Source: Dehalococcoidia bacterium
Lineage (GTDB): Bacteria; Chloroflexota; Dehalococcoidia; DSTF01; JACRBR01
Direction of reading: 5' to 3'
NCBI GenBank assembly: GCA_035632115.1
Contig: DASQHL010000133.1
Span: forward strand, 792 to 64,791
Length of the DNA stretch: 64,000 nt
The notes under the pieces were generated by a model, which did not search any database, was not told the origin of the DNA, and saw only the letters and a program-made list of their open reading frames with translations. The translations under genes and the position numbers were made by a program. Positions 1 to 64,000 of this stretch are shown here, one piece after another. Numbering within the stretch: the stretch's first letter is position 1; every line of letters begins with the position of its first letter.

Positions 1-1
1 G

Positions 2-472
2 CTGGACGCCCACTCGGACCTGCGTGACGAGTACCTGGACTCGCGCTACAACCACGCCTGCACGCTGCGGCGCGCGCTCGACGTGGCGCCGGTGACGCAG
101 GTCGGCCTGCGCAGCGCATCGGCCGAGGACGCGGCGCTGATTCGCGAGCGCGACCTCGCGTTCTTCTCGCCGGCGGCGTATCGGTCGGCTGGCGCGGCTG
201 CCGTAGCGGCACGCCTCGGCGACGACGTGTACATCACGATCGACCTCGATGGCTTCGACCCGTCTGAGATGTCGGCAGTGGGCACACCGGAGCCGGGCGG
301 CCTCCACTGGGACGAAGTGTCGGAGTTGCTGGCTGCCGTCGCGCGGTCGCGGCGCGTGGTGGGCTTCGACGTGACGGAGCTGTCGCCCTCACTGGGGCCG
401 CGGTCCTGCGCGCAGCTTGCGGCGAAGCTGGCGTACCGGCTGATCGGCCTGGCGCTCGGCCCGGTGGAGTAG
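2..472 (+). CDS. Arginase/agmatinase/formimidoylglutamase-family ureohydrolase, C-terminal fragment (the 5' end lies outside the window)
   Basis: Open frame from the window edge to the stop at 470-472. Translation ...ITIDLDGFDPSEMSAVGTPEPGGLHWDEV...VGFDVTELSP contains the ureohydrolase metal-binding motifs (DxDxxDP, S/G-x-D-V-x-E). Confidence 0.7.
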   Translation: MDAHSDLRDEYLDSRYNHACTLRRALDVAPVTQVGLRSASAEDAALIRERDLAFFSPAAYRSAGAAAVAARLGDDVYITIDLDGFDPSEMSAVGTPEPGGLHWDEVSELLAAVARSRRVVGFDVTELSPSLGPRSCAQLAAKLAYRLIGLALGPVE

Positions 473-476
473 CGCG

Positions 477-821
477 ATGCCCGAGCGCAAGGGACGAAAG
501 CGCCGCGCGGAGCGGCCGCGCACCCACGGGCGCGGGCGGGAGATAGGATCACGGGCGCCGCGTCCGGAGCGCGAGCCCCCGACTGCCCCCGCCTACACGA
601 CGCGGCCGGCGTTGCGCTGGCGCTACGCGGGCTTCCTCCTGGGCGCCCTGACGATGTTCTTCGCCGTGCTGACGGTGGCCCAGGGCGTGAGCAGCTCCGG
701 CGCGAACGCCCTGTTCCTGCTGGCCGTCGGCAGCTTCCTGGTCGCCCTGGCCGTCGTGCTGGCAGCGCTGTCGCTGGTGCCCGACCGCGTGCGGGCGCTG
801 TTCGTGCGCGGCGACCGGTAG
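477..821 (+). CDS. Small hypothetical membrane protein with an Arg-rich N-terminus followed by two predicted TM helices
   Basis: 114-aa ORF packed tightly between flanking genes. Hydrophobic segments GFLLGALTMFFAVLTVAQ and LLAVGSFLVALAVVLAAL. No recognisable family, and the start is uncertain. Confidence 0.35.
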   Translation: MPERKGRKRRAERPRTHGRGREIGSRAPRPEREPPTAPAYTTRPALRWRYAGFLLGALTMFFAVLTVAQGVSSSGANALFLLAVGSFLVALAVVLAALSLVPDRVRALFVRGDR

Positions 822-834
822 GCCACGCCCGGAC

Positions 835-1872
835 TTGCGCGAGAGCGCCGCGCGTGAACAATCGGACAGTATGGGACCAGCGCTGCTCCCCCCGTATCCG
901 AACGGCTGGTATACGCTGGCGCTCTCTCGGGACCTCCCGCGGGGAGCCGTGCAGCCACTGACCTTCATGGGAAAGGACGCGGTGCTGTTCCGCACGCGCT
1001 CGGGCGCCGTGGGCGCCGTCGACGCATACTGCCCGCACCTGGGGGCGCACCTGGGCTACGGCGGTACCGTGGAGGGCGAATCGATCCGCTGCCCGTTCCA
1101 CGGCTTCTGCTACGACACCGGCGGCGCATGCACGTTCATCCCATACGGGACGAAGCCGCCGCCGCTGGCGAGGCTGGCGACGCTCCACGCGCGCGAGGTG
1201 CACGGCCTGGTCATCGCCTACCACGACGCCGAGGGACTGGCGCCGGCCTGGGAGGTGCCCGACCTCGAGATGGACGGCTGGTCGCCGCTGCTCGTGAAGG
1301 CGTGGCGGCTGCGCGGGCACCCGCAGGAGACGTCGGAGAACAGCGTCGACTTCGGTCACTTCTCGCAGACCCACCGCTACACCGACGTGGAGGTCCTGCA
1401 GGAGCCGGTGACCGATGGCCCCTACCTCCACGCCGCGTACGCGATGACGCGTCCAGCCGGGCGGTTCGGACGCGGCGTGCGGACGGAGTTCGAGGCGCAT
1501 GTGCGGGGCCTCGGGTACTCGTTCGTGGAGATCCGCGTCCCGCAGTACGATCTCCGGGCGCGTCTGTTCGTGCTGGCGACACCGTCAGCGGGGCGCGAGA
1601 TCACGCTGCGCGTCGCCGTGAGCCTGCACGGGGATACGCGGCCCGCGCGCATCCACCCGCTCCTGGCCGCGGTGCCACGCTGGCTGGTCAACCGGATCAT
1701 CGCGCGCGCAACGTTCAACGGCGTGGTGCACGACGTGGAGCAGGACGTGCCGATCTGGCAGCACAAGCGCTACGTGCAGCCGCCGATCCTCGCGGCCGGT
1801 GACGGCCCGGTGGGGAAGTACCGCCAGTGGGCGAAGCAGTTCTACCGCGGCGCCGATGTAGCGCTGGTCTAG
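835..1872 (+). CDS. Rieske [2Fe-2S] non-haem iron oxygenase (PaO/Tic55/KshA-like alpha subunit)
   Basis: Rieske motif CPHLGAHL...CPFHGF. Mononuclear-iron motif E-x3-D-x2-H-x4-H (ENSVDFGHFSQTH). An alternative start is the ATG at 871. Confidence 0.85.
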   Translation: MRESAAREQSDSMGPALLPPYPNGWYTLALSRDLPRGAVQPLTFMGKDAVLFRTRSGAVGAVDAYCPHLGAHLGYGGTVEGESIRCPFHGFCYDTGGACTFIPYGTKPPPLARLATLHAREVHGLVIAYHDAEGLAPAWEVPDLEMDGWSPLLVKAWRLRGHPQETSENSVDFGHFSQTHRYTDVEVLQEPVTDGPYLHAAYAMTRPAGRFGRGVRTEFEAHVRGLGYSFVEIRVPQYDLRARLFVLATPSAGREITLRVAVSLHGDTRPARIHPLLAAVPRWLVNRIIARATFNGVVHDVEQDVPIWQHKRYVQPPILAAGDGPVGKYRQWAKQFYRGADVALV

Positions 1873-1878
1873 CGACGA

Positions 1879-3795
1879 TCAGACCAGCGAGAACATCTCG
1901 ATCGGCTTGACGAGGCCGCTGCGCTCCACCGCGGGCTTGCCCTTCGCCGCCAGGCGCAGGTCGAATCGGTCCAGGCAGTCGTCGGCGTTCTGATTCTGCA
2001 CGCCGCAGACGTTGCACGGCTGCTTGTGGCAGTCCGGCGTCTGTTCGTGCTTGAGGGTGCGCAGCCACTCCGCCCGCAGGTACGACTCCGTCACGCCGAT
2101 GTTGATGTGCGACCAGGGAAACGGGTCCCAGAGCCCCGGCGAGCGATACGCGAAGAACGCCGGGTCGAGGCTGGCGGCATCGAGGGCGCGCTCCCATCGT
2201 GGCCAGTCGTAGTGTTCGTGCCAGGCGTCGAAGCGGGCGCCGCCCCGCCACGCATGCTCGATCGCCGCGCCCAGGCGGCGGTCGCCCCGCGAGAGCACGG
2301 CTTCGAGGAGGCTGTGCTCGGGGTCTTCCCACGTGAAGGCGACGCCGGACTTCTTGAGCGCGTCGCGCAGGTAGAAGTGGCGCTCGCGGAGCACGTCCGG
2401 GCGTGCCTGCTGCGCCCACTGGAACGGCGTGTGGGCCTTCGGGATGAAGTTCGAGGTGCTGACGCGCACGCGCGCGCGGCCGCCGTGCCGCTTGCGCCCG
2501 ATCTCACGCACCCGCCGGGCCAGTGTGACGATGCCCTCGACGTCCTCGTGCGTCTCCGTGGGCTGTCCGCACATGAAGTACATCTTGACGTTGGTCCAGC
2601 CGGCCGCGAAGGCGCGCTCCGCCGCGGTGTACAGATCGTCGTCGGTGACGATCTTGTTGATCGTCATGCGGAGGCGCTCCGTGCCGGCCTCGGGCGCGAA
2701 GGTGATGCTGTGCTTGCCGCGCGAAGCGACAGCCTCGGCGATCTGCACGGAAAAGCTGTCGACGCGCATCGAGGGCAGCGACAGCGCCAGACGGTCGCCG
2801 AAGTGGCCGCGGACCGCATCGACGATCTCCATGATGCGGGAGTGGTCGGTGGTGCTGAGCGACATCAGTGATAGCTCATCGTAGCCAGTGTTCCGCACCA
2901 GCTCCTTCGCCGCCTCCAGCACCTCCTCGGGCCCCCTCTCGAGCCGGGGGCGGTAGATGATGCCTGCCTGGCAGAACCGGCACCCCTGCGTGCACCCGCG
3001 CTGGATCTCGATGGCGGCGCGGTCGTGCACCGTCTGGAGGAACGGCACGATGGGCCGCGTGAGCGGCGGCGGCAGCTCCTGCACGAAGCGCTTGGTGACG
3101 CGTGCGGGCAGCCAGTCGAGCGTCGGGCGGACGGCGCTGATCGTCCCGTCGGCGTTGTACTCCGGCCGGTAAAAGCGCGGAACGTAGATGCCCCAGATCT
3201 TCGCCAGGCGCTGCAGCATCTCGTCGCGGCTGCCGCGCCCCTGCCGCTTCCACTCGCGCACGAAGTCCGCGACATCGACGATCGTCTCCTCACCGTCGCC
3301 CAGCACGAACACGTCGACGAAGTCGGCGAGCGCGTCCGGGTTGAGCGCGCCGGACCCGCCGCAGATCACCAACGGGTGCGCGTCACTCCGCTCTTCGGCG
3401 CGCACCGGAAGGCCGGCGAGGTCGAGCATGTTGAGGATGTTCGTGTACGTGCCCTCGTAGCTCAGCGAGAAGCCGATGACGTCGAACTCGGTCAACGGGT
3501 GGCGCGACTCCAGGCTCCACAGCGGCACGCCCTCCGCCCTCATGAGCTGCTCCATGTCCGACCACGGCGCGAAGACCCGCTCGGCCAGCATCCCATCGCG
3601 GCGGTTGATGATGTCGTAGAGGATGCCGATGCCCATGTTGGACATGCCGATGTCGTAGAGGTCAGGGTAGGCGAACACCATGCGGACGTCGCAGGCTTCC
3701 CAATCGCGGACAGCCGAGTTCCACTCGCCGCCGGTGTAGCGGGCCGGCTTGCCGACGCGAGCGAACAGAGACTCCAGGTTGTGGAGTGCAGGCAC
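1879..3795 (-). CDS. Radical SAM protein, B12-binding-like N-terminal domain fused to a DUF2344-type C-terminal domain (TIGR03960/TIGR03936-like)
   Basis: 638-aa ORF with the CxxxCxxC radical-SAM cluster motif (CTQGCRFC). High GC3 throughout. Confidence 0.9.
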   Translation of the reverse strand: MPALHNLESLFARVGKPARYTGGEWNSAVRDWEACDVRMVFAYPDLYDIGMSNMGIGILYDIINRRDGMLAERVFAPWSDMEQLMRAEGVPLWSLESRHPLTEFDVIGFSLSYEGTYTNILNMLDLAGLPVRAEERSDAHPLVICGGSGALNPDALADFVDVFVLGDGEETIVDVADFVREWKRQGRGSRDEMLQRLAKIWGIYVPRFYRPEYNADGTISAVRPTLDWLPARVTKRFVQELPPPLTRPIVPFLQTVHDRAAIEIQRGCTQGCRFCQAGIIYRPRLERGPEEVLEAAKELVRNTGYDELSLMSLSTTDHSRIMEIVDAVRGHFGDRLALSLPSMRVDSFSVQIAEAVASRGKHSITFAPEAGTERLRMTINKIVTDDDLYTAAERAFAAGWTNVKMYFMCGQPTETHEDVEGIVTLARRVREIGRKRHGGRARVRVSTSNFIPKAHTPFQWAQQARPDVLRERHFYLRDALKKSGVAFTWEDPEHSLLEAVLSRGDRRLGAAIEHAWRGGARFDAWHEHYDWPRWERALDAASLDPAFFAYRSPGLWDPFPWSHINIGVTESYLRAEWLRTLKHEQTPDCHKQPCNVCGVQNQNADDCLDRFDLRLAAKGKPAVERSGLVKPIEMFSLV

Positions 3796-4018
3796 GGTAT
3801 GTCACCTCCCGGCGCGGTACATGGTATCGGGATGTCACCTGGGTTAGCAATTTTTGGCAGCCCAAAGTCGCGAAACGGGCATCGCCGGGCGGCTTCGGGA
3901 CGGCTTCGGGCGATCTTCCTGTTGCCGCGAAGGTCGAGCCGCACCGCTGGTGCGCACCAGAACCAGACGGGACGCCACATGGCGTCCCGTCTGACTGCTA
4001 TTCGATTGTTCGCGCGAT

Positions 4019-4414
4019 CTAGTAGCGGCGTCCGCCGCCACCACCACCGCCACGGCCACCGCCGCCGCCGTAACCGCCGCCGCCGCTCGGCGCGCGCTGC
4101 TGGAAGCAGTCGCGGCAGTACACCGGGCGGTCGCCGCGTGGCTGGAACGGCACCTCGGTCTCGCGGCCGCAGTTGGCGCACGTCGCCGGGTACATCTGGC
4201 GCGGGCCGGACGAGTAGCCGCCGCCACCCCCACCACCATAGCCTCCGCCGCCACCACCATCGCCGCGCGTCGCCTTGCGGGCGCGACGGCAGTCGGGGCA
4301 GCGCTTGGGCTCGTTGGTGAAGCCGCGGCTGGCGTGGAATTCCTGGTCGTCCGCGGTGAACACGAATGATGCACCGCAGTCGACGCAGGCCAGGTTCTTG
4401 TCGGTGTACGGCAC
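4019..4414 (-). CDS. Small protein with two CxxC...CxxC zinc ribbons (FmdB-like) separated and followed by GGY/RGG glycine-rich repeats
   Basis: GTG start at 4414 preceded by AGAGGAGG at the right spacing. The longer ORF to 4549 has no RBS. Motifs CVDCG...CPDC and CANCG...CRDC. Tracts GGGGGGYGGGGGGGY and GGGGYGGGGGRGGGGGGGRRY. Confidence 0.6.
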   Translation of the reverse strand: MPYTDKNLACVDCGASFVFTADDQEFHASRGFTNEPKRCPDCRRARKATRGDGGGGGGYGGGGGGGYSSGPRQMYPATCANCGRETEVPFQPRGDRPVYCRDCFQQRAPSGGGGYGGGGGRGGGGGGGRRY

Positions 4415-4591
4415 CTGACGACCTCCTCTGAACGTTTCCTTGTCGTCAGGGCGGAGCGCAGCGGTCGGCTGTCGCGGCGGACTTGGACGGGAAACTACTG
4501 TTAGACCCGCTAACAGTAACAGAGTCGTCAACTCCCTTGCAACGATCATTTCTACCGAGTAAAGGGGCCGTTTGGAGGCTGCGGCGCGGGC

Positions 4592-5539
4592 TCAGGCGAA
4601 GGCGGCCACCACCTCGTCATTGATGCGCTGGTACACCTCCCGTTTCCAGGGACCCTGGCTCATCATGATCATCTGGCTGACCCCGGCTCGCGCGTACTCC
4701 TCCACCACCCCGCGGACGTGCGCCGCGTTGCCGATGGGCAGGAGCCGCTTCGCCTCCTCCGGCGACAGCCCCATGCCCGCGCCGAACATCCCGGCGACCC
4801 GGTCGATCAGCCCCTGGTTCTCGCTCACGACAATCGTGGCGAACACTGTCTTCTCGATCTCCGCCGGATCGCGGCCGGCGTCGCGGCAGTGGCGTTCCAG
4901 CACGTCGATCTTCGCGCGGACGGCGGCGGGCGTGCCGGAGACATTCATCACGTCGCCGTACCGCGCCAGCGTGCGCAGCGTGCGCTTCTCGCCGCCACCG
5001 GCGACCATGATCGGCGCATGCGGGCGCTGCACGCACCGCGGCACGAAGACGGCATCGCGCAGCGCGTAGTGCTTGCCCTCGAAGTTGACGGGGCCCGTGG
5101 CGTCGAACAGCGCGCGGATCAGCGCGACGGCCTCCTCCAGCCGGTCCTCGCGCTCCCTCACGGGTGGAAAGGGAATGCCGTACATGCGATGCTCGCCCTC
5201 GTGCCAGGCAGCGCCGATGCCGAACTCCAGGCGGCCGTTGCTGAGGTGGTCGATCGTCGCCGCCATCTTCGCGAGGACCGCGGGTTGCCGGTACGTCACG
5301 CCCGTGACGAGGCACCCGAGCCGGATGCGCCGCGTGACGGCCGCAAGCGCGGCGAGCGCCGACCAGCCTTCGAAGCAGTTGGCGTTCACGTCCTGGCCGG
5401 CGCCCGGCGGGACAAAGTGGTCGAACGTCCAGGCGCTGTGGAACTGCGTCTCGCGGTCGAGGAACGTCCACATGTCCTCGATCTCACGCCATTCGACGTT
5501 GTTGAGACTCGTCTGGAGTCCGAAGCGCATGGTCGTCAT
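4592..5539 (-). CDS. Luciferase-like monooxygenase (LLM) family, F420-dependent oxidoreductase class
   Basis: 315-aa ORF. Full-length luciferase-like TIM-barrel similarity (…LEFGIGAAWHEGEH…, …IMVAGGGEKRTLRTLARYGDVMNV…). Confidence 0.85.
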   Translation of the reverse strand: MTTMRFGLQTSLNNVEWREIEDMWTFLDRETQFHSAWTFDHFVPPGAGQDVNANCFEGWSALAALAAVTRRIRLGCLVTGVTYRQPAVLAKMAATIDHLSNGRLEFGIGAAWHEGEHRMYGIPFPPVREREDRLEEAVALIRALFDATGPVNFEGKHYALRDAVFVPRCVQRPHAPIMVAGGGEKRTLRTLARYGDVMNVSGTPAAVRAKIDVLERHCRDAGRDPAEIEKTVFATIVVSENQGLIDRVAGMFGAGMGLSPEEAKRLLPIGNAAHVRGVVEEYARAGVSQMIMMSQGPWKREVYQRINDEVVAAFA

Positions 5540-5635
5540 GTCGTCCCCCTCGCTGCCACTGTCGCGAGCAGCAGGATACGCGGCTGTCGTGCTTCGGGAC
5601 AGCGCGGGCCGTCGGCTCAGGCGCCCGGAAGGGGG

Positions 5636-6253
5636 TTATGGCCAGAGGTCTGGATACCGCTGCTGGTGGCGCCCGCGCAGCTCCTCGAACAGGGCGCGAT
5701 AGACCGGGGTGGCGAGGTCAGGCGTGGTCATGAGCACGGCGTCCTCGTTGTTGTCGGTGTAGTAGCGCCGTCGGAGACCGACGCGGGAAAAGCCGTACTT
5801 CTCGTAGAGGAGCTGGGCGGCAGCGTTCGAAGCGCGCACCTCCAGCGTCACGCACTCCTGGTCGTACCCCCGCGCTTGCTCGATCGCCGTGATAACGAGG
5901 CGCTCGCCGATGCCCATGCGGCGGTACGCCTCCCGCACGGCGACCGTGACGATGTGCGCTTCGCCGACCATCAGCCAGATGCCGATGAACCCGAGCAGCC
6001 GCTCGCCGGATGCGCTGTCGTCGCTGCCGACGATGCGCCGGAGCGTGCTCCAGAGGCCGCCCGCCGGCTGCGCGTCCGCCTCCTCCGCGGGCGTGGTGAT
6101 GACCGTGTAGCGCGCAATCTGGTTGGTCAGCTCGCGGCGATAGGCGGTCGGCGGCCACATCGCCGAGAATGATTCCCGCTCGATCTCCGCGACCTGCACG
6201 ATGTCGTCGGCTGACATCGGCCGGAGCCGTGTCCGCAGAAGCGTACGCATCAT
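5636..6253 (-). CDS. rimI: GNAT N-acetyltransferase, ribosomal-protein-alanine acetyltransferase (RimI)-like
   Basis: GNAT motif …VAVREAYRRMGIGERLV… and the RimI-like N-terminus IVQVAEIERESF. The true start may be the internal Met at ~6217. Confidence 0.75.
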   Translation of the reverse strand: MMRTLLRTRLRPMSADDIVQVAEIERESFSAMWPPTAYRRELTNQIARYTVITTPAEEADAQPAGGLWSTLRRIVGSDDSASGERLLGFIGIWLMVGEAHIVTVAVREAYRRMGIGERLVITAIEQARGYDQECVTLEVRASNAAAQLLYEKYGFSRVGLRRRYYTDNNEDAVLMTTPDLATPVYRALFEELRGRHQQRYPDLWP

Positions 6254-6293
6254 CCCAGTCTAACATCGGCGGCGGGCGCCAGCCCCGCAGCCC

Positions 6294-8561
6294 TCAGCGC
6301 GGTAGCGACGGCCGGCCCACGCCCTCGTACAGCTGCCGGTAGCGCGCGTAGTTCTCCAGCACGAGGCGCACGTAGCTGCGTGTCTCGTCGAACTCGAGGT
6401 CTTCGACGAACAGGTCGTCGTCGGCGCCAGCGGCGGCTGCTGCGCTCGTGGCCGCGCCCGGCCCGCCGTTGTAGGCGGCGAGCGCCCGGTAGGGGTCGCC
6501 GTTGAACTGGCGGAGCTGGTCGGCGAGGTAGGTGGCGCCGAACCGCAGGCTGACACTCGGCCGGTAGAGGTCGCTGGCCGTGAAGGCGCCGTCGCCGAGC
6601 GCGGTGGCGATGGCCGCGCCGGTGGACGGGATCACCTGCGTCAACCCCAACGCGCCGGCGCTCGAGCCCGCCTGCGCGTCGTAGAAGCTCTCCTGTCGGA
6701 CGAGGGCCAGCAGCAGCGTTGGCGACACTCCCGCCGCCGCCGCGGCCGATGCCGTGAGGTCGCTGTACGCCAGTGGGTAGGCGATGCGAAGCAAGTCGTC
6801 CGGAGGGGCGGGCCGCCCGGCGCCGGTCATCAGCGCGATCAGCGTGGACGCGGCGCGGGCGGCGGCGCTGGTGCGGCCGTCCTGCTGCAGCCGCCGCGTG
6901 ACCTGGAACATCGCGCCCGCGTCCAGCGCGTTCGCCGTGATGATGCCGCGGTACACCGTCTCCGACTGAGCGTGGAGGCCGACGTCGTCCAGGTCCGCCG
7001 CGACGTCCCACTGCGCTCCGCTCGGCAGCTGGGCGGTCGCCGGATCGGCGCCCACCGCGTTGCGCACGAACGTCGCGATGCGCGACCAGTCGGGCGTGTA
7101 CGTCTTGATGTTCGGCTTGCGCTGGCGGGAGTCGTTCTTGCCCAGCAGCACCTCGGCCCGCAGCGCGTAGTAGCTGCCAGGCGCCCCTGGCGCCGTCTCA
7201 TCGACGACGCGTTGAAGCACCTGGCGCGCGCTGGCATCGTGCTCGGCGAGCAGCGCGCGGCCCTGCCAGAAGCGCGCGCGCGTCGCCGTCGCCGCGTCGC
7301 TGGCACTCGCGGCCGTAGCCCATGCCGCCGCCGCACCCGCGTCGTCGCCCGCGCGGAACATCACGAGGCCGCGGTGGAACGCGGCATCGGCTGCCCATTG
7401 CGACGCCGGATAGCCATCGACAAGGGCCTGGTACGTCGCGGCCGCGTCCGCCGTGCGCCCCGCCTGCTCCAGCAGGCGCCCGCGCCACCAGAGCGCGGAA
7501 TCGGCGAGCGTCCCGGTTGGATCGAGGTCGTGCGCGCGCTGGTAGCCATCCATCGCCGCCGCCGTGTTGCCCGCGCGCTCGTCCATGGCGGCGATGTAGT
7601 ACGTCGCCTCCGCGGCGTGGTCCCCCGCGACCACCGCGCGCGCGAGCGCCGCGCGCGCATCGGCGTCGTGGCCGGCGCGATAGGCGACGACGCCGCGCAG
7701 GTAGTCGCTCACGGGTACCGAAGCGGCGTCGAGCTCCGCCACCAGCCCGGCGGCCAGCGCGCTCTCTGGGCTCATCGCAACCGCGCGTTGGTACTGTGCG
7801 GCCCAGTCCGCGTTGCCCTGCCGCTTCTCGATGGCGCCGATGCGCGCGAGCGCGGACGGCACGTCGTCTCCGGCGTCGCGGGCACGGCCGTACCAGGCGA
7901 GTGCATCGGCCGTCGCGCCGCCGTCATCGAACGCCTTGCCGATGCTGAACATGAACGAGTTCTTGAACGCCGGCAGGACGTTGCTGCTCATCACCCGCTG
8001 TGCGGCGGCCTCGGCGTCCGCGGTCCGCCCCAGCCGCGCGAGGAGCTTCGCCTGCTCGATCCGCGCGAAGTCCGCGAGCGCGCCGCCCGCCGCGATGTAG
8101 CGCGTGTAGCCATCGACCGCGTGGAGCGGGTCGCCGGCGTCGTCAAGCGCAGACGCGAGCATGTAGGTCGCTTCGCTGCCATCGGCGCCGCCGCCGGCGC
8201 CGGCAAGGTAGGCGCGCAGGACCGGGATCGCCTCCGCGGCCCGGGAGGTGCGCACCAGGAGCTGCGCCTGCGCGAGGAGGGCGCGCTGGCGTTCCTCACC
8301 CGACTTCGCCGCCGCGACCGCCGCGTACACGTTGATCGCCGCCTCGAAGTCGCCCGTGGCGCGCAGCCTCTGGCCCAGCGCCGCGTCCGCCGGCGCAGGA
8401 GTGGCCGTCGCCGTAGCAGCGCCAGGCGCGAGTGTCGCTGGCGCGAGCGTGGCACTGGGCACGGCGCGCTTACCGCTTCCGCTGCACGCGGCGCAGAAGA
8501 TGCCGATGACGGAGATGAGCGTCGTTGCGCGCGCGGCGATGCGACTGCTGGTTGTGTGCAT
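6294..8561 (-). CDS. Lipoprotein soluble lytic transglycosylase with N-terminal TPR repeats and a C-terminal SLT domain
   Basis: Lipobox LISVIGIFCAACSG. Long TPR-like Ala-rich repeats. SLT catalytic region …LVRQESFYDAQAGSSAGALGLTQVIPSTG…AAYNGGPGA. Confidence 0.85.
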   Translation of the reverse strand: MHTTSSRIAARATTLISVIGIFCAACSGSGKRAVPSATLAPATLAPGAATATATPAPADAALGQRLRATGDFEAAINVYAAVAAAKSGEERQRALLAQAQLLVRTSRAAEAIPVLRAYLAGAGGGADGSEATYMLASALDDAGDPLHAVDGYTRYIAAGGALADFARIEQAKLLARLGRTADAEAAAQRVMSSNVLPAFKNSFMFSIGKAFDDGGATADALAWYGRARDAGDDVPSALARIGAIEKRQGNADWAAQYQRAVAMSPESALAAGLVAELDAASVPVSDYLRGVVAYRAGHDADARAALARAVVAGDHAAEATYYIAAMDERAGNTAAAMDGYQRAHDLDPTGTLADSALWWRGRLLEQAGRTADAAATYQALVDGYPASQWAADAAFHRGLVMFRAGDDAGAAAAWATAASASDAATATRARFWQGRALLAEHDASARQVLQRVVDETAPGAPGSYYALRAEVLLGKNDSRQRKPNIKTYTPDWSRIATFVRNAVGADPATAQLPSGAQWDVAADLDDVGLHAQSETVYRGIITANALDAGAMFQVTRRLQQDGRTSAAARAASTLIALMTGAGRPAPPDDLLRIAYPLAYSDLTASAAAAAGVSPTLLLALVRQESFYDAQAGSSAGALGLTQVIPSTGAAIATALGDGAFTASDLYRPSVSLRFGATYLADQLRQFNGDPYRALAAYNGGPGAATSAAAAAGADDDLFVEDLEFDETRSYVRLVLENYARYRQLYEGVGRPSLPR

Positions 8562-8590
8562 CAGACGCTCCGCCGGACGAAGGGTGTGTT

Positions 8591-8619
8591 TTGACAGGGT
8601 TCAGGTCGAATGGTACCTT
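8591..8619 (+). promoter_or_regulatory. Sigma70-like promoter (-35 TTGACA, 17-nt spacer, -10 TACCTT) upstream of the hypothetical gene at 8653
   Basis: Consensus -35 hexamer at correct spacing to a TAnnnT element in the divergent intergenic region. Confidence 0.35.
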
Positions 8620-8652
8620 CGGATTCAGAGCCCCCGCAATCGAGGCGGCGCG

Positions 8653-9135
8653 ATGAACCTGTTCCGCTTCACCATCATTGACCCGAACGGCGGCATCAGC
8701 TTCGTGGCGCACGGCGAGGCGCTGCCCGCGCTCCTGAAGGCGTGCGCGACGGAGCCGGCGGCGATGGACGAGCTGCTCGATCGCGCGGAGCCGTACTACC
8801 ACGGCCTGCGCGAGCGCGTCGCCAACGGCCTCGCCATGTTCGATGAGCGGAACGCACCCGGCCGGTACGCCGCGATCCACGGCGCGCTCCGCCAGGCGAA
8901 CCCCGACGAGACGCCGCTCTTCCGCATCGTCGACGAGGAGACGCGCGAGGCGAGCCTGCGGCCGGTGAAGGCAGGCGGCGTCATCTTCAACCTGATCGAC
9001 CGCCGCATCGTCACGTTGCAGAACGGCTACCAGGAGATCACGCGCAACGGGCGCGGCGAAGTGTTCGACGGCGAGCGCATGACGGGCGCGACGTTCATCT
9101 ACCGGCTGCCCAAGACGTGGGCGCTCGTACCGTAG
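8653..9135 (+). CDS. Hypothetical protein of 160 aa with no recognisable domain
   Basis: ATG at 8653 in frame with ORF 8248..9135. The upstream part of that ORF is antisense to the transglycosylase. A sigma70-like promoter lies upstream at 8591-8619. High GC3. Confidence 0.5.
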   Translation: MNLFRFTIIDPNGGISFVAHGEALPALLKACATEPAAMDELLDRAEPYYHGLRERVANGLAMFDERNAPGRYAAIHGALRQANPDETPLFRIVDEETREASLRPVKAGGVIFNLIDRRIVTLQNGYQEITRNGRGEVFDGERMTGATFIYRLPKTWALVP

Positions 9136-9171
9136 CGCCGCGCCGGGACGCTTTCCCGTATCCTGAGGCCC

Positions 9172-10368
9172 ATGGATCCCGCCCGTCGCTGGCAGGGCCG
9201 CCCGGTCTGGGCGGAGATCGATCTCGATGCGCTCGCGCACAACGTGCGCGCGCTGACGGCGCGCGCGGCGCCGGCGCGGCTCTGCGCCGTCGTGAAGGCG
9301 AACGCGTACGGACACGGCGCGGTGGCCGTGGCGCGTGCCGCTCTGGACGCTGGTGCGGCGAGCCTGGGAGTCGTCTGTGTCGACGAGGCCGAGGAACTCC
9401 GGCTCGCCGGCATCGAGGCGCCGGTGCTGGTGCTCGGCTACACCCAAGCGTCGGAGGCGGAGCGCATCGTCGCTCTGGGGCTGACGCCGACCGTGGACTC
9501 CGCGCAGACGGCGCTGGCGTTGTCGCGCTTCGCGGCGCAGCGCGGCGTCACGCAGCGCGTCCACGTCGAGTTGGAGAGCGGCCTGAACCGGCACGGCTTG
9601 CCCATCGATGAGCTCGTGCCGTTCGCGGAAGGGCTGCGGGCGCTGCCGGCGATCGAAGTGGAAGGGATCTTCACCCATTTCGCCGCGGCCGAAGAGGGCG
9701 ACAGCGCCTTCACGCGCATGCAGTACGATGCGCTGCTCGCCGCGGCGCGCCGCCTGCCGTGGATCCCCGTGCGGCACTGCTCCGCATCGGCCAGTGTGCT
9801 GCTGACGCCGGACATGGCGCTGGACATGGTGCGCGCCGGCCTGGGCATCTACGGCTACGAGCCGGCGCCGGGCGCGTCCGGCCACGTGGAGTTGCGGCGC
9901 GTGCTCTCGCTGAAGAGCCGCGTGGCGCGCGTCATCGACATCGACCCGGGGGCCACCGTGGGCTACGGCCGCACGTGGACCGCGCAGCGACCCTCGCGCA
10001 TCGCGCTGATCATGTGCGGCTACGCCGACGGGCTGCGGCGCGCCCTCTCCAACCGCGCCGGCGTGTTGCTGCGTGGCCGGCGCGCGCCGATCGCGGGCCG
10101 CATCGCCATGGACATGTGCATGGCCGACGTGACGGACATCGACGGCGTTGCGCCGGACGACGAGGTCGTTATCATTGGTGCGCAGGGCGGCGCAGCCGTC
10201 GACGCCGACGAGTTGGCCGCGCTCGCCGGCACCATTTCGTGGGAGGTCCTGGCGGGGATCAGCGCCCGTGTGCCGCGCCTGTACCTGGCCGGCGGGGTCC
10301 CCGTCTCGGAGACAACGCTGAACCAACGCGTGCCCGCGCCCCTCCGCGAGGTGACGCCCGCCCGCTGA
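9172..10368 (+). CDS. alr: Alanine racemase
   Basis: PLP-lysine motif AVVKANAYGHGA. Full-length alanine racemase similarity. Confidence 0.9.
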   Translation: MDPARRWQGRPVWAEIDLDALAHNVRALTARAAPARLCAVVKANAYGHGAVAVARAALDAGAASLGVVCVDEAEELRLAGIEAPVLVLGYTQASEAERIVALGLTPTVDSAQTALALSRFAAQRGVTQRVHVELESGLNRHGLPIDELVPFAEGLRALPAIEVEGIFTHFAAAEEGDSAFTRMQYDALLAAARRLPWIPVRHCSASASVLLTPDMALDMVRAGLGIYGYEPAPGASGHVELRRVLSLKSRVARVIDIDPGATVGYGRTWTAQRPSRIALIMCGYADGLRRALSNRAGVLLRGRRAPIAGRIAMDMCMADVTDIDGVAPDDEVVIIGAQGGAAVDADELAALAGTISWEVLAGISARVPRLYLAGGVPVSETTLNQRVPAPLREVTPAR

Positions 10369-10381
10369 CCGGAGAGACACC

Positions 10382-10900
10382 ATGCCGGAACAGAGCCCGA
10401 ACGTCTTTACCTACCCACGCAACGAGCCCGGCACCCAGGGCCACCTCGACCTCGTCGAGGCGCTGCGCGTGATGCCGCAGCAGCTCGCCGAAGCCCTGCG
10501 TGGCGCGACCGACGCCGAGGCGGTCCGGCGCGAGGCGCCCGGCCGATGGTGCATCAAGGAGCTGGTCGGTCACCTGCGTGACGCCGCCGAGGTCTACCAT
10601 CAGCGGCTGTACATGATGGCCACGCAGACCGATCCCGTGCTGGAGCCGTACGATCAGGATGCCTTCGCCGCGGAGCACCACTATATGGATCGCGACATCG
10701 ACGCGATGCTGCGCGAGCTGGCGTCGTTTCGCGCCGTTACCGTGGAGCTGCTGACGACCCTGGTCAACTGGAACTGGGCGCGGACGGGCCAGCACCTGGA
10801 GACCGGCCGCCTCAGCATCCGCCAGATCGTGGAGCACATGGTGGAGCACGAAACCGGCCACATCGGCGAGATCCGGCGGCTGCGAGCGGGTGCCCCGTAG
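10382..10900 (+). CDS. DinB/YfiT-family (DinB_2) metal-dependent protein, a putative thiol-dependent transferase/hydrolase
   Basis: DinB_2 four-helix-bundle signature with conserved His residues (…KELVGHLRDAAEVYHQRL…, …IVEHMVEHETGHIGEI…). Confidence 0.75.
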   Translation: MPEQSPNVFTYPRNEPGTQGHLDLVEALRVMPQQLAEALRGATDAEAVRREAPGRWCIKELVGHLRDAAEVYHQRLYMMATQTDPVLEPYDQDAFAAEHHYMDRDIDAMLRELASFRAVTVELLTTLVNWNWARTGQHLETGRLSIRQIVEHMVEHETGHIGEIRRLRAGAP

Positions 10901-10924
10901 CGGACGCCAGCGAGCCCGCCAGGG

Positions 10925-11962
10925 TTAGCGCCGGCGCAGGCGCCGCCGCCGGTCGAAGCGGTCCGTCAGCACCACCTCCCGGTCACCTGCGTGCAGCGCG
11001 AACGTGAAGAACCAGCCGGCTAGCGCCAGCATGAGCGCGCCGCCGAAGAACGACCACTTCCACCACTGCGTCGTCGCGCCGTCGTTGCCGGCGGAAGGCA
11101 GCCCGCCGGCCTTGCCGCTCGCCGTCGGTTCGACACCGCCCGCAGGGGGCGCCGCGAGCGCCGGCGTCGGCTGGTTGGCATTGGAGATGACGGTGATGCG
11201 CGGCGTCGCCGTTGGTGCCGCCGTCGTGGTGGCGGCGGGCGTGCCCGTGGTCGTGGCCGCCGGTGTGCCCGTCGCCGTCGTCACGGGCGTGTTGGTGCTG
11301 GTGGCGGTTGCCTGCGGCGTCGCCGTAGACGGGGCCACCGGCGTGCTCGTTGGGGTCGCAGTGACCGTCGGCGAGAGCGTCGGCGTCGCCGTCGGCACGG
11401 CGCCGCCCACCACGACGATCGTCGGGTTGCCGAGCGCCGGCGTGCTGGGCGTCGCCGTGCCGTCCTTTACCTGCACCCAGCTCCACTGGATGTTGGCGTT
11501 CCCGTTGGCCAGCGCGATGAACTGGATCGTCGCGACCGTGCCACCCCCGCTCACCTCCAGGCCGCTGTTGAGCTGGTACTCGTAGTTGATCTGGCCCGCC
11601 GGGTTCACCGAGTTGGTCAGCACGGCGCCCTCGGTCTGGTAGTTGAGGTCGGTGCCCGGGAACCACCCTGGCAGGATCTGCGTGCCGGGGGTCGCGTTGT
11701 CGGAGTCGGTCACCGCCACGATCGACGGATCGTACGTAATGCGGAATGCGACGTCATTGACGCTGGTGGCGTTCGACGCGGAGACCACCACCAGCACGCT
11801 CTGGCCGACGTTGAGCGACTGGCTTGACGGGGTCATCGATAGCGTGGCGGACGGGTTGGCCTGGACGCTGGGCGTGCGGACCAGCAGCAGCGCGCACACG
11901 GCTGCGATAGCGACCGGGAGGCGCGCGAGCACGCGCGCGCGGAGACGGTGCCGTCCTTGCAT
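10925..11962 (-). CDS. Exported cohesin-domain protein with a Thr/Pro/Ala-rich linker and a C-terminal TM anchor
   Basis: Signal peptide MQGRHRLRARVLARLPVAIAAVCALLLVRTPSVQA from the internal ATG at 11962. Cohesin-like beta-sandwich region. About 90-aa TPTATPT… low-complexity linker. C-terminal hydrophobic helix followed by an RRRRLRRR tail. Confidence 0.7.
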   Translation of the reverse strand: MQGRHRLRARVLARLPVAIAAVCALLLVRTPSVQANPSATLSMTPSSQSLNVGQSVLVVVSASNATSVNDVAFRITYDPSIVAVTDSDNATPGTQILPGWFPGTDLNYQTEGAVLTNSVNPAGQINYEYQLNSGLEVSGGGTVATIQFIALANGNANIQWSWVQVKDGTATPSTPALGNPTIVVVGGAVPTATPTLSPTVTATPTSTPVAPSTATPQATATSTNTPVTTATGTPAATTTGTPAATTTAAPTATPRITVISNANQPTPALAAPPAGGVEPTASGKAGGLPSAGNDGATTQWWKWSFFGGALMLALAGWFFTFALHAGDREVVLTDRFDRRRRLRRR

Positions 11963-12139
11963 GCAGATCCTCGAGTCGGTATCGGAGCCGGCGCACGGAC
12001 GGCGCAAGGTGCTGCCACCCAGCGCGTCCCAGATACGGCGATCCGCGGCGCCGCGTCGGGGAACTCCGGGGTGAACATCAGGGAGACGCGTCGCGGAATG
12101 CCGCGTCCCGCGCGCCAGGCCGTCGTACCGTCGTACGTG

Positions 12140-12811
12140 CTACGCCTGCGGGGTCAGCTTCGCGACAAGATGCAGACGCCGGTCGAAGAGCAGGCTCGCC
12201 GGCCACGGGTACAGCCCCGCGTGCTCGCTCCACTGCCGCACGTCCAGGCCTGCCGCCGCAAACGCGGCGCGCCACTCGCCCGGCGAGAGGTAGTGGTACG
12301 GGAGCGCCACGCCGTGCTGGTGATTCCCGAACCAGTCCATGAAGCGCAGCGTGCGCTGCGCCAGCAACCCCTGCCGCAGGTGGTCCTTGATCACGATGCA
12401 ATCGCCCGCCACCCGCCGCGCCTCCCGGAGCAGCGGCAGCGGGTCGATCGTGTGGTGCAGCACGTCGACGAACAGCACGGTATCGAAGCTGGCGGCCGGA
12501 TGCGGGATCGTGCTCCCATCGAACTGCTCCACGGGGATGCGCGCGCCCGGCCGCACGAGCACCTCGACGCCGTGGATCGTGACGTCCGGACGCTCGCGGA
12601 GGATCATCGCGTCGAGCGTGCCATCGCCGCAGCCGACGTCCAGGATGCGCGCCCCCCGCGGCAGGAGCGGTCCGAGCTGCGCGGCGAGCCTGCGCACTCT
12701 GCGTCCGAAGACGAACCTCGCGTGGATGTCGCCGCCCCGCCTGTTCGCCGTCGCGCCGGGCGGCGTCGGCTGCCCCTGCGGCGGCGGCCGGCCGGGCTCC
12801 CCGGCGTTCAC
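12140..12811 (-). CDS. Class I SAM-dependent methyltransferase
   Basis: Motif I ILDVGCGDGTLD. GTG start overlaps the TGA stop of the upstream GT2 gene (GTGA). The remainder of ORF 12140..13675 is antisense to the GT2 gene. Confidence 0.7.
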   Translation of the reverse strand: MNAGEPGRPPPQGQPTPPGATANRRGGDIHARFVFGRRVRRLAAQLGPLLPRGARILDVGCGDGTLDAMILRERPDVTIHGVEVLVRPGARIPVEQFDGSTIPHPAASFDTVLFVDVLHHTIDPLPLLREARRVAGDCIVIKDHLRQGLLAQRTLRFMDWFGNHQHGVALPYHYLSPGEWRAAFAAAGLDVRQWSEHAGLYPWPASLLFDRRLHLVAKLTPQA

Positions 12812-13977
12812 TCCGTCTCCAGCAGGCTGGCGAGCGCGCCGACGAGGCCGATGTTGACGCCGACAATGATCAGCGCCTGCGCGATCGCGGCCAGGTCGAG
12901 CGTGCTGATACCGGAGATGGTGACAAAGGCGAGCACCAGGTCCAGCGCGGCGCCGGCGGCGATCAGCGCCAGCGCCAGCGCGATCAGCGCCTCCAATCCC
13001 AGGTAGCGGCGGTAGAAGCGCAGCACCGCGTCTTCGTTCGTGATGCCGCGCCGCGTCGTGAACAGCCGCGAGGCGAAGCCCAGCAGCAGCGCGTTCACGC
13101 CCACGACCAGGAAGATGCCGCCGGCGAAGATCGGCTGCCAGCGCGTGTCGCCGATCTGGATGCCGTTCGCCGGCAGCGCCAGAGCGAGCGTCAGCACGCC
13201 GACGACCGTCAGCAACGCGCCCGGGAGCGTGAACAGGTAGTTCGGGCTGGCGAGCAGCAGGAAGCGCAGGTGGCGCCACCCGTCTCGGAACGTGTTGAGC
13301 TTCGCCTCGCCGAGCCGTTCGCCGTACGGCACCGGCACCTCGGCGACCTTCAGGCCCCGGCGTGCCGCCTTGAGGATCATCTCGGACGCCAGCTCCATGC
13401 CGTCCGTGCGCAGCTCCAGCCGGTCGAGCGCGCCCCGCGTGAAGGCGCGGAGGCCGCACTGGCTGTCGCCGGCACGGAGGCCCGTGAACAGCTTCAGCAG
13501 GAACGAGATCGCCGGCGTGCCAATGTAGCGGTGGCTCCACGTCATGGCCCCGGGCGCGATGCCCCCGGCGAACCGGTTGCCCACCGACATGTCGTACCCC
13601 TCGGCCAGCGGTTGGATCAGGCCGCCGAGGTCGCTGAAATCGTACGTGTCGTCGCAGTCTCCCATGACCAGCCATTCGCCGCGCGCCTCGGCGAAGCCGC
13701 GGCGCAACGCCGCCCCGTAGCCGCGCGCGGACTCGCGCACCACCCGCGCCCCGGCGGTGGCGGCTATCTCGGCGGAGGCGTCCTCCGACCCGTTATCGAC
13801 GACGATCACCTCGCCCGGCGTTCGGGTGCGCTTCAGCCAGTCCTGCGCCTTCCGCACGCAGACGCCGACCGTCTGCTCCTCGTTCAGGCACGGCATGACG
13901 ATGGAGACGAACGCCTGCGCGTTCACCGCGGCGGCGCGCGCCTCGTACGCCGGTTGACCGGGACTGTTGCTCGCCAC
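12808..13977 (-). CDS. GT2-family polyprenyl-phosphate sugar synthase-like glycosyltransferase (DPM1/GtrB/Ppm1-like), catalytic domain plus C-terminal TM helices
   Basis: N-terminal …SIVMPCLNEEQTV…VIVVDNGSEDASAEIA… (GT-A DxD region). Four C-terminal hydrophobic helices. GTG start at 13977 follows GAAAGGG. The upstream part of ORF 12808..15291 is non-coding or antisense. Confidence 0.75.
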   Translation of the reverse strand: MASNSPGQPAYEARAAAVNAQAFVSIVMPCLNEEQTVGVCVRKAQDWLKRTRTPGEVIVVDNGSEDASAEIAATAGARVVRESARGYGAALRRGFAEARGEWLVMGDCDDTYDFSDLGGLIQPLAEGYDMSVGNRFAGGIAPGAMTWSHRYIGTPAISFLLKLFTGLRAGDSQCGLRAFTRGALDRLELRTDGMELASEMILKAARRGLKVAEVPVPYGERLGEAKLNTFRDGWRHLRFLLLASPNYLFTLPGALLTVVGVLTLALALPANGIQIGDTRWQPIFAGGIFLVVGVNALLLGFASRLFTTRRGITNEDAVLRFYRRYLGLEALIALALALIAAGAALDLVLAFVTISGISTLDLAAIAQALIIVGVNIGLVGALASLLETE

Positions 13978-14211
13978 GCCGCACCCTTTCGAGGCAGGAC
14001 ACGTCCAACCGTGCTGTCGCGTGACGCTGCCCCACGCGGTCCGGCCTCGCGGTCTACCATACTGCCCGTGGGCGCCGGCGGCCAAGCGATCGGGCCACCA
14101 CGCGGCCGAATGGCCGCGTTCCCGCTGCTGGGAGCACGCGGGGCGCCATTGTGGGGAGCGATCCGCGGCAGATACGCTGCCGGGCAGCATGCCGATGCAC
14201 GTGACCCGGGG

Positions 14212-17025
14212 ATGCCTGTACCAGCGGTGCTGCCCGTGAGCGCGCCACGTCGGTGGGCGCAACGTCTCCGCCGGACGTGGCCCCGGACGCCAGCCTCCAT
14301 CGCCATCACCATCGCCCTGGGCGTCAACCTGCTGGTGGCCGGCGCATACCTCTGGAGTCGCGGCGGCGAGACGATTCATCTGCGGATGGTCGCGCAGGAT
14401 GACCACTTCACGGTGTTCGTCAACGGGCGCGAGCAGGCGTCGGCGCGGCTCGAGGCGGCCGCCACGGGCGGCATCCGCCTGACGGTCGCCGACACGGGCG
14501 CGATCCCGAGCCTGCCGACGCCGCGCGGGATCGATAGCGTCCGCGTCACGGACCTCGCCACCAATGCTGTGCTCTTCCAGGACGACTTCTCCAGGTCGCC
14601 GCGGGACAACGCGGCGTGGCGCATCGTGGGGACGCCACTGGTGAACGGCGGTGCCGTCGGCGCAGGCCAGCAGGGCGTGACGCTGCAGTCCTTCGGCCAC
14701 CCGTGGCACAACTACGCCGTCGATGTCACGTATCGCAACATCGTGGCGGCGTCCGTCCGTGTGCGCGCGGCGGACGAGCAGAACGGCGTCGATTTCAGCT
14801 TCCGGCCATTCCGGCACCTGGACAACTCGCTCTCGCTCCTCGTCAACGGCAAGACCGTCACGTCGATCTCCGGTCCGACCCTGAAGCTCTCGCCGCAGAC
14901 GACGATCCGGTCGATGCTGTGGACGCTGCTGGACCCGTATCCAAAGGTCGCGCTGCTGCTGCTCGTGGGGTTGATCGCCGTGGCGGTGCTGCAGTTCGTG
15001 CCGGCGGAGACCGTGCGTGCGCTGCATGTGCCGCTGCCGCGGGCCGCACCGTGGCTCGCCGTCGGAGCGATGGCGGCGGTGGCGTTCGCCGTGACGTTGT
15101 TCCTGGGGTACGTGTACGGGAGCCACATGCCACACGTCCCGGATTCGGTGTCGTACGTGTTCCAGGCGAAGGTGCTGGCTGCGGGCCACCTCTCGGCGCC
15201 GGCGCCCCCCTCTCCGGCGTTCGACTTCTTCTTCCCTCCACTGATCGAGGTGCACCACGGGCGTTGGGCCAGCGTCTACCCGTTCGGCCACCCGCTGGTC
15301 CTCGCGGTCGGCGAGCTGTTCCGCGCCATCTGGCTGGTGCCACCGCTGATCGGCGCGGCGGGCGTGGCGCTGATGTTCGCGGTCGGGCGGCGCCTATACA
15401 ACGTGCGGACGGCGTTGCTGGCCGCCCTGCTGCTGGCCGGCTCGCCGTTCTTCATGATGTCGGCAAGCGACTACATGTCGCACAACACCGCCGCGTTCTA
15501 CGTGCTGCTGTCCGTGCTGTTCCTCGTGTTGCACGATCGGCGGCCGCTGTTGTTCCCGTTCCTCTCCGGTGTCTTCTTCGGGCTGCTCTTCAACACCCGC
15601 CCGCTGACGGCGGCGGGCCTCGTCGCGCCGTACGGCGTCATGCTGCTGAGCTTCCTGGTGCCCCGCAACGGGCGGAAACTCGCGCTGAAGCAGATCGTCG
15701 CATTCGCAGCCGGAGGGCTGCTGATGCTGCTGGCGTACTACCTGTACACGTGGGGCGCGACGGGTAGCCCGTTCACGATCTCCGCCACGCAGGCGAATAA
15801 GAACAACGTCGGGTTCGGCGGGACCCACACCCTGGCTGCCGGCGTCTCGAACGACCAGACGCAGCTGGCCATGCTGGCTCTTGTCCTCAACGACTGGCCC
15901 GTGTACCTCGGCCTGGTGGTGGTGCTCCTGCCGTTCATCCTGGGTACGCGCAACCGCTGGGACTGGTTCTTCCTCGCGTGCGCGGCCATGGCCATGGGCG
16001 TGTACACGCTCTACTACTCGCCGGGAATCATGCACGGGCCGCGGTACTGGTACGAGGCGACGCCGTTCCTGCTCCTCCTGACGGCGCGTGGCGTCGACCG
16101 CGCGGCGCGGTTGCTGGCGGCCGGCGCGGCGCACCTGCGGACGCGGCTGCTGCGCACGGAGGCCGCGCCGGCCGAGTGGGCCGGCGTGTCCGTCACGTAC
16201 GCGTTCGTCGTCGTGCTGATAGCGGCGGGCGCCTACGGGTGGCTGCGCGGCGACGGCAAGCCCTGGCGCATCGACCTCATGCCGGCGCATGCGCGCGACC
16301 TGCGTGGATTCAACGGCGCCAACGACGCCTTCACCCGGACGGTCGCCGCTGCCCACCTGCACAACGCCCTCGTGCTGATGCAGCCGTGCCCGAACTGGCA
16401 GTGCTACGGCACCGTGTTCTGGACCATGTCGCCGTGGCTCACCGGGAACGTGGTCTACGCGCGGAACCTCGATGGTGGGCTCCAGCCCGTCTTTGACGCC
16501 TTCCCGGATCGCCGGGTCTACATCGGCGACTGGGCTGCGCGCACCCTCCTGCCCTACGGCGCCACGCCGGCCGCGGTCGGGCCCTCGCAAGGCCCGGCGA
16601 CCGCGCCGCGCGCGAAGGAGATCCCCACCGAGGCACCGCGCGCCACGCCCACCCCGGCGCCGACTCCGACCATCGATGTGGCGCTCGCGTCGCGGCGGGA
16701 TACCGCCCGCCGCAAGGATCTGGACGCCGTGGCAGCGGCGCTCGATCGGTACCGGTCGCAGCACGGCGCCTATCCGCAGGTCAACGGCGTGCAGACGCTC
16801 TGCGGCTACCCGTCCGATGTCGGCTGCGTGCTCAAGAAGGTGCTCGACCCGCTGCCGACCGACCCACGGAACAACCAGTCGTACTGGTACACGTCTGACG
16901 GCACGTCGTTCACGCTGTTTGCGGAGATGGAAGAGGCGCCCGGGCCGTCCCAGTGCCCCAACCCCGCGCCCGAGCACCTGGCCGGCGTGCCGAATCTGTA
17001 CTGCGTCCATCGTGGCTCCGGTTGA
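14212..17025 (+). CDS. PMT/ArnT-like (GT-C fold, PMT_2/GT39-GT83-like) membrane glycosyltransferase with an N-terminal beta-rich extracytoplasmic domain and a C-terminal T2SS GspG/pseudopilin-like domain
   Basis: Uses the frame of ORF 13270..17025, whose 5' part is antisense to the GT2 gene. Candidate starts are the ATGs at ~14110 and ~14212. There are at least 10 predicted TM helices. C-terminal motif LDAVAAALDRYRSQHGAYPQ…DPLPTDPRNNQSYWYTSDGTSFTLFAEME matches GspG-type pseudopilin globular domains. Confidence 0.75.
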   Translation: MPVPAVLPVSAPRRWAQRLRRTWPRTPASIAITIALGVNLLVAGAYLWSRGGETIHLRMVAQDDHFTVFVNGREQASARLEAAATGGIRLTVADTGAIPSLPTPRGIDSVRVTDLATNAVLFQDDFSRSPRDNAAWRIVGTPLVNGGAVGAGQQGVTLQSFGHPWHNYAVDVTYRNIVAASVRVRAADEQNGVDFSFRPFRHLDNSLSLLVNGKTVTSISGPTLKLSPQTTIRSMLWTLLDPYPKVALLLLVGLIAVAVLQFVPAETVRALHVPLPRAAPWLAVGAMAAVAFAVTLFLGYVYGSHMPHVPDSVSYVFQAKVLAAGHLSAPAPPSPAFDFFFPPLIEVHHGRWASVYPFGHPLVLAVGELFRAIWLVPPLIGAAGVALMFAVGRRLYNVRTALLAALLLAGSPFFMMSASDYMSHNTAAFYVLLSVLFLVLHDRRPLLFPFLSGVFFGLLFNTRPLTAAGLVAPYGVMLLSFLVPRNGRKLALKQIVAFAAGGLLMLLAYYLYTWGATGSPFTISATQANKNNVGFGGTHTLAAGVSNDQTQLAMLALVLNDWPVYLGLVVVLLPFILGTRNRWDWFFLACAAMAMGVYTLYYSPGIMHGPRYWYEATPFLLLLTARGVDRAARLLAAGAAHLRTRLLRTEAAPAEWAGVSVTYAFVVVLIAAGAYGWLRGDGKPWRIDLMPAHARDLRGFNGANDAFTRTVAAAHLHNALVLMQPCPNWQCYGTVFWTMSPWLTGNVVYARNLDGGLQPVFDAFPDRRVYIGDWAARTLLPYGATPAAVGPSQGPATAPRAKEIPTEAPRATPTPAPTPTIDVALASRRDTARRKDLDAVAAALDRYRSQHGAYPQVNGVQTLCGYPSDVGCVLKKVLDPLPTDPRNNQSYWYTSDGTSFTLFAEMEEAPGPSQCPNPAPEHLAGVPNLYCVHRGSG

Positions 17026-17165
17026 CCGGCCCTGCTCGAGCGGCGGGGTATGATGGTGCCCGATATGGAGCATGAGGCCCCAGCCGCCCGCCCGCGCACG
17101 GTGGCACGCGCTCTGCCACGCCCGTCCCGGCTGACGAACGACCTGCGCATTAGCCTCCTGAAACC

Positions 17166-19157
17166 GTGATGATGCCTAGAAATCCCTTCGACATCCTTGG
17201 CATCTCGTTGGACGCCGAGCCAGAGGTCATCCTAGCCGCCTACAGGACGCTTGCGAAGAAGTACCATCCTGACCTTAACCCTAACGATTCGCCAAGTTAC
17301 CTCAACGAGCGCATGGCCGATCTGAACTGGGCGCGAGCAGAACTCGATCGCGATCTGCCCGGCTGGCGAGCGAGGAAGAGAGCCGAGACGCGCCAGTCGG
17401 GCGCTGGATACGCACAGCCACGCCAACCCCCCCCCCCACGTCACGCTCCAGCGCCGTCGGATGCGCCGCCCTCCAAAGCCCCGGGCCAGGCCCAAAGTAC
17501 CGGCGCAGGTACCGTTTCCGAAGCTCAAGCTACACGCGCGCCACGGCCGTCGTGGCTATCGAACGAACTGCTCATCGAGATCGCGTTCGTCGCCGCCGTG
17601 ACCGCGGCGGCGCTGCTGATGCGCCTGTGGGGTCTCTCCGGCCTGCCGCACGGGCTCCACGGCGACGAGGCGGCGACCGGCCTCGACGCGCGAAAGATCC
17701 TCGCCGGCACCGACCTCTTCCCCTACACGCCGAGCGCGCTCGGCCAGCCGTCCGGGCCGATGTACTGGGCGGCGCTCTGGATCAAGCTCCTCGGCTCGAC
17801 GATCTTCGCTGTCCGCCTGGCCATGGCACTGCTCGGCGTAGGCACGGTCGTCCTCGGCTACTACGCGTTTCGGCTGCTCTTCGGGCGGCCGGTGGCATGG
17901 GCGGGCGCCACCATGCTCGCCTTCTCATCGTGGCTCGTCTTCTACAACCGCACAGGCTTCACCGCATCGGCGATGCCGTTCACGGAGATGGCGGCGCTGC
18001 TGGCCGTGGCCGTGGCGCTGCGAAAGGGTTCGCCCGCGTGGTTCATCCTCGCCGGCGCAGTGGTGGGCGCCGGCATCTACGGCTACTTCTCGTTCCCGCT
18101 CTTCGCCGTGGCGCTCGCGGTGTGGCTCGTCCTCCACGCGCTCGTCGAGCGGCTGCGACCGTTCGGCCTCACTGAGCCGTTCTGGCTGCACGCGCGCAAC
18201 GGCGCGCTGATGGCGCTGACCGCGCTGCTGCTCATCCAGCCGATGTGGCCCTACTTCACCGGCAAGAACCAGGGCTACACGCACGACCGCCAGGTGTTCG
18301 CACTCTCGAAGACACAGGCATACCAGCAGGCGGACACCCTCGGGCGTGTGCGGCTCTACTGGGACAACGCCCGCCACGTGATCAACGTGCTGCGGGAAGG
18401 TGGCCACCCCGACGCCTCGGACGGCTCGGGCGAAGTGTCGGCGCTGGACCCGCTACTGGTCGTGCTCTCACTGGCCGGCGCGGCCCTGTGCGCCGTCCTT
18501 GCCGTGACGCGGAAGCGCGCCGCCTACCTGCTGCCGCTGATCGTCGTCCCGATCGTGCTCATCGGCCCCATCTGGAGCGCCGGCGGCGTGCACCGGCGCT
18601 CGCTGGGGATCCTGCCCTTTGTGATCATGCCGGCCGCCGTGCTGCTGGGCACTGCGTGGGAGTGGCTCCGCGACCACGGCCGGCCGGGGCTTGCGGCGGC
18701 CGCCCTCTGCGTGCCGCTGGCGCTGTTCGCCGCCACGAACATCGACCGCTACTTCCGCCAGACGCCGGACTCGCAGGTGATGCTGTTCACCTACGCGCCG
18801 GAGCTGACCGACGCGGCGCTGCTGATCGATGCGCAGCCCCGGGACGTGCACGTCTACTTCGCCTCCGGGCGCTGGTCGGCCGGGTACGAGACGGTGCAGT
18901 ACCTCGTGCCGAATCGCGCGCTCGGCGACGGCACGCTGGAGGACCGGTCGAAGGAGTTCAGCAAGATCACCGGGTACGGCGGCCTCGACCGGACGCACCC
19001 TGCCTTGATCGTGCTCATGAACAACTACATGCAGGACGCGGACAAGGTCGCCGCCGAGTACCCGGAAGCGAAGAAGCTCGTCGGCGCCACGGTGAACAGG
19101 CTGCCGGCCTTCATCGCATTCTCCATCCCGGCACGGCAGGCGACGGGCGCGCCATGA
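17166..19157 (+). CDS. DnaJ J-domain fused to a PMT/ArnT-like (PMT_2) GT-C membrane glycosyltransferase
   Basis: N-terminal J domain with HPD (FDILGISLDAEPEVILAAYRTLAKKYHPDLNPND). Pro-rich linker. Multi-TM GT-C domain with the ArnT/PMT-type motif LHGDEAATGLDARKI in the first periplasmic loop. Confidence 0.8.
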   Translation: MMMPRNPFDILGISLDAEPEVILAAYRTLAKKYHPDLNPNDSPSYLNERMADLNWARAELDRDLPGWRARKRAETRQSGAGYAQPRQPPPPRHAPAPSDAPPSKAPGQAQSTGAGTVSEAQATRAPRPSWLSNELLIEIAFVAAVTAAALLMRLWGLSGLPHGLHGDEAATGLDARKILAGTDLFPYTPSALGQPSGPMYWAALWIKLLGSTIFAVRLAMALLGVGTVVLGYYAFRLLFGRPVAWAGATMLAFSSWLVFYNRTGFTASAMPFTEMAALLAVAVALRKGSPAWFILAGAVVGAGIYGYFSFPLFAVALAVWLVLHALVERLRPFGLTEPFWLHARNGALMALTALLLIQPMWPYFTGKNQGYTHDRQVFALSKTQAYQQADTLGRVRLYWDNARHVINVLREGGHPDASDGSGEVSALDPLLVVLSLAGAALCAVLAVTRKRAAYLLPLIVVPIVLIGPIWSAGGVHRRSLGILPFVIMPAAVLLGTAWEWLRDHGRPGLAAAALCVPLALFAATNIDRYFRQTPDSQVMLFTYAPELTDAALLIDAQPRDVHVYFASGRWSAGYETVQYLVPNRALGDGTLEDRSKEFSKITGYGGLDRTHPALIVLMNNYMQDADKVAAEYPEAKKLVGATVNRLPAFIAFSIPARQATGAP

Positions 19158-19159
19158 GC

Positions 19160-19184
19160 AAACGCCCGGCAGTCCACCGGGCGT
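19160..19184. terminator. Probable bidirectional intrinsic terminator (hairpin AACGCCCGG-N7-CCGGGCGTT) between convergent genes
   Basis: 9-bp perfect GC-rich stem immediately after the stop of the J-domain GT-C gene and about 30 nt beyond the erpA stop. Confidence 0.45.
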
Positions 19185-19214
19185 TGCGTCATCTCGTGCC
19201 TGAGTGGGAGCCGG

Positions 19215-19592
19215 CTAGCAGCAGCTCTTCGCCTGGCCGCCGCCGTCGGCCGTTTGGAAGCTCGAACCGCACGCGCAGCCCTTGACGGCGTTCGGATTGA
19301 AGATCGTGAACCCGGACTTCATGATGTCGTCCACGTAGTCGATCTCCGCGCCCCGCATCAGCGGCGCGCTCTCCGGATCAACCAGCACCTTCACGCCCGC
19401 GTGTTCGAGCACGATGTCGCCCTCTTCGGTGCCCTGGGCGATCGCCATGCCGTACTGGTAGCCGGAGCAGCCGCCCCCGACGACGAAGACGCGCAGCGCG
19501 CCGTTCTCGACGCCGCGGTCCTTGAGCAGCGCCGCCGCCTTCTCCGCCGCCTTGTCCGTGATCGTCACGATGGCTTCGATGTCCTGGACCAT
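19215..19592 (-). CDS. erpA: Iron-sulfur cluster insertion/A-type carrier protein (ErpA/IscA/HesB family)
   Basis: ATG at 19592 preceded by GAAGGGAG. Three conserved Cys (…GGGCSGYQYG…KGCACGSSF). 125 aa. The rest of ORF 19215..19943 is an upstream extension without an RBS. Confidence 0.85.
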   Translation of the reverse strand: MVQDIEAIVTITDKAAEKAAALLKDRGVENGALRVFVVGGGCSGYQYGMAIAQGTEEGDIVLEHAGVKVLVDPESAPLMRGAEIDYVDDIMKSGFTIFNPNAVKGCACGSSFQTADGGGQAKSCC

Positions 19593-19693
19593 TCCGGGCT
19601 CCCTTCCGAGCGACCCGCCGGCGGCGGGGGATTTACACAGTGCGCAGTTAGTATATCGGCCCGAGCAACCTTCTTCAACGCCCCTCCCGGCCC

Positions 19694-20953
19694 CTACCGT
19701 ACCGGCAGCAACTCCTCGTACAGCGCCGCTACCGCGTCCGCCACGTTCGCCCAGCGGAAGCGCTCGACCGCCTCGCGCCCGGCGCGGCCAAACGATGCCC
19801 GAAGCTCGTCGTTCTCCAGCAGCAGCTCCAGGCGCTCGGCGAACGGCTCTGGACAGCGCCACGGCACCAGGTACCCCGTCTCGCCGTCGCTGACCGTGCT
19901 GGTCAGCCCGCCGACCCGTGACGCGATTACCGGCGTTCCGCACGCCATCGATTCCACCGCCACCAGCCCGAAGCTCTCGTAGTACGACGGCACGACGCAG
20001 ACGTCTGCGGCGTTGTAGTACAACGGCAGCGTCTCGTGCGGCACGGCGCCGATGAACGAGATGTGATGGTCGATGCCGAGGGCCGCGGCGTGCCGGCGCA
20101 GCTCATCGATCTGCGCCCGCGCCCGCGCGTCGCCGCCGACGATCAGCACGGCGAAGTTCTCGTCATCGTGGAGCTGCGCCGCCGCGCTGATCAGGATGTC
20201 GATGCCCTTGAGCGGCTCGATGCGGCCGACGAAGAGGATGATCCGCTGTGACGCGCCGATGCCGAGACGCCGCCGCGCGAACTCCTTGTCCATCGGCGCG
20301 AACAGGTCCAGGTCAACGCCGCACGGCACCACCGAGATCGCATCGCCTCGCGCGCCGTACAGCGACATCAGCAGGTGCCGCTCGTGCTGGCTCGCCACCA
20401 CGATGCGGTCGGCGGCGGCGGCGATCGCGCGCTCGGCGGCGATCCGGCCGGCGGGCTCATGCTCGCCCGCATGGGCGCGATTCTTCACTTCGCCCAGCGT
20501 GTGGAACATCGCCACGTGCGGCACGCCCCAGTCCGCCGCCAGGCGCGACGCCACCACCCCGGACATCCAGTAATGGCTGTGCACCACGTCGTACGCGGAG
20601 CCCTCCCGCGTCACGAACGCGCGCACGCCGGCCTCGAACTCGTCCAGCACGCCGGCGATCGCTTCCTTCTCGACCGGCGCGTTCGGCCCGGCGGCGATGT
20701 GCACGACGCGCGCGTTCGGGCCGAACGGCTGCACCTCCGGCGCCGCGTCCGACGCCAGGCGCGTGAACACGTCGATGGTGTACCCGCGTGAGCCAAGTTC
20801 GCGGCTCAGCTCGCGCACGTAGACGTTCATGCCGCCCGTCTCGCGCCCACCCAGCGTGGCCAGCGGCGACGTGTGTGCCGAGATCACGGCGATGCGGCGG
20901 CTCCGCGGCGCGCGCCTGGCGGCGGGCGGCACGGGCTCGTGGAGGGCTGTCAC
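19694..20953 (-). CDS. GT4 retaining glycosyltransferase of the MshA (D-inositol-3-phosphate glycosyltransferase) family
   Basis: MshA-type N-terminal signature RIAVISAHTSPLATLGGRETGGMNVYVRELS. C-terminal GT4 E-x7-E region (…VVPSYYESFGLVAVESMACGTPVIAS…). GTG start overlaps the upstream stop (GTGA). Confidence 0.8.
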   Translation of the reverse strand: MTALHEPVPPAARRAPRSRRIAVISAHTSPLATLGGRETGGMNVYVRELSRELGSRGYTIDVFTRLASDAAPEVQPFGPNARVVHIAAGPNAPVEKEAIAGVLDEFEAGVRAFVTREGSAYDVVHSHYWMSGVVASRLAADWGVPHVAMFHTLGEVKNRAHAGEHEPAGRIAAERAIAAAADRIVVASQHERHLLMSLYGARGDAISVVPCGVDLDLFAPMDKEFARRRLGIGASQRIILFVGRIEPLKGIDILISAAAQLHDDENFAVLIVGGDARARAQIDELRRHAAALGIDHHISFIGAVPHETLPLYYNAADVCVVPSYYESFGLVAVESMACGTPVIASRVGGLTSTVSDGETGYLVPWRCPEPFAERLELLLENDELRASFGRAGREAVERFRWANVADAVAALYEELLPVR

Positions 20954-21936
20954 TTCGTCAACACCAGCCGGTACACCTGCTGGTCCTTTCCGCCAAGGTC
21001 GTACTTGTAGCTCTCGTCGCCTCGCAGGAAGTCTACGCACGAGCGGCCCTGTTCGATCGCGTCCCGGAGCAGCAGCGCCTTGGACATCAGGCCGACCGCG
21101 TAGTGCGCGTAGGCGGGGTCGTACCCACTATTGTACATGTACAGCCGCCCGCCCAGGTCGAAGTTGAGCACCGCCGCCACCGCCTGGCCATCCAGCGTCA
21201 AGATGTACAGCCGCAGCATCCCCTCCGAGGCCATCGTCGACGTCATCTCCCGGAAGAACGCCTCCATGCCCGGCCGCTCCAGGAACTCCTCCTTGTGGTG
21301 CGAGCTGATGCGCATCAGGTGGAACAGCGTATCGAGCGATGCGCCCGCTTCCTCCGCCTCCGTGACGGCGCGGAGCCGCAGGTCCCCGCCGGCGCTCTCC
21401 AGCCGCCGCAGCTTGCGCCGCAGCTCGTGGCGGTCCTTCTTGGAGAGCGTCGCCAGGTAGCCGTCCCACGTGTCCGGCAGGTCCACCGTCGGCGAGTGCG
21501 CCTCGTCCTCGCGCTGCACGGCCAGGCCCAGGGCGGCGGCGGCATCGGCCGCGGCGGACGTCGTGGGGCTGGCCGCCCGCAGGCCGCGCAGGTCGATTTC
21601 GCGCACCCCGTCCGCCAGCAGGCGTTCCAGCACGGCGGGGAAGAACGACCGCTCGAAGCCCGGCGTCACGACCACGTCCATGTAGTCGCAGATGGAGTAG
21701 TGCCCGACCAGCTCCGCCCGCTCGCCCTCGCAGAGCAACGGCGCCACGCCGATCAGGCGCTCGCCGTCCCGCGCGGTCAGCAGGCGCACGCGGCGCCCCG
21801 CCTGGAAGTGCTTCAGCCAGACGCGTTGCCAGGCCGGCGTGACGAACGGCACCGGGTTCGATACCTGCCCGAGCAGCCCGACCCACTCCGCGCTGATCCG
21901 GTCGAGCGGCTCATCCAGCACCGTCAACGGCGTCAC
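20950..21936 (-). CDS. FemAB/CelD-like GNAT (Acetyltransf_6/BioF2-like) acyl- or aminoacyl-transferase
   Basis: 329-aa protein of the GNAT-fold FemAB/CelD family (…[44 protein letters not shown]…). GTG start overlaps the folE stop (GTGA). Confidence 0.7.
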
Positions 21937-22535
21937 GAGCCGCGCACCAGCGAGAGGAACTCGGCCCGCGTCACCTGGTTCTGCCGGAAGATCCCGCGCG
22001 TCGCCGAGGTGACCATCCGGCTGCCCGGCTTCTTGACACCGCGCTGCGTCATGCACAGGTGTTCCGCTGCGATGACGACGGCGACGCCGTCGGGCTGCAG
22101 CGTCTCCAGGATCGCGTCCGCCACCTGCCCCGTGAGCCGTTCTTGGAGCTGTGGCCGCCGCGCGTACCCCTCGACCAGCCGCGCCAGCTTGCTCACGCCG
22201 ACCACGCGGCCGTCCGGGATGTAGCCGACGGCCGCCGTTCCGTGGAACGGCATGAAGTGGTGCTCACAGACGCTGTAAAACGGGATGTCGCGCAGGATCA
22301 CCATCTCGTCGTGCCCCACCTCGAATCCGACCTTCAGGTACTCCCTCGGGTCGATGTGGAGCCCTTCGAACAGCTCCGCGTACATCCGGGCCACCCGTGC
22401 GGGCGTGTCGCGAAGCCCCTCCCGGTCCGGCGCCTCCCCTACAGCTACGATGATCTCGCGCACGGCGGCCTCGATCCGGCCGAGGTCCATCGGGCCGGAG
22501 GCGTCGATGCGGTGGCGGATGTCTTCGAGCGTCAT
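21933..22535 (-). CDS. folE: GTP cyclohydrolase I
   Basis: 200-aa FolE with catalytic motifs …[21 protein letters not shown]… and the zinc ligands C…HH…C. The rest of ORF 21933..23414 is non-coding or antisense. Confidence 0.9.
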
Positions 22536-22691
22536 CAGGTGCAGCGTACCGCCGGGTGATTCGGGAGGGGTGGGTCTGAGTGACGGCTTCAGAAATGCTA
22601 GCAACCCCCCGCCGCCGACGGCAACAAACGCACCCCGCTGGCTTCGGCGGGACGGCGCTGATAGTGTGCGCGCATTGCGAGGGGAGGCCGC

Positions 22692-24806
22692 ATGAGCGGC
22701 GTCGACCACCCGGACGGCCCGCGCACGTTCGCGACGTGGCTGCGCGATAGCGCGCCGGTACCCCCGGACGTCATCGAACGCCTCATCGGGCTGGACCTGG
22801 GCCGCCACCCGACGCTCAGCGAGCTGCGCGCCGCCCTGGGGCTGGACTTCGACGCCGAGGCGGCGGCCGCCGCCGCCCGCGACGCCTGGCCCGGCCGCGA
22901 CGTGCTCCCCTCCGATGACGACCTCTGTGCCGTCCTGGACGCGATGTACCGCGCCGTCCGCTCGACCCGCATGGTGCGCGCCCGCTGCACCGTCGCCGGG
23001 CCGGAGCTCTCGCGCGAGGGCGGCGCCATCACCCTGCGCGACGGCGATCACCTGGTGCTGCTCGCCTTTGCCGACAACGAGACCGATGGCAGCGTGGCGT
23101 TCTCCTCCGAAGCCCACGGCGAGGGCGTCGGCGGCCACGTGGAGCAGCGCCGCTCGGGCTCGGCGCTGCTGGACGCAGGTGAGATGCACGCCGGTTCGTA
23201 CCTTCTCCCCGTGCTCGTTGTGGCCGACGGCCGCCCCGCCACGATCGACCTGCCGATCGAGTGCCGCCCGTCCGGCATGCTGGCGGTGCGGATCCTGGAC
23301 GCCGCTGGCGGCGAGCCCGTGGCGGCGCGCGTCTACCTGCTCGATGCCGTCGGCGCGGCGTGGCCCGACGGCGCGACCGTGCGCATCGACCAGCACGGCA
23401 ACGCCTACTTTCACGCCGAGGGTTCATTCGAGGCGCGTGTCAGCGGCGAGGTGCGGGTCCGCGTCGCCCGCGGCGTGGAGTACGAGCCGTGGGAGGAGAC
23501 GCTCACCGTGCCCACCGACGGCCGCGCCGAGCGCACGGCGCGCCTCGCGCGCTGGTCGGACATGGCGGCCGACGGCTGGCACAGCGGCGACGTCCACGTG
23601 CACATGCACTACGGCGGCGAGTACCAGCTCGAGCCGGAGGACGTCGCGCTGGTGCAGCGCGCGGAGGACGTGCGCTTCCTGAACATGATGGTGGCCAACC
23701 AGGACAGCGGCTGGGTGCACGACACGACGCGCTTCAGCGGGACCGACCACGCGTTGAGCACCGCAACCCACGTGCTGCGCTGGGGCGAAGAGTATCGCAA
23801 CGACTTCTACGGCCACCTCTGCATGTTCGGCATCCGCGCCCTCGTGCCGCCGATCTACAGCGGCTTCCGCGCCAGTGCCCACCCGCACGACGTGCCGGCG
23901 AACGCCGTCGCGGCGCGCGCCGCCCGCGACGCCGCGGGCACCCTGAGCTACGCCCACCCCATGATGGCCGACGGCGCGCTCGACCGCGTGTTCGAGAGGA
24001 AGCGCGCGTATGAGGCCAAGGAGCTCCCCGTCGACGCAGCGCTCGGCCTCATCGACGCGGTCGACGTGATGTCCTACCCCGCGAGCCATATCGATACGGC
24101 ACGGCTCTGGTATCGCCTGCTCAACTGCGGGCTGCGCCTCGCGGCGACCGCCGGCAGCGACACCTTCATGAACTGCTGCGAGCACGGCGAGTTCAGCAAC
24201 CCGCCCGGCGGCGTGCGCGCGTTCGTCCGCATCGATGGCGCGTTCTCAAGCGAGGCCTGGTGCGCGGGCGTGCGCGCCGGCCGCACCTTCGTCACCAACG
24301 CGCCGATGCTCTCGCTCGAGGCGACCCACGCTGGCGCGATGTACGGGGTCGGCGACGAGATCGCCGCGCGACCGGGCGACGTGATCCGCATCGAAGCGGC
24401 GGCGGGCGCCCACGTGAATATGGAGCGTCTCGAACTGCTGGTGGACGGCGAGATGGTCGAGGCGGTCGTGTCGGACGGCGGGATGGATCGCGCGGCGTTG
24501 ACCTACGAACTGACCGCGCGCGAGAGCTGCTGGTTCGCGCTGCGGGCGCAGGGTCCGGCCGACCCGCGAGTGATGGACGACGCCGTCTTCGCGCACACCA
24601 GCCCCGTGTACGTGAACGTGGACGGGGCGCCGCGACGCCACGCGGCGGACGCGGCGTACTTCGCCGAGTGGATCGAGCGCCTGATCGCGATGACCGAACG
24701 CGAGGGCCGGTTCCCGGACGATGCGTCGCGCGACGCCGTCATCGCCGAGTTCCGCGCGGCACAGGCGTACTATCGCGGCTCGGATGGCGCGGCGGGCGAG
24801 CGCTGA
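22692..24806 (+). CDS. CehA/McbA-family (PHP-like) metal-dependent hydrolase with an additional N-terminal domain
   Basis: 704-aa ORF. Central region …[16 protein letters not shown]…, …SYAHP…, …[18 protein letters not shown]… matches CehA/McbA metallohydrolase motifs. Confidence 0.6.
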
Positions 24807-24828
24807 CGACACAGGCTCCCGTCTGGCG

Positions 24829-25902
24829 TCAGCCGAGCGCGCGCTCGATCGCGGCGCCCAACTCTTGCGTGCTGACCGATGCGCCGCCCGCCGCGATGTC
24901 CGGCGTGCGCAGACCGTCCGCGAGCGCGCCGCGCACCGCCGCCTCGACAGCCGCCGCCTCCGCCTCCAGGCCGAACGACAGCCGCAGCATCATCGCGGCG
25001 CTCAGAACCATCGCGATCGGGTTCGCCTTGCCCTGCCCGGCGATGTCCGGCGCGGACCCGTGGATCGGCTCGTACATGCCGAACCCCTGCGCGTTCAGGC
25101 TCGCGGACCCCAGCATGCCGAGCGAGCCGGCCAGAACGCTCGCCTCGTCGCTCAGGATGTCGCCGAAGATGTTGTTCGTCAGCAGCACGTCGAACTGCCG
25201 CGGGTTGACGATCATCTGCATCGCCGCGTTATCGACGTGCAGGTAGTCGTGCGCCACGTCCGGGTACGCCGGCGCGATCGTCGCCAGCACCTGCCGCCAG
25301 AGCACCGAGCTGTCCATGATGTTCGATTTCGCGACCAGCGTGACGTGGCGCCGCCGCCCGCGCGCCAGCCGGAATGCCGCGTGCGTGATCCGCGCGATCT
25401 CCCCCTCCGTGTACGCCTCCGTGTCCCACACCTGCCGCTGCCCGTCCACCATCCGCTCGCCGCGCTCGCCGAAGTAGATCCCGCCGGTCAGCTCGCGCAC
25501 GATCAGCATGTCCGCGCCCTCGACGATCTCCGGCCGCAGCGGCGAGAGCGCGACGACCTCCGGGTACACGACGACCGGACGCAGGTTCATGAAGAGATCG
25601 AAGGCGCGCCGCAGGCCCAGGATCGCCGTCGTTTCGACGCCCTTCCACTTCGGGTGGTCCTGCTCGCTGGTGGGCCCGCCGAACGGGCCCTTCAGGATGG
25701 CGTCGGCCGCGCGGCAGGCGTCCAGCGTGACCGCGGGGAGGTGCTCGCCGTAGCGCTCCCACGCCTCTCCGCCCGCGTACGCCTCGACGAACTCGAACTC
25801 GTGCCCGTGGCGGCCGCCCACCGCCTGCAGCACGCGCAGCGCCTCGTCCACGATCTCGGGCCCGACGCCATCGCCCCGTAGCACGGCGATCCGGTAGTGC
25901 AT
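24829..25902 (-). CDS. leuB: 3-isopropylmalate dehydrogenase family (isocitrate/tartrate/IPM beta-decarboxylating dehydrogenase)
   Basis: Full-length similarity (MHYRIAVLRGDGVGPEIV…, …NIFGDILSDEASVLAGSLGMLGSASL…). Confidence 0.8.
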   Translation of the reverse strand: MHYRIAVLRGDGVGPEIVDEALRVLQAVGGRHGHEFEFVEAYAGGEAWERYGEHLPAVTLDACRAADAILKGPFGGPTSEQDHPKWKGVETTAILGLRRAFDLFMNLRPVVVYPEVVALSPLRPEIVEGADMLIVRELTGGIYFGERGERMVDGQRQVWDTEAYTEGEIARITHAAFRLARGRRRHVTLVAKSNIMDSSVLWRQVLATIAPAYPDVAHDYLHVDNAAMQMIVNPRQFDVLLTNNIFGDILSDEASVLAGSLGMLGSASLNAQGFGMYEPIHGSAPDIAGQGKANPIAMVLSAAMMLRLSFGLEAEAAAVEAAVRGALADGLRTPDIAAGGASVSTQELGAAIERALG

Positions 25903-26003
25903 GCGCGCAGGGTACAGAACGGCGGAGCGGCACCCCAGATCGGCTGCCGGGGACGCGCGCGGAGCTTGGTCGTAGCCGGCGGCTGACGTACGCTCTGCGC
26001 ACG

Positions 26004-26762
26004 ATGACCACCGTCAAGCTCGCCACGCTCAACATCTTCAACCGCATGGGCCAGTGGGGCACCCGCGCGCCCCTGCTCATCGATCAGCTGGAGGAGCTGC
26101 GCCCCGACGTCCTGGGGCTGCAGGAGGTCGACCTCGTGCTCGACCAGGGGATGTGGATCAGCCGCCAGATCAACAAGCGCCTGCCGGGCGAGCCGCACTA
26201 CCGCATCAAGCACGCCACGAACCCGGACACCCGCGCCAGCTACCACGCAATCGCCACCATGTCGCGCATCGGCTTCCAGGAGCACGACGTCTTGGATCTG
26301 ATGACCTTCGAACGGGTGGCCCAGCGCTTCGTCTTCCGCTGCGGCGACCGGCCGTTCGTCTTCGTGAACACGCACCTCCACTTCCCGCCGGAAGGCCAGC
26401 AGGAGCGCGTGCAACAGCTCAACTACCTGCTGGCGTGGCTGGACCGCGACGAGCGCCGCCTGCCGACGGTGATCGCCGGCGACTTCAACGCCTACGCCGA
26501 GCCACCGGAGCCCGCCGTCACCCTCATGAAGGCACGCTTTCGCTCCGCCTACGAGACGGTGCACGGGCGCGAGCCGGAGAAGACCTGGACGACGCCGGTC
26601 AACACCTACGACCCGGCGCCACACGGCACGCTCGACTACATCTTCGTCTCGCCGGAGTTCCGCGTAGCCGATGCCGGCCTCTGCTTCGACAAACCATCCG
26701 CCGCAGACCCGGACGTCTTCCCGTCCGACCACATCGGCGTGTACGCAGTGCTGGAGCTGTAG
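26004..26762 (+). CDS. Endonuclease/exonuclease/phosphatase (EEP) family protein
   Basis: EEP motifs …DVLGLQEVD…, …GDFNAY…, …SDHIGVYAVLEL at the C-terminus. Confidence 0.8.
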   Translation: MTTVKLATLNIFNRMGQWGTRAPLLIDQLEELRPDVLGLQEVDLVLDQGMWISRQINKRLPGEPHYRIKHATNPDTRASYHAIATMSRIGFQEHDVLDLMTFERVAQRFVFRCGDRPFVFVNTHLHFPPEGQQERVQQLNYLLAWLDRDERRLPTVIAGDFNAYAEPPEPAVTLMKARFRSAYETVHGREPEKTWTTPVNTYDPAPHGTLDYIFVSPEFRVADAGLCFDKPSAADPDVFPSDHIGVYAVLEL

Positions 26763-26771
26763 CGGCGGAAC

Positions 26772-28751
26772 TCAGCCGGCGGCCCGCGCCCCGTCGCTCG
26801 AGCGCGCGTCCACGAAGCGGCGGAACGTATTGCCACCGTGGCGCTTCGCCTCGTACATCGCTACGTCAGCGCTTCGCAACAGGCTCTCCGCGTCCGGCGC
26901 GTCCTGCGGGAACGCGGCAATGCCGACGCTGGCCGCGACCGGCGCGCCCGCGCCGTCCGAGAGCACCTCCGGCGCGAGCGTCCGCAGCACGCGCTCCGCG
27001 ACGGTCGCGGCGTCGTCCGGACGCGAGAGCCCCGGCAGCGCCAGCACGAACTCGTCGCCGCCGACGCGGGCGAGCGTGTCGCCCTCGCGCAGCATCTTGC
27101 CCAGCTCGCTGGCGACCCGCTGGAGCAGCCGGTCGCCCGCCGCGTGCCCCTGCAGGTCGTTCACCTGCTTGAAGCCGTCGAGGTCCAGGAAGAGCAGCGC
27201 CACCACGCTCCCGTCGCGGCGCGCCTGCGCCAGGTTCTGCGTCAGCCGGTCCATCAGCACCGGCCGGTTCGCCACGCCCGTGAGCGCATCGTGGAACGCC
27301 AGGTGGCGGATCGTCTCTTCGGCCCGGCGGCGCTTGGTGATGTCGCGCGCCACGGCGATCACTGCGCGAAACTCGCCGTCCGGGCCTAGCACCCTTGACG
27401 CGCTCACTTCCGCCGGGAAGCGCGTCCCGTCGCGGCGCACCAGCGTGTACTCGATGTCCCGCGCGACGAGCAGACCGTCCGTCTGCGCGAAGCTTGCGGC
27501 GAGCCGCTCGCGGTCGCCCGCCTCGACGAGATCCATGGCGCTGATGCCGCGCAGTTCGTCCGGGCTGCCGACACCAATGATCTCTGCCGCGCGCCCATTC
27601 GCCATCAGGATGCGCCCGCCCGGCTCCGAGAAGATGACCGCGTCCGGCGATGTCTCCACCAGCGTGCGGTACAGCGTCTCGCTCGCCCGGAGCGCCTGCT
27701 CCGCCGCCTGCCGCTCCGTGATGTCGTGCACGATGCACGCCGTCGCCAGCCAGTCAACGCCGCGGTCGGCGATCTTCGACGCCGTCACCTGCATCGTCCC
27801 CTGCTGGCCGTCGCCGCGGCTGTACGCGATCTCCGCGCGGTCGATGGACCCTTCGCGGATGATCGGCGCCAGCGACCCGCGAAACCAGCGCGCATCGACC
27901 TCCGCCACCGGCGCTCCGACCAGCGCCGCCATCGTCGTGCCCAGCATCTCGATCACCGCCTCGTTGGCGACGCGCACCACGCCGTCCCGGTCGAACAGGA
28001 GCACCCCGTCGTCCATCGTCCGGACGATCTGGCTCGCCGCGAGCGCCGGCGTGATATCGACCAGCCGGTCGCGCCAGATCGCGCGCGCGGCCAGCAGCAC
28101 GAACGCGCCGATGAACAGGTAGCCCACCGGGTAGACCCCCACGCCGAATGTCGGGAGGAAATCCCCCGACGCGAGGTACGAGATCACGAGTGCGAGCCAG
28201 ATCGTCTTCAGCCGCCGGCGGTTGGTCGGCGATTGCGTCGTCTTCCACGCCGTGCGCAGCATGTGCTCGCTCGCGCCCAGCAGGCCGCCAAAATAGACCA
28301 GGAACAAGACGATGAGCGGCCCGGACGTCGGATAGTAGCCCCAGTAGTAATGGCGCACGCCCGAAAGCATCGTGTCCGTGAAGATGAATACCGCGTAGAA
28401 GCACGCGGACGCTGCGACCGCGCCGATCGCGAACACCCGCTTCGTGCGCAGCTGCGCCGTCACCATCAGCGCGAACAGGAAGACCATGGCCGGGATGCTG
28501 ACCAGGCCAATGTGCTCGACCCGGATCCAGTCGAACGCCAGCGCCTGATCGTCGGAGGAGTAAATCGCCGCGAAGCTCAACAGCCAGAGTGCCGCGGCCC
28601 CGGTCATGGCGAAGAACGTGAGGCTCACGCGCGACCCACGCTCGCGGATCACGGTGGCCACGCCCAGCGCCATGTTCAGCGCGCCAAAGAAGAGCAGCGG
28701 CATCGCGAAGACGCTGAAAGAGTAGGCCGAATAGTCGAACAGGTCGGTCAC
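26772..28751 (-). CDS. Membrane sensor diguanylate cyclase (multi-TM N-terminal domain, PAS domains, GGDEF)
   Basis: GGDEF active-site region …RVGGDEFVLAL…. Upstream PAS-like segments. Eight or more N-terminal TM helices. Probable start is GTG at ~28751 (alternatives: ATG ~28703 or the ORF start at 28823). Confidence 0.8.
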   Translation of the reverse strand: MTDLFDYSAYSFSVFAMPLLFFGALNMALGVATVIRERGSRVSLTFFAMTGAAALWLLSFAAIYSSDDQALAFDWIRVEHIGLVSIPAMVFLFALMVTAQLRTKRVFAIGAVAASACFYAVFIFTDTMLSGVRHYYWGYYPTSGPLIVLFLVYFGGLLGASEHMLRTAWKTTQSPTNRRRLKTIWLALVISYLASGDFLPTFGVGVYPVGYLFIGAFVLLAARAIWRDRLVDITPALAASQIVRTMDDGVLLFDRDGVVRVANEAVIEMLGTTMAALVGAPVAEVDARWFRGSLAPIIREGSIDRAEIAYSRGDGQQGTMQVTASKIADRGVDWLATACIVHDITERQAAEQALRASETLYRTLVETSPDAVIFSEPGGRILMANGRAAEIIGVGSPDELRGISAMDLVEAGDRERLAASFAQTDGLLVARDIEYTLVRRDGTRFPAEVSASRVLGPDGEFRAVIAVARDITKRRRAEETIRHLAFHDALTGVANRPVLMDRLTQNLAQARRDGSVVALLFLDLDGFKQVNDLQGHAAGDRLLQRVASELGKMLREGDTLARVGGDEFVLALPGLSRPDDAATVAERVLRTLAPEVLSDGAGAPVAASVGIAAFPQDAPDAESLLRSADVAMYEAKRHGGNTFRRFVDARSSDGARAAG

Positions 28752-28910
28752 GGCACCTTCTGATCTGGATCGCGTTCGCCTGGACACGCTGGCGAACGCC
28801 GTGGCCCTCTGAGCCGCGTCCAATGGGAATCCCGTTTCTGGGTTATCGGCCCCCGCCGGAGGCCGCTGGAGAGCCGCTAGATGAAATGCCGCAGCCGATT
28901 CGCCTGGCTC

Positions 28911-29921
28911 CTAGGGGTGTACCCCTACCCAGGCGACGACAGCGTCCTCGATCGTGCGTTGGGCCGCGGCGGCGTCGTCCAGCGTCTTGTGGCTGACGAG
29001 CGCCAGCCCGCCGCCGCCGTCGCTTGGCGCCACGGGGGCGCGCTCCGTGCTCGCGTCGACGTTCGTCACGTTCGGCCGGCCGATGCCCGAGCCGTGCCAC
29101 CCCTCGTTGAGCTGGTACACGTTGAGGATCGGCGTCCGCAGTGGCATCTCGGTGGCATTGCGGTCGTACAGCGCGGTTGTGCGGTCGATGATGACGCCGT
29201 ACATCCGCGCCCCGAAGCGCATGTCGAGCGCGGCCGTGACCGACGTGACCGTCACCGCCCCGTGGCTGTGGCCCAGCAGCACGGCGCGCAGGCACGGCAT
29301 CGCCTCCAGGCGGAGCGCCACCTCGTGCCCAAGCCACTGCTCCATGCGTGTCTGCGGCAGATCCGCGCCGAACAGCGCCGATGTGGCCAGCACCGTGTCC
29401 GTCGCCACGCCCGCCGCCCCCAGCCGCTGCTGCAGCGTGCGCACGATGTCCAGCAACCCCATGCTCTCGCCCCCCGACGGATCCAGCAGGTTGCTGCCGG
29501 CGCTCGCCGCGGAGACGATCAACACGGGCGGCACACGCGCGGCGCAACTGTACCCCGCGGCGTCAGACGGCGGGCCGGCGTAGAAGTCGCTGCGATGCGC
29601 CGGATCGATGCAAGCCTCGCCGGCGACCAGCGGGATGTCGAGCCCGGCCAGCGCGCTGCCGTCACCCGCATTCAGCCGGCCGTCATGGTCGCGGTCAAGG
29701 CAAGAGATCTGGATCGGCACGCCGCCGCGGGACGTCGCCAGCCCCTCGATCCACGTCGCCGGCAGTGGCGTCGCCGTCGGTTGCGCGGGCGACGGAGTGT
29801 GCGTCGGGAGGGGGATCGTGGCGGACTGGCTGCTGCCGGCGCCGTTCGCGAACACGAGGTACAGCACTGCCGCTGCCACCGTGGCCACGGCAAGCAGCAC
29901 CAGCGCGGACGCGAATCTCAT
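28911..29921 (-). CDS. Secreted alpha/beta-hydrolase (lipase/esterase-like) protein
   Basis: N-terminal signal/TM MRFASALVLLAVATVAAAVLYLV. Thr/Pro-rich spacer. GxSxG nucleophile elbow in LLGHSHGAVTV. Confidence 0.6.
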   Translation of the reverse strand: MRFASALVLLAVATVAAAVLYLVFANGAGSSQSATIPLPTHTPSPAQPTATPLPATWIEGLATSRGGVPIQISCLDRDHDGRLNAGDGSALAGLDIPLVAGEACIDPAHRSDFYAGPPSDAAGYSCAARVPPVLIVSAASAGSNLLDPSGGESMGLLDIVRTLQQRLGAAGVATDTVLATSALFGADLPQTRMEQWLGHEVALRLEAMPCLRAVLLGHSHGAVTVTSVTAALDMRFGARMYGVIIDRTTALYDRNATEMPLRTPILNVYQLNEGWHGSGIGRPNVTNVDASTERAPVAPSDGGGGLALVSHKTLDDAAAAQRTIEDAVVAWVGVHP

Positions 29922-30310
29922 CCCGTGGCGCGGCGTGCGCCCCCGAGGAGGCTGCGCGGGACGGCGTTCCGGCGGCCGCGCTCGATGTCGCGCAGCCAGG
30001 CGCGGACGCGGCGCCCGGCGACGATCGCGGCGCCGGTCAGGTCGAACGTGGCGGCGTCATCGCCGGCGCGTACGCGGATCCGGCTGCCGCCCGCCCGCTC
30101 CACCGCGGCGACGTCGGCGAGCCAGAACGCAGCCCGCGTGGCCTCGTTGCCCTCCACATCCGCGACGAAGAACAGGCGCTCGCTGGTCAGCGTCAGCCAG
30201 CCCTCCCACCAGTGCGGCGGGCCGGCAACGCGGAGCCGGGCCGCGCCCGACCGGGCGAGTTGCTCGCGAGCATGCAAGGCGTCCCGCTCGTGTCGGCTGG
30301 ACGGTGCCAT
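29918..30310 (-). CDS. Bacterial PH/GRAM-like domain protein (hypothetical)
   Basis: 130-aa ORF whose stop overlaps the start of the downstream hydrolase gene by 4 nt (ATGA). Core WWEGWLTLTSERLFFV resembles bPH/GRAM domains. Confidence 0.45.
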   Translation of the reverse strand: MAPSSRHERDALHAREQLARSGAARLRVAGPPHWWEGWLTLTSERLFFVADVEGNEATRAAFWLADVAAVERAGGSRIRVRAGDDAATFDLTGAAIVAGRRVRAWLRDIERGRRNAVPRSLLGGARRATG

Positions 30311-30356
30311 GCATCCAGTATAGGCAATTCAGTGGCCCGCAACTGTGACGATGCCA

Positions 30357-31229
30357 TCATGAAGTCGCCGGAGGACGGAGCGCGCAGCGGTGCGGCGCGC
30401 GGCCGGCAAAGCTCACCACCTCCCGGTAACCCGCCCGCTCCGCGAGATCGGCGAGCGCGCCGAATCCCTCGCCGACGCGCTCCGGCGTGTGCGCGTCGGA
30501 GCCGAACGTGATCGGCAGGCCCAGCGCGTGCGCCCGCTCGAGCAGCGGCGCCGCCGGGTAGATCTCGTGCACCGGCTTGTTAAGGCCGTTGCTGTTCAGC
30601 TCCAGCGCCATCCTGTGCACCGCCGCGCCGGCGAGGATCTCGTCGTGCATCGGCGTCTCGTCCGGCGGCCGGTGGCCGAACACCTTGACCACGTCCGGGT
30701 GCGCCAGCACATCCGCCAGCCCCGACGCCGCCAGTTCGCGCACAAGCCCGCCGTAGTCGCGCCACACCGCCGCCACGTCGCGCTTGCGCCACTCCGCGTC
30801 GAACGCCGGTTCATCGAAACCCCACGAGCCGATGTAATGCACCGAGCCCAACACGATGTCCCAGTCGTACGGCGCCAGGAACGCCCGCAGCTGGTCCTCC
30901 CGGCCGCGCACCCAGTCCATCTCCAGCCCCAGCAACACCGGTACGCCCGCGCTCTTCGCCCCTTCGACGAGGCGCACGTAGTCGGCCACGCTGCCGGAGA
31001 CGTGATCGCGCCAGTAGCGCTCCGCCAGGCGCGCCAGGTGCGGGTCCGGGTCGTCGTCCCACCAGCCCCGCAGCAGCTCGTACGCCTCGCGAAAGCGGAA
31101 CAGGTGCTCCGTGATGCAGATCGCCTCCACGCGGCGCTCTCCGGCCACGCGCACGTACTCGTCGATGCGTGCGCGCGTCATCGGCGGCTGCTCGCCGTGC
31201 GGCTGCAGGTGCGTGTGAGAATCGATCAC
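30357..31229 (-). CDS. hisK: Histidinol-phosphatase, PHP family (HisK-type)
   Basis: N-terminal VIDSHTHLQPHGEQPP and other PHP metal-ligand motifs (…ITEHL…, …GSVHYI…, …FGSDAHTP…). GTG start overlaps the upstream stop (GTGA). The rest of ORF 30357..31514 is upstream extension. Confidence 0.8.
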   Translation of the reverse strand: MIDSHTHLQPHGEQPPMTRARIDEYVRVAGERRVEAICITEHLFRFREAYELLRGWWDDDPDPHLARLAERYWRDHVSGSVADYVRLVEGAKSAGVPVLLGLEMDWVRGREDQLRAFLAPYDWDIVLGSVHYIGSWGFDEPAFDAEWRKRDVAAVWRDYGGLVRELAASGLADVLAHPDVVKVFGHRPPDETPMHDEILAGAAVHRMALELNSNGLNKPVHEIYPAAPLLERAHALGLPITFGSDAHTPERVGEGFGALADLAERAGYREVVSFAGRAPHRCALRPPATS

Positions 31230-31690
31230 CCGCGCAGCCCCAATTCGTCGATGATCGGCTCCATGCCGCGCATCAGCGAGACGATACGACCCGCGGCCTC
31301 GTCCGCCAGCTCCGGCGTCAGCGCAGGCGCGTCCAGCGAGCGGTGCAGCCGCGTCCACGACGGCGTCCACTCCTCCAGCTCGTACTCCGTGCCGATGCGT
31401 GCCTGCACCTCGGGCGCGCGCGCCGCCAGCGCTGCCGCCGCCTCGTAGTTGCGCTCCCGCTCGCCCTCGAAGTGCAGCCCGACCTCCACGCGCGCGCTCT
31501 TGCGCTGTGCCCACACCTCGTAGTGGATCTCCGGAGAGCCGCGGTAGTACTGGAGGTAGCCGAACCGCTGGCGCGACGCGAAGCCGTCGAGCCCATCGCC
31601 CACCCGCGCGCCCACGCGTTCATACACCAGCGCCAGGAACTCGCGGACGGTGAGGGACGGCAGGCCGGGTCCGGTGCGCCGCTTCGCCAT
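31226..31690 (-). CDS. Hypothetical protein of 154 aa with no recognisable domain
   Basis: ATG at 31690 (MAKRRTGPGLPSLTVREFLALVYERV…). Translationally coupled to hisK. The upstream part of ORF 31226..32155 overlaps the divergent gene and is non-coding. Confidence 0.5.
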   Translation of the reverse strand: MAKRRTGPGLPSLTVREFLALVYERVGARVGDGLDGFASRQRFGYLQYYRGSPEIHYEVWAQRKSARVEVGLHFEGERERNYEAAAALAARAPEVQARIGTEYELEEWTPSWTRLHRSLDAPALTPELADEAAGRIVSLMRGMEPIIDELGLRG

Positions 31691-31780
31691 GGCGGCATGG
31701 TAGGCGACGCGCTCGCGCACGCCCAGCGCGGCCCCGCCGCGTCCGGTTGCGTCTGCTCCGGACGGCCGTATGCTGGGCTT

Positions 31781-32281
31781 ATGCGCATCGGCGTCGTCTC
31801 CGACACGCACGGCTACGTCGACCCGCGGCTGGCGGCGGCCTTCGCTGGCGTCGAGGCGATCCTCCACGCTGGCGACGTCGGCGGCATGGACGTGTTGGCT
31901 GCATTGCAGGCAATGGCGCCCCTGTACGCTGTCCGCGGCAACAACGACGAAAAGCTCGGCGGGCTGGGCCTGCCGCTGCGACGGGACGTCGCCCTCGACG
32001 GCATCCCGTTTCATATCGTCCATCGCTTCCCGGACGCGCGCCCGCCAGCGCACGCCGGCGTCGTCGTCTTCGGACACAGCCACCGCGCGCTGATCGAGCG
32101 TGGCCCTGGCGCCATGCGCGTCAATCCCGGCGCCGCCGGCCGCGTGGGCTTCCACCGCATCCAGACCGTGGCGCTGATCAGCACCGCCGCCGGCGCCGTC
32201 GCCGAAGCGCGCGTTGTCGAGCTGGGCGCGCGCCTGCCGCCTCCGCCCCGCCGCTCCGCATCGAAGGGCGGTGCGCGATGA
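31781..32281 (+). CDS. YfcE/MJ0936-type metallophosphoesterase (MPP superfamily phosphodiesterase)
   Basis: MRIGVVSDTHGY…ILHAGDVG…VRGNND…GHSH motifs. ATG at 31781 in the frame of ORF 31169..32281. Confidence 0.75.
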   Translation: MRIGVVSDTHGYVDPRLAAAFAGVEAILHAGDVGGMDVLAALQAMAPLYAVRGNNDEKLGGLGLPLRRDVALDGIPFHIVHRFPDARPPAHAGVVVFGHSHRALIERGPGAMRVNPGAAGRVGFHRIQTVALISTAAGAVAEARVVELGARLPPPPRRSASKGGAR

Positions 32282-33741
32282 CCGATGCGCTGCTCGATGA
32301 GCTGGACCGGGAGGCTGAGGCGTTCGCCGAGGCGGTCGAGCGCGAACAGTACCTGAACGGATCCGGCCAGAAAGACCGCGTGGAGCTGCAGGCGATCTAC
32401 CGCCGTCACGCGCGACTGTTCTCGCGCGAGACGATCGATGCGCTGGCTCGCGCCGACGCCGCCGACGAGCGCCGGCGCGAGCTGCGTCGCCTGGCCGTCG
32501 AGGGTTACCTGGACGCCGCCGCGGACGAGCTCACCGAGGCGATCGCGCTGCGCGAGACGGCCGATGCGGTCGAATGGGACGGCGCCGCCGTGCCCTACCG
32601 GTCCGTTGCGCCGCTGGTGCGCAACGAGCCCGATGCCGCGCGCCGTCATGCGCTGGAACGCCGCCTCGCCGCGGTGACGGCGGCCCAGAACGCGCTCCGC
32701 GAGCGCCGCTGGGACGTCCTCCACGGGCGCGCGAACGAGCTGGGCTACGGAAGCTACCGGCAGCTCATCGAGGACGTGGGCGGGTTGGACATCGCTGCGC
32801 TCGCTGCGACGCTCGGCCGCTTCCTGCGCGACACGGAGGCGCCGTATCGCGACGCGCTGGCGACGCGCCTCCGCGCTATAGGCATCGACCCCGCGTTTGC
32901 CGAAAAGAGCGACCTGGCGTTTCTCTTCCGCGAGCCGGCGTTCGATCGCTGGTTCGCGGCGGACCGGCTGCTGGAGACCTACGCGGAGACGATGCGCGGA
33001 CTGGGGCTGGCGGACCAGGCGCAGGCGCGCATCATCCTCGATGTGGAGCCGCGGCCCACGAAGTCGCCCCGCGCGTTCTGCTCGGCGCTCCGCATTCCCG
33101 ACGAGATCTACCTTGTGATCAGCCCGCAGGGCGGCGAGAGCGACTACGGCGCCATCCTGCACGAGGGCGGCCACGCCCAGCACTTCGCGCACGTCGGTCG
33201 CTCGCTGCCCTTCGCCCTCCGCGGCCTCGGCGATAACTCCGTGACGGAGGGCTTCGCCTTCGTGCTCGAACACATCATGGCGATCCCCGCCTGGCTCGAG
33301 CGTCATCTCGGCATGCAGGATCCCGGCGCCTACCTGGCGGCGCACCGCTTCAACCGGCTCTACATGGTGCGCCGGTACGCCGCCAAGCTGCTGTACGAAG
33401 CGGAGCTGCACGCTCGCGACGAGGTGCGCGGCGGCCAGAAGCGCTACGCCGATCTCCTGACGGCGGCGACCGGCGTGCGCTACCAGCCGGAGGACTACCT
33501 CGCCGATGTGGACGACGCGTACTACTGCGCGCGCTATCTCCGCGCCTGGATCTTCGATGCGCAGGTGCGCGCGCTGCTGCGCCAGCGCTTTGGCGATGGC
33601 TGGTTCGCGTCGCCGGCCGCGGGTGCGAAACTCGTCGAGCTCTGGTCGCGCGGCCAGCGCTACGACGCGCCCGAGCTGCTGCGGCGCGAAGGGCTCGCCG
33701 GCCTCGACCCGGCCGCGCTCGTGTCGGACCTCGCCGGCTGA
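32278..33741 (+). CDS. HExxH zinc metallopeptidase (M3/oligoendopeptidase-like family)
   Basis: ATG overlaps the upstream stop (ATGA). Zincin motif ILHEGGHAQHF with a downstream E (…TEGFAFVLEH…). 487 aa. Confidence 0.6.
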   Translation: MTDALLDELDREAEAFAEAVEREQYLNGSGQKDRVELQAIYRRHARLFSRETIDALARADAADERRRELRRLAVEGYLDAAADELTEAIALRETADAVEWDGAAVPYRSVAPLVRNEPDAARRHALERRLAAVTAAQNALRERRWDVLHGRANELGYGSYRQLIEDVGGLDIAALAATLGRFLRDTEAPYRDALATRLRAIGIDPAFAEKSDLAFLFREPAFDRWFAADRLLETYAETMRGLGLADQAQARIILDVEPRPTKSPRAFCSALRIPDEIYLVISPQGGESDYGAILHEGGHAQHFAHVGRSLPFALRGLGDNSVTEGFAFVLEHIMAIPAWLERHLGMQDPGAYLAAHRFNRLYMVRRYAAKLLYEAELHARDEVRGGQKRYADLLTAATGVRYQPEDYLADVDDAYYCARYLRAWIFDAQVRALLRQRFGDGWFASPAAGAKLVELWSRGQRYDAPELLRREGLAGLDPAALVSDLAG

Positions 33742-33790
33742 TCGATCGACGGGCGCGCCCGGCGCGCTCTGTTATCATCTCCCGGTGACG

Positions 33791-34564
33791 ATGCCGCAGA
33801 CGACGCCCGCGTACCAGCTCACGCTGCCGATCTTCGAGGGTCCCCTCGATCTGCTCCTCCATCTCATCGAGCGGGAGGAGCTGGATATCACGAATATCGC
33901 CCTGGTCGCCGTCGCCGACCAGTACATGGCGTATCTGCACACCGCCGAGCGGATCAACCTCGACCAGTTGGCCGAGTTCATCGTCATCGGCGCGCGGCTG
34001 CTGCTGCTGAAGTCGCGCGCGCTGCTGCCCCGCCCCCCCGGTGCCCCCCTCGCCGACGATGAGGAGGACGAGAGCGGCGACCTCGCGCGCCAGCTCATCG
34101 AGTACAAGCTGTTCAAGGAAGCCGCGGGACAGCTCCGCGCCATCGAGACCGCCGGCCTCCACTCCTACCCGCGCATCGCGCCGCCGCCGGAGCTGCCCGC
34201 GCCGACGGGCCTGGACGGCGTCACGCTCGACCTCCTGCAGCAACTCGTCATGGACGCGCTCACACGCCAGCCTGAGGAGGAGGAGCCGGCGCAGGTTATC
34301 CAGGCCCACCGCTTCACCGTGCGCGAGAAGGTCGCGCTGATCACCGAGCTGCTGGCGGCGTCCGGCCGCGTCAGCTTCCGCGATCTCATCGCACAGTGCC
34401 GCTCCCGCATGGAGATCATCGTTTCGTTCATGGCGGTGCTGGAGCTGATCAAGTCGCGCCTCCTCGATGCGGTGCAGGACGCCGCCTTCGCCGATATCTC
34501 GCTGGTGCCATCAGGCGAACGCCTGCTGGATGTCGAAGTCACCTCCGAGTTCGACGACGACTGA
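33791..34564 (+). CDS. scpA: Segregation and condensation protein A
   Basis: ScpA N-terminal motif LTLPIFEGPLDLLLHLIEREELDITNIALVAVADQYMAYL. C-terminal winged-helix region. Confidence 0.85.
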   Translation: MPQTTPAYQLTLPIFEGPLDLLLHLIEREELDITNIALVAVADQYMAYLHTAERINLDQLAEFIVIGARLLLLKSRALLPRPPGAPLADDEEDESGDLARQLIEYKLFKEAAGQLRAIETAGLHSYPRIAPPPELPAPTGLDGVTLDLLQQLVMDALTRQPEEEEPAQVIQAHRFTVREKVALITELLAASGRVSFRDLIAQCRSRMEIIVSFMAVLELIKSRLLDAVQDAAFADISLVPSGERLLDVEVTSEFDDD

Positions 34565-34588
34565 CCGGCGCGTACAGCCCGCCATCAC

Positions 34589-35182
34589 ATGAGCCTCGAC
34601 CCGCGTTCGCCTGCAGCGTCGCCGCCCCGCCGCGTCGTCGTCGTCGGTACCACCGGCGCCGGCAAGACGACGTTCGCCCGCGCCGTCGCCGCCGCGATCG
34701 GCGCGCCGCACACGGAGCTGGACGCGTTGAACTGGGAGCCCGGCTGGACGCCGGCGGAGCCGGCGGCCTTCCGCGCGCGGGCCGATCAGGCGGCCGCCGG
34801 ACCCGCCTGGGTGATCGATGGCAACTACGGCCAGGTGCGCGATGTGGTCTGGGCCCGCGCAGATACCCTCGTCTGGCTGGACTACCCGTTTCCGCTGGTG
34901 ATCCGGCGGCTCTTCGTGCGTTCGCTCCGTCGCGGCCTCCGGCGCGAGCAACTCTGGAACGGCAACCAGGAGCGCCTCAGCATGCAGTTCCTCAGCCGCG
35001 ACTCGCTCTTCCTCTGGGCGGTGAAGACGCACTGGCGCCGTCGCCGCGAGTACCCCGAACGCCTGCGCGAACCCGCGCTGGCGCACCTGGCAGTGCACCG
35101 CTTCCGGCACCCACGCGCTGCCGGGCGCTGGCTCGCCGCACTGCGCGCGCAATCGGAGAGCGGCAGCCGCAGTGATCCGTAG
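34589..35182 (+). CDS. P-loop NTPase/nucleotide kinase-like protein (adenylate-kinase/topology-modulation FlaR-like)
   Basis: Walker A VVVVGTTGAGKTTFARA. About 197 aa. Confidence 0.65.
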   Translation: MSLDPRSPAASPPRRVVVVGTTGAGKTTFARAVAAAIGAPHTELDALNWEPGWTPAEPAAFRARADQAAAGPAWVIDGNYGQVRDVVWARADTLVWLDYPFPLVIRRLFVRSLRRGLRREQLWNGNQERLSMQFLSRDSLFLWAVKTHWRRRREYPERLREPALAHLAVHRFRHPRAAGRWLAALRAQSESGSRSDP

Positions 35183-35294
35183 CGGATGTTGCGGCGTCGC
35201 CGTCCGCAGCGAATGTTGCGGCGCGCCGGCGCTGACCTTTCCGCCGCCCCCCATGGTCGTCCGCTACAATCCCGCGGTGCCCGGAAGAGGTGTG

Positions 35295-36407
35295 ATGAAG
35301 CGGACCCGGTGGCGCGTCGCGCCGATCGCCGTCGCCTGCGTGACAGCGCTCGCGCTCGCTGCGTGCGGCGGCGGCGCAAAGAAGGCGGGTGGGCCGGCCC
35401 AGGGGCCGCCACGCTCCTTCATGATGGGGATCAGTACGTTGCCGCGCGCGCTCAACGCCCGGTCGTACGCCGACAGCTTCCGCCTCGCCGGCCAGACCGG
35501 CGACATGGTGCTGATCCAGCGCACCCCACCCTGGGCCGACTTCCTGCCCGGCGCCGATGTCAGCAACGCCACCGCCACCACCACCGCCAGCGAGAAGGCC
35601 GCGCTCAGCGATCGCCACCTGAAGCTCTTCTACGCCATCGACCCAACGGACGGCTCCACCGGGCGCGATCGCCTGGCCGGCCTGCCACCCGCGCTCGCCG
35701 GCCGCAACTTCGGCGATGCCCAGGTGCGCGCCGCCTTCCTCTCCTACGCCAAGTACGTCGCCCTGAACTACAAGCCCGCCTACCTCGCGCTCGGCGTCGA
35801 GATGAACCTCTACTACGAGCGCAACAAGGATGACCTGAAGAACTTCACGTCGTTGTACGACGAGGCCTACGACCAGGTGAAGCAGATCTCGCCGGCGACG
35901 CAGATCACCGTGACGTTCCAGTACGAAGACCTCCAGGGCATCCTGCCCACGCAGAACGCACACTTCGCCGACTGGCAGCTGCTCAAGCAGTTCGAGCCCA
36001 AGATGGACGTGACCGCGATCAGCACCTACCCCAGCTTCTCGTTTACCAGTGAGGCGGCCATCCCTGCCAATTACTACAGCCAGCTCCGCGCCTTCACCGA
36101 CCGCCCGATCGTCATCGCCGAGATGGGCTACTCCTCCGCTCCCGGCGCGCAGGGGATGAACAACGGCACGGACGCCGACCAGGCGAGCTTCGTGCGGCGC
36201 GTGCTGACGGAAGCGCAGGACCTCCACATGCCGTTCATCATCTGGTTCGCCGGCTGGGACCCCGCCTACGCCCAGGACACGCCGTACAGCGTCTTCCAGC
36301 ACATCGGCCTCCGCCGCGCCGACGACACCGCCAAACCCGCCTGGCAGCTCTGGAGCGACGCGGCGCGCCGCCCCTACCAGCCGCCCGCCCGCGCCGCGTC
36401 CGGATAG
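35295..36407 (+). CDS. Lipoprotein, putative TIM-barrel glycoside hydrolase (GH5/GH26/GH113-like)
   Basis: RBS GGAAGAGG then ATG at 35295. Lipobox LALAACGG. Candidate catalytic Glu pair (…LGVEMNLYYE… and …IVIAEMGYSS…). Confidence 0.55.
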   Translation: MKRTRWRVAPIAVACVTALALAACGGGAKKAGGPAQGPPRSFMMGISTLPRALNARSYADSFRLAGQTGDMVLIQRTPPWADFLPGADVSNATATTTASEKAALSDRHLKLFYAIDPTDGSTGRDRLAGLPPALAGRNFGDAQVRAAFLSYAKYVALNYKPAYLALGVEMNLYYERNKDDLKNFTSLYDEAYDQVKQISPATQITVTFQYEDLQGILPTQNAHFADWQLLKQFEPKMDVTAISTYPSFSFTSEAAIPANYYSQLRAFTDRPIVIAEMGYSSAPGAQGMNNGTDADQASFVRRVLTEAQDLHMPFIIWFAGWDPAYAQDTPYSVFQHIGLRRADDTAKPAWQLWSDAARRPYQPPARAASG

Positions 36408-36468
36408 CCTCCGCCGTTGACACAGCCGCCGCCGTAAGTTGGAATAAGTCGCTCGTGGGAGGAGGCGA

Positions 36469-36729
36469 ATGTTGCAGTTGGATCCGGCACGGCTTGGCTC
36501 GCTTGAGCTCGACGAGATGTGGGTCCCCTACGCCGACCTCTACGACCTGGACTTCCTGCCGACGCGCCTGCGTCTCGGCAACGAGGAGTACCAGTTCGAC
36601 TGCAGCTTCCTGGTGCAGGGCCACGGCGCGCTCATGCCGCCGAAGATCCGCGAGTTGCGCGCCGCCGGCAAGCCGCCCGTGGTAGTGGAGCGCAGCGACC
36701 GCTACTACGTCTTCGTCCCCGCCGCCTGA
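36469..36729 (+). CDS. Small hypothetical protein (86 aa)
   Basis: Strong RBS GGGAGGAGG 6 nt upstream of the ATG. High GC3. Confidence 0.5.
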   Translation: MLQLDPARLGSLELDEMWVPYADLYDLDFLPTRLRLGNEEYQFDCSFLVQGHGALMPPKIRELRAAGKPPVVVERSDRYYVFVPAA

Positions 36730-36730
36730 C

Positions 36731-36922
36731 ATGCCCCCCCGCAAGAAGGTCAACGAGCCCCACGTGAAGCTCTACCAGTCCGACTGCCCCACCTGCGGCC
36801 GCCACTACGAGGGCAACTTCCCCATGTGGGTGCGCATCGGCGACTTCCCCTGCATCTGCGGCGCCTCCGTGCCCGCCCCGGCCGGCCAGGGCGGCTGGGA
36901 CGACTACCGCTACGAGGACTGA
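36731..36922 (+). CDS. Small Cys-rich (CxxC…CxC) putative zinc-binding protein (63 aa)
   Basis: Starts 2 nt after the preceding stop. Motif CPTCGRHYEGNFPMWVRIGDFPCICG. Confidence 0.4.
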   Translation: MPPRKKVNEPHVKLYQSDCPTCGRHYEGNFPMWVRIGDFPCICGASVPAPAGQGGWDDYRYED

Positions 36923-36935
36923 CGGGACACCGGGC

Positions 36936-37415
36936 ATGGACTACCGCGTCACGGTCGAACGCAACAAGCTGAAGTTCGCCGCCGCCCACTTCGCCACCTT
37001 TGGCGGCGCGTGCGAGCCGCTCCACGGCCACAACTACGCCGTCACGATCGAGGTCGCCGGCACGCTCACCGCTGATTCATGGGTGTGCGACTTCTCGACG
37101 CTCAAGTCGCTGGGCAAGGCGCTCTGCGACGAGCTCGACCACAAGTTCCTGCTCCAGCGCGACAGCCGCGTCCTCACCATCGATGAGGGCATGGCGAACT
37201 GGAAGGTCCGCTTCCAGGAGCGCGGCTGGGTCTTCCCGAAGGCCGACGTCCTCCCGCTGCCCATCGACAACACCACGGCGGAGCGCCTCGCCGAGTGGTT
37301 CGTCGGCCGGCTCGGCGTGTCGTTGCGGGAGCGCGGCGCCGCGAACATCACGGCGATCACCGTGGGCGTAGAAGAAGCCCCCGGCCAGACCGGCTGGGCG
37401 TCGGCCGCGCCGTAG
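36936..37415 (+). CDS. queD: 6-pyruvoyl-tetrahydropterin synthase / 6-carboxy-tetrahydropterin synthase (PTPS/QueD family)
   Basis: PTPS fold motifs …FAAAHFATFGGACEPLHGHNY… with the Zn-binding His and the catalytic Cys/His. Confidence 0.85.
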   Translation: MDYRVTVERNKLKFAAAHFATFGGACEPLHGHNYAVTIEVAGTLTADSWVCDFSTLKSLGKALCDELDHKFLLQRDSRVLTIDEGMANWKVRFQERGWVFPKADVLPLPIDNTTAERLAEWFVGRLGVSLRERGAANITAITVGVEEAPGQTGWASAAP

Positions 37416-37458
37416 GGACGGGCGCGCCCGTCCCCACGGCACATGCCCGTCGGATCCG

Positions 37459-38457
37459 CTACGCGCTGCCACCCGACTCAGCCGGCGGCGCGGGTCGCGG
37501 GTGCGCCCGCAACTGACGCCGGCCGACGTACCAGCCGCCCGCCGCCAGCGGCAGCAGCCACCACGAGAACGCCGCCACCGCCAGCACCACCGTCGCCGCC
37601 CCTCTCAGCACCTCGATCGACTGCCAGAACGCGTCCGCCGCGACGTGCAGCGGGTTGTTCGAGCCACCCTGCGGCTGCGGCTTCGCCGGCACCACGGGCG
37701 CCAGGTGCACCGTGATCGTCGCCAGGTCCGTCTGGTTGTTGAGCAGGTTGATCCGCCCCTGCGTCTGCTCGATCTCCGCCTGCGTCTGGTTGATCCGGTC
37801 CTGCACCTGCAGCACCTGCCCGATGTCGCCCGCCCGCGTCAGGAACCCCAGGTACTGCTGCAGCGCCGCCTGCAGGCTGTGCAGCCGCGACTGCAGGTCC
37901 GTGTAGTCCTGCGTCACGTCGTTGCTGTTGCTCTGCTCGTCCTGCACCGTGCCGAGCTGGCGCAGGCGCCCCAGCGCGTCCTGGTACTTGTCGGCGGGCA
38001 CGCGGATCGTCACCGAAGCTGTCTCCTTCCCGTCCTGGTGACCGAACGCCGAGCTGGCGATGAAGCCGCCGTCGACGGTCGCGATGTTGCCCGCGTCCTC
38101 GAAGCCCCGCGCCACATCCTTCACGCCCACGCTGAGCGTGGAGACCATCACGATCTTCCGGCCCAGCACGTCCGGCAGCGCCAGGGCGCCTCGCGCCGAC
38201 GTCGCGCCGTTGGCCGGGGCGGCCCCCCCGGACGCCGAGGACTGCGCCGACGCACCGGAGGGCGCCGGCGCGCCGGCTGGAGCATACGCGGCGGTGTCTT
38301 TCATCGTCAGCGTAGACGACGCCCCTCCGCCGCCCGACCCCGCCGGCGGCGCGCCGCCGCTCTTCGTCGCTGTGCCGCCGCAGGCCGCCGCGGCGATCAG
38401 CACGATCCCCGCCGCGCCCAGCGCCAGCAGCCGCTTCGCGTTCAATGTGCCTGTCAT
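37459..38457 (-). CDS. DUF4349-domain lipoprotein
   Basis: ATG at 38457 preceded by GAGGAGG. Lipobox LIAAAACGG. Gly/Ala/Ser-rich spacer. Coiled-coil segment and C-terminal TM helix typical of DUF4349. Confidence 0.7.
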   Translation of the reverse strand: MTGTLNAKRLLALGAAGIVLIAAAACGGTATKSGGAPPAGSGGGGASSTLTMKDTAAYAPAGAPAPSGASAQSSASGGAAPANGATSARGALALPDVLGRKIVMVSTLSVGVKDVARGFEDAGNIATVDGGFIASSAFGHQDGKETASVTIRVPADKYQDALGRLRQLGTVQDEQSNSNDVTQDYTDLQSRLHSLQAALQQYLGFLTRAGDIGQVLQVQDRINQTQAEIEQTQGRINLLNNQTDLATITVHLAPVVPAKPQPQGGSNNPLHVAADAFWQSIEVLRGAATVVLAVAAFSWWLLPLAAGGWYVGRRQLRAHPRPAPPAESGGSA

Positions 38458-38615
38458 TGTGTTCCTCCTCGTAACTCCCGGTGGCGGGGGTACAAGAAAG
38501 ACGCCACGGCTGCCCCCGGTGTTCCCGTGCCCCGCCACGTTTTTTTCAGAGCGTTTACCCGGGGATCGCCTTCCTCCCACACAACACCCACCGTGTTGGG
38601 CGATGATTCAGTGCG

Positions 38616-40160
38616 ATGGACGCACCAACGGAAGCCGCCCCGGAACCAGCACCGCCGCCGCGCACCGGCGCCGTCCGCATCAGCCGCCGCAAGCTTCTCG
38701 GCGGCGCCGCCGCCGCGGCGGCGCTCGTCACGGCCGGCGGCGCCACGGCCGTCGTCCTCAAGGAACGCGGCGCCGGCTCATCGAGCGGAGGCAGCGCGCC
38801 TCTGGCCGCCGGCCTGAACACGCCGCCGGACGCGCTGAAAGACGCCGATACGCGCCTGCGCCACCTCCTCCGCCGTACCACCTTTACGGCAACGCCTGCC
38901 GATGTCGCCCGCTACCACGGGACGGCGCTTGAGAAGGTGACGGACGACATCCTCGCCAGCGCCGCCCTCGACGACAGCGCCGCAGATCAGTCCCTCGCGT
39001 CGCTCAACCTCGATACGACGAAGCCGGCCGACGTGATCGCCACCTGGGTCGCCCGCATGCTCTACACGCGCCGCCCGATCGTCGAGCGCATGACGCTGTG
39101 CTGGCATGGCCTGCTGACCAGCGGGTTGGAAAAGGTCGGCGGCAAGCGCGCCAGCCTCATGCTCGACCAGAATCAGTTCTTTCGCCAGCACGCCTTCAGC
39201 ACCTTCGACGTGCTGCTGAAGGGCGTCGTGCGCAACCCGGCGATGATGCTCTGGCTGGATCTGCAGACCAGCCGCAAGGGCCACCCCAACGAGAATTACG
39301 CCCGCGAGCTGATGGAGCTCTTCACGCTGGGCGCCGGCAACTACAGCGAGCAGGACGTGCGCGAGTCCGCGCGCGCCCACACCGGCTACTCCCTCGACCG
39401 GTCGCTCGCCTTCGTGTTCCGGCCGGCGCTCCACGACGACGGCCAGAAGACGTTCCTCGGCCAGACCGGCAACTTCGACGCGGACGCGGTCGTCGACATC
39501 ATCCTCAAGCAGGACGCCGCGCCCACGCACTTCGCGCGCAAGATCTTCGAAGCGTTCGCCTATCCCGCGCCGGACTCTGCCACGCTCAAGCCGATCGCCG
39601 ATGTCGCCCGCCGCACCGCCTTTGATACGAAGCAAGTCCTGCGCGCGGTGCTCACCTCCGATGCCTTCTACTCGCCGCTGGCCTACCGGGCGCTGGTCAA
39701 GAGCCCGACGCACTACACCATCGGCGCCTTGCGGCTGTTCGGTGCGCAGCCCGATCCGCGCCTGGTCGTCGCCGCGAGCCGCAACATGGGGCAGGTGCTG
39801 TTCGACCCGCCGAACGTCGCCGGCTGGCCCGGCGGCGGCACCTGGCTCGCTACCAGCACCTGGTTCGCGCGCGTCAACTTCGCCGCCGCCATGATGAACG
39901 GCGTCGGCCGCGGCGCGCGCGGCGCCCCCGTCGATACCACGGCGATCTTCCGCACGCCGCCGGCCAGCGCCGCCGCCGCCGTCGACGCCGCCGCGCTCGC
40001 GACGATCGACGGCGTGTTGGCGTCCGATGCGCGCCAGACCCTCGTCGCCTACCTCGACGAAGGTGGTGGCTTCTCGTCGCTGCCCGATGCCACGCGACAG
40101 GAGCGGCTGCGCGGCATGCTCGCGCTCCTGCTCGCGTCACCCGACTACCAGCTCGCCTGA
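38616..40160 (+). CDS. DUF1800-family protein with a Tat signal
   Basis: Tat-like SRRKLLGGAAAAAALVTAG. Full-length DUF1800 similarity. Confidence 0.75.
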   Translation: MDAPTEAAPEPAPPPRTGAVRISRRKLLGGAAAAAALVTAGGATAVVLKERGAGSSSGGSAPLAAGLNTPPDALKDADTRLRHLLRRTTFTATPADVARYHGTALEKVTDDILASAALDDSAADQSLASLNLDTTKPADVIATWVARMLYTRRPIVERMTLCWHGLLTSGLEKVGGKRASLMLDQNQFFRQHAFSTFDVLLKGVVRNPAMMLWLDLQTSRKGHPNENYARELMELFTLGAGNYSEQDVRESARAHTGYSLDRSLAFVFRPALHDDGQKTFLGQTGNFDADAVVDIILKQDAAPTHFARKIFEAFAYPAPDSATLKPIADVARRTAFDTKQVLRAVLTSDAFYSPLAYRALVKSPTHYTIGALRLFGAQPDPRLVVAASRNMGQVLFDPPNVAGWPGGGTWLATSTWFARVNFAAAMMNGVGRGARGAPVDTTAIFRTPPASAAAAVDAAALATIDGVLASDARQTLVAYLDEGGGFSSLPDATRQERLRGMLALLLASPDYQLA

Positions 40161-40171
40161 GGAGGATCGCC

Positions 40172-41422
40172 ATGATCGGTCGACGGGATTTCGTGAAGCG
40201 CGGCGTAGCGCTCGTGACGCTGGGCACCATGCACGCCGCGCTGCCGCCCGTGTTCAAGGGCGCCTTCGCCGTCCGCGCGTCGGATGCGGAAGCCGCGACC
40301 GAGGGCCAGGGCCGTACGCTCGTCATCCTCCAGCTCGCCGGCGGCAACGACGGGCTGAACACCCTCGTCCCCTACCGCGACCCCGCCTACCCCACGCTCC
40401 GGCCGACGCTGAAAGTGGACCCCGCGCAGGTCGTCCAGCTCAGCGACCAGTTCGGCCTCCACCCGAAACTCGCCGCGCTCAAGCCGCTCTGGGACAAGAA
40501 GCAGCTCGCCATCGTCCACGGCGTCGGCTACCCGCAGCCCAACTTCTCGCACTTCCAGTCGATGGCCATCTGGCAGAACGCCACCGCGCAGAACATCGAC
40601 CACGGCTGGCTCGGCCAGTATCTCGCGAAGCTCGAATCGCAGGAGCACGACCCGTTGCACGGCTTCAACGTCGGCCAGTTCGTGGCGGAAGAGCTCTACT
40701 CGCCGAACGCGCCCGTCGTCGCCGCCCCCAACGCAACGTCGTACGGCTTCCAGCGTCTGGCCCCGGACGAGGCCGAAGCACGGCGCCGCCAGACCGCACT
40801 GCTCAAGCTCTACGACCAGTTCCCGAAGAACATGCCCTACGCCGCGCTGATCGAGAGCACCGCGAACGACGCCGTCTCCAGCTCGCAAGCCGTCGAAGCA
40901 GCGGCCGCGGCGCACACGCCGGCGGTGACCTACCCGCAGACGTCGCTCGCCAGCGGCCTCAAACTCGTCGCGCAGGTGATCGCCAGCGGCGCGAAGCTGC
41001 GCGTCGCCCACGTCACGCTCGGCGGCTTCGATACGCACTCCGCGCAGCTCAACGAGCACGAGACGCTGCTCGGCCAGCTCGGCGACGCGATCGCCGCCTT
41101 CTACGCCGACCTGACTTCGATGGGTCGCGACAAGGACGTGCTCACCATGACCTGGTCGGAGTTCGGTCGCCGCGCGGCCCAGAACGCCAGCGAAGGCACC
41201 GACCACGGCACCGCCGCGCCCATGTTCGTGGTGGGCGGCAGCGTGGCCGGCGGCGCCTTCTACGGCCAGCCCGTATCGCTCAGCAACCTGGACAGCGGCA
41301 ACCTGCGCTTCACCACGGACTTCCGCTCCGTCTACGCCAGCGTCCTGGAGAAGTGGGTCGGCGTGCCGCCCGACGACATCCTGGGCGCGCACTTTGCGCC
41401 CGTCGATGGCCTTGTGGCCTGA
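40172..41422 (+). CDS. DUF1501-family protein (sulfatase/alkaline-phosphatase superfamily-like) with a Tat signal
   Basis: Tat motif GRRDFVKRGVALVTLG. Signature …SEFGRRAAQNASEGTDHGTAAPMFVVGG…. The usual genomic partner of DUF1800. Confidence 0.85.
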   Translation: MIGRRDFVKRGVALVTLGTMHAALPPVFKGAFAVRASDAEAATEGQGRTLVILQLAGGNDGLNTLVPYRDPAYPTLRPTLKVDPAQVVQLSDQFGLHPKLAALKPLWDKKQLAIVHGVGYPQPNFSHFQSMAIWQNATAQNIDHGWLGQYLAKLESQEHDPLHGFNVGQFVAEELYSPNAPVVAAPNATSYGFQRLAPDEAEARRRQTALLKLYDQFPKNMPYAALIESTANDAVSSSQAVEAAAAAHTPAVTYPQTSLASGLKLVAQVIASGAKLRVAHVTLGGFDTHSAQLNEHETLLGQLGDAIAAFYADLTSMGRDKDVLTMTWSEFGRRAAQNASEGTDHGTAAPMFVVGGSVAGGAFYGQPVSLSNLDSGNLRFTTDFRSVYASVLEKWVGVPPDDILGAHFAPVDGLVA

Positions 41423-41495
41423 CACCACGTCCCCACCGCGCGTCCGCGGGCCCGAGGGCTAACGCCGTCCCCCGCCGAACCTGTACCCTGCCCCC

Positions 41496-42761
41496 ATGGC
41501 GCAGGGATCGGAGAAGTACCGGATCACGGGTGGCCGCCCGCTGGCGGGGCGCGTACGCATCAGCGGCTCCAAGAACGGCGCCGACTACGCCATGGCCGCC
41601 GCCCTCCTCACCGCCGATGACGTCGTGCTCCACAACGTCCCCGATATCGGCGACGTGCGGCAGATGGAGGAGATCCTCGCGCACCTCGGCGCGCGCGTCG
41701 AGCACGCCGGCCCCGGGACCCTGCGCATCAACTGCGCCAACGTCACCCGCTACGACGTGCCGCCCCGCCTCGCCGTCCAGCTCCGCGCGAGCTTCCTCGT
41801 CATGGGCCCGCTCATCGCCCGCTTCGGCCGCGCGTCGTGTCCGCCGCCCGGCGGCGACGCCATCGGCATCCGCCCGCTCGACGTGCACCTCGCGGGCTTC
41901 CGCATGCTCGGCGCCACCGTGCGCCAGAAGGGCGACGTCTTCGACGCCCAGGAGGAGGGCGCCCTCCGCGGCGGCCGCGTCGTCCTCGACTACCCCAGCG
42001 TCATGGGCACGCTCAACGTCATGCTCGCCGCCACGCTCGCTGAGGGCGAGACGACGATCGTCAACGCCGCCAGCGAGCCCGAGATCGCCAGCCTCGCCGT
42101 GATGCTGCAGCACATGGGCGCGCGGATCAGCGGTGCCGGCACGTCCTTCGTGCGCATCGAAGGCGCGCGGTCGCTCTGCGGCGCCGAGCACCGCGTGATC
42201 GCCGACCGGCTCGAAGCCGGGACGTTCGCGCTCGCCGCCGCGATCACCTGCGGCGAGGTCGAGCTGGAGGAGGCTGTCCCGGAGCACCTCGACACCCTGC
42301 TCTGGAAGATGCGTGAGGCCGGCGCCGAGGTCGAGCCCACCGACGCCGGCCTGCGCGTCCGTGGGCCGGGCGGCTATCGCGCCGTCAACGCCCAGGCGCT
42401 GCCCTACCCCGGTCTCGCCACGGACCTGCAACCCCAGCTAGCCGCGTTCTTGACGCAGGCCGACGGCGCCAGCACCATCCACGAGCGCGTCTACGACAAC
42501 CGCCTGCTCTACATCGCCGAGCTCCGCAAGATGGGCGCCAACGTGGTGGCCACCGGCCAGACCGCCATCATCACCGGCCCCACGAAGCTGCGTGCCGCCC
42601 GCGTCTCCGCCCTCGACGTCCGCGCCGGCAGCGCCTGCGTCCTCGCCGCGCTCGTGGCGGACGGCACCACCGAGATCAGCGATGTCTACCACATCGACCG
42701 TGCGCACGAGGACCTGCATGGTAAACTGCGCGCGTTGGGGGCTGAGATCGAACGGGCCTAG
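41496..42761 (+). CDS. murA: UDP-N-acetylglucosamine 1-carboxyvinyltransferase
   Basis: Full-length MurA similarity, including the active-site Cys region (…RASCPPPGGDAIGIRPLD…). Confidence 0.95.
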   Translation: MAQGSEKYRITGGRPLAGRVRISGSKNGADYAMAAALLTADDVVLHNVPDIGDVRQMEEILAHLGARVEHAGPGTLRINCANVTRYDVPPRLAVQLRASFLVMGPLIARFGRASCPPPGGDAIGIRPLDVHLAGFRMLGATVRQKGDVFDAQEEGALRGGRVVLDYPSVMGTLNVMLAATLAEGETTIVNAASEPEIASLAVMLQHMGARISGAGTSFVRIEGARSLCGAEHRVIADRLEAGTFALAAAITCGEVELEEAVPEHLDTLLWKMREAGAEVEPTDAGLRVRGPGGYRAVNAQALPYPGLATDLQPQLAAFLTQADGASTIHERVYDNRLLYIAELRKMGANVVATGQTAIITGPTKLRAARVSALDVRAGSACVLAALVADGTTEISDVYHIDRAHEDLHGKLRALGAEIERA

Positions 42762-42876
42762 CCTGTCCCGGGCATCCGGGTGGCGCGCCGCCTGAAGCGG
42801 CCGCGCCTGCGCCGAGCCTCCTCGCCGTCTCACGGATCGCCCGCGTATCGACCCGGACAGGAAGGGCAACCAGCCA

Positions 42877-43908
42877 ATGCTCTCGAAGCACATCGGCATC
42901 GACCTCGGCACGGCGAACGTGCTGGTCTACGTGAAGGGCCGCGGCATCGTCGTCAACGAGCCGTCGGTCGTGGCCCTGGCCAACCGCGACAACACCGTCG
43001 TGGCCGTCGGCCGCGACGCCCTCGAGATGATGGGCCGCGTGCCCGGCAGCATCTCTGTCATCCGCCCCATGCGCGACGGCGTCATCGCCGACTACCTGAT
43101 CACCGAAGCCATGCTCCGCTACTTCATCACGAAGGTCGTCGGCCGCTTCAACCTGATCAAGCCGGAGGTGATGGTCTGCATCCCCGCCGGCGTCACCAGC
43201 GTCGAGCAGCGCGCCGTGCGCGACGCCGCCGAGCAGGCCGGCGGACGCCGCCCCGTCCACCTCGTGCCGGAGCCCCTCGCCGCCGCCATCGGCGCCCGCA
43301 TCCCCGTCCACTCCCCCAGCGGCAACATGGTCGTCGATATCGGCGGCGGCCGCACCGAGGCCGCCGTCATCTCCATGTACGGCATCGTCGTCAGCGAGAG
43401 CGTGCGCGTCGCCGGAGACCGCCTGGACGATGCCATCGTCGCCTACGTCAAGCGCCGCTACAACCTCCTCATCGGCGAGCGCACGGCAGAAGAGATGAAG
43501 ACGACGATCGGTGCCGCCGTGCCGCTGGAGACCGAGCTGCGCATGGACATCCGCGGCCGCGACCAGATCAGTGGCCTGCCCAAGACCGTCTCCGTCACCT
43601 CCGCCGATGTCACCGCCGCGATCCAGGACGCGCTCGCCACCATCGTCTCCGTCGTCCGCACCGTGCTGGAGCGCATCCCCCCGGAGCTCGGCTCGGACGT
43701 CATCGACCGCGGCATCGTCCTGACCGGCGGCGGTGCCCTCCTCCGCCACCTCGACATCCTCCTCACGCAGGAGACCGGCATCCCCTGCCAGGTCGCCGAG
43801 AACCCGCTCGACTGCGTGGCCATCGGCGCCGGCGTCGCGCTCGAGTATCTGGACGTCATCCGCCGCGCGCTCCCCACCGAGGAGGAGACGCTGGTCGCCA
43901 GCTACTGA
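42877..43908 (+). CDS. mreB: Rod shape-determining protein MreB
   Basis: Actin-fold motifs [14 protein letters not shown]…, …[15 protein letters not shown]…, …[11 protein letters not shown]…. Confidence 0.95.
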
Positions 43909-44114
43909 GCGCCGGCCACCACGCGCGCGCTCTCCCCGGCGAACGCTCCCGCGAGCCCAACATTTGCGAATACATTAATCAGTCCCTCCGGGCGGATGCG
44001 CTCCGCGGTCTGCTACCTTGCCATGTCGAGGACGCGAGAGCGCCCGGCCGCCCCCGCGCGAGTGCCCGTGGGCCTCGGTCGCCGGATGGGGCGGCGCCAG
44101 CAAAGGACACCCTG

Positions 44115-44864
44115 ATGACCACCGAACCACTGCGCACCGTCGGCACGCCCTCGCGCGACGGCCGCGACTTGATCATCGATGCCCGCGACGTCGCCAAGAC
44201 CTATCACTCCGACGACGTCACCGTCCACGCCCTGCGCGGCGTCTCCTTCAGCGTCGCCCGAGGCGAGATGGTGGCGATCATGGGCCCGTCGGGCTGCGGC
44301 AAGACCACGCTCCTCAACTGCCTCAGTGGCCTCGACACCATCGACGAGGGCATCATCCTCATCAACGGCGAGGACATCAACAAGCTGTCCGACGACAAGC
44401 GCACCGAGTTCCGCGCCCGCAAGATGGGCTTCGTCTTCCAGTTCTACAACCTGCTGCCCGTCCTCAGCTCCATCGAGAACGTCGAGCTGCCCCTGCTAGT
44501 CTCCGGCACGAGGTCCGCCGCCGCGCGCGCCAGGGCCGACGCCGCGCTCGACCTCGTCCACCTGCGCGACTGGGCGAAACACAAGCCGTCGCAGCTCTCC
44601 GGCGGCCAGCGCCAGCGCGTCACCATCGCCCGCGCACTCGTTAACGACCCCGCGATCGTCTGGGGCGACGAGCCCACCGGCGACCTCGACACGCAGAACG
44701 CCGAGGAGATCATGGATCTCATCACCGATCTCAACGTGCGCAAGCACCAGACCTTCGTCATCGTCACGCACGCACCCGAAGTCGCTGCCCGCTGCCACCG
44801 CATCATCCGCATGCTCGATGGCCGTATCGTCAGCGAGGAGATCGCGCGGGGACTCGCCGGATGA
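44115..44864 (+). CDS. ABC transporter ATP-binding protein (MacB/LolD/FtsE-like)
   Basis: Walker [10 protein letters not shown], signature LSGGQRQR, Walker [16 protein letters not shown] at 44115 in the frame of ORF 42780..44864. Confidence 0.9.
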
Positions 44865-47800
44865 ACGACCTCTTCGGCCTCTCGATGACCTACGTCATGA
44901 TCGCCCTGCTGGTGATCCTCGGTATCGCCGCGTCCAGCATCGCCTGGGTCGTGCTCCGCAACCGCGTCATGTTCCTCATCGGCGTCCGCAACATCCCGAG
45001 GCGGCGCGCGCAGACCGTCCTCATCATCATCGGACTGATGCTCAGCACGCTGATCATCAGCACCGCCTTCAGCATTGGCGATACCGTGAGCTACAGCCTC
45101 ACCAGCCAGGTGTACGAACGGCTGCACAGCGTCGACGAGGTGGTGCACACCGCCACCGACCAGAGCGGCACGGGCGGCGATACCTCGCTCGTCACCACCA
45201 AGCCCATCCCTGGCGACCAGGCCCGCTCCTACGTGGCGCGCTTCAAGGCGGTCCCCGGCGTCGATGGCGCGCTTAGCATCATCCGCACAACGGTGCCCAT
45301 CGCGAACCCCCGCACCCGCCTCCACGATCCGAAAGCCGGCCTCGTCGGCGCCGCGCCCGGCCAGATGCAGGGCTTCGAAACCGACATCCAGACCCTCGAT
45401 GGCCGGCAAGCATCGTTGGACGCGCTCGGCCCCAACGAGATCTACGCGAACAAGGCGCTCGCCGACAAGCTGGACGTCGTCAAGGGCGACACCCTCCAGA
45501 TCTTCGTCTCCGGCCAGTCCCACACCTTCAAGGTGCGCGACATCGTCCAGGACCGCGTGCTCGCCGGCGCGCTGCTCGACCAGTCGAGCGGCGTGGTGCT
45601 CGGCCTGCCGGCCGCCCAAACACTCCTCGGCCGCCCCGACAACGTTGACCTCATCGTCGTCTCCAACAACGGCGGCGTCCACGCCGGCATCAACAACTCC
45701 GGGCAGGTCAAGGATGCGCTGAACGCCATCCTCGCCGGCTCCAGCTGGAGCGCCGATGCCACCCTGAAGGACCTCGTCAAGCAGGCCAACACCGCCGCCA
45801 GCTTCCTCACCACCTTCTTCGTCGTGCTCGGCCTCTTCTCCATCGCCGCCGGCGCGCTGCTCATCTTCCTCATCTTCGTCATGCTGGCGGCCGAGCGGAA
45901 GGTGGAGATGGGGATGATCCGCGCCGTCGGCACCAAGCGCAGCCACCTCGTGCAGATGTTCATGTCGGAGGGCATGGCGTACAACACCGCGGCCGCCGCC
46001 GTCGGCTGCGCCCTCGGGGTCGTCGTCTCGATCGGCATGGTCCGGATCATGGCGTCGCTGTTCGCCGGCGGCGGCCTGGGGATCACGTTCCACGTCACCG
46101 CGCGCAGCCTGATCGTGTCGTACTCGCTCGGCGTCGTCCTCACGTTCCTCACCGTCACGTTCTCGTCGTGGCGCATCGGCAACCTCAACATCGTCAGCGC
46201 CATCCGCGATACCGCGGATCCGACCGCGCAGGTCGCGCGCCCCCGCGGCGGCCGCGGCATCCTCACCCTGCTCACCTACGCGAAGTGGATCATCGTCAAA
46301 CCCGAACGCCTGCGCGACTGGATCGTCGGCTTTGCCTTCTTCCTCCTCGCCGCGCTGCTCATCGCCCTGACCGCCGGCTCCTTCATCGGCGCCGTGGCCA
46401 TCTACGGCTCGACCGCCGCCGCCAGCGTCGCCGCCGTGCTGCTCGGCGTGCTCGGCGTCTGCGCGGCCATCGCGTCCGTCGTCGCCGTCGGCATCGCCCT
46501 CACCCGCATCTTCCAGACCGGCGCCATCGCGTTGATCGTCGGTGGCCTGCTGGTGGCCGTCGGCCTGATCTCCTGGCAGGCCGCGGCGTACACCGGCGGC
46601 ACCTCGCTCGTCTTCATCGGCGCCGCGCTGACGCTCGTCATGCTGCGCGTGCCCGCGCGCCCCGTGTTCACCACCATGGGCCTCTCCCTGCTCGTCTACT
46701 GGCTGCTCAGCGCCGGCCGCCAGCTCCCGCCCCACATGAACGGCGGCATCGAGATGTTCTTCCTCAGCGGCATCACCATGGTCCTGTCCTCGACGTTCGT
46801 CCTCATCTACAACGCCGACGTAATGCTCGCTGTGCTCACCCGCGTGGGCAGCCTGAACGCCGGCCTGGTGCCGGCCATCCGCACCGCCGTCGCCTACCCG
46901 CTGGCGAACAAGTTCCGCACCGGCATGACCATCGCCATGATCTCGCTCGTCATGTTCGCGCTTGTGATGATCTCCACCATGAACAGCAACTTCAGCCGCA
47001 TCTTCCTCAGCAACGACGCGCTCGGCGGGTACGACGTCGTCGTCCAGGAGAACCCGAACAACCCCATCCCCGACCTCACCACCGCCATCCAGCGCGCGGG
47101 CGGCGATGCCGCGGGCGTCGCTTCCGTGGATGTCGTGCACGTCGCCAATCCCATCGTCTCCGAAGTGCGCATGGCGCCGGCCGCGGCGAGCGCCGGCTCG
47201 ACGAGCACGCCCGCCACCCCCGCCGCCGGCGCCGCAACGGGCACCTTCAGCCGCTACATGGTCCTCGGGCCGAGCGACGCCTTCATCAACGGCAACGGCA
47301 TCAAGTTCCACGCTCGCGCCGACGGGCTCACGACCGACGCCCAGGTCTGGCACGAACTCCTCACCAACCCCAACGCCGCCGTGATCGATGCCTTCGCCAT
47401 CGGCGGCGGCGGCTTCGGCGGCGGCGGCGGCTTCACGCTCACCGGCATCAAGCCCGCCGACACCACCTTCAAGCCGATCAAGGTCCAGGTGCGCGACGCC
47501 GCCAACCCCGCCAACATCCGCGATCTCGAGATCGTCGGCATCTTCAGCACGAAGGCCAGCGCCGTCTACCACGGCCTGTACGTCGCGCCCCCGGCGTTTG
47601 CCGCCGTGTTCCCAAAGCCTGACTTCGGTCTGCACTTCGTCAAGGTCGCGCCCGGCGTCGACTCAACGCGCGAGGCCAAGTACATCGAGGCGACATTGAG
47701 CAGCCAGGGCGTGCAGAGCGACTCCCTCCGCAAGCTGATCAACGACCAGCGCGCTCAGAACCAGGCCTTCCTCTACCTCATCCAGGGATTCATGGGCATC

Positions 47801-48169
47801 GGCCTCTTCGTCGGCATCGCCGCCGTTGGCGTCATCGCCTTCCGCACCGTCGTCGAGCGCCGCCAGCAGATCGGCATGATGCGCGCGCTCGGCTACACCC
47901 GCCGCGCCGTCGCCGTCAGCTTCATCATGGAGTCGTCGTTCATCGCCCTGCTGGGGATCCTCAGTGGCATCGGGCTGGGCCTCCTGCTCGCCTACCAGCT
48001 CCTCCAGGGCGATAGCTTCGCCGGCGGTGCCATCGATAGCTTCTACATCCCCTGGCTGCAGATCCTGGCGATCGGCGGATTCGCCTTCATCGCCTCGCTC
48101 CTGATGACGATCATCCCCTCGCGCCAGGCATCGAGCATCCCCATCGCCGAGGCGCTGCGCTATGAATAG
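44861..48169 (+). CDS. ABC transporter permease with duplicated FtsX-type domains (MacB-like, 1102 aa)
   Basis: ATG overlaps the ATPase stop (ATGA). Two 4-TM FtsX-like modules, each preceded by a large extracytoplasmic domain. Confidence 0.85.
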
Positions 48170-48184
48170 AGCGGGAGGCGTTGC

Positions 48185-48394
48185 GTGAAGACGGAAATCT
48201 GGGAGTCGGATCCGTTCACGCCCCAGAAGGGGCGCCTGCTCGCCTCCATCGAGAGCGAGTACCGCTTCGAGAAGGGCGACGAGCTCTTCTTCGACGACGC
48301 GCCCGGTCGCCTCAAGGTGCGCATCATCAACGTGCGCCTGCACGTGAGGCGCGGCGGCGACCTGTACCGCGAGATTCTGGCCCTGAAGCTGTGA
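48185..48394 (+). CDS. Small hypothetical protein (69 aa)
   Basis: GTG start 13 nt after the permease stop. High GC3. No known domain. Confidence 0.4.
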   Translation: MKTEIWESDPFTPQKGRLLASIESEYRFEKGDELFFDDAPGRLKVRIINVRLHVRRGGDLYREILALKL

Positions 48395-48435
48395 ACGCCC
48401 CGCCCGTCTGGCTTGGAGCGTAGGGCAAACCCGCG

Positions 48436-48464
48436 TTGACCGTTGATCGGGTCGGTGCTACATT
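48436..48464 (+). promoter_or_regulatory. Sigma70-type promoter for rex: -35 TTGACC (48436-48441), 17-nt spacer, -10 TACATT (48459-48464)
   Basis: Near-consensus hexamers at optimal spacing in an otherwise GC-rich intergenic region, about 60 nt upstream of the rex ATG. Confidence 0.5.
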
Positions 48465-48481
48465 GCGCAAAATTGCGCAAT
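48462..48481 (+). promoter_or_regulatory. Candidate Rex operator: tandem palindromic half-sites aTTGCGCAAaaTTGCGCAAt overlapping the -10/+1 region
   Basis: Two copies of the self-complementary octamer TTGCGCAA, 2 nt apart. Resembles the Rex box TTGTGAA-N-TTCACAA. Positioned for autorepression. Confidence 0.45.
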
Positions 48482-48524
48482 CTGGCGGATCTTCCTCGCT
48501 CGCGAGCCCCCGCGCAGGAGCCGG

Positions 48525-49169
48525 ATGCCCATCGAGATCCCGGACGTTGTCATCGACCGCCTTCCCGTGTACGCGCGCGCCCTCGCGTCGCTGGAGCGCG
48601 CCGGGCGCGAGGTCGTCTCCTCGCAGGAGCTGGGCACCCAGCTCGGCGTGACCCCCGCCCAGATCCGCAAGGACCTGAGCTACTTCGGCCGCTTCGGCAA
48701 GCAGGGGCGCGGCTACAACGTGCGGCGCCTGCTGGAAGAGCTGCATCAAATCCTCGGCCTCGACCGCCGCTGGACGATGGTCGTCGTCGGCGTCGGCCAG
48801 CTCGGGCGCGCCGTCCTCAGCTACGGCGGCTTCGCCCCGCAGGGGTTCGAGATCATCGAGGCGTTCGACGCCGACCCCGCTGTCGTCGGCTCCCGCATCG
48901 ATCACCTCGTCGTCAAGCCGGTCGACGAGATCCGCTCGCTGTTGTCCGGCCGCGGCGCCGACATCGGCATCGTCGCCACACCCGCCGCCGCCGCGCAGAA
49001 GGTGATCGATGCGCTCGTCGACAGCGGCGTCCGGGCGATCCTCAACTACGCGCCCATCGCCGCCCACGTGCCGCCGTACGTCCACATCAAGGACATCGAC
49101 CCCGTGCTGTCGCTGCAATCCATGACCTTCTACCTGAAGGACGAAGTCGCTCCGACAACCTCCAAGTAG
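48525..49169 (+). CDS. rex: Redox-sensing transcriptional repressor Rex
   Basis: N-terminal winged helix …RLPVYARAL…, Rossmann NADH-binding …VVVGVGQLGRAV…. Full-length Rex similarity. Confidence 0.9.
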   Translation: MPIEIPDVVIDRLPVYARALASLERAGREVVSSQELGTQLGVTPAQIRKDLSYFGRFGKQGRGYNVRRLLEELHQILGLDRRWTMVVVGVGQLGRAVLSYGGFAPQGFEIIEAFDADPAVVGSRIDHLVVKPVDEIRSLLSGRGADIGIVATPAAAAQKVIDALVDSGVRAILNYAPIAAHVPPYVHIKDIDPVLSLQSMTFYLKDEVAPTTSK

Positions 49170-49217
49170 CGCCCGCCCGGTCGGCGTCTCGCCCGCACAC
49201 GCCACATATACTGCCGC

Positions 49218-49946
49218 ATGCTGCCTTCGCGCCGGACTGAATTCCTCGCCGGCGTGCGCGCCCAGCTCCCGCTGCTGCTGGGCGTCGCCCCCTTCGGCAT
49301 GGCCTACGGCGCCTACGCCGTGAAGGCCGGACTCCCGTCCGGCCTGTCGCAGGCCATGTCGGCGATCGTCTTCGCCGGCGCCAGCCAGTTCGTCGGTGTC
49401 CGCCTGATCGTGCGCGACGTCCCCGCCGCCGTCATCGTGCTGACCGTCCTGCTGGTCAACTTGCGCCACGTCCTGTACAGCGCCTCCCTGGCGCCCTACG
49501 TCGAACACCTGGACCGCCGTTGGCGCTGGCTCCTCGCCTACCTGCTGACCGATGAGGCGTACGCCACGGCGATCGTCCGCTACCGCGGCGCTGCCCCCTC
49601 GCCGTACAAGCACTGGTTCTTCCTCGGCACGGCGATCACCCTGTGGGCGGCCTGGCAGGTCAGCACCGGCGCCGGCGTCTTCGTCGGCACCGCCGTGCCC
49701 AACTCGTGGTCGCTGGACTTCGCGCTGCCGCTCACCTTCATCGCCCTGCTGGTGCCCATGGCGTCGGAGCGGCCCGCGCTGGCCGCCGCCGCCGTGGCGG
49801 GACTGGTCGCCGTCGTGGGGTTCCGCTGGCCGTACGGCATCGGGCTGATCGTCGCCGCCGGCGCGGGCATGGCGGCGGGGATCGCGCTTGACCGCGCGCT
49901 CTCCCCATCTGCTCCGGCCGCCGCCGATGTCGAGGCCGGCCCGTGA
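49218..49946 (+). CDS. azlC: AzlC-family branched-chain amino acid exporter subunit
   Basis: AzlC signature …SAIVFAGASQFV…; 6 TM helices. Confidence 0.85.
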   Translation: MLPSRRTEFLAGVRAQLPLLLGVAPFGMAYGAYAVKAGLPSGLSQAMSAIVFAGASQFVGVRLIVRDVPAAVIVLTVLLVNLRHVLYSASLAPYVEHLDRRWRWLLAYLLTDEAYATAIVRYRGAAPSPYKHWFFLGTAITLWAAWQVSTGAGVFVGTAVPNSWSLDFALPLTFIALLVPMASERPALAAAAVAGLVAVVGFRWPYGIGLIVAAGAGMAAGIALDRALSPSAPAAADVEAGP

Positions 49947-50263
49947 GGCTCTGGCTGATCGTGCTCGCGATGGGCGCCGGCACCTACGGCATCCGGCTCT
50001 CCGTGCTCGCGCTGGTGCATCATTCGGCCCTGCCGCGCACCGCCCGCGAGGCCCTGCGCTTCGTGACACCCGCCGTGCTCTGCGCCATCGTCCTGCCCGC
50101 GGTCCTCTACACCGGCCCGGCTGCCGCGTTCGATGCCGGGCCGGGCAACCAGCGCCTGCTCTCCGCCATCGTCGCCGCGCTGGTCGCCTGGAGCGCGAAG
50201 AACGTCTGGCTCACGATCGGCGCCGGCATGGGCGTGCTCTGGCTCCTCCAGTGGGCCTCCTGA
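49943..50263 (+). CDS. azlD: AzlD-family branched-chain amino acid exporter small subunit
   Basis: GTG start overlaps the azlC stop (GTGA). 106-aa, 3-4 TM helix AzlD-like protein. Confidence 0.8.
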   Translation: MRLWLIVLAMGAGTYGIRLSVLALVHHSALPRTAREALRFVTPAVLCAIVLPAVLYTGPAAAFDAGPGNQRLLSAIVAALVAWSAKNVWLTIGAGMGVLWLLQWAS

Positions 50264-50321
50264 CCGCTGCGCCTTTGCTACACTGCCGCCACCCCCGCGG
50301 GATCCGCCCGAGGAGATCGCC

Positions 50322-51593
50322 GTGACGATCACCGCATCCGAGATCGAGCAGAAGGCGCGCGAGGCGAAGCAGGCCGCCCGCACGCTCGCCACGCTCTCCA
50401 CCCAGGTCAAGAACGCCGCCCTCAACGCGCTCGCCGACGCGCTAGTGGCACGGACGGACGAGATCCTCGCCGCGAATGCGCGCGACCTTGACCGCGGCCG
50501 CGCGGACGGGCTCACCGCTGCTGTCACCGATCGCCTGACGCTCGACGCAGCCCGGCTCGCCGCCATCGCGAAGGACGTGCGCACCGTCGCCTCGCTGCCG
50601 GACCCGGTCGGCGAGATGCTGGAGATGCGCACCCTCCCCAACGGCATGATGGCCGGCAAGATGCGCGTCCCCTTCGGCGTCATCGGCGCCATCTACGAGA
50701 ACCGCCCGAACGTCACCGTCGACATCGCCTCGCTCTGCCTCAAGGCCGGAAGCGCTACCATCCTGCGCGGCGGCAAGGAGGCGCTGGAGTCCAACGTCGT
50801 CCTCGGGCGCGTGATCCACGCCGCGCTCGCATCCGCCGGCGTCCCGGCTGCTGCCGTCCAGATCATCGAATCGAGCGACCGCGCCATCGTCGCCGAGATG
50901 CTGGCGATGAACCAGTACATCGACCTCGTCGTTCCGCGCGGCGGCGAAGAGCTCATCCGCTTCGTCGAGCGAAACGCGCGGATGCCGGTGCTCATCGGTG
51001 GCATCGGCGTCTGCCACACCTACGTCGATCGCGCCGCGGACCTCGCGAGGGCGCGCGACATCGTCGTCAACGCGAAGACGCGCCGCTACAGCATCTGCAA
51101 CGCGCTCGATACCATCGTCGTCCACGCGGACGTCGCCGCCCGCTTCCTCCCGGACGCCGCCGACGCCCTCGCCGAAAAGGGCGTCGAACTGCGCTGCGAC
51201 GAGCGCGCCCACGCCCTCCTCCGGGGCCGCCCGGGCGTCACGCCCGCCACCGACGCCGACTTCGGCAAGGAGTGGCTCTCCCTCGTCGCCTCCGTCAAGG
51301 TCGTTGATTCGTTCGATGACGCCGTCGATTTCATCTACCGCTACAGCAGCGGCCACTCCGACGCCATCATCACGGAGGACTACTCCGCCGCGATGCGCTT
51401 CCTGCGCGAAGTCGATACCGCCGTCTGCTACGTGAACGCCAGCACGCAGTTCACCGACGGCGCGCAGTTCGGCCTCGGCGCGGAGATCATCGATGCCACC
51501 CAGAAGTTCCACGCCCGCGGCCCCGTCGGCCTGCGCGAGATCTGCACGTACAAGTGGATCGTCTTCGGCACCGGCCAGGTCCGGCCCGCCTGA
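50322..51593 (+). CDS. proA: Gamma-glutamyl phosphate reductase
   Basis: RBS GAGGAG then GTG at 50322. ProA/aldehyde-dehydrogenase motifs (…ICNALDTIVVH…, catalytic Cys). Confidence 0.9.
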   Translation: MTITASEIEQKAREAKQAARTLATLSTQVKNAALNALADALVARTDEILAANARDLDRGRADGLTAAVTDRLTLDAARLAAIAKDVRTVASLPDPVGEMLEMRTLPNGMMAGKMRVPFGVIGAIYENRPNVTVDIASLCLKAGSATILRGGKEALESNVVLGRVIHAALASAGVPAAAVQIIESSDRAIVAEMLAMNQYIDLVVPRGGEELIRFVERNARMPVLIGGIGVCHTYVDRAADLARARDIVVNAKTRRYSICNALDTIVVHADVAARFLPDAADALAEKGVELRCDERAHALLRGRPGVTPATDADFGKEWLSLVASVKVVDSFDDAVDFIYRYSSGHSDAIITEDYSAAMRFLREVDTAVCYVNASTQFTDGAQFGLGAEIIDATQKFHARGPVGLREICTYKWIVFGTGQVRPA

Positions 51594-51615
51594 TCGCTAC
51601 CCGCCCCCGGAGCTC

Positions 51616-52386
51616 TCACGCGCTCTCGACGCTGCCGCGCCCGGCGCGCGGCCGCCGCGTCCGCAGCACCTTCACCCCCCGGTCGTCGTAGAGCAGCGGC
51701 ACCGTCGCTGAGACATCGATCTGCGCCGCGTAGCGTAGGTCCTCGACGAAGCCGCCTTCCTCCAGCGTCCTGCCGTGCTTCGACTGGCGGAAGATCCGCC
51801 CCGCGTCGCCGCGGTACCATCGCCAGAGGTGCAGCGCCGCCCACGCCTCGTCCGTGAGCGCCAGCGCCGGATCGGCGTCCCGCGCCGCCTCGACGATGGC
51901 GCCGGCTGCGGCCGTGTCCTCCAGGCTGAACGCCGTGCCGCGCTCCGTCCCCGCGCACACCACCGCGATGTCCAGCCGCCGCCGCCCCGCCTCGTCCACC
52001 ATCCGCCCGGCCACCGCGCGCCGGTTCGTCAGCGCCGCCGCCGCCACGACCGGCGCGTCCGCCGCCGCCGCGAGCGCCCGTGTGCCGTTCGTCGTGCACA
52101 GCACCGCCGACTTGCCTCGAAACGATAAGTGAGAGAACTCGGCCGGCGAATTGCCGTAGTCGAACCCCGGTGGTGGCGCCGCGCGAACCTCCCCGCAGAG
52201 CAGCGCGAAGTTGGCCAGCGCCAGCTTCCGTGCCTGCTGCAGGTTCTCGCTCACCATCGCCCGCAGCAGCCCGCCCTCGAACATCGCCACCAGCGACGTC
52301 GTCGCGCGCAGCACGTCGACGACGGCGACGGCGTGGCGGCGCGGCTCACGCAGCAGCCCCGGCGTCAGCGCCACCGTGATCCTCAT
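51616..52386 (-). CDS. 2-phosphosulfolactate phosphatase (ComB) family protein
   Basis: ATG at 52386 (MRITVALTPGLL…). ComB-family similarity across 256 aa. Confidence 0.75.
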   Translation of the reverse strand: MRITVALTPGLLREPRRHAVAVVDVLRATTSLVAMFEGGLLRAMVSENLQQARKLALANFALLCGEVRAAPPPGFDYGNSPAEFSHLSFRGKSAVLCTTNGTRALAAAADAPVVAAAALTNRRAVAGRMVDEAGRRRLDIAVVCAGTERGTAFSLEDTAAAGAIVEAARDADPALALTDEAWAALHLWRWYRGDAGRIFRQSKHGRTLEEGGFVEDLRYAAQIDVSATVPLLYDDRGVKVLRTRRPRAGRGSVESA

Positions 52387-52519
52387 GATGCGAGCGTACG
52401 CCGCCCTGCCCCGCAGGTCGAGGGCGCGCGTCAACTTGACGGCCCGCCCACGCCCGCCGCCGCGCTTTCGCCGCCGGAGGCGCCGCTGGCCGTGCCTGCC
52501 CATCCCCTATCATGCAGCC

Positions 52520-54289
52520 ATGGCCCGCATTGAGGCCTCGATCGAGGACTTCGGCACGCGCGTCGCCTCCCTCCCGCGGGGCTTCTGGCGGCGCGGCCGC
52601 GCCGATACGTCGCTGGAGACGCTGCCCGGCGGCATCCGCCTCGCCGTCCTCACCTCACCTTTCATCGTGCGCTGGGCCGCCTGGCTGGTCGCCGTCCTCA
52701 TCGTCGTCATCGCCAACGAACCGCGCGTCAACGTGCGCTTCGAGCCGTGGCTCCTGCTCGGCACGATGGTGCAGACGGCACTCGTCACCTTCTACGTGCC
52801 AGTCATCCGCCCGGCCCTCCTCCCCGTCCTCCGCCGCTGGTTCGAGACGCCGGAGAACAACGACGTGCTCGTCCTCGGCCTCGCCGACCTTACGCTCTCG
52901 ATGACCGCCGTCTACCTCAGTGGCGGCTGGGGCAGCCCGTACTACCACTTCGCGCTGACCGCCCTGCTCATCCCCGCGTTCTTCTTCACCTTCCGCGGCG
53001 TGCTGCTGCTCGGCGGCGCCTTCATGGCAGCCTACGTCTTCGGACTGATGACCTTCGGCGATGGCGTCCACGGCGGCTGGAAGGACACCAACCTCAACAG
53101 CTTCATCGGCGCCATGGTGACGCCGCTCCTCGTCGCCCTCGTCCCGAACTACCTCGGCACCGTCCTGCGCGAGCTCGATGCCGCGCGCCAGGACGCCGTG
53201 GAGGCCCTCGGCGATAGCGACCTCCTCTATCGCGTCGCGCGCGCCTTCCTGGAGGGCGCCCGCCAGCCCGCCGCCGTGCTGCCTAACGTCGCCGCCTCCG
53301 CCGTCGAGGAGTCGCGCTTCTCCCGCGTCGCGCTGCTCGTCCCGCGCGATGGCGCCGTCCAGGCCTTCGGTACGGACCTCGACCCACCACCGGAGCTGGA
53401 GCGCCTGCGCACGGCGTTCGATGCCGAGGGCGCGCGCACCTGGCTTGCCGACGCGCTGCCGCCGCCGCTCGATGCCGCCTTGCGCGGCTGCGCCTGGTGC
53501 GGCGTCGTCCCCCTGCGCTCCTCCGATGGCATCGAAGGCTGGGTCGTCGCCGGCGCGCTCGAACGGCCCGCCTCCATCCTCCATCAGATCCGACTGCTCG
53601 ACGCCATGGCCGGGCAGATCGCGCTGGGCGTCCGCAACATCCGCCTCACCGCCCGCGTCGCCGAACTGGCTGCCGAGTACGAGCGGGGCCGCATCGCGCG
53701 CGAGATCCACGACGGCATCGCCCAGATGGTCTACATGCTCTCCCTCAGCCTGGAGACCGCCATCGATCGCGTCGGCAGCGACCCCGCCGAGCAGCGCCAG
53801 CGCCTGAAGGACCTGACGGCGCTCGCCAAACATGCGCTCTGGGAAGTGCGCCAGTACATCTTCGACCTCCGGCCTCTGCTCAGCGGCGACGAGGGCCTCG
53901 CCGGCGCCGTGCAGGGTCAGGTCCAGGAGTTCCAGGCTGTCTCCGATCTGCCGGTGGACTTCGTCGTCCGCGGCGAGCCTGGCCCCCTCCCCATGGAGAC
54001 CAGCGCCGCCCTCTACCGCATCGTGCAGGAGGGGCTGGGCAACATCTTCCGCCACGCCCAGGCCTCGCACGTCGCGATCGAGCTGGCCTTTCGCGACGCC
54101 TCCGTCGCGCTCGCCATCAGCGACGACGGCGTCGGCATCAGCGACGCCGAGCCCGGCGCGCGCGTAGGCTACGGCATGGCGAACCTGCGCGAGCGCGTCG
54201 AGGCACTGCGCGGCACCCTCGCCGTGCGCAGCGAACCCGGCGAGGGTACACGTATCGAGGTCGCAGTGCCGGTCGGAGGAGACACATGA
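52520..54289 (+). CDS. Membrane sensor histidine kinase, NarL/LuxR-partner type (HisKA_3 + HATPase_c)
   Basis: ATG at 52520. N-terminal multi-TM sensor region. H-box …EYERGRIAREIHDGIAQ…. N and G boxes …IVQEGLGNIFRHA… and …DDGVGI…. Confidence 0.85.
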   Translation: MARIEASIEDFGTRVASLPRGFWRRGRADTSLETLPGGIRLAVLTSPFIVRWAAWLVAVLIVVIANEPRVNVRFEPWLLLGTMVQTALVTFYVPVIRPALLPVLRRWFETPENNDVLVLGLADLTLSMTAVYLSGGWGSPYYHFALTALLIPAFFFTFRGVLLLGGAFMAAYVFGLMTFGDGVHGGWKDTNLNSFIGAMVTPLLVALVPNYLGTVLRELDAARQDAVEALGDSDLLYRVARAFLEGARQPAAVLPNVAASAVEESRFSRVALLVPRDGAVQAFGTDLDPPPELERLRTAFDAEGARTWLADALPPPLDAALRGCAWCGVVPLRSSDGIEGWVVAGALERPASILHQIRLLDAMAGQIALGVRNIRLTARVAELAAEYERGRIAREIHDGIAQMVYMLSLSLETAIDRVGSDPAEQRQRLKDLTALAKHALWEVRQYIFDLRPLLSGDEGLAGAVQGQVQEFQAVSDLPVDFVVRGEPGPLPMETSAALYRIVQEGLGNIFRHAQASHVAIELAFRDASVALAISDDGVGISDAEPGARVGYGMANLRERVEALRGTLAVRSEPGEGTRIEVAVPVGGDT

Positions 54290-54933
54290 CAACGCGGCTG
54301 ATGATCGTCGATGACCACGAGGTGGTGCGGATGGGGCTGCGCGCGGCGTTGGAGGTGGAGCCGGACTTCATCGTCGTCGCGGAGGCCGGCAACGGTCAGG
54401 ACGCCATCGATAAGGCGCGTGCCCACCAGCCCGACATCGTGCTCATGGACGTGCGGATGGACGGCATGGACGGCATCGAAGCCTGCCGCGAGATCCGCAA
54501 CGAGTTGCCGGCCACGAAGGTGCTGATGCTCACCTCGTTCGCGGAAGAAGAGACGGTGGTGGCCGCCCTCCTCGCCGGCGCCGCCGGCTACGTGCTCAAG
54601 AACGTCGCCCGCTCACGCCTGCTGGAGGCGCTCCGCTCCGTCGCCGCCGGCGAATCGCTGCTCGATTCCAAGGTGACCAGGGCGGTGCTCGATAAGCTCG
54701 TCGCTCAGCGCCAGTCCGCCCCGGTCGATGACGGCGCCGAGCTGACGGCCCGTGAGCGCGAGGTGCTGGCGCTGATCGCCGAGGGCGCTACCAACAAGGA
54801 GATCGCCGCCAGCCTCGTCGTGAGCGAAAACACCGCCCGCAACCACGTCAGCCACATCCTTTCGAAGCTCGGCTTTAGCCGCCGCTCCGAGGCTGCCGCC
54901 TACGCCGTCAAGAAGGGCATCGTGCGCGAGTAG
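54286..54933 (+). CDS. Response regulator, NarL/FixJ family (REC + LuxR HTH)
   Basis: ATG overlaps the HK stop (ATGA). REC motifs MIVDDHEVVR…DIVLMDVRMDGMDG. LuxR HTH …LTAREREVLALIAEGATNKEIAASL…. Confidence 0.9.
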   Translation: MTTRLMIVDDHEVVRMGLRAALEVEPDFIVVAEAGNGQDAIDKARAHQPDIVLMDVRMDGMDGIEACREIRNELPATKVLMLTSFAEEETVVAALLAGAAGYVLKNVARSRLLEALRSVAAGESLLDSKVTRAVLDKLVAQRQSAPVDDGAELTAREREVLALIAEGATNKEIAASLVVSENTARNHVSHILSKLGFSRRSEAAAYAVKKGIVRE

Positions 54934-54957
54934 CCGCCATGCGCCCGACGAGCTTCG

Positions 54958-55518
54958 CTACCAGCGCTGCTCCGCCCACGGTTCGCCGGTAATGTCCGCC
55001 ACGTGCATCCGCACGTGCTGCACCGCGACCGCCATCAGCACGCCCGCCAGCGGCCCCGTGATCCCGCCCGCGGAGCGGATCGGCGCGGCGAGCAGCGCGG
55101 AGTCCACGCCTTCCACCGCCGCGATCGTCCGCGCCCGGTTCGCCGCCAGCTCGTCGATCAGCTCCGCCGCACTCGCCCCGGCGCGCTTCTCCACCTGCCG
55201 CGCGTTGTAGTCGTCGATGCCCCCCCGCGCGCTGCGGGTCGCCATCCCGGCGCCCTCCGCCTCGTTCGTGCGGCGGACCCCGCCGGCCGGCGCCGCCCCC
55301 GGAGGTGCGTCCTTCGCCACGTCCAGCAGCCGCGCGTACGTCCACTCGATGGATGCGATGTGGGCCAGGATCTCGCGTCCGTTCCAGCCGTTCTCGTACC
55401 GCCCCTGCTCGAACGCCGCCGCGTCCATCGCCCGCAGCCGCGCGACGGCCTCGTCGCCGCTCCCCCGCAACGCCGCCAGCAGCTCCGCCTTCGTCGGTGT
55501 GCGCTCTTCCGTGATCAC
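54958..55518 (-). CDS. DinB/YfiT-family (DinB_2) protein, second paralog
   Basis: DinB_2 His triad context (…GREILAHIASIEW…, …AVQHVRMHVADI…). Confidence 0.7.
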   Translation of the reverse strand: MITEERTPTKAELLAALRGSGDEAVARLRAMDAAAFEQGRYENGWNGREILAHIASIEWTYARLLDVAKDAPPGAAPAGGVRRTNEAEGAGMATRSARGGIDDYNARQVEKRAGASAAELIDELAANRARTIAAVEGVDSALLAAPIRSAGGITGPLAGVLMAVAVQHVRMHVADITGEPWAEQRW

Positions 55519-55884
55519 ACCTTCCCCTTCGCCTTCTGCCGGTAGTTGTATTGCAGTGACGAGCTCAGATCAACGCCATCGGTACGCCGCACCCGCGCCA
55601 GTGCGGCCTCGTAGCGCGCCCCTGCTTGACGGCGGCCCACGCCGCTGTAACGCCGTACAGGGCCGCCCGTTTGTGTCTGTGTCGAAGGAGGCGGGGCCTT
55701 CGACAACAAACGGGGTACGGCAGCAATGCCGCACTCCGTTTGTTTGTCCGCCGCATTCGTCATCGCCGCCCCGCGCCTCGCCGAAACGCGCATACCTGCT
55801 CGCCTTGGCGCCCTCCGGTTTGCCGCCCTGCGTGCCGATCCGGTACACATAGGCGACCGATCCCGGAGCCCGCAGGACCCCATA

Positions 55885-57345
55885 TTGAACGTCCTCTTCG
55901 CGACCATGGAGATGAGCCCACTCGCCAAGGTGGGTGGACTCGGCGACGTCGCTGGCTCGCTGCCCCGCGCCCTCCGTGCGACCGGCGCCGATGTGCGCGT
56001 CGCCATGCCCATGCACGGCGCCATCGAGCGTGCGTCGCTGCCGCTCCGGCGCGTGCTCCAGGGGGTGGAGGTGGCGTGGCCCGACGGCCCCCAGCACGTC
56101 GATGTCTGGCAGACCGACGCCCGCGGCGTGCCCGTCTACCTGCTCGAGAACGAGCGCTACTTCGGCCGCCCCACCGTCTACGGCTTCGACGATGACCTCG
56201 AGCGGTTCATCTTCTTCTGCGACGCGCTGCTCGCCTGCGCCCCGCACCTCGGGTTCCGGCCGGACGTCGTCCACGCCCAGGACTGGCACACCGCGTTCCT
56301 CATGACACGCCTCGCCACCTCGCCCGCCCATCCCTGGGCCGATGCCGGCCGCGTCTACACCATCCACAACCTCGCGCTGCAGGGCAACTTCGATGAAGGG
56401 TTCGCCCACCGCCACGGCCTCGCCTCCGCCGATCTCGCTCCGCCCGATGGCCTCCCCTGGAGCACCGGCCTCAGCGGCATGGCGCAGGGCATCATGCACG
56501 CCGACCGCGTCAACACCGTCAGCGACACCTACGCCCGCGAGATCCTCACCCCCGAGTACGGCGCCGGTCTCGACCCGCTGCTGCGCGCCCGCGCCGCCGT
56601 CGTCTCCGGCATCGTCAACGGCATCGATTACGACGAGTTCAACCCCCGCACCGACCCGGCCATCGCGTGCCACTTCAGCGCCGATGATCCGGCCGGCCGC
56701 GCCGACGATCGCCGCGCGCTCCAGGAGGAGGCCGGGCTGCCCGCCAGCGAGACGGCCGTTGTCTTCGCCGCCGTCACGCGCCTCTTCGCGCAGAAGGGCA
56801 TGGACCTCGCTGCCTCGGCGTTCGAGCGCCTGCTCGACGGCCAGGACGCCCAGCTCATCATCCTCGGCACCGGCGACGAGGAGCTGCACCGCACGCTGCT
56901 CCGTCTCCAGGATGCGCACCCCGACCGCGTCAAGATCTGGCTCGACTTCAACCCGCCGCTGGGCCAGCGGATCTACGCCGGCTGCGACGCCTTCCTCATG
57001 CCCTCGCGCTACGAGCCCTGCGGCCTGGGCCAGCTGATCGCGCTCCGCTACGGCGCCGTGCCGCTGGCGCGCCGCACCGGCGGCCTCGCCGATACGGTGC
57101 AGGACGCCGATCTCGCCGCCGCCGCTGGCAACGGATTCGTCTTCGATCAGCCAACCGCCGCCGACCTGCAGGCAGCGGCGGAGCGCGCGCTCGCGGCCTT
57201 CCGCGATCGCGCCGGCTGGCGGGCACTCCAGGACCGCGGCATGCGACAGGACTGGTCGTGGGGCCGCGCCGCCGGTAAGTACCTGGAGCTGTACCGCGCC
57301 GCGCACGCCGTGCGCCTCCAGGAGCGCGGGGTCGCCGGCGCATGA
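55885..57345 (+). CDS. glgA: Glycogen/starch synthase (GT5, ADP-glucose type)
   Basis: N-terminal ILNVLFATMEMSPLAKVGGLGDV (K-x-GGL motif). Full-length GlgA similarity. Putative TTG start at 55885. The in-frame ATG at 55726 adds 53 aa of low-GC3, rare-codon sequence, judged non-coding. Confidence 0.8.
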   Translation: MNVLFATMEMSPLAKVGGLGDVAGSLPRALRATGADVRVAMPMHGAIERASLPLRRVLQGVEVAWPDGPQHVDVWQTDARGVPVYLLENERYFGRPTVYGFDDDLERFIFFCDALLACAPHLGFRPDVVHAQDWHTAFLMTRLATSPAHPWADAGRVYTIHNLALQGNFDEGFAHRHGLASADLAPPDGLPWSTGLSGMAQGIMHADRVNTVSDTYAREILTPEYGAGLDPLLRARAAVVSGIVNGIDYDEFNPRTDPAIACHFSADDPAGRADDRRALQEEAGLPASETAVVFAAVTRLFAQKGMDLAASAFERLLDGQDAQLIILGTGDEELHRTLLRLQDAHPDRVKIWLDFNPPLGQRIYAGCDAFLMPSRYEPCGLGQLIALRYGAVPLARRTGGLADTVQDADLAAAAGNGFVFDQPTAADLQAAAERALAAFRDRAGWRALQDRGMRQDWSWGRAAGKYLELYRAAHAVRLQERGVAGA

Positions 57346-58322
57346 ACACGCAGACGCTGTTCGGCGGCGTCGACCTGGGCGGCACCAAGATCCTGGTCCT
57401 TGTCTCCGATGGCGCCGGCAACGTCGTTGGCTCCGGCAGGGTCGCCACCGAGGCGGCTCAGGGGCCGGAGCCGGTCATCGGGCACATCGTCCAGGCCGCG
57501 AAGGAAGCCGCCGCCGAAGCGCAGGTGCCCCTCTCGGCCCTGCGCGCGGTCGGCGTCTCCGCGCCGGGTCCCATAGAGACCGCCGTGGGCGTGATCACGG
57601 ATCCGCCGAACCTCCCCGGCTGGCACAACGTGCCGCTCGCGCGCATCCTGCGCGAGCGCCTCGGCGTGCCCGCCGTGCTCGAAAACGACGCGAACTGCGG
57701 CGCCGTCGGCGAACACGCCTTTGGCGCCGGCCGCGGCTACCGGCACCTCATCTTCGTCACCGTCAGCACCGGTATCGGCGGCGGCATCATCATCGACGAT
57801 CGCCTGTACGCCGGCGCATCCGGCGCCGCCGGCGAGGTCGGCCACCTCGGCGTCTCCGTCGACGGGCCAACCTGCGGCGCCGGCCACGTCGGCTGCCTCG
57901 AAGCGTTCGCCTCCGGGACCGCCATCGCCGCCCGCGCCCGCGAGATGATCGCCGCCGGCGGCCTGCCCCGCACCGCCCGCCTCGCCGGACAGGACCCCCC
58001 GCTCTCCGCGAAGACCGTCTTCCTGGCGGGCCAGCAGGGCGAGGTCGAAGCCGCGGAGATCATCCGCTCGGCGGGGCGCTACCTGGGCATCGGCCTGGCC
58101 AGCATCATCAACGCCTTCAATCCGCAGGCCATCGTCATCGGCGGCGGCCTCACGAACATGGGAGACGCCATCCTGGGACCAGCAGTGGAGACCGCCCGCA
58201 CCCGGTCGTTCGCCCAGTCGTTTACAGACGTGCGCATCGTGGAGGGGGAGCTAGGCGAGCGCGCGGCGGCGCTCGGCGCGATCGCGGTCGCCCGCAACCG
58301 CGTCGCTGCGGAGGCCGCATGA
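57342..58322 (+). CDS. ROK-family sugar kinase (glucokinase-like)
   Basis: ATGA overlap with glgA. ROK motifs …VDLGGTKILV… and the CxCGxxGCxE zinc motif (…CGAGHVGCLEAF…). Confidence 0.85.
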   Translation: MNTQTLFGGVDLGGTKILVLVSDGAGNVVGSGRVATEAAQGPEPVIGHIVQAAKEAAAEAQVPLSALRAVGVSAPGPIETAVGVITDPPNLPGWHNVPLARILRERLGVPAVLENDANCGAVGEHAFGAGRGYRHLIFVTVSTGIGGGIIIDDRLYAGASGAAGEVGHLGVSVDGPTCGAGHVGCLEAFASGTAIAARAREMIAAGGLPRTARLAGQDPPLSAKTVFLAGQQGEVEAAEIIRSAGRYLGIGLASIINAFNPQAIVIGGGLTNMGDAILGPAVETARTRSFAQSFTDVRIVEGELGERAAALGAIAVARNRVAAEAA

Positions 58323-58413
58323 CGGCGCACCAGTGGGGGTCCGGCAGCTGGCTGCCGATACTCTCCACGAGGTCGTCGTCGGAGCGCGCGCGCATCCAGG
58401 GGGTGGGGCGGAC

Positions 58414-59691
58414 ATGCAGTCTCTTCTCGCGGGCCGTGTAGCGCCGCTGCTCCGGGGCGATGGCGCGCGCGTCGCCAAGCTGGCGATCGTCGTCTTCCTC
58501 TGGCAGGCCGCCGTCGGTATCTACTTCCTGTCCCTCGTCCAGCAGTACCTGCCGCAGGCCCTCCACGCCGGGCTCGCCTATCCCGGCTACGCTATGGCCT
58601 CCTACGGCGTCGCCAAGTTCGCCTGGCAGCCCGCCGCCGGTTGGATCGCCGACCGCATCGGCCGCCGCGTCACCATGGTCGCCGGCATGGCCCTCAGCAT
58701 CCCCGCCCTCACGCTCATGATGAGTGTCCCGGACGCGCGGGCGTTCCTCGGCTTCTCCGCGCTCCTGGGCATCGGCGCCGCCACCATGTGGCCCGCCTTC
58801 ATGGCGCACGTGGGCGATACGACCCCCCGCGGCCGCCGCGCCCGGACGATGTCGCTGCTCAACATCGCGCAGATGACTGGCATCGGCCTGGGCACGTTGT
58901 GCGGCGTGCTGATGGTGGACTACGTCACCTACAGCGGCGCCTTCTGGGCCTGCATGGGCTTCAGCGTGCTCGCGCTCGCCATGGTGGTGCGCGGCGGCGT
59001 CGAGAACGACGCCGGCCAGCGGCGCGACGTGGCTCCGGCGCCCGCCCCTCGGGCGGTGCGAGACGCCGCCAGCTGGACCCCCGGTCTGGCCATGCTCTCC
59101 GTCATCGTGCTCTTCCTCACGCTCGGCACCAGCCTCCACACGCCGATGATCGGCGCCTACACGCACGACGTGCTGCGCGTGCGGATGTCCTTCATGGCGC
59201 TGCTCTTTCCCGCCCCCGCCGCGCTCGCCGGGTTCGCGCTCTGGAAGTTCGGCCACCTGACCGACCGCTACGGCCGCCATGTGCCGCTGGTCGCGGGGCT
59301 GTTCGTCGCCTCGCTCTCGATCTTCGCGCTCACGCTCACGCGGAACCCCTTCATCGCCGTCAACTTCGTCGTGCTCGCCGGCCTCGCCTACGCCGTCAGC
59401 ATCCCCGCCTGGGGCGCCGCCGCGCTCGATGCCACCGACGTCGGCGGGCGCGGCCTGCTGCTTGGCGTGCTCACGGCCGTCCAGGGCTTGGGCGTTGCCG
59501 CCGGCCAGGCCCTCGGCGGCGTCATCGGCGGCTTCTGGGGGCCGCTCGCGCCCTTCAAGCTGGCCGCCCTGCTGTTGATGGTCGCCCTGCTCCTCATCCT
59601 CTCGCAGCTGCGGCTGCACGCCCGTCGCCGTCGCGCCCCCGCGACCGCAACACTCGCGCTCGCACCCGCATGGCTCGCGCCCGGCGACTGA
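58414..59691 (+). CDS. MFS transporter
   Basis: ATG at 58414 preceded by GGGGGTGGGG. 12 predicted TM helices. MFS loop motif …ADRIGRRVTMV…. Confidence 0.8.
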   Translation: MQSLLAGRVAPLLRGDGARVAKLAIVVFLWQAAVGIYFLSLVQQYLPQALHAGLAYPGYAMASYGVAKFAWQPAAGWIADRIGRRVTMVAGMALSIPALTLMMSVPDARAFLGFSALLGIGAATMWPAFMAHVGDTTPRGRRARTMSLLNIAQMTGIGLGTLCGVLMVDYVTYSGAFWACMGFSVLALAMVVRGGVENDAGQRRDVAPAPAPRAVRDAASWTPGLAMLSVIVLFLTLGTSLHTPMIGAYTHDVLRVRMSFMALLFPAPAALAGFALWKFGHLTDRYGRHVPLVAGLFVASLSIFALTLTRNPFIAVNFVVLAGLAYAVSIPAWGAAALDATDVGGRGLLLGVLTAVQGLGVAAGQALGGVIGGFWGPLAPFKLAALLLMVALLLILSQLRLHARRRRAPATATLALAPAWLAPGD

Positions 59692-59769
59692 CCGGCGCCG
59701 TCGCCGCACGCGCGTAGCAGTCTCCCAACGTGATCACCGCCCGCGCCTCGCGGCCCCTATACTGCCACC

Positions 59770-60765
59770 GTGCCGCGCCCATCCCGCCGCATCGTCACGC
59801 TGCTCCTCTTCTCGGTGGCCACCTGCGCCGCGCTCACCGGCTGCGGCATCGTCGGCGGCGCCTCCGCCACGTCGACCCCCACCCTGACCGCCACCGCGAC
59901 GCCCACCCTGACGCCCACGCTCACCCCCACCTTCACCCCTTCCCCGACGCCCAGCGCTACCTCCACGCCCGCGCCGCCCGCCACGCCTGAGGTCGAGATG
60001 TCGCAGGGCCGCACCGCCGTGCTCCACGTCGGCAACGGCGGCGCCTCCGGGGCCACGGCAGTCTTCCGCGGCCGCACCTACACACTGGTGCCGGACAGCA
60101 CCGGCTTCTGGGTGCCCATCGGTGTGGGCGCCACCGTCAAGCCCGGCGACTATGTTGCCACCGTCACCCTCACCGATGCCTCGGGCGGCGTCATCCAGAC
60201 CGAGAATCTGCTGGTGCGCGTCGACCCCACGAACTTCCCGTCGGAGAACGTCGATGTCGCGACCAGCGGGCCGAACGGCCTCCAGCCCCCCGACCAGGTG
60301 CAGAAGGAGCTGGAGATCCGCGCCTCCATCTACGCGAAAGAGAGCCCGGTCAAGCTCTGGAGCGGCCCTTTCATCATCCCCGCGCCCGGCCCCATCACCA
60401 CCGCCTTCGGCACCGCGCGCAGCTACAACGGCGGCCCGATCTCGGAGCACCACAGCGGCACGGACATCGGCGCCGCCGAGGGCACGCCCGTCGTCGCCGC
60501 TAACGCCGGCCGCGTCGTCTTCGTCGGCATGCTCACAACGCGTGGCAACTCCGTGATCATCGATCACGGTCTCGGCGTCTTCACCGCCTACCATCACCTG
60601 TCCGCGTTCAGCGTGACCGAGGGCCAGGTCGTGCAGAAGGGCCAGACCATCGGCGCGGTCGGCATGACCGGCCTGGCCACCGGGCCGCACCTGCACTGGG
60701 AGCTCGTCGTCGGCGGCCAGAACGTCGACCCGGTCTACTGGACCTTCGAAGGTGTCGCACCCTAG
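59770..60765 (+). CDS. Lipoprotein M23-family metalloendopeptidase with a Thr/Pro-rich linker
   Basis: Lipobox LLFSVATCAALTGCG. TPTLTATATPTLTPTLTPT linker. M23 motifs HxxxD (…EHHSGTDIGA…) and HLH (…TGPHLHWEL…). Confidence 0.85.
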   Translation: MPRPSRRIVTLLLFSVATCAALTGCGIVGGASATSTPTLTATATPTLTPTLTPTFTPSPTPSATSTPAPPATPEVEMSQGRTAVLHVGNGGASGATAVFRGRTYTLVPDSTGFWVPIGVGATVKPGDYVATVTLTDASGGVIQTENLLVRVDPTNFPSENVDVATSGPNGLQPPDQVQKELEIRASIYAKESPVKLWSGPFIIPAPGPITTAFGTARSYNGGPISEHHSGTDIGAAEGTPVVAANAGRVVFVGMLTTRGNSVIIDHGLGVFTAYHHLSAFSVTEGQVVQKGQTIGAVGMTGLATGPHLHWELVVGGQNVDPVYWTFEGVAP

Positions 60766-61459
60766 CCCGGCGGCGCGCCCCGCCGCCCCGCCACCCGCAC
60801 CCGCCCTCGTGCGCCTCCACGCCGCACTCGCATCGGCGTACGCCGGCCAGCTGTGGCACTGGGCGCCCGGCGTCGCCCGCGGCCCGATGGAGATCATCGC
60901 CGGCGCGGTCCTCGTCCAGCACACCACCTGGACCAACGCGGAGCGCGCGCTCGACGCCCTCCGCACGGCCGGCGCGCTCGACGCATCCGCCCTCGCCGCC
61001 CTGCCGGAGCGCGAGATCGCCGCGCTCGTCCGCGTCAGCGGCACGCCCACGGTGAAGGCCCGCCGCCTGCGCGCCGTCGCCCGCACGATCGAGGCGGCCG
61101 GCGGTCTCGATGCGCTGCTCGCGCTCCCGCACCACGCCCTCCGCGCAGCCCTGATCGAGACGCACGGCATCGGCCCCGAGACCGCCGACGCGGTCGCCCT
61201 CTACGCTGCCGGCCATCCCGCCTTCGTCATCGACGCGTACACGCGACGCCTGTTCGGGCGTCTCGCCCTCGGCCCCGGCGCGCGCGCGTCGTACGCTGCC
61301 TGGCAGCGCTGGTTCGAAGACCGCCTGCCGCCCGACGTCACCCTCTACCGAAACCTCCACGCCTACATCGTCCTGCACGGCAAGACGCTCTGCCGCGCCG
61401 TGCCCCGCTGTGACGCGTGCCCGCTCCGCCCGCAGTGCCCCGAAGGCTGCGGCCGATGA
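60752..61459 (+). CDS. HhH-GPD superfamily DNA glycosylase (endonuclease III-like with a C-terminal [4Fe-4S] cluster)
   Basis: HhH-GPD region …LIETHGIGPETADAV…. C-terminal C-x6-C-x2-C-x5-C (CRAVPRCDACPLRPQC). Confidence 0.8.
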   Translation: MSHPSPAARPAAPPPAPALVRLHAALASAYAGQLWHWAPGVARGPMEIIAGAVLVQHTTWTNAERALDALRTAGALDASALAALPEREIAALVRVSGTPTVKARRLRAVARTIEAAGGLDALLALPHHALRAALIETHGIGPETADAVALYAAGHPAFVIDAYTRRLFGRLALGPGARASYAAWQRWFEDRLPPDVTLYRNLHAYIVLHGKTLCRAVPRCDACPLRPQCPEGCGR

Positions 61460-62202
61460 CGCGCGCGCTGGCGCGGCCCTTCGCGGCCGGGCTGCTGGCC
61501 GCAATCGTTGCGCTCTCGCTGGGCTGCTCCGCCGCGCGAAGTGTGCGCGACCGCATCACCGGCGCCGGCACGCCCGCGCCCATCCGCACGCCCACCCACA
61601 CGCCGACCATCACGCCGACGCCCACCCCCACCTTCACGCCCACCCCCACGGCCACGCCCACGCCCGTGCTCCCGCAGAACCCCGCCGGGCTCGATCGCTG
61701 GGATACCCTGCCCATCCCCTACTGCGTCTCCACCGGCGGCGCGGGCTACGTCAGCAACGCCCTCTTCGTCATCGCCGTGCAGCGCGCGTTCACCGCTTGG
61801 GGTGTGCCGACCCGCTACACCGGCCAGTGCGGCCCGCCGAAGCAGGACGACGGCATCAACGAGATCGGCTGGGGTGCCCTCAACTCTGAGCGCGCGCAGA
61901 TCTACGAAGCCGGCATCACCCTCCGCATCACCTCGCAGTGTCGCAGCAACTGCGACCCCAACGACCGCATCCGCCTGGCCGAGGCCGATATCACGGTCGA
62001 CTCGCACCCGCCCGCCGAGTTCCGCACCGCCAACTGCCTCTACGCCACGCTGCTGCATGAGACCGGCCACTTCCTCGGTCTCGAGCACCTGCCGGCGCCC
62101 TCCGTCATGGAGGCCGAGACCTCCGGCTGCCGCACGCAACTCACCGCCGCCGACCGCCAGGCGCTCCTCGCCCGCTACGGCGCCCGCGCCCACCCGCAAT
62201 AG
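61456..62202 (+). CDS. Lipoprotein metzincin-type zinc metalloprotease (matrixin/M10-like) with a Thr/Pro-rich linker
   Basis: ATG overlaps the upstream stop (ATGA). Lipobox LSLGCSA. TPTHTPTITPTPTPTFTPTPTATPTP linker. Metzincin motif HETGHFLGLEH. Confidence 0.7.
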   Translation: MTRALARPFAAGLLAAIVALSLGCSAARSVRDRITGAGTPAPIRTPTHTPTITPTPTPTFTPTPTATPTPVLPQNPAGLDRWDTLPIPYCVSTGGAGYVSNALFVIAVQRAFTAWGVPTRYTGQCGPPKQDDGINEIGWGALNSERAQIYEAGITLRITSQCRSNCDPNDRIRLAEADITVDSHPPAEFRTANCLYATLLHETGHFLGLEHLPAPSVMEAETSGCRTQLTAADRQALLARYGARAHPQ

Positions 62203-62211
62203 CGCCCGCCG

Positions 62212-62748
62212 CTACCCGCCCAGTTGCTGGATCCACGCCCGCGCCACGCCGTCCGTGACCTCGAGGAACCCGACCGTCCCGAGCCGCCGCGTCAGGTTCC
62301 GCGGGAACGTCGGGCTCCCGGGATTCACCAGCAGCACGCCCCGCATCTCCTCGACCTCCGCCACGTGCGTGTCGCCGTGTACCAGCACGTCCACGCGCCC
62401 GCCGAAATGGTGCTCCATGATCGATTCCAGCGTGCGGTGCGGTGGCCACTCCGGCAGCGTCGCATCGTGCACCATGCCGATGCGGATCCCCTCGACCGTC
62501 AGCGTCTGCACGGGCTTCATCCGCGGGTCGTCCGGGCAGACCGGGCGACCGCCCCCACCGTCGTCACCGTTCCCGCGCACGGCCAGCACCGGCACGCCGC
62601 ACCGCTCCTCCAGCCAGTCCAGCACCTCCACGACGTGCAGATCTCCCGCGTGCAGGATCAGTTCCGCGCCGCGAAGCGCATCGTACGCTTCGTCCCACAG
62701 CGGCCCCGCCTCCGGGTAGTGCGTGTCGCCGATCAGGCCGATCCGCAC
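62212..62748 (-). CDS. YfcE/MJ0936-type metallophosphoesterase
   Basis: GTG at 62748 preceded by GGAGTGGAGG. Motifs RIGLIGDTHY…ILHAGDL…VRGNGD…GHTH. Confidence 0.8.
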   Translation of the reverse strand: MRIGLIGDTHYPEAGPLWDEAYDALRGAELILHAGDLHVVEVLDWLEERCGVPVLAVRGNGDDGGGGRPVCPDDPRMKPVQTLTVEGIRIGMVHDATLPEWPPHRTLESIMEHHFGGRVDVLVHGDTHVAEVEEMRGVLLVNPGSPTFPRNLTRRLGTVGFLEVTDGVARAWIQQLGG

Positions 62749-63529
62749 GCAATCTCGCCTCCACTCCGCACGCGCGCTAGGCTGCATTGTGGATCAAGCA
62801 CCGCCCGCGGCGAAGCGCGCCGCCGCGAACCGCATCGGCGCCGCCGCACTCGGCATCGGGCTGACATCGCTCATCGGCGGCCTCGGCGTCGTCGCCGTGT
62901 ACTACCCTCTCCGGCACACGCCCTACGCCGTGCAGTGGCTGCTCGTCTTTGCCCTGATGACCGGCGAGAGCGCGGCGATCCACCTGCCCAGCGAGGTGAT
63001 CCTGCCCGTTGCCGGGTGGCTGCTGGTGCGCGACCACCACCTCGGCGTCAGCGGCCTGCTCGCCCTCAGCGCCGTCGCCGCCGCTGGCAACACCGCCGGA
63101 TCGTCGCTCCTCTACGCCGCCGGTCGCTCTGGCGGCCGCCCGCTCGTCCGCCGCTACGGACGCTGGGTGCTCCTGCACGAGGACGACGTGGACCGCGCCG
63201 AGCGGCACATGCGCCGCCACGGCGTGTGGGCCACCTTCGTCGCCCGGCTGCTCCCCGTCGTGCGCACCTACGTGGGGTTCGTCGCCGGCATGCTGCGCGT
63301 GCCCCTGCCCGCGTTTCTCGCCGCCACCTTCGCCGGGTCCTTCGTCTGGTCCGCCGCATTCATCGCCGTCGGCGAGCAGCTCGGCACCCACTGGTCCCGC
63401 ATTCGCGGCCCCATGGAGGTGGCCGGAGTCGCCGTCGCGGCGCTGCTGCTCCTCGTGCTCGCCGCTGTCACCCTGCGCCAGCTCCGGCGCACCGCCGCGC
63501 ACCCCACAAAGCCAGAACCCCGTCTGTGA
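62723..63529 (+). CDS. DedA/SNARE-associated family membrane protein
   Basis: DedA signature region …LLYAAGRSGGRPLVRRYGRW… flanked by TM helices. The start is uncertain (ORF GTG at 62723 or an internal GTG). Confidence 0.7.
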   Translation: MSPIRPIRTQSRLHSARALGCIVDQAPPAAKRAAANRIGAAALGIGLTSLIGGLGVVAVYYPLRHTPYAVQWLLVFALMTGESAAIHLPSEVILPVAGWLLVRDHHLGVSGLLALSAVAAAGNTAGSSLLYAAGRSGGRPLVRRYGRWVLLHEDDVDRAERHMRRHGVWATFVARLLPVVRTYVGFVAGMLRVPLPAFLAATFAGSFVWSAAFIAVGEQLGTHWSRIRGPMEVAGVAVAALLLLVLAAVTLRQLRRTAAHPTKPEPRL

Positions 63530-63565
63530 CGGGGCTCGCTCGATGCCGCCTGTTCGTTGCCGGGC

Positions 63566-63775
63566 TTACGCTGTCTTCGTCTGGCTCCGCAGGCAACGCG
63601 TGCAGATCTTGACGCGAATGGCGTCCCCGCCGACGCGCACCACCTGCTTGTGCAGGTTCGGCCGGAACGCCCGGTTCGTCTTGTGGGCTTCCCGCTCCCA
63701 GCGGCCGGAGTGCCGGTGGCGGATGTTGCGGCCGAAGGTCGTCCCCTTGCCGCAGACGGCACAGATCGCGGGCAT
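63566..63775 (-). CDS. rpmB: 50S ribosomal protein L28
   Basis: MPAICAVCGKGTTFGRNIRHRHSGRWEREAHKTNRAFRPNLHKQ… is a canonical bL28 sequence. Confidence 0.95.
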   Translation of the reverse strand: MPAICAVCGKGTTFGRNIRHRHSGRWEREAHKTNRAFRPNLHKQVVRVGGDAIRVKICTRCLRSQTKTA

Positions 63776-63867
63776 GTCGTCAGTCCTCGCCGGGCGCTGG
63801 GCCCGTGTTAGAATCGTGAACGCAGCACTCTAGCACGCAATCTGAATCTGAGGCAACCCGCCACCCC

Positions 63868-64000
63868 ATGCCCGAACCCCACCAACCGCCGGCGCCCATC
63901 GGCCCGCCAGCCGCGCGGCAGATCGATGGGCCCGCCCTCGCGCGCGCCTTCGCCGCCGCCCTGGACGCCCTCCGCGGCCAGGCCGACGCCCTCAACGCCA
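63868..64000 (+). CDS. DAK2-domain protein (YloV-like), N-terminal fragment running off the window
   Basis: ATG at 63868. …QIDGPALARAFAAALDALRGQADALNA matches the N-terminus of DAK2/YloV proteins. It is divergent from rpmB, as in many bacteria. Confidence 0.5.
   Translation, partial: MPEPHQPPAPIGPPAARQIDGPALARAFAAALDALRGQADALNA

Follow-up and report, generated by a model that had tools for sequence, protein, structure and literature searches.

A Fem-like transferase and an MshA-like glycosyltransferase kept side by side across Chloroflexota, a possible core of a mycothiol-type pathway

The window, by which we mean the whole 64-kb stretch of DNA analysed here, belongs to a Dehalococcoidia MAG and carries three minus-strand genes that overlap at their ends (positions 19694-22535; Table 1). 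They encode, in the order of reading, the GTP cyclohydrolase FolE, a Fem-like transferase that we call GNAT6, and an MshA-like glycosyltransferase, GT4. All three lie where a previous reading of the letters alone (the sequence-only reading) had placed them, and both of the GTGA stop/start overlaps that it described are legible, as is the motif HTSPL...GGMNVY that it noted in GT4. The start codons are the same in independent gene calls on Logan contig L085, which likewise give products of 200, 328 and 419 aa, and GNAT6 is 100% identical to protein P0001, also 328 aa long.

Table 1. Location of the overlapping trio and of the other window features discussed in the text
Feature	Positions	Strand	Remarks
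folE, canonical GTP cyclohydrolase I	21933-22535	-	200 aa; 5'-most gene of the trio
GTGA overlap ggctcGTGAcgccg	21936-21933	-	folE stop TGA and GNAT6 start GTG, read in the sequence
GNAT6, Fem-like tandem-GNAT transferase (Acetyltransf_6)	20950-21936	-	328 aa
GTGA overlap acgaaGTGAcagccc	20953-20950	-	GNAT6 stop and GT4 start GTG, read in the sequence
GT4, MshA-like retaining GT4 glycosyltransferase	19694-20953	-	419 aa
Promoter-like TTGAAG-17-TATACT	19678-19650		before the erpA-like gene
ErpA/IscA-type Fe-S carrier gene	19215-19592	-	101 nt 3' of GT4
PTPS/QueD gene	36936-37415		Pfam PTPS, 75 bits
DinB_2 gene	10382-10900		also matches Pfam MST, 40.9 bits
DinB_2 gene	54958-55518		also matches MDMPI_N, 31.8 bits
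RimI-like gene	5636-6253		weak tblastn match (see text)

FolE reaches the curated equivalog score of TIGR00063 (237.5 bits; cut-off 181.6) and matches PF01227 (GTP_cyclohydroI) at 249 bits over profile positions 1-178 of 179; it is probably a housekeeping enzyme. In the lineage of the window, and in many others, its gene is co-transcribed and translationally coupled. The sequence-only reading had found this tight coupling unusual and had drawn from it either a modified pterin or an MshA-like thiol route. The argument from coupling is weak, because the thrC-folE and hom-thrC junctions of the same syntenic block are packed just as closely, and the block as a whole holds the unrelated genes glyA, ssb, hom, thrC and ccsB at equally tight junctions. 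Overlapping stop and start codons in compact genomes, as in hom-thrC-folE here, are thus not by themselves evidence of a shared pathway.

By its scores and active-site residues GT4 is of the MshA type. It has the Pfam domains Glycos_transf_1 (159 bits) and Glyco_transf_4 (100 bits), and its best NCBIfam model is MshA (TIGR03449), with 394.6 bits (cut-off 462.5) in an alignment covering positions 1-403 of 406. The comparison with MshA, BshA and a pteridine glycosyltransferase, which the sequence-only reading had suggested as a phylogeny, was made by scores and sets MshA far ahead: C. glutamicum MshA (3C48, 293.9 bits) is the top PDB match, whereas the BshA structures 5D00, 2JJM and 3MBO score 58-75 bits, and the tetrahydrobiopterin glucosyltransferase 9V0L aligns just in the generic donor domain (query residues 239-371, 42.9 bits). 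The BshA model TIGR03999 stays below its cut-off (114.4 against 273.7 bits). Sucrose-phosphate synthase TeSPS (6KIH) scores 262.5 bits, and at the sites that separate it from MshA (M24/Q, K78/R, SH/TN, T134/S) the window protein sides with MshA. Equivalents of ten MshA active-site residues are all present (N25, K78, Y110, H133, T134, R154, R231, K236, E316 and E324); in the C. glutamicum MshA structure of Vetting et al. (2008) these ten are said to form the binding sites for UDP-GlcNAc and for the ring and phosphate of Ins-1-P. Across 75 GT4 orthologues, each of nine is retained 73 times or more. K78 is retained in only 46 of the 75, which weighs against the reading that we favour below; its state does not correlate with the presence of folE. 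We propose from these sequence features that GT4 would be a GlcNAc transferase with UDP-GlcNAc as donor and a phosphorylated polyol, for instance 1L-myo-inositol-1-phosphate, as acceptor; L-malate would be an unlikely acceptor, because the phosphate-binding residues of MshA are retained.

The profile assignment of GNAT6, a further point raised by the sequence-only reading, comes out as Acetyltransf_6 (PF13480, 124.5 bits) with a marginal match to FemAB_like (PF04339, 27.4 bits; cut-off 27). PF02388 (FemAB) gives no match, and the FemX model NF047883, whose cut-off is 500, gives 21.9 bits. NCBIfam names the Acetyltransf_6 member BspF a crotonyl transferase, so not all members of the family use tRNA. 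A fold search with a structural model of GNAT6 returned the two-GNAT-domain fold of FemA, FemX and MprF, and each of the nearest solved structures with a known function is a transferase that depends on aminoacyl-tRNA. When the GNAT6 alignment was run as a profile against PDB sequences, nothing meaningful came back (best E-value 0.13). Over 83 sequences, residues Y310-K311 and a basic helix (166-177) show conservation of at least 97%; Y310-K311 may correspond to F304-K305 of FemX_Wv, where K305 is the catalytic Lys. Among known systems GNAT6 comes closest to the FemABX-fold transferases, especially Orf11/Sbb17 of streptothricin-type antibiotic pathways, but it differs from them: identity is only 11-15%, the Pfam family is Acetyltransf_6 rather than FemAB, and Orf11/Sbb17 belong to an antibiotic cluster, whereas GNAT6 lies in a Chloroflexota housekeeping block. 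From the modelled fold we propose that GNAT6 may be an aminoacyl-tRNA-dependent aminoacyl transferase that acts on the sugar product of GT4. Two hits of 810 aa, considered as fusions of GNAT6 to the glycosyltransferase, were rejected, being tandem GNAT6 duplications.

Conservation of the locus was assessed in 80 species-level loci, all from Chloroflexota and with GNAT6 identity down to 40%, and in six further loci (L086-L091); 78 loci had enough upstream sequence to score folE. The sequence-only reading had made its case depend on co-location in other genomes, which is what we find: GNAT6 and GT4 are adjacent in 78/80 loci, and the order folE-GNAT6-GT4 recurs in 61/78. The pair is likewise adjacent in all six further loci, including L088 and L089, where GNAT6 identity is 35-37%; it outlives every sampled rearrangement, changes on both flanks included, and the gene set occurs in at least 574 species-level genomes. 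Most related loci place folE at a projected distance of -7 to +10 nt from GNAT6. In 17 of the 78 it is missing and thrC abuts GNAT6, so that it is dispensable in cis; it is also absent from four of the five assessable further genomes that keep the core (L088-L091). No other pterin gene (PTPS, SPR, folB or folK) is enriched around the cluster in related loci. We consider folE most likely to be a passenger of the synteny whose product works in queuosine or folate synthesis and has no part in the pathway. Its adjacency is, however, kept in at least four upstream contexts (thrC, CehA, SerRS in L004 and ECH in L087), which exceeds what simple inertia predicts and counts against our favoured reading.

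More distant relatives add companions to the pair. A PIG-L (MshB/BshB-like) deacetylase gene follows GT4 on the same strand in 46 of the 80 loci, often only 2-12 nt away, and also lies beside the core in L086, L087, L088 and L091; these neighbours match PF02585, and among NCBIfam models they score highest on BshB1 (91.8 bits), BshB2, Mca and MshB. A tandem GNAT stands beside the core in 19 loci, with MshD (TIGR03448) as its best model (116.8 bits over the full length; cut-off 163), and a PAP2 phosphatase is sometimes found there as well. The most complete example, L088, reads GNAT(Acetyltransf_1)-GNAT6-GT4-PIG-L-PAP2. Closer to the window the companions disappear: no PIG-L or MshD-like gene lies within 8 kb in about 20 close-clade loci, a tblastn search of the 64-kb window with PIG-L and tandem-GNAT representatives matched nothing but the RimI-like gene, and that weakly, and a scan of the window for the HPDD motif gave no coding match. 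The deacetylation step is thus unsupported for the window organism, since no PIG-L gene is near in the window or in its close clade. Across the window and related loci (about 17 kb per genome), regular expressions and tblastn found no mshC motifs, and tblastn with M. tuberculosis Ino1 as query found no ino1 in the window and about 1.3 Mb of loci; neither MshC nor BshC was seen at the loci examined.

Other genes that the sequence-only reading had singled out are present too. The erpA-like gene just 3' of the trio (TIGR00049, 120.8 bits; ErpA NF010147, 112.3 bits, with the cut-off at 117) follows GT4 in only about 13 close relatives, the window's clade; a promoter-like sequence precedes it, and it probably has a promoter of its own. 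The PTPS gene is the only one in the window; its product carries a Cx3HGH motif, presumably of the QueD type. Both DinB_2 genes are real, and one of the proteins has the YfiT bacillithiol transferase as its best match (59.5 bits). The best matches of both are thiol-dependent families, which we count in favour of a mycothiol-like reading.

Our best reading of these data is a pathway of the mycothiol type, making an aminoacyl-GlcN-polyol with a Fem-type transferase in place of MshC/BshC, of which GNAT6 and GT4 would be the conserved, Chloroflexota-wide core; we give this reading, taken as a whole, an even chance of being right. GT4, in which an MshA-type active site is observed, would use UDP-GlcNAc to attach GlcNAc to a phosphorylated polyol, of which 1L-myo-inositol-1-phosphate is the likeliest. 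A phosphatase, for which PAP2 is a candidate in some genomes, would strip the phosphate, and a PIG-L/LmbE deacetylase, whose gene adjoins the pair in relatives and is absent from the window, would expose the GlcN amine. GNAT6, as its fold class suggests, could then place on this amine an amino acid taken from an aminoacyl-tRNA, as the ATP-dependent ligases MshC and BshC do, and an MshD-like GNAT may N-acetylate the product in some lineages. The sequence-only reading had offered such an MshA-like route with a Fem-like enzyme as its second option, and it is this option that the MshA-type GT4, the fold of GNAT6 and the PIG-L, MshD-like and PAP2 companions favour; a limit on it is that no mshB- or mshD-like gene is found in the window itself.

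The logic of the mycothiol and bacillithiol pathways, including the five-step mycothiol scheme, is set out in PMC4360819. With mycothiol synthesis in Actinobacteria (MshA, MshA2, MshB, MshC, MshD) the cluster shares a glycosyltransferase whose best PDB match is MshA, donor and acceptor residues kept, and, in relatives, a PIG-L deacetylase and a tandem GNAT with MshD as top curated model, and the five-step logic fits. It differs in having a Fem-type tandem-GNAT protein in the conserved slot beside the glycosyltransferase, in its Chloroflexota host, in a deacetylase that scores higher on BshB1 than on MshB, and in that all the proteins compared stay below the equivalog cut-offs, the PIG-L neighbour by 37.6 bits against 224, as do GT4 and the MshD-like GNAT by the values above. 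Bacillithiol synthesis (BshA, BshB, BshC) has in common with it the succession of GT4, PIG-L deacetylase and amino-acid addition, the BshB1/BshB2 ranking of the PIG-L neighbours and the YfiT match in the window, but GT4 is weak on BshA and BshC was not seen. For BshC of Firmicutes the mechanism of cysteine ligation was unknown, and in vitro activity undemonstrated, at the time of PMC4360819. Purely by analogy with these two thiols, the amino acid transferred by GNAT6 may be cysteine. That Dehalococcoidia, SAR202 and other Chloroflexota make an undescribed Cys-GlcN-inositol-type thiol, its Cys delivered from Cys-tRNA(Cys) by a Fem-fold transferase and the product N-acetylated in some lineages, is a tentative extension that we hold to be possible but rather doubtful. 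The literature searched yielded no paper tying Dehalococcoidia to mycothiol, none on a low-molecular-weight-thiol pathway of Chloroflexi and none describing the cluster.

The same enzymology could perceivably yield a product that is not a thiol, such as an aminoacyl (Gly, Ala, Ser, Lys or other)-GlcN-inositol or a relative of it, serving as compatible solute, metal ligand or secondary metabolite. The evidence for MshA-like, PIG-L and Fem-like chemistry applies equally to it, and the tandem GNAT6 duplications of about 810 aa suggest that some organisms add more than one residue, step by step. However, the MshD-like N-acetyltransferase and the match to the five mycothiol steps favour Cys, the window encodes DinB/MST/YfiT-like proteins, and the wide occurrence of the gene set in housekeeping surroundings looks like primary rather than secondary metabolism, which leaves a non-thiol product unlikely.

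A role in the cell envelope we consider improbable. GNAT6 would here extend a peptidoglycan precursor with amino acids in the manner of FemX; alternatively, GT4 and PIG-L would build a GlcN-phosphoinositol glycolipid or wall polymer much as PIG-A/PIG-L do, followed by MprF-like aminoacylation. The folds nearest to GNAT6 would suit this, genes for peptidoglycan are present in the organism (alanine racemase, SLT, MreB, an M23 peptidase and a MurA/AroA-family gene), membrane proteins (DUF502, PAP2, CcsB-like) frequently adjoin the cluster, PimA-type phosphatidylinositol mannosyltransferases are detectably related to GT4 (81 bits), and the lack of a nearby deacetylase in the window's clade is compatible with O-aminoacylation. 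Yet PimA and the lipid-linked GT4 enzymes are much more remote from GT4 than are the soluble enzymes MshA and sucrose-phosphate synthase, GNAT6 falls below every curated FemABX model, and a tight, near-universal pairing with an MshA-like glycosyltransferase is, to our knowledge, not among the features of peptidoglycan Fem enzymes.

Glycosylation of a pterin, the first option of the sequence-only reading, is disfavoured by our results, and we now hold it to be quite improbable. FolE would make dihydroneopterin triphosphate, GT4 would add GlcNAc to it or to neopterin, deacetylation would give a solfapterin-like glucosaminyl-neopterin, and GNAT6 would aminoacylate the amine. Such a GlcN-pterin would require just a GlcNAc transferase and a deacetylase, the phosphate-binding residues of GT4 could in principle accommodate a triphosphate side chain, and folE lies directly 5', with overlapping or near-overlapping codons, in most loci and in several upstream contexts. 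Precedents exist: solfapterin is listed in PMC3546692, after Lin & White 1988, as erythro-neopterin-3'-D-2-deoxy-2-aminoglucopyranoside, Chlorobium has N-acetylglucosaminyl pterins (PMC5683033; PMC3546692), and the Chlorobium tepidum enzyme CtPGT uses UDP-GlcNAc (PMC5683033). Against it, the core persists without folE in 17/78 loci and in L088-L091, the genes PTPS, SPR, folB and folK are not enriched nearby, the window's only PTPS is 14 kb distant with QueD as its best model, thrC-folE junctions are no looser than folE-GNAT6, and the MshD-like neighbour suits a mycothiol plan better. As for GT4, it resembles the pteridine glycosyltransferases (BGluT/PgtA of cyanobacteria, CtPGT) in being a GT-B enzyme with a Glycos_transf_1 donor domain, but these are not MshA-like and have about 360 aa, against 419 aa for the MshA-like GT4; CtPGT is assigned to an AviGT4-like group, and full-length similarity to a characterised pterin enzyme is not found, the match to 9V0L being confined to that generic domain, at a score far below that of MshA.

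That the three are merely unrelated housekeeping genes packed together in compact genomes, like the equally tight and unrelated genes of the surrounding block, is very improbable given that GNAT6 and GT4 stay together through rearrangements and flank changes (78/80 and 6/6 loci) and that PIG-L and MshD-like genes recur beside them.

Chloroflexota count among their members the SAR202 group, which is abundant in the sea, and organohalide-respiring relatives. The wide occurrence of the gene set makes the mycothiol-type pathway a directly testable candidate for a redox-buffer thiol of the phylum. If GNAT6 does transfer a tRNA-borne amino acid onto a GlcN conjugate, tRNA-dependent, non-ribosomal aminoacylation would gain a place in central cofactor metabolism besides those in cell walls, lipids and antibiotics, and the enzyme would offer a comparison case for BshC. 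Should the route from Cys-tRNA prove true, it would represent a third, tRNA-dependent solution beside MshC in Actinobacteria and BshC in Firmicutes.

The three minus-strand genes between 19694 and 22535, namely folE, a Fem-like tandem-GNAT Acetyltransf_6 protein (GNAT6) and an MshA-like glycosyltransferase (GT4), lie exactly where the sequence-only reading had placed them; both GTGA stop/start overlaps are readable in the sequence, and all three start codons agree with independent gene calls of the tabulated lengths. The ErpA/IscA-type gene announced just downstream is likewise present. The spacer separating it from GT4 contains a promoter-like TTGAAG-17-TATACT, suggesting that this neighbour probably has its own promoter, and erpA occupies this position only in the window's clade. 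The source is a Dehalococcoidia MAG, and the window has a G+C content of ~70%.

Features of the window and of related loci from other genomes (L-numbers)
Feature	Position	Strand	Details
folE	21933-22535	minus	200 aa; PF01227 249 bits; TIGR00063 237.5 bits (cut-off 181.6)
GNAT6 (Acetyltransf_6)	20950-21936	minus	328 aa; PF13480 124.5 bits; PF04339 FemAB_like 27.4 bits (cut-off 27)
GT4 glycosyltransferase	19694-20953	minus	419 aa; TIGR03449 MshA 394.6 bits full length (equivalog cut-off 462.5)
ErpA/IscA-type gene	19215-19592		downstream of GT4 beyond 101-nt spacer
CehA/McbA-family metallohydrolase	22692-24806	plus	704 aa; NF038032 193.6 bits; no Pfam match; divergent from folE
PTPS-family gene, stand-alone	36936-37415	plus	motif CEPLHGH; QueD top model, 71 bits (cut-off 89)
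J-domain/PMT_2 fusion	17166-19157	plus	663 aa; N-terminal DnaJ 35 bits; PMT_2-type membrane glycosyltransferase domain 49 bits
Very long ORF	12808-15291	minus	overlaps next row (region 12808-17025)
Very long ORF	13270-17025	plus	overlaps previous row
DUF4349 gene, then DUF1800 + DUF1501 pair	37459-41422	minus, then plus	strong Pfam scores
Rex-type redox-sensing repressor	48525-49169	plus
ComB-like 2-phosphosulfolactate phosphatase	51616-52503	minus	PF04029 188 bits
F420-dependent LLM oxidoreductase	4592-5539	minus	TIGR03560 252 bits, above cut-off
L086			GNAT6 - GT4 - PIG-L; contains run of N, so left out of folE count
L087			ECH< folE - GNAT6 - GT4 - PIG-L - ccsB; adjoins ribosomal-protein operon
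L088			GNAT(Acetyltransf_1) - GNAT6 - GT4 - PIG-L - PAP2; without folE
L088, PAP2-family phosphatase	11155-12204
L089			thrC - GNAT6 - GT4 + convergent tandem GNAT; PAP2 and PIG-L nearby; without folE
L089, PAP2-family phosphatase	1-26
L090			thrC - GNAT6 - GT4 + convergent tandem GNAT; PAP2 nearby; without folE
L090, PAP2-family phosphatase	2450-3034
L091			two GFO/IDH/MocA oxidoreductases - GNAT6 - GT4 - PIG-L; without folE
L091, GFO/IDH/MocA pair	5374-7990		directly 5' of GNAT6, same strand
Glyoxalase_6 family protein	L002 10294-10683; L003 4031-4420		between GT4 and erpA, one close relative
GT4 homologue, OY969567.1	L001/L005 8984-10232		two frames; HSPs 8984-9841 and 9858-10232

Over 1,400 close relatives of GNAT6 occur in the databases, and a profile of the protein retrieves 1,379 clusters (50% identity level) at E <= 1e-30. 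With each GTDB species represented by one genome, a scan confirmed at least 574 loci, the best 80 of which were analysed for synteny; these are all from Chloroflexota (Dehalococcoidia, SAR202 and two Anaerolineaceae). By tblastn, GT4 lies immediately 3' of GNAT6 in 78 of these 80, at GNAT6 identities as low as 40%. Of the 78 loci whose sequence extends far enough upstream, 61 have folE immediately 5' of GNAT6, in most cases at a spacing of -7 to +10 nt. Given this recurrence, the arrangement of the three genes is truly conserved. When six further loci (L086-L091) are added, with GNAT6 identity falling to 35-37% in L088 and L089, the comparison shows that the invariant core is GNAT6 plus GT4, and that a deacetylase and an N-acetyltransferase recur beside it, joined in some loci by a phosphatase.

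The deacetylase and the N-acetyltransferase emerged when all ORFs of the best 80 loci were clustered. In relatives whose GNAT6 is 40-53% identical, the genes run glyA - ssb - c21 - c10 - hom - thrC - [folE] - GNAT6 - GT4 - [DUF502] - [tandem GNAT, opposite strand] - PIG-L - ccsB. The PIG-L deacetylase occurs in 46 of the best 80, on the same strand and often merely 2-12 nt past GT4; it matches PF02585, and its top curated models are BshB1 (91.8 bits), BshB2 (65), Mca (40) and MshB (38), every one under its cut-off. The tandem GNAT, found in 19 of the best 80, has mycothiol synthase MshD as its top model (116.8 bits full length vs a cut-off of 163). Mycothiol is made by MshA, MshA2, MshB, MshC and MshD (PMC4360819), and the core with the recurrent partners of the relatives reproduces this list, the ligase excepted. 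Three of the more distant genomes (L088, L089 and L090) have PAP2-family phosphatases next to the cluster or not far from it, and these are candidate enzymes for the dephosphorylation that MshA2 performs. Elsewhere among the relatives, the GT4 homologue of OY969567.1, a 3.6-Mb long-read MAG chromosome, is split between two frames and called only as a 146-aa fragment, probably owing to an assembly indel rather than to pseudogenization, and a Glyoxalase_6 family protein accompanies the cluster in one close relative.

Against solved structures, GT4 scores 293.9 bits with C. glutamicum MshA (CgMshA), 262.5 with Thermosynechococcus sucrose-phosphate synthase, 81 with PimA, 58-75 with BshA and 42.9 with the tetrahydrobiopterin glucosyltransferase 9V0L, the last through the generic donor domain only (residues 239-371); the BshA model TIGR03999 gives only 114 bits. 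Judged by these scores, which address the comparison that the sequence-only reading had called for, GT4 is MshA-type, neither BshA-type nor pterin-GT-type. Ten CgMshA residues that we take to bind Ins-1-P and UDP-GlcNAc (N25, K78, Y110, H133, T134, R154, R231, K236, E316 and E324), whose positions agree with the 3C4Q sequence, are all present in the window GT4; among 75 orthologues each of nine is retained by no fewer than 73, and K78 by 46. At those of the residues that distinguish MshA from sucrose-phosphate synthase, the window GT4 sides with MshA. Because these residues are conserved, a phosphorylated polyol or sugar is a well supported predicted acceptor, Ins-1-P being the most likely candidate. 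The GFO/IDH/MocA family includes inositol 2-dehydrogenases, and the pair in L091 may hint at an acceptor of the inositol type.

GNAT6 is Fem-type in fold class. Its top NCBIfam matches (BspF, FemX and the PEP-CTERM FemAB model) all fall far under their cut-offs, so that the NCBIfam search returned no curated model covering it, and its family profile found no match among PDB sequences; a direct precedent is provided by Sbb17/Orf11. Over 83 sequences 31 positions are at least 97% conserved, including a basic helix, KKDRHE.RRK.R (166-177), and Y310-K311, the possible counterpart of F304-K305 in FemX_Wv. We infer donor, acceptor and amino acid alike: GNAT6 would aminoacylate the sugar product of GT4 from aminoacyl-tRNA, replacing MshC or BshC. 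In each of two metagenomic proteins of ~810 aa (P0336 and P0386), a complete Fem-like Acetyltransf_6 module is followed by a second one in the same chain, which suggests that two residues may be added stepwise in some organisms.

The sequence-only reading had also offered a pterin glycoside, with folE as a pathway enzyme, and had called the tight coupling unusual. The folE-GNAT6 junction does persist across at least four different upstream contexts, and solfapterin, a glucosaminyl-neopterin, exists in nature, and making it would take no more than a GlcNAc transferase plus a deacetylase. However, folE is missing beside the core in 17 of the 78 loci, where thrC then abuts GNAT6, and likewise in four of the five further genomes that could be assessed (L087-L091). 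Moreover, the thrC-folE and hom-thrC junctions of the same block are just as tight, and overlaps of -8 and -4 are frequent among them, so that overlap is the local norm and no sign of shared chemistry. The window folE is a canonical equivalog, scoring above the TIGR00063 cut-off; no other pterin gene is enriched among the clustered ORFs of the best 80 loci; and the sole PTPS gene of the window, real as the earlier reading had it, is 14 kb distant. Its motif fits Cx3HGH, presumably QueD-type, and together with its top model points to 7-deazaguanine/queuosine rather than biopterin synthesis. With GT4 not of pterin-GT type either, we regard a pterin role as improbable, and the MshA-like thiol-type route with a Fem-like transferase as the better supported of the two.

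This MshA-like route is less well supported for the window's own clade than for the more distant loci. No PIG-L or MshD-like gene was found in the 64-kb window, nor nearby in about 20 close relatives (GNAT6 at least 66% identical). The deacetylase of the window organism may be encoded elsewhere in the genome, or another hydrolase may serve; alternatively, GNAT6 of this clade may, like MprF, acylate a hydroxyl group. Because its position is conserved in this clade, which has no nearby PIG-L, the CehA/McbA-family metallohydrolase is a speculative candidate for the replacement. The two DinB_2 genes, both real, had been assigned to a family that often uses such thiols; their products do match thiol-dependent families (MST 40.9 bits, MDMPI_N 31.8, YfiT bacillithiol transferase 59.5 and TIGR03083 27.4), but the two NCBIfam matches are under their cut-offs and DinB-family proteins are widespread.

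Other genes of the window are recorded in the table. L001 likewise has a PMT_2 homologue close to the cluster, akin to the domain fused to a J-domain here. Judged by eye, the minus-strand long ORF resembles a GT2-type glycosyltransferase in its C-terminal part, and its plus-strand counterpart resembles a big membrane protein with multiple passes. The Rex-type, ComB-like and LLM oxidoreductase genes are mutually unrelated, and the DUF4349, DUF1800 and DUF1501 domains have no known function.

The literature searched yielded no account of this cluster. Combining the evidence, we propose that GT4 would form a GlcNAc-polyol, that a deacetylase would convert it to the GlcN form, and that GNAT6 would act as the ligase adding an amino acid. 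That the cluster specifies such a pathway on the mycothiol plan, in which a Fem-fold transferase, probably dependent on tRNA, serves as ligase in making an aminoacyl-GlcN-polyol, is in our judgement an evenly balanced proposition. It is a further and distinctly more tentative step that cysteine would be the amino acid added, and that a redox thiol would result.

Follow-up and report, generated by a model that had tools for sequence, protein, structure and literature searches.

The window, the entire 64-kb stretch of DNA analysed here with a G+C content of 70.7%, encodes the redox-sensing repressor Rex, whose open reading frame matches PF06971 (Put_DNA-bind_N) and PF02629 (CoA_binding) as well as the NCBIfam models NF003995 (262 bits, cut-off 126) and NF003993 (239 bits). 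The protein aligns end to end with Rex proteins of solved structure from Thermus (3IKT, 1XCB), Thermotoga (5ZZ5), B. subtilis (2VT2) and S. agalactiae (3KET) at E-values of 1e-45 to 1e-28. The recognition helix R48-K49-D-L-S-Y-F-G and the wing GKQGRGY can be aligned with T-Rex and T. maritima Rex, with R48/K49 being equivalent to Arg50/Arg51 and A45 to Ala47 of S. agalactiae Rex (PMC8376106). The identical protein is also encoded, among the same neighbours, on the 3.6-kb Logan contig L201 from run SRR6788488.

Downstream of rex, azlC and azlD (Table 1) are followed on the same strand by proA after a gap of roughly 60 bp, and neither a promoter nor an intergenic terminator was predicted between 49100 and 52300. 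The azlC-azlD-proA genes are thus possibly co-transcribed with rex and under Rex control, as far as gene order can tell; the rex-azlCD synteny is common only to the window, the relative L001 and the above-mentioned contig L201. Directly upstream of the rex promoter, between an FtsX-type permease, which in the window has 1102 aa, and rex, a 69-aa open reading frame without Pfam or NCBIfam match recurs always at this position in 13 relatives with 54-81% identity (tblastn) and is a real, uncharacterised small protein. Beyond these genes, a HisKA_3 histidine kinase is encoded at 52211-54289 (+) of the window. Such a kinase recurs in varying orientation within 1-3 kb of rex across close relatives, and together with a NarL-type response regulator it is located downstream of rex in L004, L006, L008, L009, L012 and L015, which may indicate a functional association with rex or only a conserved neighbourhood. 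Four further open reading frames of the window (704, 336, 130 and 664 aa) show coding-like codon bias, but no Pfam match at E <= 0.001.

Table 1. Coordinates of features in the window and, where prefixed by a locus name, at rex loci of relatives
Feature	Position	Strand	Remark
Conserved 69-aa ORF	48185..48394	+	directly upstream of rex promoter, outside operator
-35 hexamer TTGACC of rex promoter	48436..48441	+	sequence reading, promoter scan
Extended -10 TGcTACATT	48456..48464	+	TG 48456-57, hexamer TACATT 48459-64
Candidate Rex operator (ROP), dyad TTGCGCA-AAAT-TGCGCAA	48463..48480	.	18 bp, 45 bp upstream of rex
Predicted transcription start	48470..48472	+	A residues 6-8 nt past -10 hexamer, at operator centre
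Shine-Dalgarno AGGAG	48516..48520	+	4 nt before ATG; GGAG conserved in alignment A1
rex, redox-sensing repressor, 214 aa	48525..49169	+	winged-helix and NAD(H)-binding Rossmann domains
azlC	49218-49946	+	Pfam AzlC; 48 bp after rex
azlD	49943-50263	+	Pfam AzlD; -4 bp gap to azlC
Pfam-unmatched ORFs	22692-24806	+	
Pfam-unmatched ORFs	28911-30310	-	
Pfam-unmatched ORFs	31747-33741	+	
In-frame TGA (FTR-like gene)	L006:3964-3966, L008:4041-4043, L010:3960-3962		
In-frame TGA (FTR-like gene)	L013:3985-3987, L002:3959-3961, L016:3989-3991		
Cys codon at TGA-equivalent position	L007:3989-3991, L014:3974-3976, L011:3970-3972		
Cys codon at TGA-equivalent position	L009:3973-3975, L012:4013-4015		

A scan with the consensus promoter retrieved a single sigma-70-like site between 47900 and 49400 (9/12 matches plus the TG extension, 0.1 expected), in which TTGACC and TACATT are separated by a spacer of 17 bp and which lies 61 bp upstream of rex. 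TTGACC-17-TACATT is the rex promoter, as had been proposed in the first-pass annotation; its designation there as near-consensus is appropriate for the -35 hexamer (5/6) and the TG extension, but not for the -10 hexamer itself (4/6). In alignment A1, which comprises 18 orthologous upstream regions, TTGACC is conserved at >=90% with unconserved sequence farther upstream, and the extended -10 element GGTGCTACA is invariant or nearly so. Conserved islands in these 18 regions are the -35 element, the extended -10 element, positions 1-3, 5, 9 and 15-18 of the box described below and the Shine-Dalgarno sequence, whereas the promoter spacer, the 5'UTR and the far-upstream sequence have diverged freely. 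From standard sigma-70 promoter geometry, transcription is predicted to start at around 48471; the leader between 48471 and 48530 folds no better than shuffled sequence (z = 0.2).

The octamer TTGCGCAA is present at 48463-48470 and 48473-48480 with AA between the copies, the only two in the 64-kb window (0.6 expected), and the TT at 48463-64 of the first copy are at the same time the final two bases of the -10 hexamer. Taken as one unit, the 18 bp form a dyad palindromic at 16/18 positions with the central A·A alone unpaired, spaced 7-4-7 like TTGTGAA-N4-TTCACAA, the canonical operator of Rex. Outer TTG...CAA, G3/G5 and C14/C16 of the canonical operator are present, but its inner bases T4/A15 and A6/T13 are replaced by C4/G15 and C6/G13. 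The dyad is statistically exceptional, as TTGCGCANNNNTGCGCAA with <=1 mismatch has one match in the window at 0.02 expected, and such an A/T-centred 18-mer is conspicuous because of the high G+C content of its surroundings. The canonical box TTGTGAANNNNTTCACAA itself, searched in the window with <=3 mismatches, gave one intragenic match at chance level at 46962. The dyad covers the -10 edge and the predicted start of the region's one sigma-70-like promoter, which is kept in 17 relatives.

The conservation of the box was assessed in a scan at one genome per species, which provided 80 rex loci, all from Chloroflexota/'Dehalococcoidia' MAGs and with a Rex identity of 61-91% to the window protein. 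At 54 of the 80 loci, the 200 bp preceding rex contain a box scoring >=14 bits; the other 26 are without a box of this score, many having a degenerate left half. The 17 closest relatives (L001-L016, L041) possess the same promoter followed by the box, with the -35 element kept except in L014. Their box reads TTG[C/T]G[C/A]-N6-G[C/T]GCAA and is located between -46 and -85 relative to the start codon; that of L006 (OY969567.1) is identical to the window's. An extra T between -10 and box in L009, L011 and L013 and a -10 hexamer TACGCT in L012 shift the overlap of -10 and box by 1-2 nt in these four species, so that -10 and box are two separate elements. Distant relatives have TTGTGC..GCACAA, TTGTGACCAAATTCGCAA, TTGTGAAGTAGTTCTCAA or GTTACGGATTTCACAA at the equivalent position, which are canonical-type Rex boxes. 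The 7-4-7 dyad of the window resembles the canonical Rex box while differing from it, in agreement with the initial description of the motif, and the boxes upstream of rex in relatives grade continuously into canonical TTGTG..CACAA boxes.

Besides this arrangement, a subgroup of loci (L022, L031, L033-L035, L039, L024, L029, L036, L057, L058) has a Rex-like box (TTGTAATTGTGAGCACAA or TTGTATTTTTCTGCACAA) some 110 to 133 nt before rex, where it precedes or coincides with the -35 region of a TGCTATAAG-type promoter instead of lying at the start point, with a left half-site without G5. The position of the operator relative to the promoter is thus not fixed across the family. L048 and L052 (CBDCMQ010000001.1 and CBDCMQ010000006.1), from one MAG, have identical rex genes and upstream regions including the box TTGTGCCGTATTTCTCAA, which is due to either recent duplication or assembly redundancy.

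Applied to the window, a position weight matrix (PWM) derived from the boxes gives 28.8 bits at 48463 and no further match of >=12 bits. At >=11 bits, 61 matches are located in the 16 kb made up by 200 bp upstream of rex versus 12 weak ones in the other 459 kb of flanking sequence, in which no strong site was detected. When the 80 loci (475 kb) are taken together, matches of >=16 bits, also those at 13 loci outside the training set, all lie at -31 to -157 from rex. Likewise, the degenerate family pattern with <=1 mismatch matched the window once, at the rex box (2.1 expected), and the usual Rex target genes were not found in the 64 kb. Altogether no second box was encountered in about 580 kb of clade DNA, so that the motif is as yet supported at rex alone, a point against the operator reading, and the initial idea of predicting a redox regulon with it found no support within this sequence.

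A gene for a ferredoxin:thioredoxin-reductase-like (FTR-like) protein, ftrB, follows rex in 11 of the 17 closest relatives, and none is present within the 64 kb of the window. As an independent member of the regulon ftrB was considered and rejected, since five unlinked FTR-like genes, one of which (L202) belongs to the same MAG as the rex locus L004, are without an upstream box of >=10 bits; the box thus goes with rex and not with ftrB. In six of the rex-linked FTR-like genes, the last Cys of the CPC...CAC...CHC pattern is an in-frame TGA, beyond which the frame is open and conserved, and a Cys codon occupies the equivalent position in five others (Table 1). About 20 nt downstream, in the TGA forms only, a hairpin CGGAA-GGUC-UUCCG looks like a bacterial SECIS element. 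This constellation points to a putative selenocysteine/cysteine pair. Selenocysteine-containing FTR homologues have been reported from ocean metagenomes (PMC2398784), and such a gene in the rex operon of soil Chloroflexota appears to have been previously unnoted.

The promoter region had initially been annotated with a tandem palindromic operator, which would mean two independent 8-bp palindromes TTGCGCAA, 10 bp apart and on the same face of the helix, that could bind two dimers of Rex or of an unrelated regulator. The octamers in the window are indeed identical and exactly 10 bp apart, although both arise automatically, because the half-site ends with CA and the spacer begins with A, with the mirror image of both on the other side. 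In a tandem arrangement, internal CAA and TTG would have to be under the same constraint as the triplets at the ends. Over 32 distinct orthologous boxes, the outer TTG/CAA are conserved at 29-32/32 (91-100%), with T2, G3, C14, C16, A17 and A18 at 31-32/32, but the internal positions at only 28-66% (C 15/32, A 9/32 and A 15/32 at positions 6-8 of the internal CAA; 17, 20 and 21 of 32 at positions 11-13 of the internal TTG), so that the unit is one 18-bp dyad. In line with this, T 24/C 8 at position 4 are mirrored by A 15/G 14 at position 15, C/A at position 6 by G/T at position 13, and the mean palindromic match of the 32 boxes amounts to 0.61 versus a direct-repeat match of 0.47; the first "octamer" is often non-palindromic in relatives (TTGCGCCA, TTGCGAAA, TTGTGCCG). 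The sole box looking more like a direct repeat than a dyad, with a slightly better fit, is TTGCGCCGAATTGTGCAA of L010, whose second unit TTGTGCAA carries the T/C polymorphism seen in the first unit of other species. Arrays of this kind also exist elsewhere: on L110 (304-333), L154 (about 192-240) and L111 (4413-4450), metagenome contigs with 60-64% GC that are unrelated to this lineage and have no rex gene nearby, 3-4 head-to-tail 10-bp TTGCGCAAWT units occupy intergenic regions and may be operator arrays of another regulator. Against two dimers also speaks the size of a Rex dimer, which takes up about 18 bp and has its recognition helices spaced by one turn of the DNA (PMC8376106); a stretch of 18 bp has no room for a second. 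The tandem reading is hence hardly tenable, and the octamers are a by-product of a single inverted repeat with an A/T spacer.

Accepting a single dyad, it might still be bound by another dimeric regulator that controls rex, such as a protein of the CRP/FNR family. The Rex and the CRP-type consensus (TGTGA-N6-TCACA, with the same geometry) are nearly superimposable. Moreover, TTGCGCA-W4-TGCGCAA is common in unrelated organisms, and exact TTGCGCAWWWWTGCGCAA was found at >=120 metagenome loci, nearly all of the matches listed being from unrelated low- or mid-GC organisms and no Rex being encoded among them; the bare motif is therefore not specific to Rex and can be used by other proteins. On the other hand, the box tracks rex across 54 species despite neighbours that change between azlCD, ftrB and a two-component system, ftrB apart from rex carries no box, the neighbours of rex in the window include no gene of the CRP/FNR family, and autoregulation is what has as a rule been documented for Rex (PMC5355995; PMC6391272), which together make a different regulator unlikely. 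That the block is no operator at all, but is kept as discriminator or initially transcribed region or through recent ancestry with incidental palindromy, is very improbable. The block does abut the -10 element directly, and the closest relatives, with Rex proteins 78-91% identical, could share it by descent; the kinship of these genomes counts against the operator in that part of the conservation is shared ancestry. This is not the whole story, as the spacer and the UTR are variable in the same alignments. Substitutions are mirror-symmetric, with 4/15 and 6/13 co-varying as in a dyad, and distant relatives whose -10 element (TATAGT, TATAAG) and spacing differ nevertheless have a TTG..CAA dyad close to rex.

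With a probability of roughly 0.8, as judged from sequence comparison, the dyad at 48463-48480 serves as operator for the Rex protein encoded 45 bp downstream and mediates simple negative autoregulation. The autoregulatory loop suggested at the outset is retained as the best reading because boxes conserved in position upstream of rex in the majority of related genomes grade into the canonical form. Binding of Rex, its response to NADH, the start site and how far the operon extends can be inferred as follows. A single dimer of Rex, in the open form that is either bound to NAD+ or free of cofactor, would insert one recognition helix into each of two consecutive major grooves and read G3 and G5 of both TTGCGCA half-sites. 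As the site would span the 3' edge of the -10 element and the predicted start, roughly from -8 to +10, bound Rex would block RNA polymerase binding or open-complex formation. With a rising NADH/NAD+ ratio, NADH would close the dimer, Rex would leave the operator and rex would be transcribed, probably together with azlC-azlD-proA. Precedents exist for these steps, as binding of NADH to the Rossmann domains releases other Rex proteins (PMC5355995; PMC2883068; PMC8376106), S. avermitilis rex is autorepressed via a footprinted ROP with a TTGTGCA half-site (PMC5355995) and Rex operators of S. aureus overlap promoters (PMC2883068).

Less straightforward is the half-site itself. C4/G15 is found in both half-sites of the window and 15 close relatives, in one half-site at 14 loci and in neither at 25 loci, and the boxes, by their sequences, form a stepwise series from canonical T4/A15 through hybrids to C4/G15. 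Mutagenesis in S. aureus found the ROP most sensitive to exchanges at positions 4 and 5 (PMC2883068), and the altered position 4 in both half-sites of the window therefore counts against the operator. The crystal structure of S. agalactiae Rex with DNA, however, has Arg50 and Arg51 hydrogen-bonded to the guanines at ROP positions 3 and 5, whereas position 4 is reached from Ala47 via water only (PMC8376106). With G3/G5 retained, the directly read bases are thus kept, and the changed base is the indirectly read one. The helix-wing segment is the same in the window Rex and 77 of the 80 relatives, although the wing was selected for by the pattern YFGRFGKQ used in the locus search, and the remaining three show 1-3 residue changes in the helix flanks or the wing with the RKDL core unchanged in all. 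A retuned specificity of Rex, in which position 4 would covary with the recognition helix, was rejected, since there is no covariation and the helix is essentially invariant. The C4/G15 count correlates with local GC (Spearman 0.51, uncorrected for phylogeny), so GC mutational bias may contribute to the T to C exchange as at best one factor; as its sole cause, GC drift was dismissed because equally GC-rich relatives keep A/T-rich boxes. The C4/C6 half-site is probably a local variant tolerated by the Rex of this group and no second kind of operator. A literature search retrieved no paper naming a TTGCGC Rex half-site, although an earlier Chloroflexi logo may lie outside its reach.

More tentatively, the Rex of the clade, with an unchanged helix, might read position 4/15 as pyrimidine/purine, with TTGCGC as preferred half-site throughout the lineage and a PWM that would uncover its redox regulon, a combination that is rather doubtful at present. 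If true, the redox regulon of the clade would in many species include a rex-ftrB operon with a selenocysteine-containing ferredoxin:thioredoxin-reductase-like ftrB product. The octamer pair as a search motif is too narrow and assumes the wrong architecture; a prediction of the regulon in these high-GC MAGs should instead start from the corrected motif TTG[C/T]G[C/A]-N6-[G/T]C[G/A]CAA. The natural passage of the box from T4/A15 to C4/G15 while the helix stays invariant constitutes a small, clean data point on the tolerance of Rex at an indirectly read position and leaves the known mechanism of Rex unchanged. The practical value is modest, the host group being uncultured, soil-abundant, high-GC Chloroflexota classed as Dehalococcoidia.

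Among the characterized systems, the rex-hemACD ROP of Streptomyces coelicolor and S. avermitilis resembles the dyad of the window as an inverted repeat of 18 bp that has TTG/CAA at its ends as well as G3/G5 and is located inside the core promoter of rex, here the predicted one, and the footprinted S. avermitilis ROP TTGTGCACGCGTTCACAA already shows C6 in one half-site (PMC5355995). Autorepression of Streptomyces rex-hemACD is relieved by NADH, and by analogy the same is proposed here. Distinct from the Streptomyces ROP are C4 (G15) and C6 (G13) in both half-sites, the A/T-rich spacer AAAT instead of a G/C-rich one, the location of the box at the -10 edge and predicted start point instead of the -35 region, and downstream azlCD-proA (ftrB in relatives) instead of heme genes.

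The boxes of Firmicutes, such as S. aureus TTGTGAAW4TTCACAA and the S. agalactiae ROP in 3KET, share the 7-4-7 geometry and the A/T spacer, and Firmicute Rex sites overlap promoters (PMC2883068; PMC8376106), as is predicted for the window. The conserved basic helix pair, which contacts G3/G5 in S. agalactiae, is RR there and RK here (PMC8376106). All characterised sites have T at position 4, and its mutation in S. aureus strongly weakens binding; in this lineage C occupies it in both halves with A45 unchanged. A drift of the inner half-site with TTG/CAA ends and spacing kept is also known from the variant TTGTTA-N6-TAACAA of Clostridia/Thermoanaerobacterales (PMC5886521), which alters position 5 (G to T), whereas the window variant alters positions 4 and 6. 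Comparative work on Rex regulons spans 11 taxa, among them the Chloroflexi with a RegPrecise collection of their own (PMC3840689). Self-repression of rex through a Rex operator in its own promoter is a well-known arrangement, most likely encountered here in an uncharacterised lineage with a TTGCGC(A) variant of the half-site.

Follow-up and report, generated by a model that had tools for sequence, protein, structure and literature searches.

A conserved two-hairpin element upstream of glgA in Chloroflexota, a candidate stand-alone small RNA with a putative ECF-type promoter

The DinB_2-glgA intergenic region

In the window, i.e. the whole 64-kb stretch of Dehalococcoidia DNA that was analysed, a DinB_2 gene on the minus strand (54958-55518) and glgA, which begins with a TTG codon at 55885, are separated by an intergenic gap of 366 bp. 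The gap carries three copies of CCGTTTGT, the only ones in the window when both strands are counted, and all lie within a 78-nt stretch: repeat 1 is CCCGTTTGT at 55666-55674, repeat 2 is ACAAACGGG at 55706-55714 (strings and coordinates were checked) and repeat 3 is CCGTTTGT at 55736-55743. The number of copies expected by chance is 0.65, and three copies anywhere in the window were obtained in 3 of 100 shuffles. Between repeats 1 and 2 lies an inner stem of GTCGAAGG (55681-55688) and CCTTCGAC (55697-55704), which the additional pair T55680-A55705 extends to 9 bp, and an ATG at 55726 shares the reading frame of glgA. The initial annotation, which had located the repeats, the inner stem, its loop, the gap and the in-frame ATG correctly, also described the stretch as unusually AT-rich; its GC content of 0.603 does place it among the lowest 4% of 78-nt windows, but the effect is modest when set against the window mean of 0.707 (sd 0.055).

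The inner stem belongs to a hairpin, HP1 (plus strand, 55680-55705), in which UGUCGAAGG and CCUUCGACA form 9 bp around the 8-nt loop AGGCGGGG (55689-55696). In the minimum free energy fold repeat 2 (ACAAACGGGG) pairs with repeat 3 and not with repeat 1, giving a GCAA-capped hairpin of 16-17 bp that is followed by the U-rich tail GUUUGUUUGU (plus strand, 55739-55748). This second hairpin (plus strand, 55706-55743) is composed of ACAAACGGGGU-A-CGGCA, the GCAA loop at 55723-55726 and UGCCG-C-ACUCCGUUUGU, the base of its stem being made by repeats 2 (as the reverse complement) and 3. The outer stem of repeats 1 and 2 can be drawn as 9 bp, but the fold that contains it is ~12 kcal/mol weaker in the window, with -27.3 kcal/mol for HP1 plus outer stem compared with -39.5 kcal/mol for HP1 plus the second hairpin (72-nt RNA, window sequence).

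A family of homologous elements

Twenty-five distinct homologues from Chloroflexota MAGs and metagenomes were aligned (alignment A6), having been retrieved by three routes, i.e. through GlgA (2 homologues), through a DNA pattern (16) and through the neighbours of AzlC (7 loci, one of which re-found a pattern match). The closest GlgA relatives come from Chloroflexota MAGs labelled Dehalococcoidia or Chloroflexia, and only two of the 12 closest GlgA loci, L001 and L009, have a homologous island of ~100 nt upstream of glgA, the flanks of which have diverged on both sides. When metagenomes were scanned with two conserved blocks, 23 loci were obtained, comprising 18 true members and five chance pattern matches that lack the hairpin and were discarded (L086, L090, L092, L098 and L102). 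Since the pattern forces an identical HP1 loop and an identical GCAA loop on the 16 of 25 sequences retrieved with it, the family was sampled independently through AzlC homologues and contigs, and the invariance of HP1 described below rests mainly on the nine independently retrieved members.

A covariance model, R1, scores 100.9 bits at the window element and finds exactly one copy per locus. It detects the element beside azlC in L104/105, L107-109, L110/111, L112/113, L115/116, L117 and L118/119; it finds none in the azlC loci L106, L114 and L120/121, nor any diverged or extra copies upstream of glgA in L002-L008 and L010-L012. At the gathering thresholds of Rfam 15, a search of the whole window on both strands gave no match, and at E≤10 the region 55400-56000 gave two chance-level matches to eukaryotic families (E>1), neither of which overlaps it. 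ARAGORN reported neither a tRNA nor a tmRNA. A phage origin was considered and rejected, the only match to a viral contig being a chance one that looks coding and has no hairpin, promoter boxes or terminator.

The family exists, and both helices are real on the plus strand. Over the structure as a whole, pairing reaches 92.9% of cells, with double changes at 11 pairs; none of 500 shuffles did as well (0/500), and slid controls gave 35-53%. The second hairpin varies freely yet stays paired: compensatory changes occur at 10 of its 16 pairs, 89.5% of its cells are paired in the 25 sequences as against ~40% in slid controls, and its arms pair substantially better with their cognate partners (-25.7 kcal/mol) than with non-cognate ones (-20.4 kcal/mol, p<0.0002). 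One member, L117, has kept HP1 and has a different terminator stem and loop at the same place. The last 12 alignment columns contain 4-9 T in all 25 homologues, in genomes of 70% GC. Such free variation with maintained pairing, together with a T-rich tail in every member, identifies the second hairpin and U-tract as a predicted intrinsic (Rho-independent) terminator, the sequence characteristics of which they possess, and points to HP1 as the functional core. A consensus terminator scan also places a terminator-like site at the U-rich tail, but on the opposite strand.

HP1 itself (UGUCGAAGG-AGGCGGGG-CCUUCGACA) is virtually invariant, with 99% pairing in the 25 sequences, and the changes seen in the family amount to one compensatory swap of C-G to U-A (4 sequences) and eight G-U or U-G wobble cells. 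In the nine homologues found independently of the motif it is unchanged, except for the swap in L115 and wobbles in L110 and L112. The wobble cells are valid as pairs only on the plus strand, and because the many G-U pairs of the element would become A·C mismatches in a transcript of the other strand, the RNA strand is the plus strand. The covarying helices and the wobbles bear out the initial annotation in so far as it proposed a structured RNA element, for which a small RNA was one of its options. The frozen sequence of HP1 suggests that it is the functional core of the element and takes part in a sequence-specific interaction.

The outer stem did not behave in this way. Its pairing across homologues is 61.9%, compared with 59.6% in shuffles and 33-56% in slid controls, and the repeat-1 box pairs with cognate terminator arms at -14.4 kcal/mol and with non-cognate arms at -13.8 kcal/mol (permutation p=0.12), the window being among the strongest cases of such pairing. 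We therefore reject the outer stem as a conserved structure, as it is window-specific and without co-evolution either in the pair counts or in the cognate/non-cognate energy test. The nested hairpin that is apparent in this genome results from CCGTT being common to the -10-like box discussed below and to the 3' arm of the terminator. Thus, of the nested hairpin described in the initial annotation, for which a covariation check in relatives had been advised, the inner stem is conserved, as are the terminator arms, whereas the outer stem lacks covariation and is disfavoured in the window fold. An inverted repeat of AACG (within GTAACG) and CGTT, whether in RNA or DNA, was likewise rejected, being broken by the GTAATA and GTAACA variants of the one box and the TGTT, GGTT and AGTT variants of the other.

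Two possible coding interpretations were also considered. An N-terminal extension of GlgA from the ATG at 55726, translation of which had already been doubted, is rejected on the grounds that the reading frame across the element differs among homologues (L087 and L095 read GSNAA) and that HP1 is invariant at the nucleotide level, without synonymous-site variation. A 63-residue minus-strand ORF (55565-55756) spans both the invariant HP1 and variable spacers and shows no coding pattern.

Promoter-like boxes and gene neighbourhood

Conservation upstream of HP1 is confined to two boxes, (T)GTAAY at 34 to 29 nt and (CC)GTT at 13 to 9 nt before HP1. In the window these are TGTAAC (plus strand, 55646-55651), a conserved box and information peak that resembles an ECF-sigma -35 element (GTAAY), and CGTT (plus strand, 55668-55671), which lies inside the CCGTTTGT copy of repeat 1 and resembles an ECF-sigma -10 element (YGTT). 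GTAA is invariant in a 19-sequence alignment (A2), and the GTT that occupies positions 11 to 9 nt before HP1 hardly varies. The boxes stand at fixed spacing: the spacer from GTAAY to YGTT, which is GC-rich and unconserved, measures 16 nt in 18 and 17 nt in 7 of the 25 homologues, and the distance from GTT to HP1, a relatively AT-rich segment, is 8 nt in 22 of 25. Every family locus searched has GTAAY-N16/17-YGTT at the element apart from L097 and L099, whose second box reads GGTT or AGTT. Between the YGTT box and the terminator arm there is no co-evolution. Outside the element there is one match (L086) in 458 kb of Chloroflexota-type sequence; a second copy of the motif, such as would define an ECF regulon, was not found in the 458 kb compared, and the annotated loci showed no ECF sigma factor gene (sigma-70_r2/r4) within ±2.5 kb.

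The SigD promoter of C. glutamicum has GTAAC(A/G)...GAT, and its SigH/SigE promoters have GGAAC-N17-18-cGTT (PMC6338062, PMC10012870). The boxes described here resemble these ECF promoters in the -35-like GTAAY, the -10-like YGTT, the spacer of 16-17 nt and the AT-richer ~8 nt that lead to the predicted start. They differ from the C. glutamicum consensus, which is an actinobacterial one, in combining a SigD-like -35 with a SigH/E-like -10, and in a spacer ~1 nt shorter than that of SigH/E. We consider the two boxes to be a putative promoter with the sequence and spacing of the ECF-sigma (group 4) type, the sigma class being a prediction from these features. Their geometry leads to a start being predicted exactly where the conserved RNA begins. 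A sigma-70-type -35-like hexamer, TTGACG (plus strand, 55626-55631), lies 16 nt upstream of TAACGC (55648-55653) and may belong to a second, overlapping promoter in part of the family; CTTGAC(A/G) occurs 14-18 nt before TAAY in ~10 of the 25 members, the rest being without it or having it as GTCAAG on the other strand.

The neighbouring genes vary. The 5' gene is divergent in 24 of 24 loci and comes from five families, i.e. azlC (16), DinB_2 (4, namely the window, L001, L087 and L104), proA (2), a FabF-like gene (1) and a NUDIX-like gene (1). The 3' gene is a co-directional glgA in 10 of the 24 loci; in one locus each it is a co-directional azlC, Rrf2, 23S-IVP, DinB-like ORF or one of two unidentified ORFs, and in 8 it is a convergent PrsW-like, Rrf2 or NUDIX-like gene (the FabF-like, NUDIX-like and DinB-like (L100) genes were assigned by eye from translations and not by Pfam). 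The element thus does not depend on which gene lies downstream or on the direction in which that gene is read. The likely ancestral order is proA<-azlD<-azlC(<-DinB), the element, then glgA and ROK in the -> direction, an order that L104 and L107 show. The window has azlC-azlD-proA 6 kb from the element, in inverted orientation.

In the window, glgA is preceded by what appear to be its own expression signals (plus strand, 55820-55887), with TTGCCG at 55820-55825, a spacer of 18 nt, TACACA at 55844-55849, AGGA at 55874-55877 and the TTG at 55885. An equivalent block, TTGCSR-N17/18-TACACATAG, followed after ~25 nt by AGGA and TTG, precedes glgA in almost every one of 20 loci, and it is kept with or without the element. 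That glgA keeps a promoter-like block regardless of the element makes a cis-acting glgA leader unlikely.

A predicted small RNA and alternative readings

We propose, with a probability of roughly 0.55, that the element is a stand-alone small RNA of ~68 nt (plus strand, 55680 to ~55748) made from the ECF-type promoter, with its transcription and both ends predicted from the geometry of promoter and terminator. Such an RNA would consist of HP1, an A/C-rich junction and the terminator. Its transcription would begin at the first base of HP1 or no more than 1-2 nt from it (~55679-55681), directed by the TGTAAC and CGTT boxes as a promoter of ECF-sigma (group 4) type, and would stop at the GCAA-capped hairpin and U-tract (55706-55748), with the 3' end at ~55745-55750; glgA would be transcribed from its own promoter ~110 nt further downstream. 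Given a start at HP1, a promoter upstream of it and the terminator, repeat 1 would be mostly promoter DNA, and repeats 2 and 3 would simply face each other at the base of the terminator stem. The three repeats therefore do not appear to be the single functional unit that they were initially taken for, with copies 2 and 3 forming the base of the terminator stem and copy 1 overlapping the separately conserved YGTT box. Conserved promoter-like boxes and a terminator in the presence of varying neighbours are what an independent transcription unit would be expected to show, and all are found in the sequence. That the element is an independent small RNA gene, whichever promoter it uses, we consider likely.

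Because TTGACR occurs in ~10 of the 25 members, a longer transcript of the same small RNA is retained as the main rival, although we think it unlikely. In this case a sigma-70-type promoter (TTGACG at 55626-55631, 16 nt, TAACGC at 55648-55653) would give a start near 55660 and an RNA of ~90 nt, in which the 5' segment, conserved, single-stranded and CCGUU-U/G-rich, would act as a seed or would pair transiently with the left arm of the terminator. The presence of CTTGAC(A/G) 14-18 nt upstream of TAAY in several lineages is consistent with this, as is the ability of repeat 1 to pair with repeat 2 over 9 bp in the window. However, more than half of the members are without the hexamer or have it on the opposite strand, and TAAYGN does not have the final T of the apparent housekeeping -10 boxes (TATACT for azlC, TACACA for glgA). 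The lack of co-evolution between box 1 and the terminator arm argues against the pairing, and a two-box promoter explains the G that invariably precedes TAA, and the 4-nt YGTT peak at its constant distance, better than a seed does.

The initial annotation favoured regulation of glgA in cis, as a leader or attenuator, and the features that invite such a reading are evident: the three copies of the 8-mer allow two exclusive hairpins, one a terminator, upstream of a glycogen gene, as in attenuators, riboswitch platforms and the CsrA-regulated glg leaders. Repeats 1 and 2 would form an antiterminator and repeats 2 and 3 the terminator, a textbook pair of mutually exclusive hairpins in the window, with glgA co-directional downstream in 10 of 24 loci and a GGA motif at the HP1 loop, and the whole would be riboswitch-like or the target of a protein such as CsrA. 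We nevertheless regard this as very unlikely, and the element probably does not act as a regulatory part of the glgA message. An attenuator should have a constant, coherent, co-directional downstream gene, whereas here that gene is glgA in those 10 loci, is unrelated in six more and is convergent in eight. It should also conserve its mutually exclusive antiterminator pairing, which is close to the shuffled level (61.9% versus 59.6%), does not co-evolve and cannot form in L085, L097, L099, L117 and L118, the boxes of which are TGTT, GGTT or AGTT. The element ends in a terminator, 10 of the 12 GlgA relatives lack it yet have the glgA-proximal promoter-like block, and this block (55820-55849 in the window) is separate from and downstream of the element, with a start there predicted from sequence. 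As to CsrA, the element has a single GGA motif (55687-55689, at the HP1 stem/loop junction), whereas two or more are expected and multiple sites are typical of its targets, and no riboswitch or leader of Rfam matches. Terminator read-through into glgA is possible, given that glgA is co-directional downstream in the 10 loci.

It could also be that the conserved sequences act as DNA, i.e. that the inverted repeat TGTCGAAGG-N8-CCTTCGACA and the GTAAY and YGTT boxes bind a regulator of divergent promoters (azlC/DinB), with the second hairpin serving solely as a bidirectional terminator and no functional RNA being made. Both arms of HP1 are invariant in sequence, which the arms of a plain RNA stem seldom are; the element is always located in a divergent promoter region, and the symmetric C-G to T-A swap keeps the DNA palindrome as well. 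The eight wobble cells of HP1, however, break that palindrome and keep pairing only in plus-strand RNA, the 8-nt loop varies as little as the arms do, and a covarying terminator and U-tail follow directly at a fixed distance, as they do in a transcription unit; we thus consider a DNA-level role highly improbable.

As a stand-alone small RNA, the element has well-studied counterparts. MicA, RybB and MicL are small RNAs of enterobacteria that depend on an ECF sigma factor of the sigma-E type. FoxI and FoxJ of Fusobacterium belong to the same group (FoxJ is the subject of PMC11005410). The likeness to these five extends to a length of ~70-90 nt, stand-alone intergenic genes, a two-box ECF-like promoter close before the functional 5' part, an intrinsic terminator and a presumed role as the post-transcriptional arm of a stress regulon. 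They rely on a single-stranded seed at the 5' end and, for the most part, on Hfq, whereas the conserved 5' part is here closed into a hairpin of 9 bp whose loop is G-rich. Neither in sequence nor in Rfam does the element resemble small RNAs of the MicA/RybB/FoxJ type, and the sigma dependence proposed here is a prediction.

The 6C RNA (RF01066) of Actinobacteria, which has two or more C-rich loops, is alike in being a small, single-copy, syntenic RNA of high-GC bacteria with sequence-conserved loops of extreme composition. HP1 differs in having one G-rich loop on the strand that the wobbles support, the C-rich version being on the wrong strand, and cmscan gave no 6C match on either strand. As a small RNA, the element is a new family of an ordinary kind, distinct from both of these groups and absent from Rfam 15, and our literature search found no characterized small RNA from Chloroflexota. 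The host lineages are uncultured organisms of soil and groundwater. The model R1 and the 25 members provide a candidate that can be modelled, with the strand fixed and the boundaries and promoter type predicted, and thus a handle for the mining of metatranscriptomes and for linking an ECF-type promoter motif to its sigma factor in Chloroflexota. They also correct an attractive but wrong annotation as a glgA attenuator, which could otherwise spread.

With respect to function, the working part of the proposed small RNA would be HP1, the sequence of which is frozen and which exposes the G-rich, Shine-Dalgarno-like loop GGAGGCGGGG; a perfect Shine-Dalgarno-like sequence, GAAGGAGG, spans its 5' arm and loop. 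By analogy with the sigma-E-type-dependent small RNAs, it would act in trans, either with the loop base-pairing with C/U-rich sites in target RNAs or with HP1 as a hairpin bound by a sequence-specific protein. CCCCGCCTCC, which is complementary to the loop, occurs often in this GC-rich DNA, and the duplex searches gave no target or partner; RNAduplex predictions for the small RNA with the glgA translation-initiation regions were no better than those for shuffles. At 62702-62713 there is a 12-nt match, but it is antisense to a Metallophos_2 gene, within the stretch that encodes a conserved PEAGP motif; the mRNA of this gene has the same sense as the small RNA, so that the site is not a target.

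A more speculative proposal, to which we attach little probability, is that HP1 is a decoy ribosome-binding site, such that GAAGGAGG and the G-rich loop of a stress-induced (ECF-sigma-driven) ~68-nt RNA engage a partner, which would be the anti-Shine-Dalgarno tail of 16S rRNA or a protein that recognizes Shine-Dalgarno hairpins. We know of no good precedent for a small RNA acting in this manner. The small RNA as proposed leaves general concepts unchanged, unless a Shine-Dalgarno-mimicking hairpin were to have an unusual target, such as the ribosome or a global RNA-binding protein. If the decoy proposal is correct, translation initiation would be retuned globally, in a lineage in which some mRNAs, including that of azlC, look leaderless.

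The glgA upstream block and the glgA-ROK gene pair

A TTGCSR-N17/18-(R)TACACATAG block located ~35 nt 5' of the glgA start (window 55820-55887, upstream of glgA) is strongly conserved, being found in nearly all of the 20 loci compared, i.e. the window, the closest GlgA loci (L001-L012) and the related Chloroflexota or metagenome loci L087, L089, L093, L095, L103, L104 and L107; GlgA identity among these loci is only 60-76%. In terms of its sequence, the block looks like a glgA promoter, comprising a -35 element plus an unusual TACACA -10 element, and possibly includes an extra regulator site (…ACATAG). At the other end of the gene, the glgA stop codon overlaps with the start of a ROK-family (glucokinase-like) gene in an ATGA (57342-57345), an arrangement that suggests a glgA-ROK operon with translational coupling. 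The glgA-ROK pairing is also kept in L104 and in L107-L109.

Gene order and the azlC and DinB_2 start regions

The gene order in L104 and L107 is proA<-azlD<-azlC(<-DinB_2) followed by the divergent sRNA->glgA->ROK, whereas in the window this synteny is broken (48525-52506 versus 54958-58322), with Rex-azlC-azlD-proA lying 6 kb off and in the opposite orientation. The intervening genes encode a ComB-like phosphatase (51619-52506, minus strand) and a two-component pair, in which a HisKA_3 histidine kinase gene (52211-54289, plus strand) comes first and that for a NarL/LuxR-type response regulator (MTTRLMIVDDHEVV…; ~54289-54933, plus strand) lies 3' of it. A longer spurious ORF (53497-54933) masks the response-regulator frame, whose end is separated by 25 nt from the convergently oriented DinB_2 gene.

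With respect to azlC, a TATACT -10-like hexamer (49207-12, in the stretch 49207-49220) stops 5 nt short of the ATG (49218), and the gene appears to be leaderless; the ATATACTGCC motif is also present 5' of azlC in L009, L082 and L115. A short AT-richer motif, GGTAGTTGTATTGCAGTGACGAGC, lies immediately 5' of the DinB_2 start on the opposite strand (55519-55570), its counterpart in L001 being GATAGTTTTATTGTAGTAAGAGC (~3600-3660); the motif (reverse complement …TACAAC…) probably represents the promoter or 5' region of DinB_2.

The HP1 loop string and neighbors of the predicted sRNA gene

A 12-nt string, GGAGGCGGGGCC, identical to the loop region of HP1, the core hairpin of the predicted sRNA, occurs at 62702-62713 (sense on the minus strand) and also in L089 (~1953). 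It belongs to the coding strand of a gene for a Metallophos_2 phosphoesterase and specifies a PEAGP motif that is conserved. Because string and sRNA share the same sense, we rejected it as a target and regard the match as coincidence.

In other genomes, genes for PrsW-family membrane proteases recurrently adjoin the sRNA gene (PrsW-like genes in L083, L084, L091/L112, L096, L110 and L117). Bacillus subtilis activates its ECF sigma factor SigW by means of PrsW, which serves as the site-1 protease. PrsW is a curious neighbor for an RNA whose promoter is ECF-like, although the proximity may reflect mere synteny. Genes for Rrf2-family regulators are likewise recurrent neighbors (L082, L085, L101, L117 and L118).
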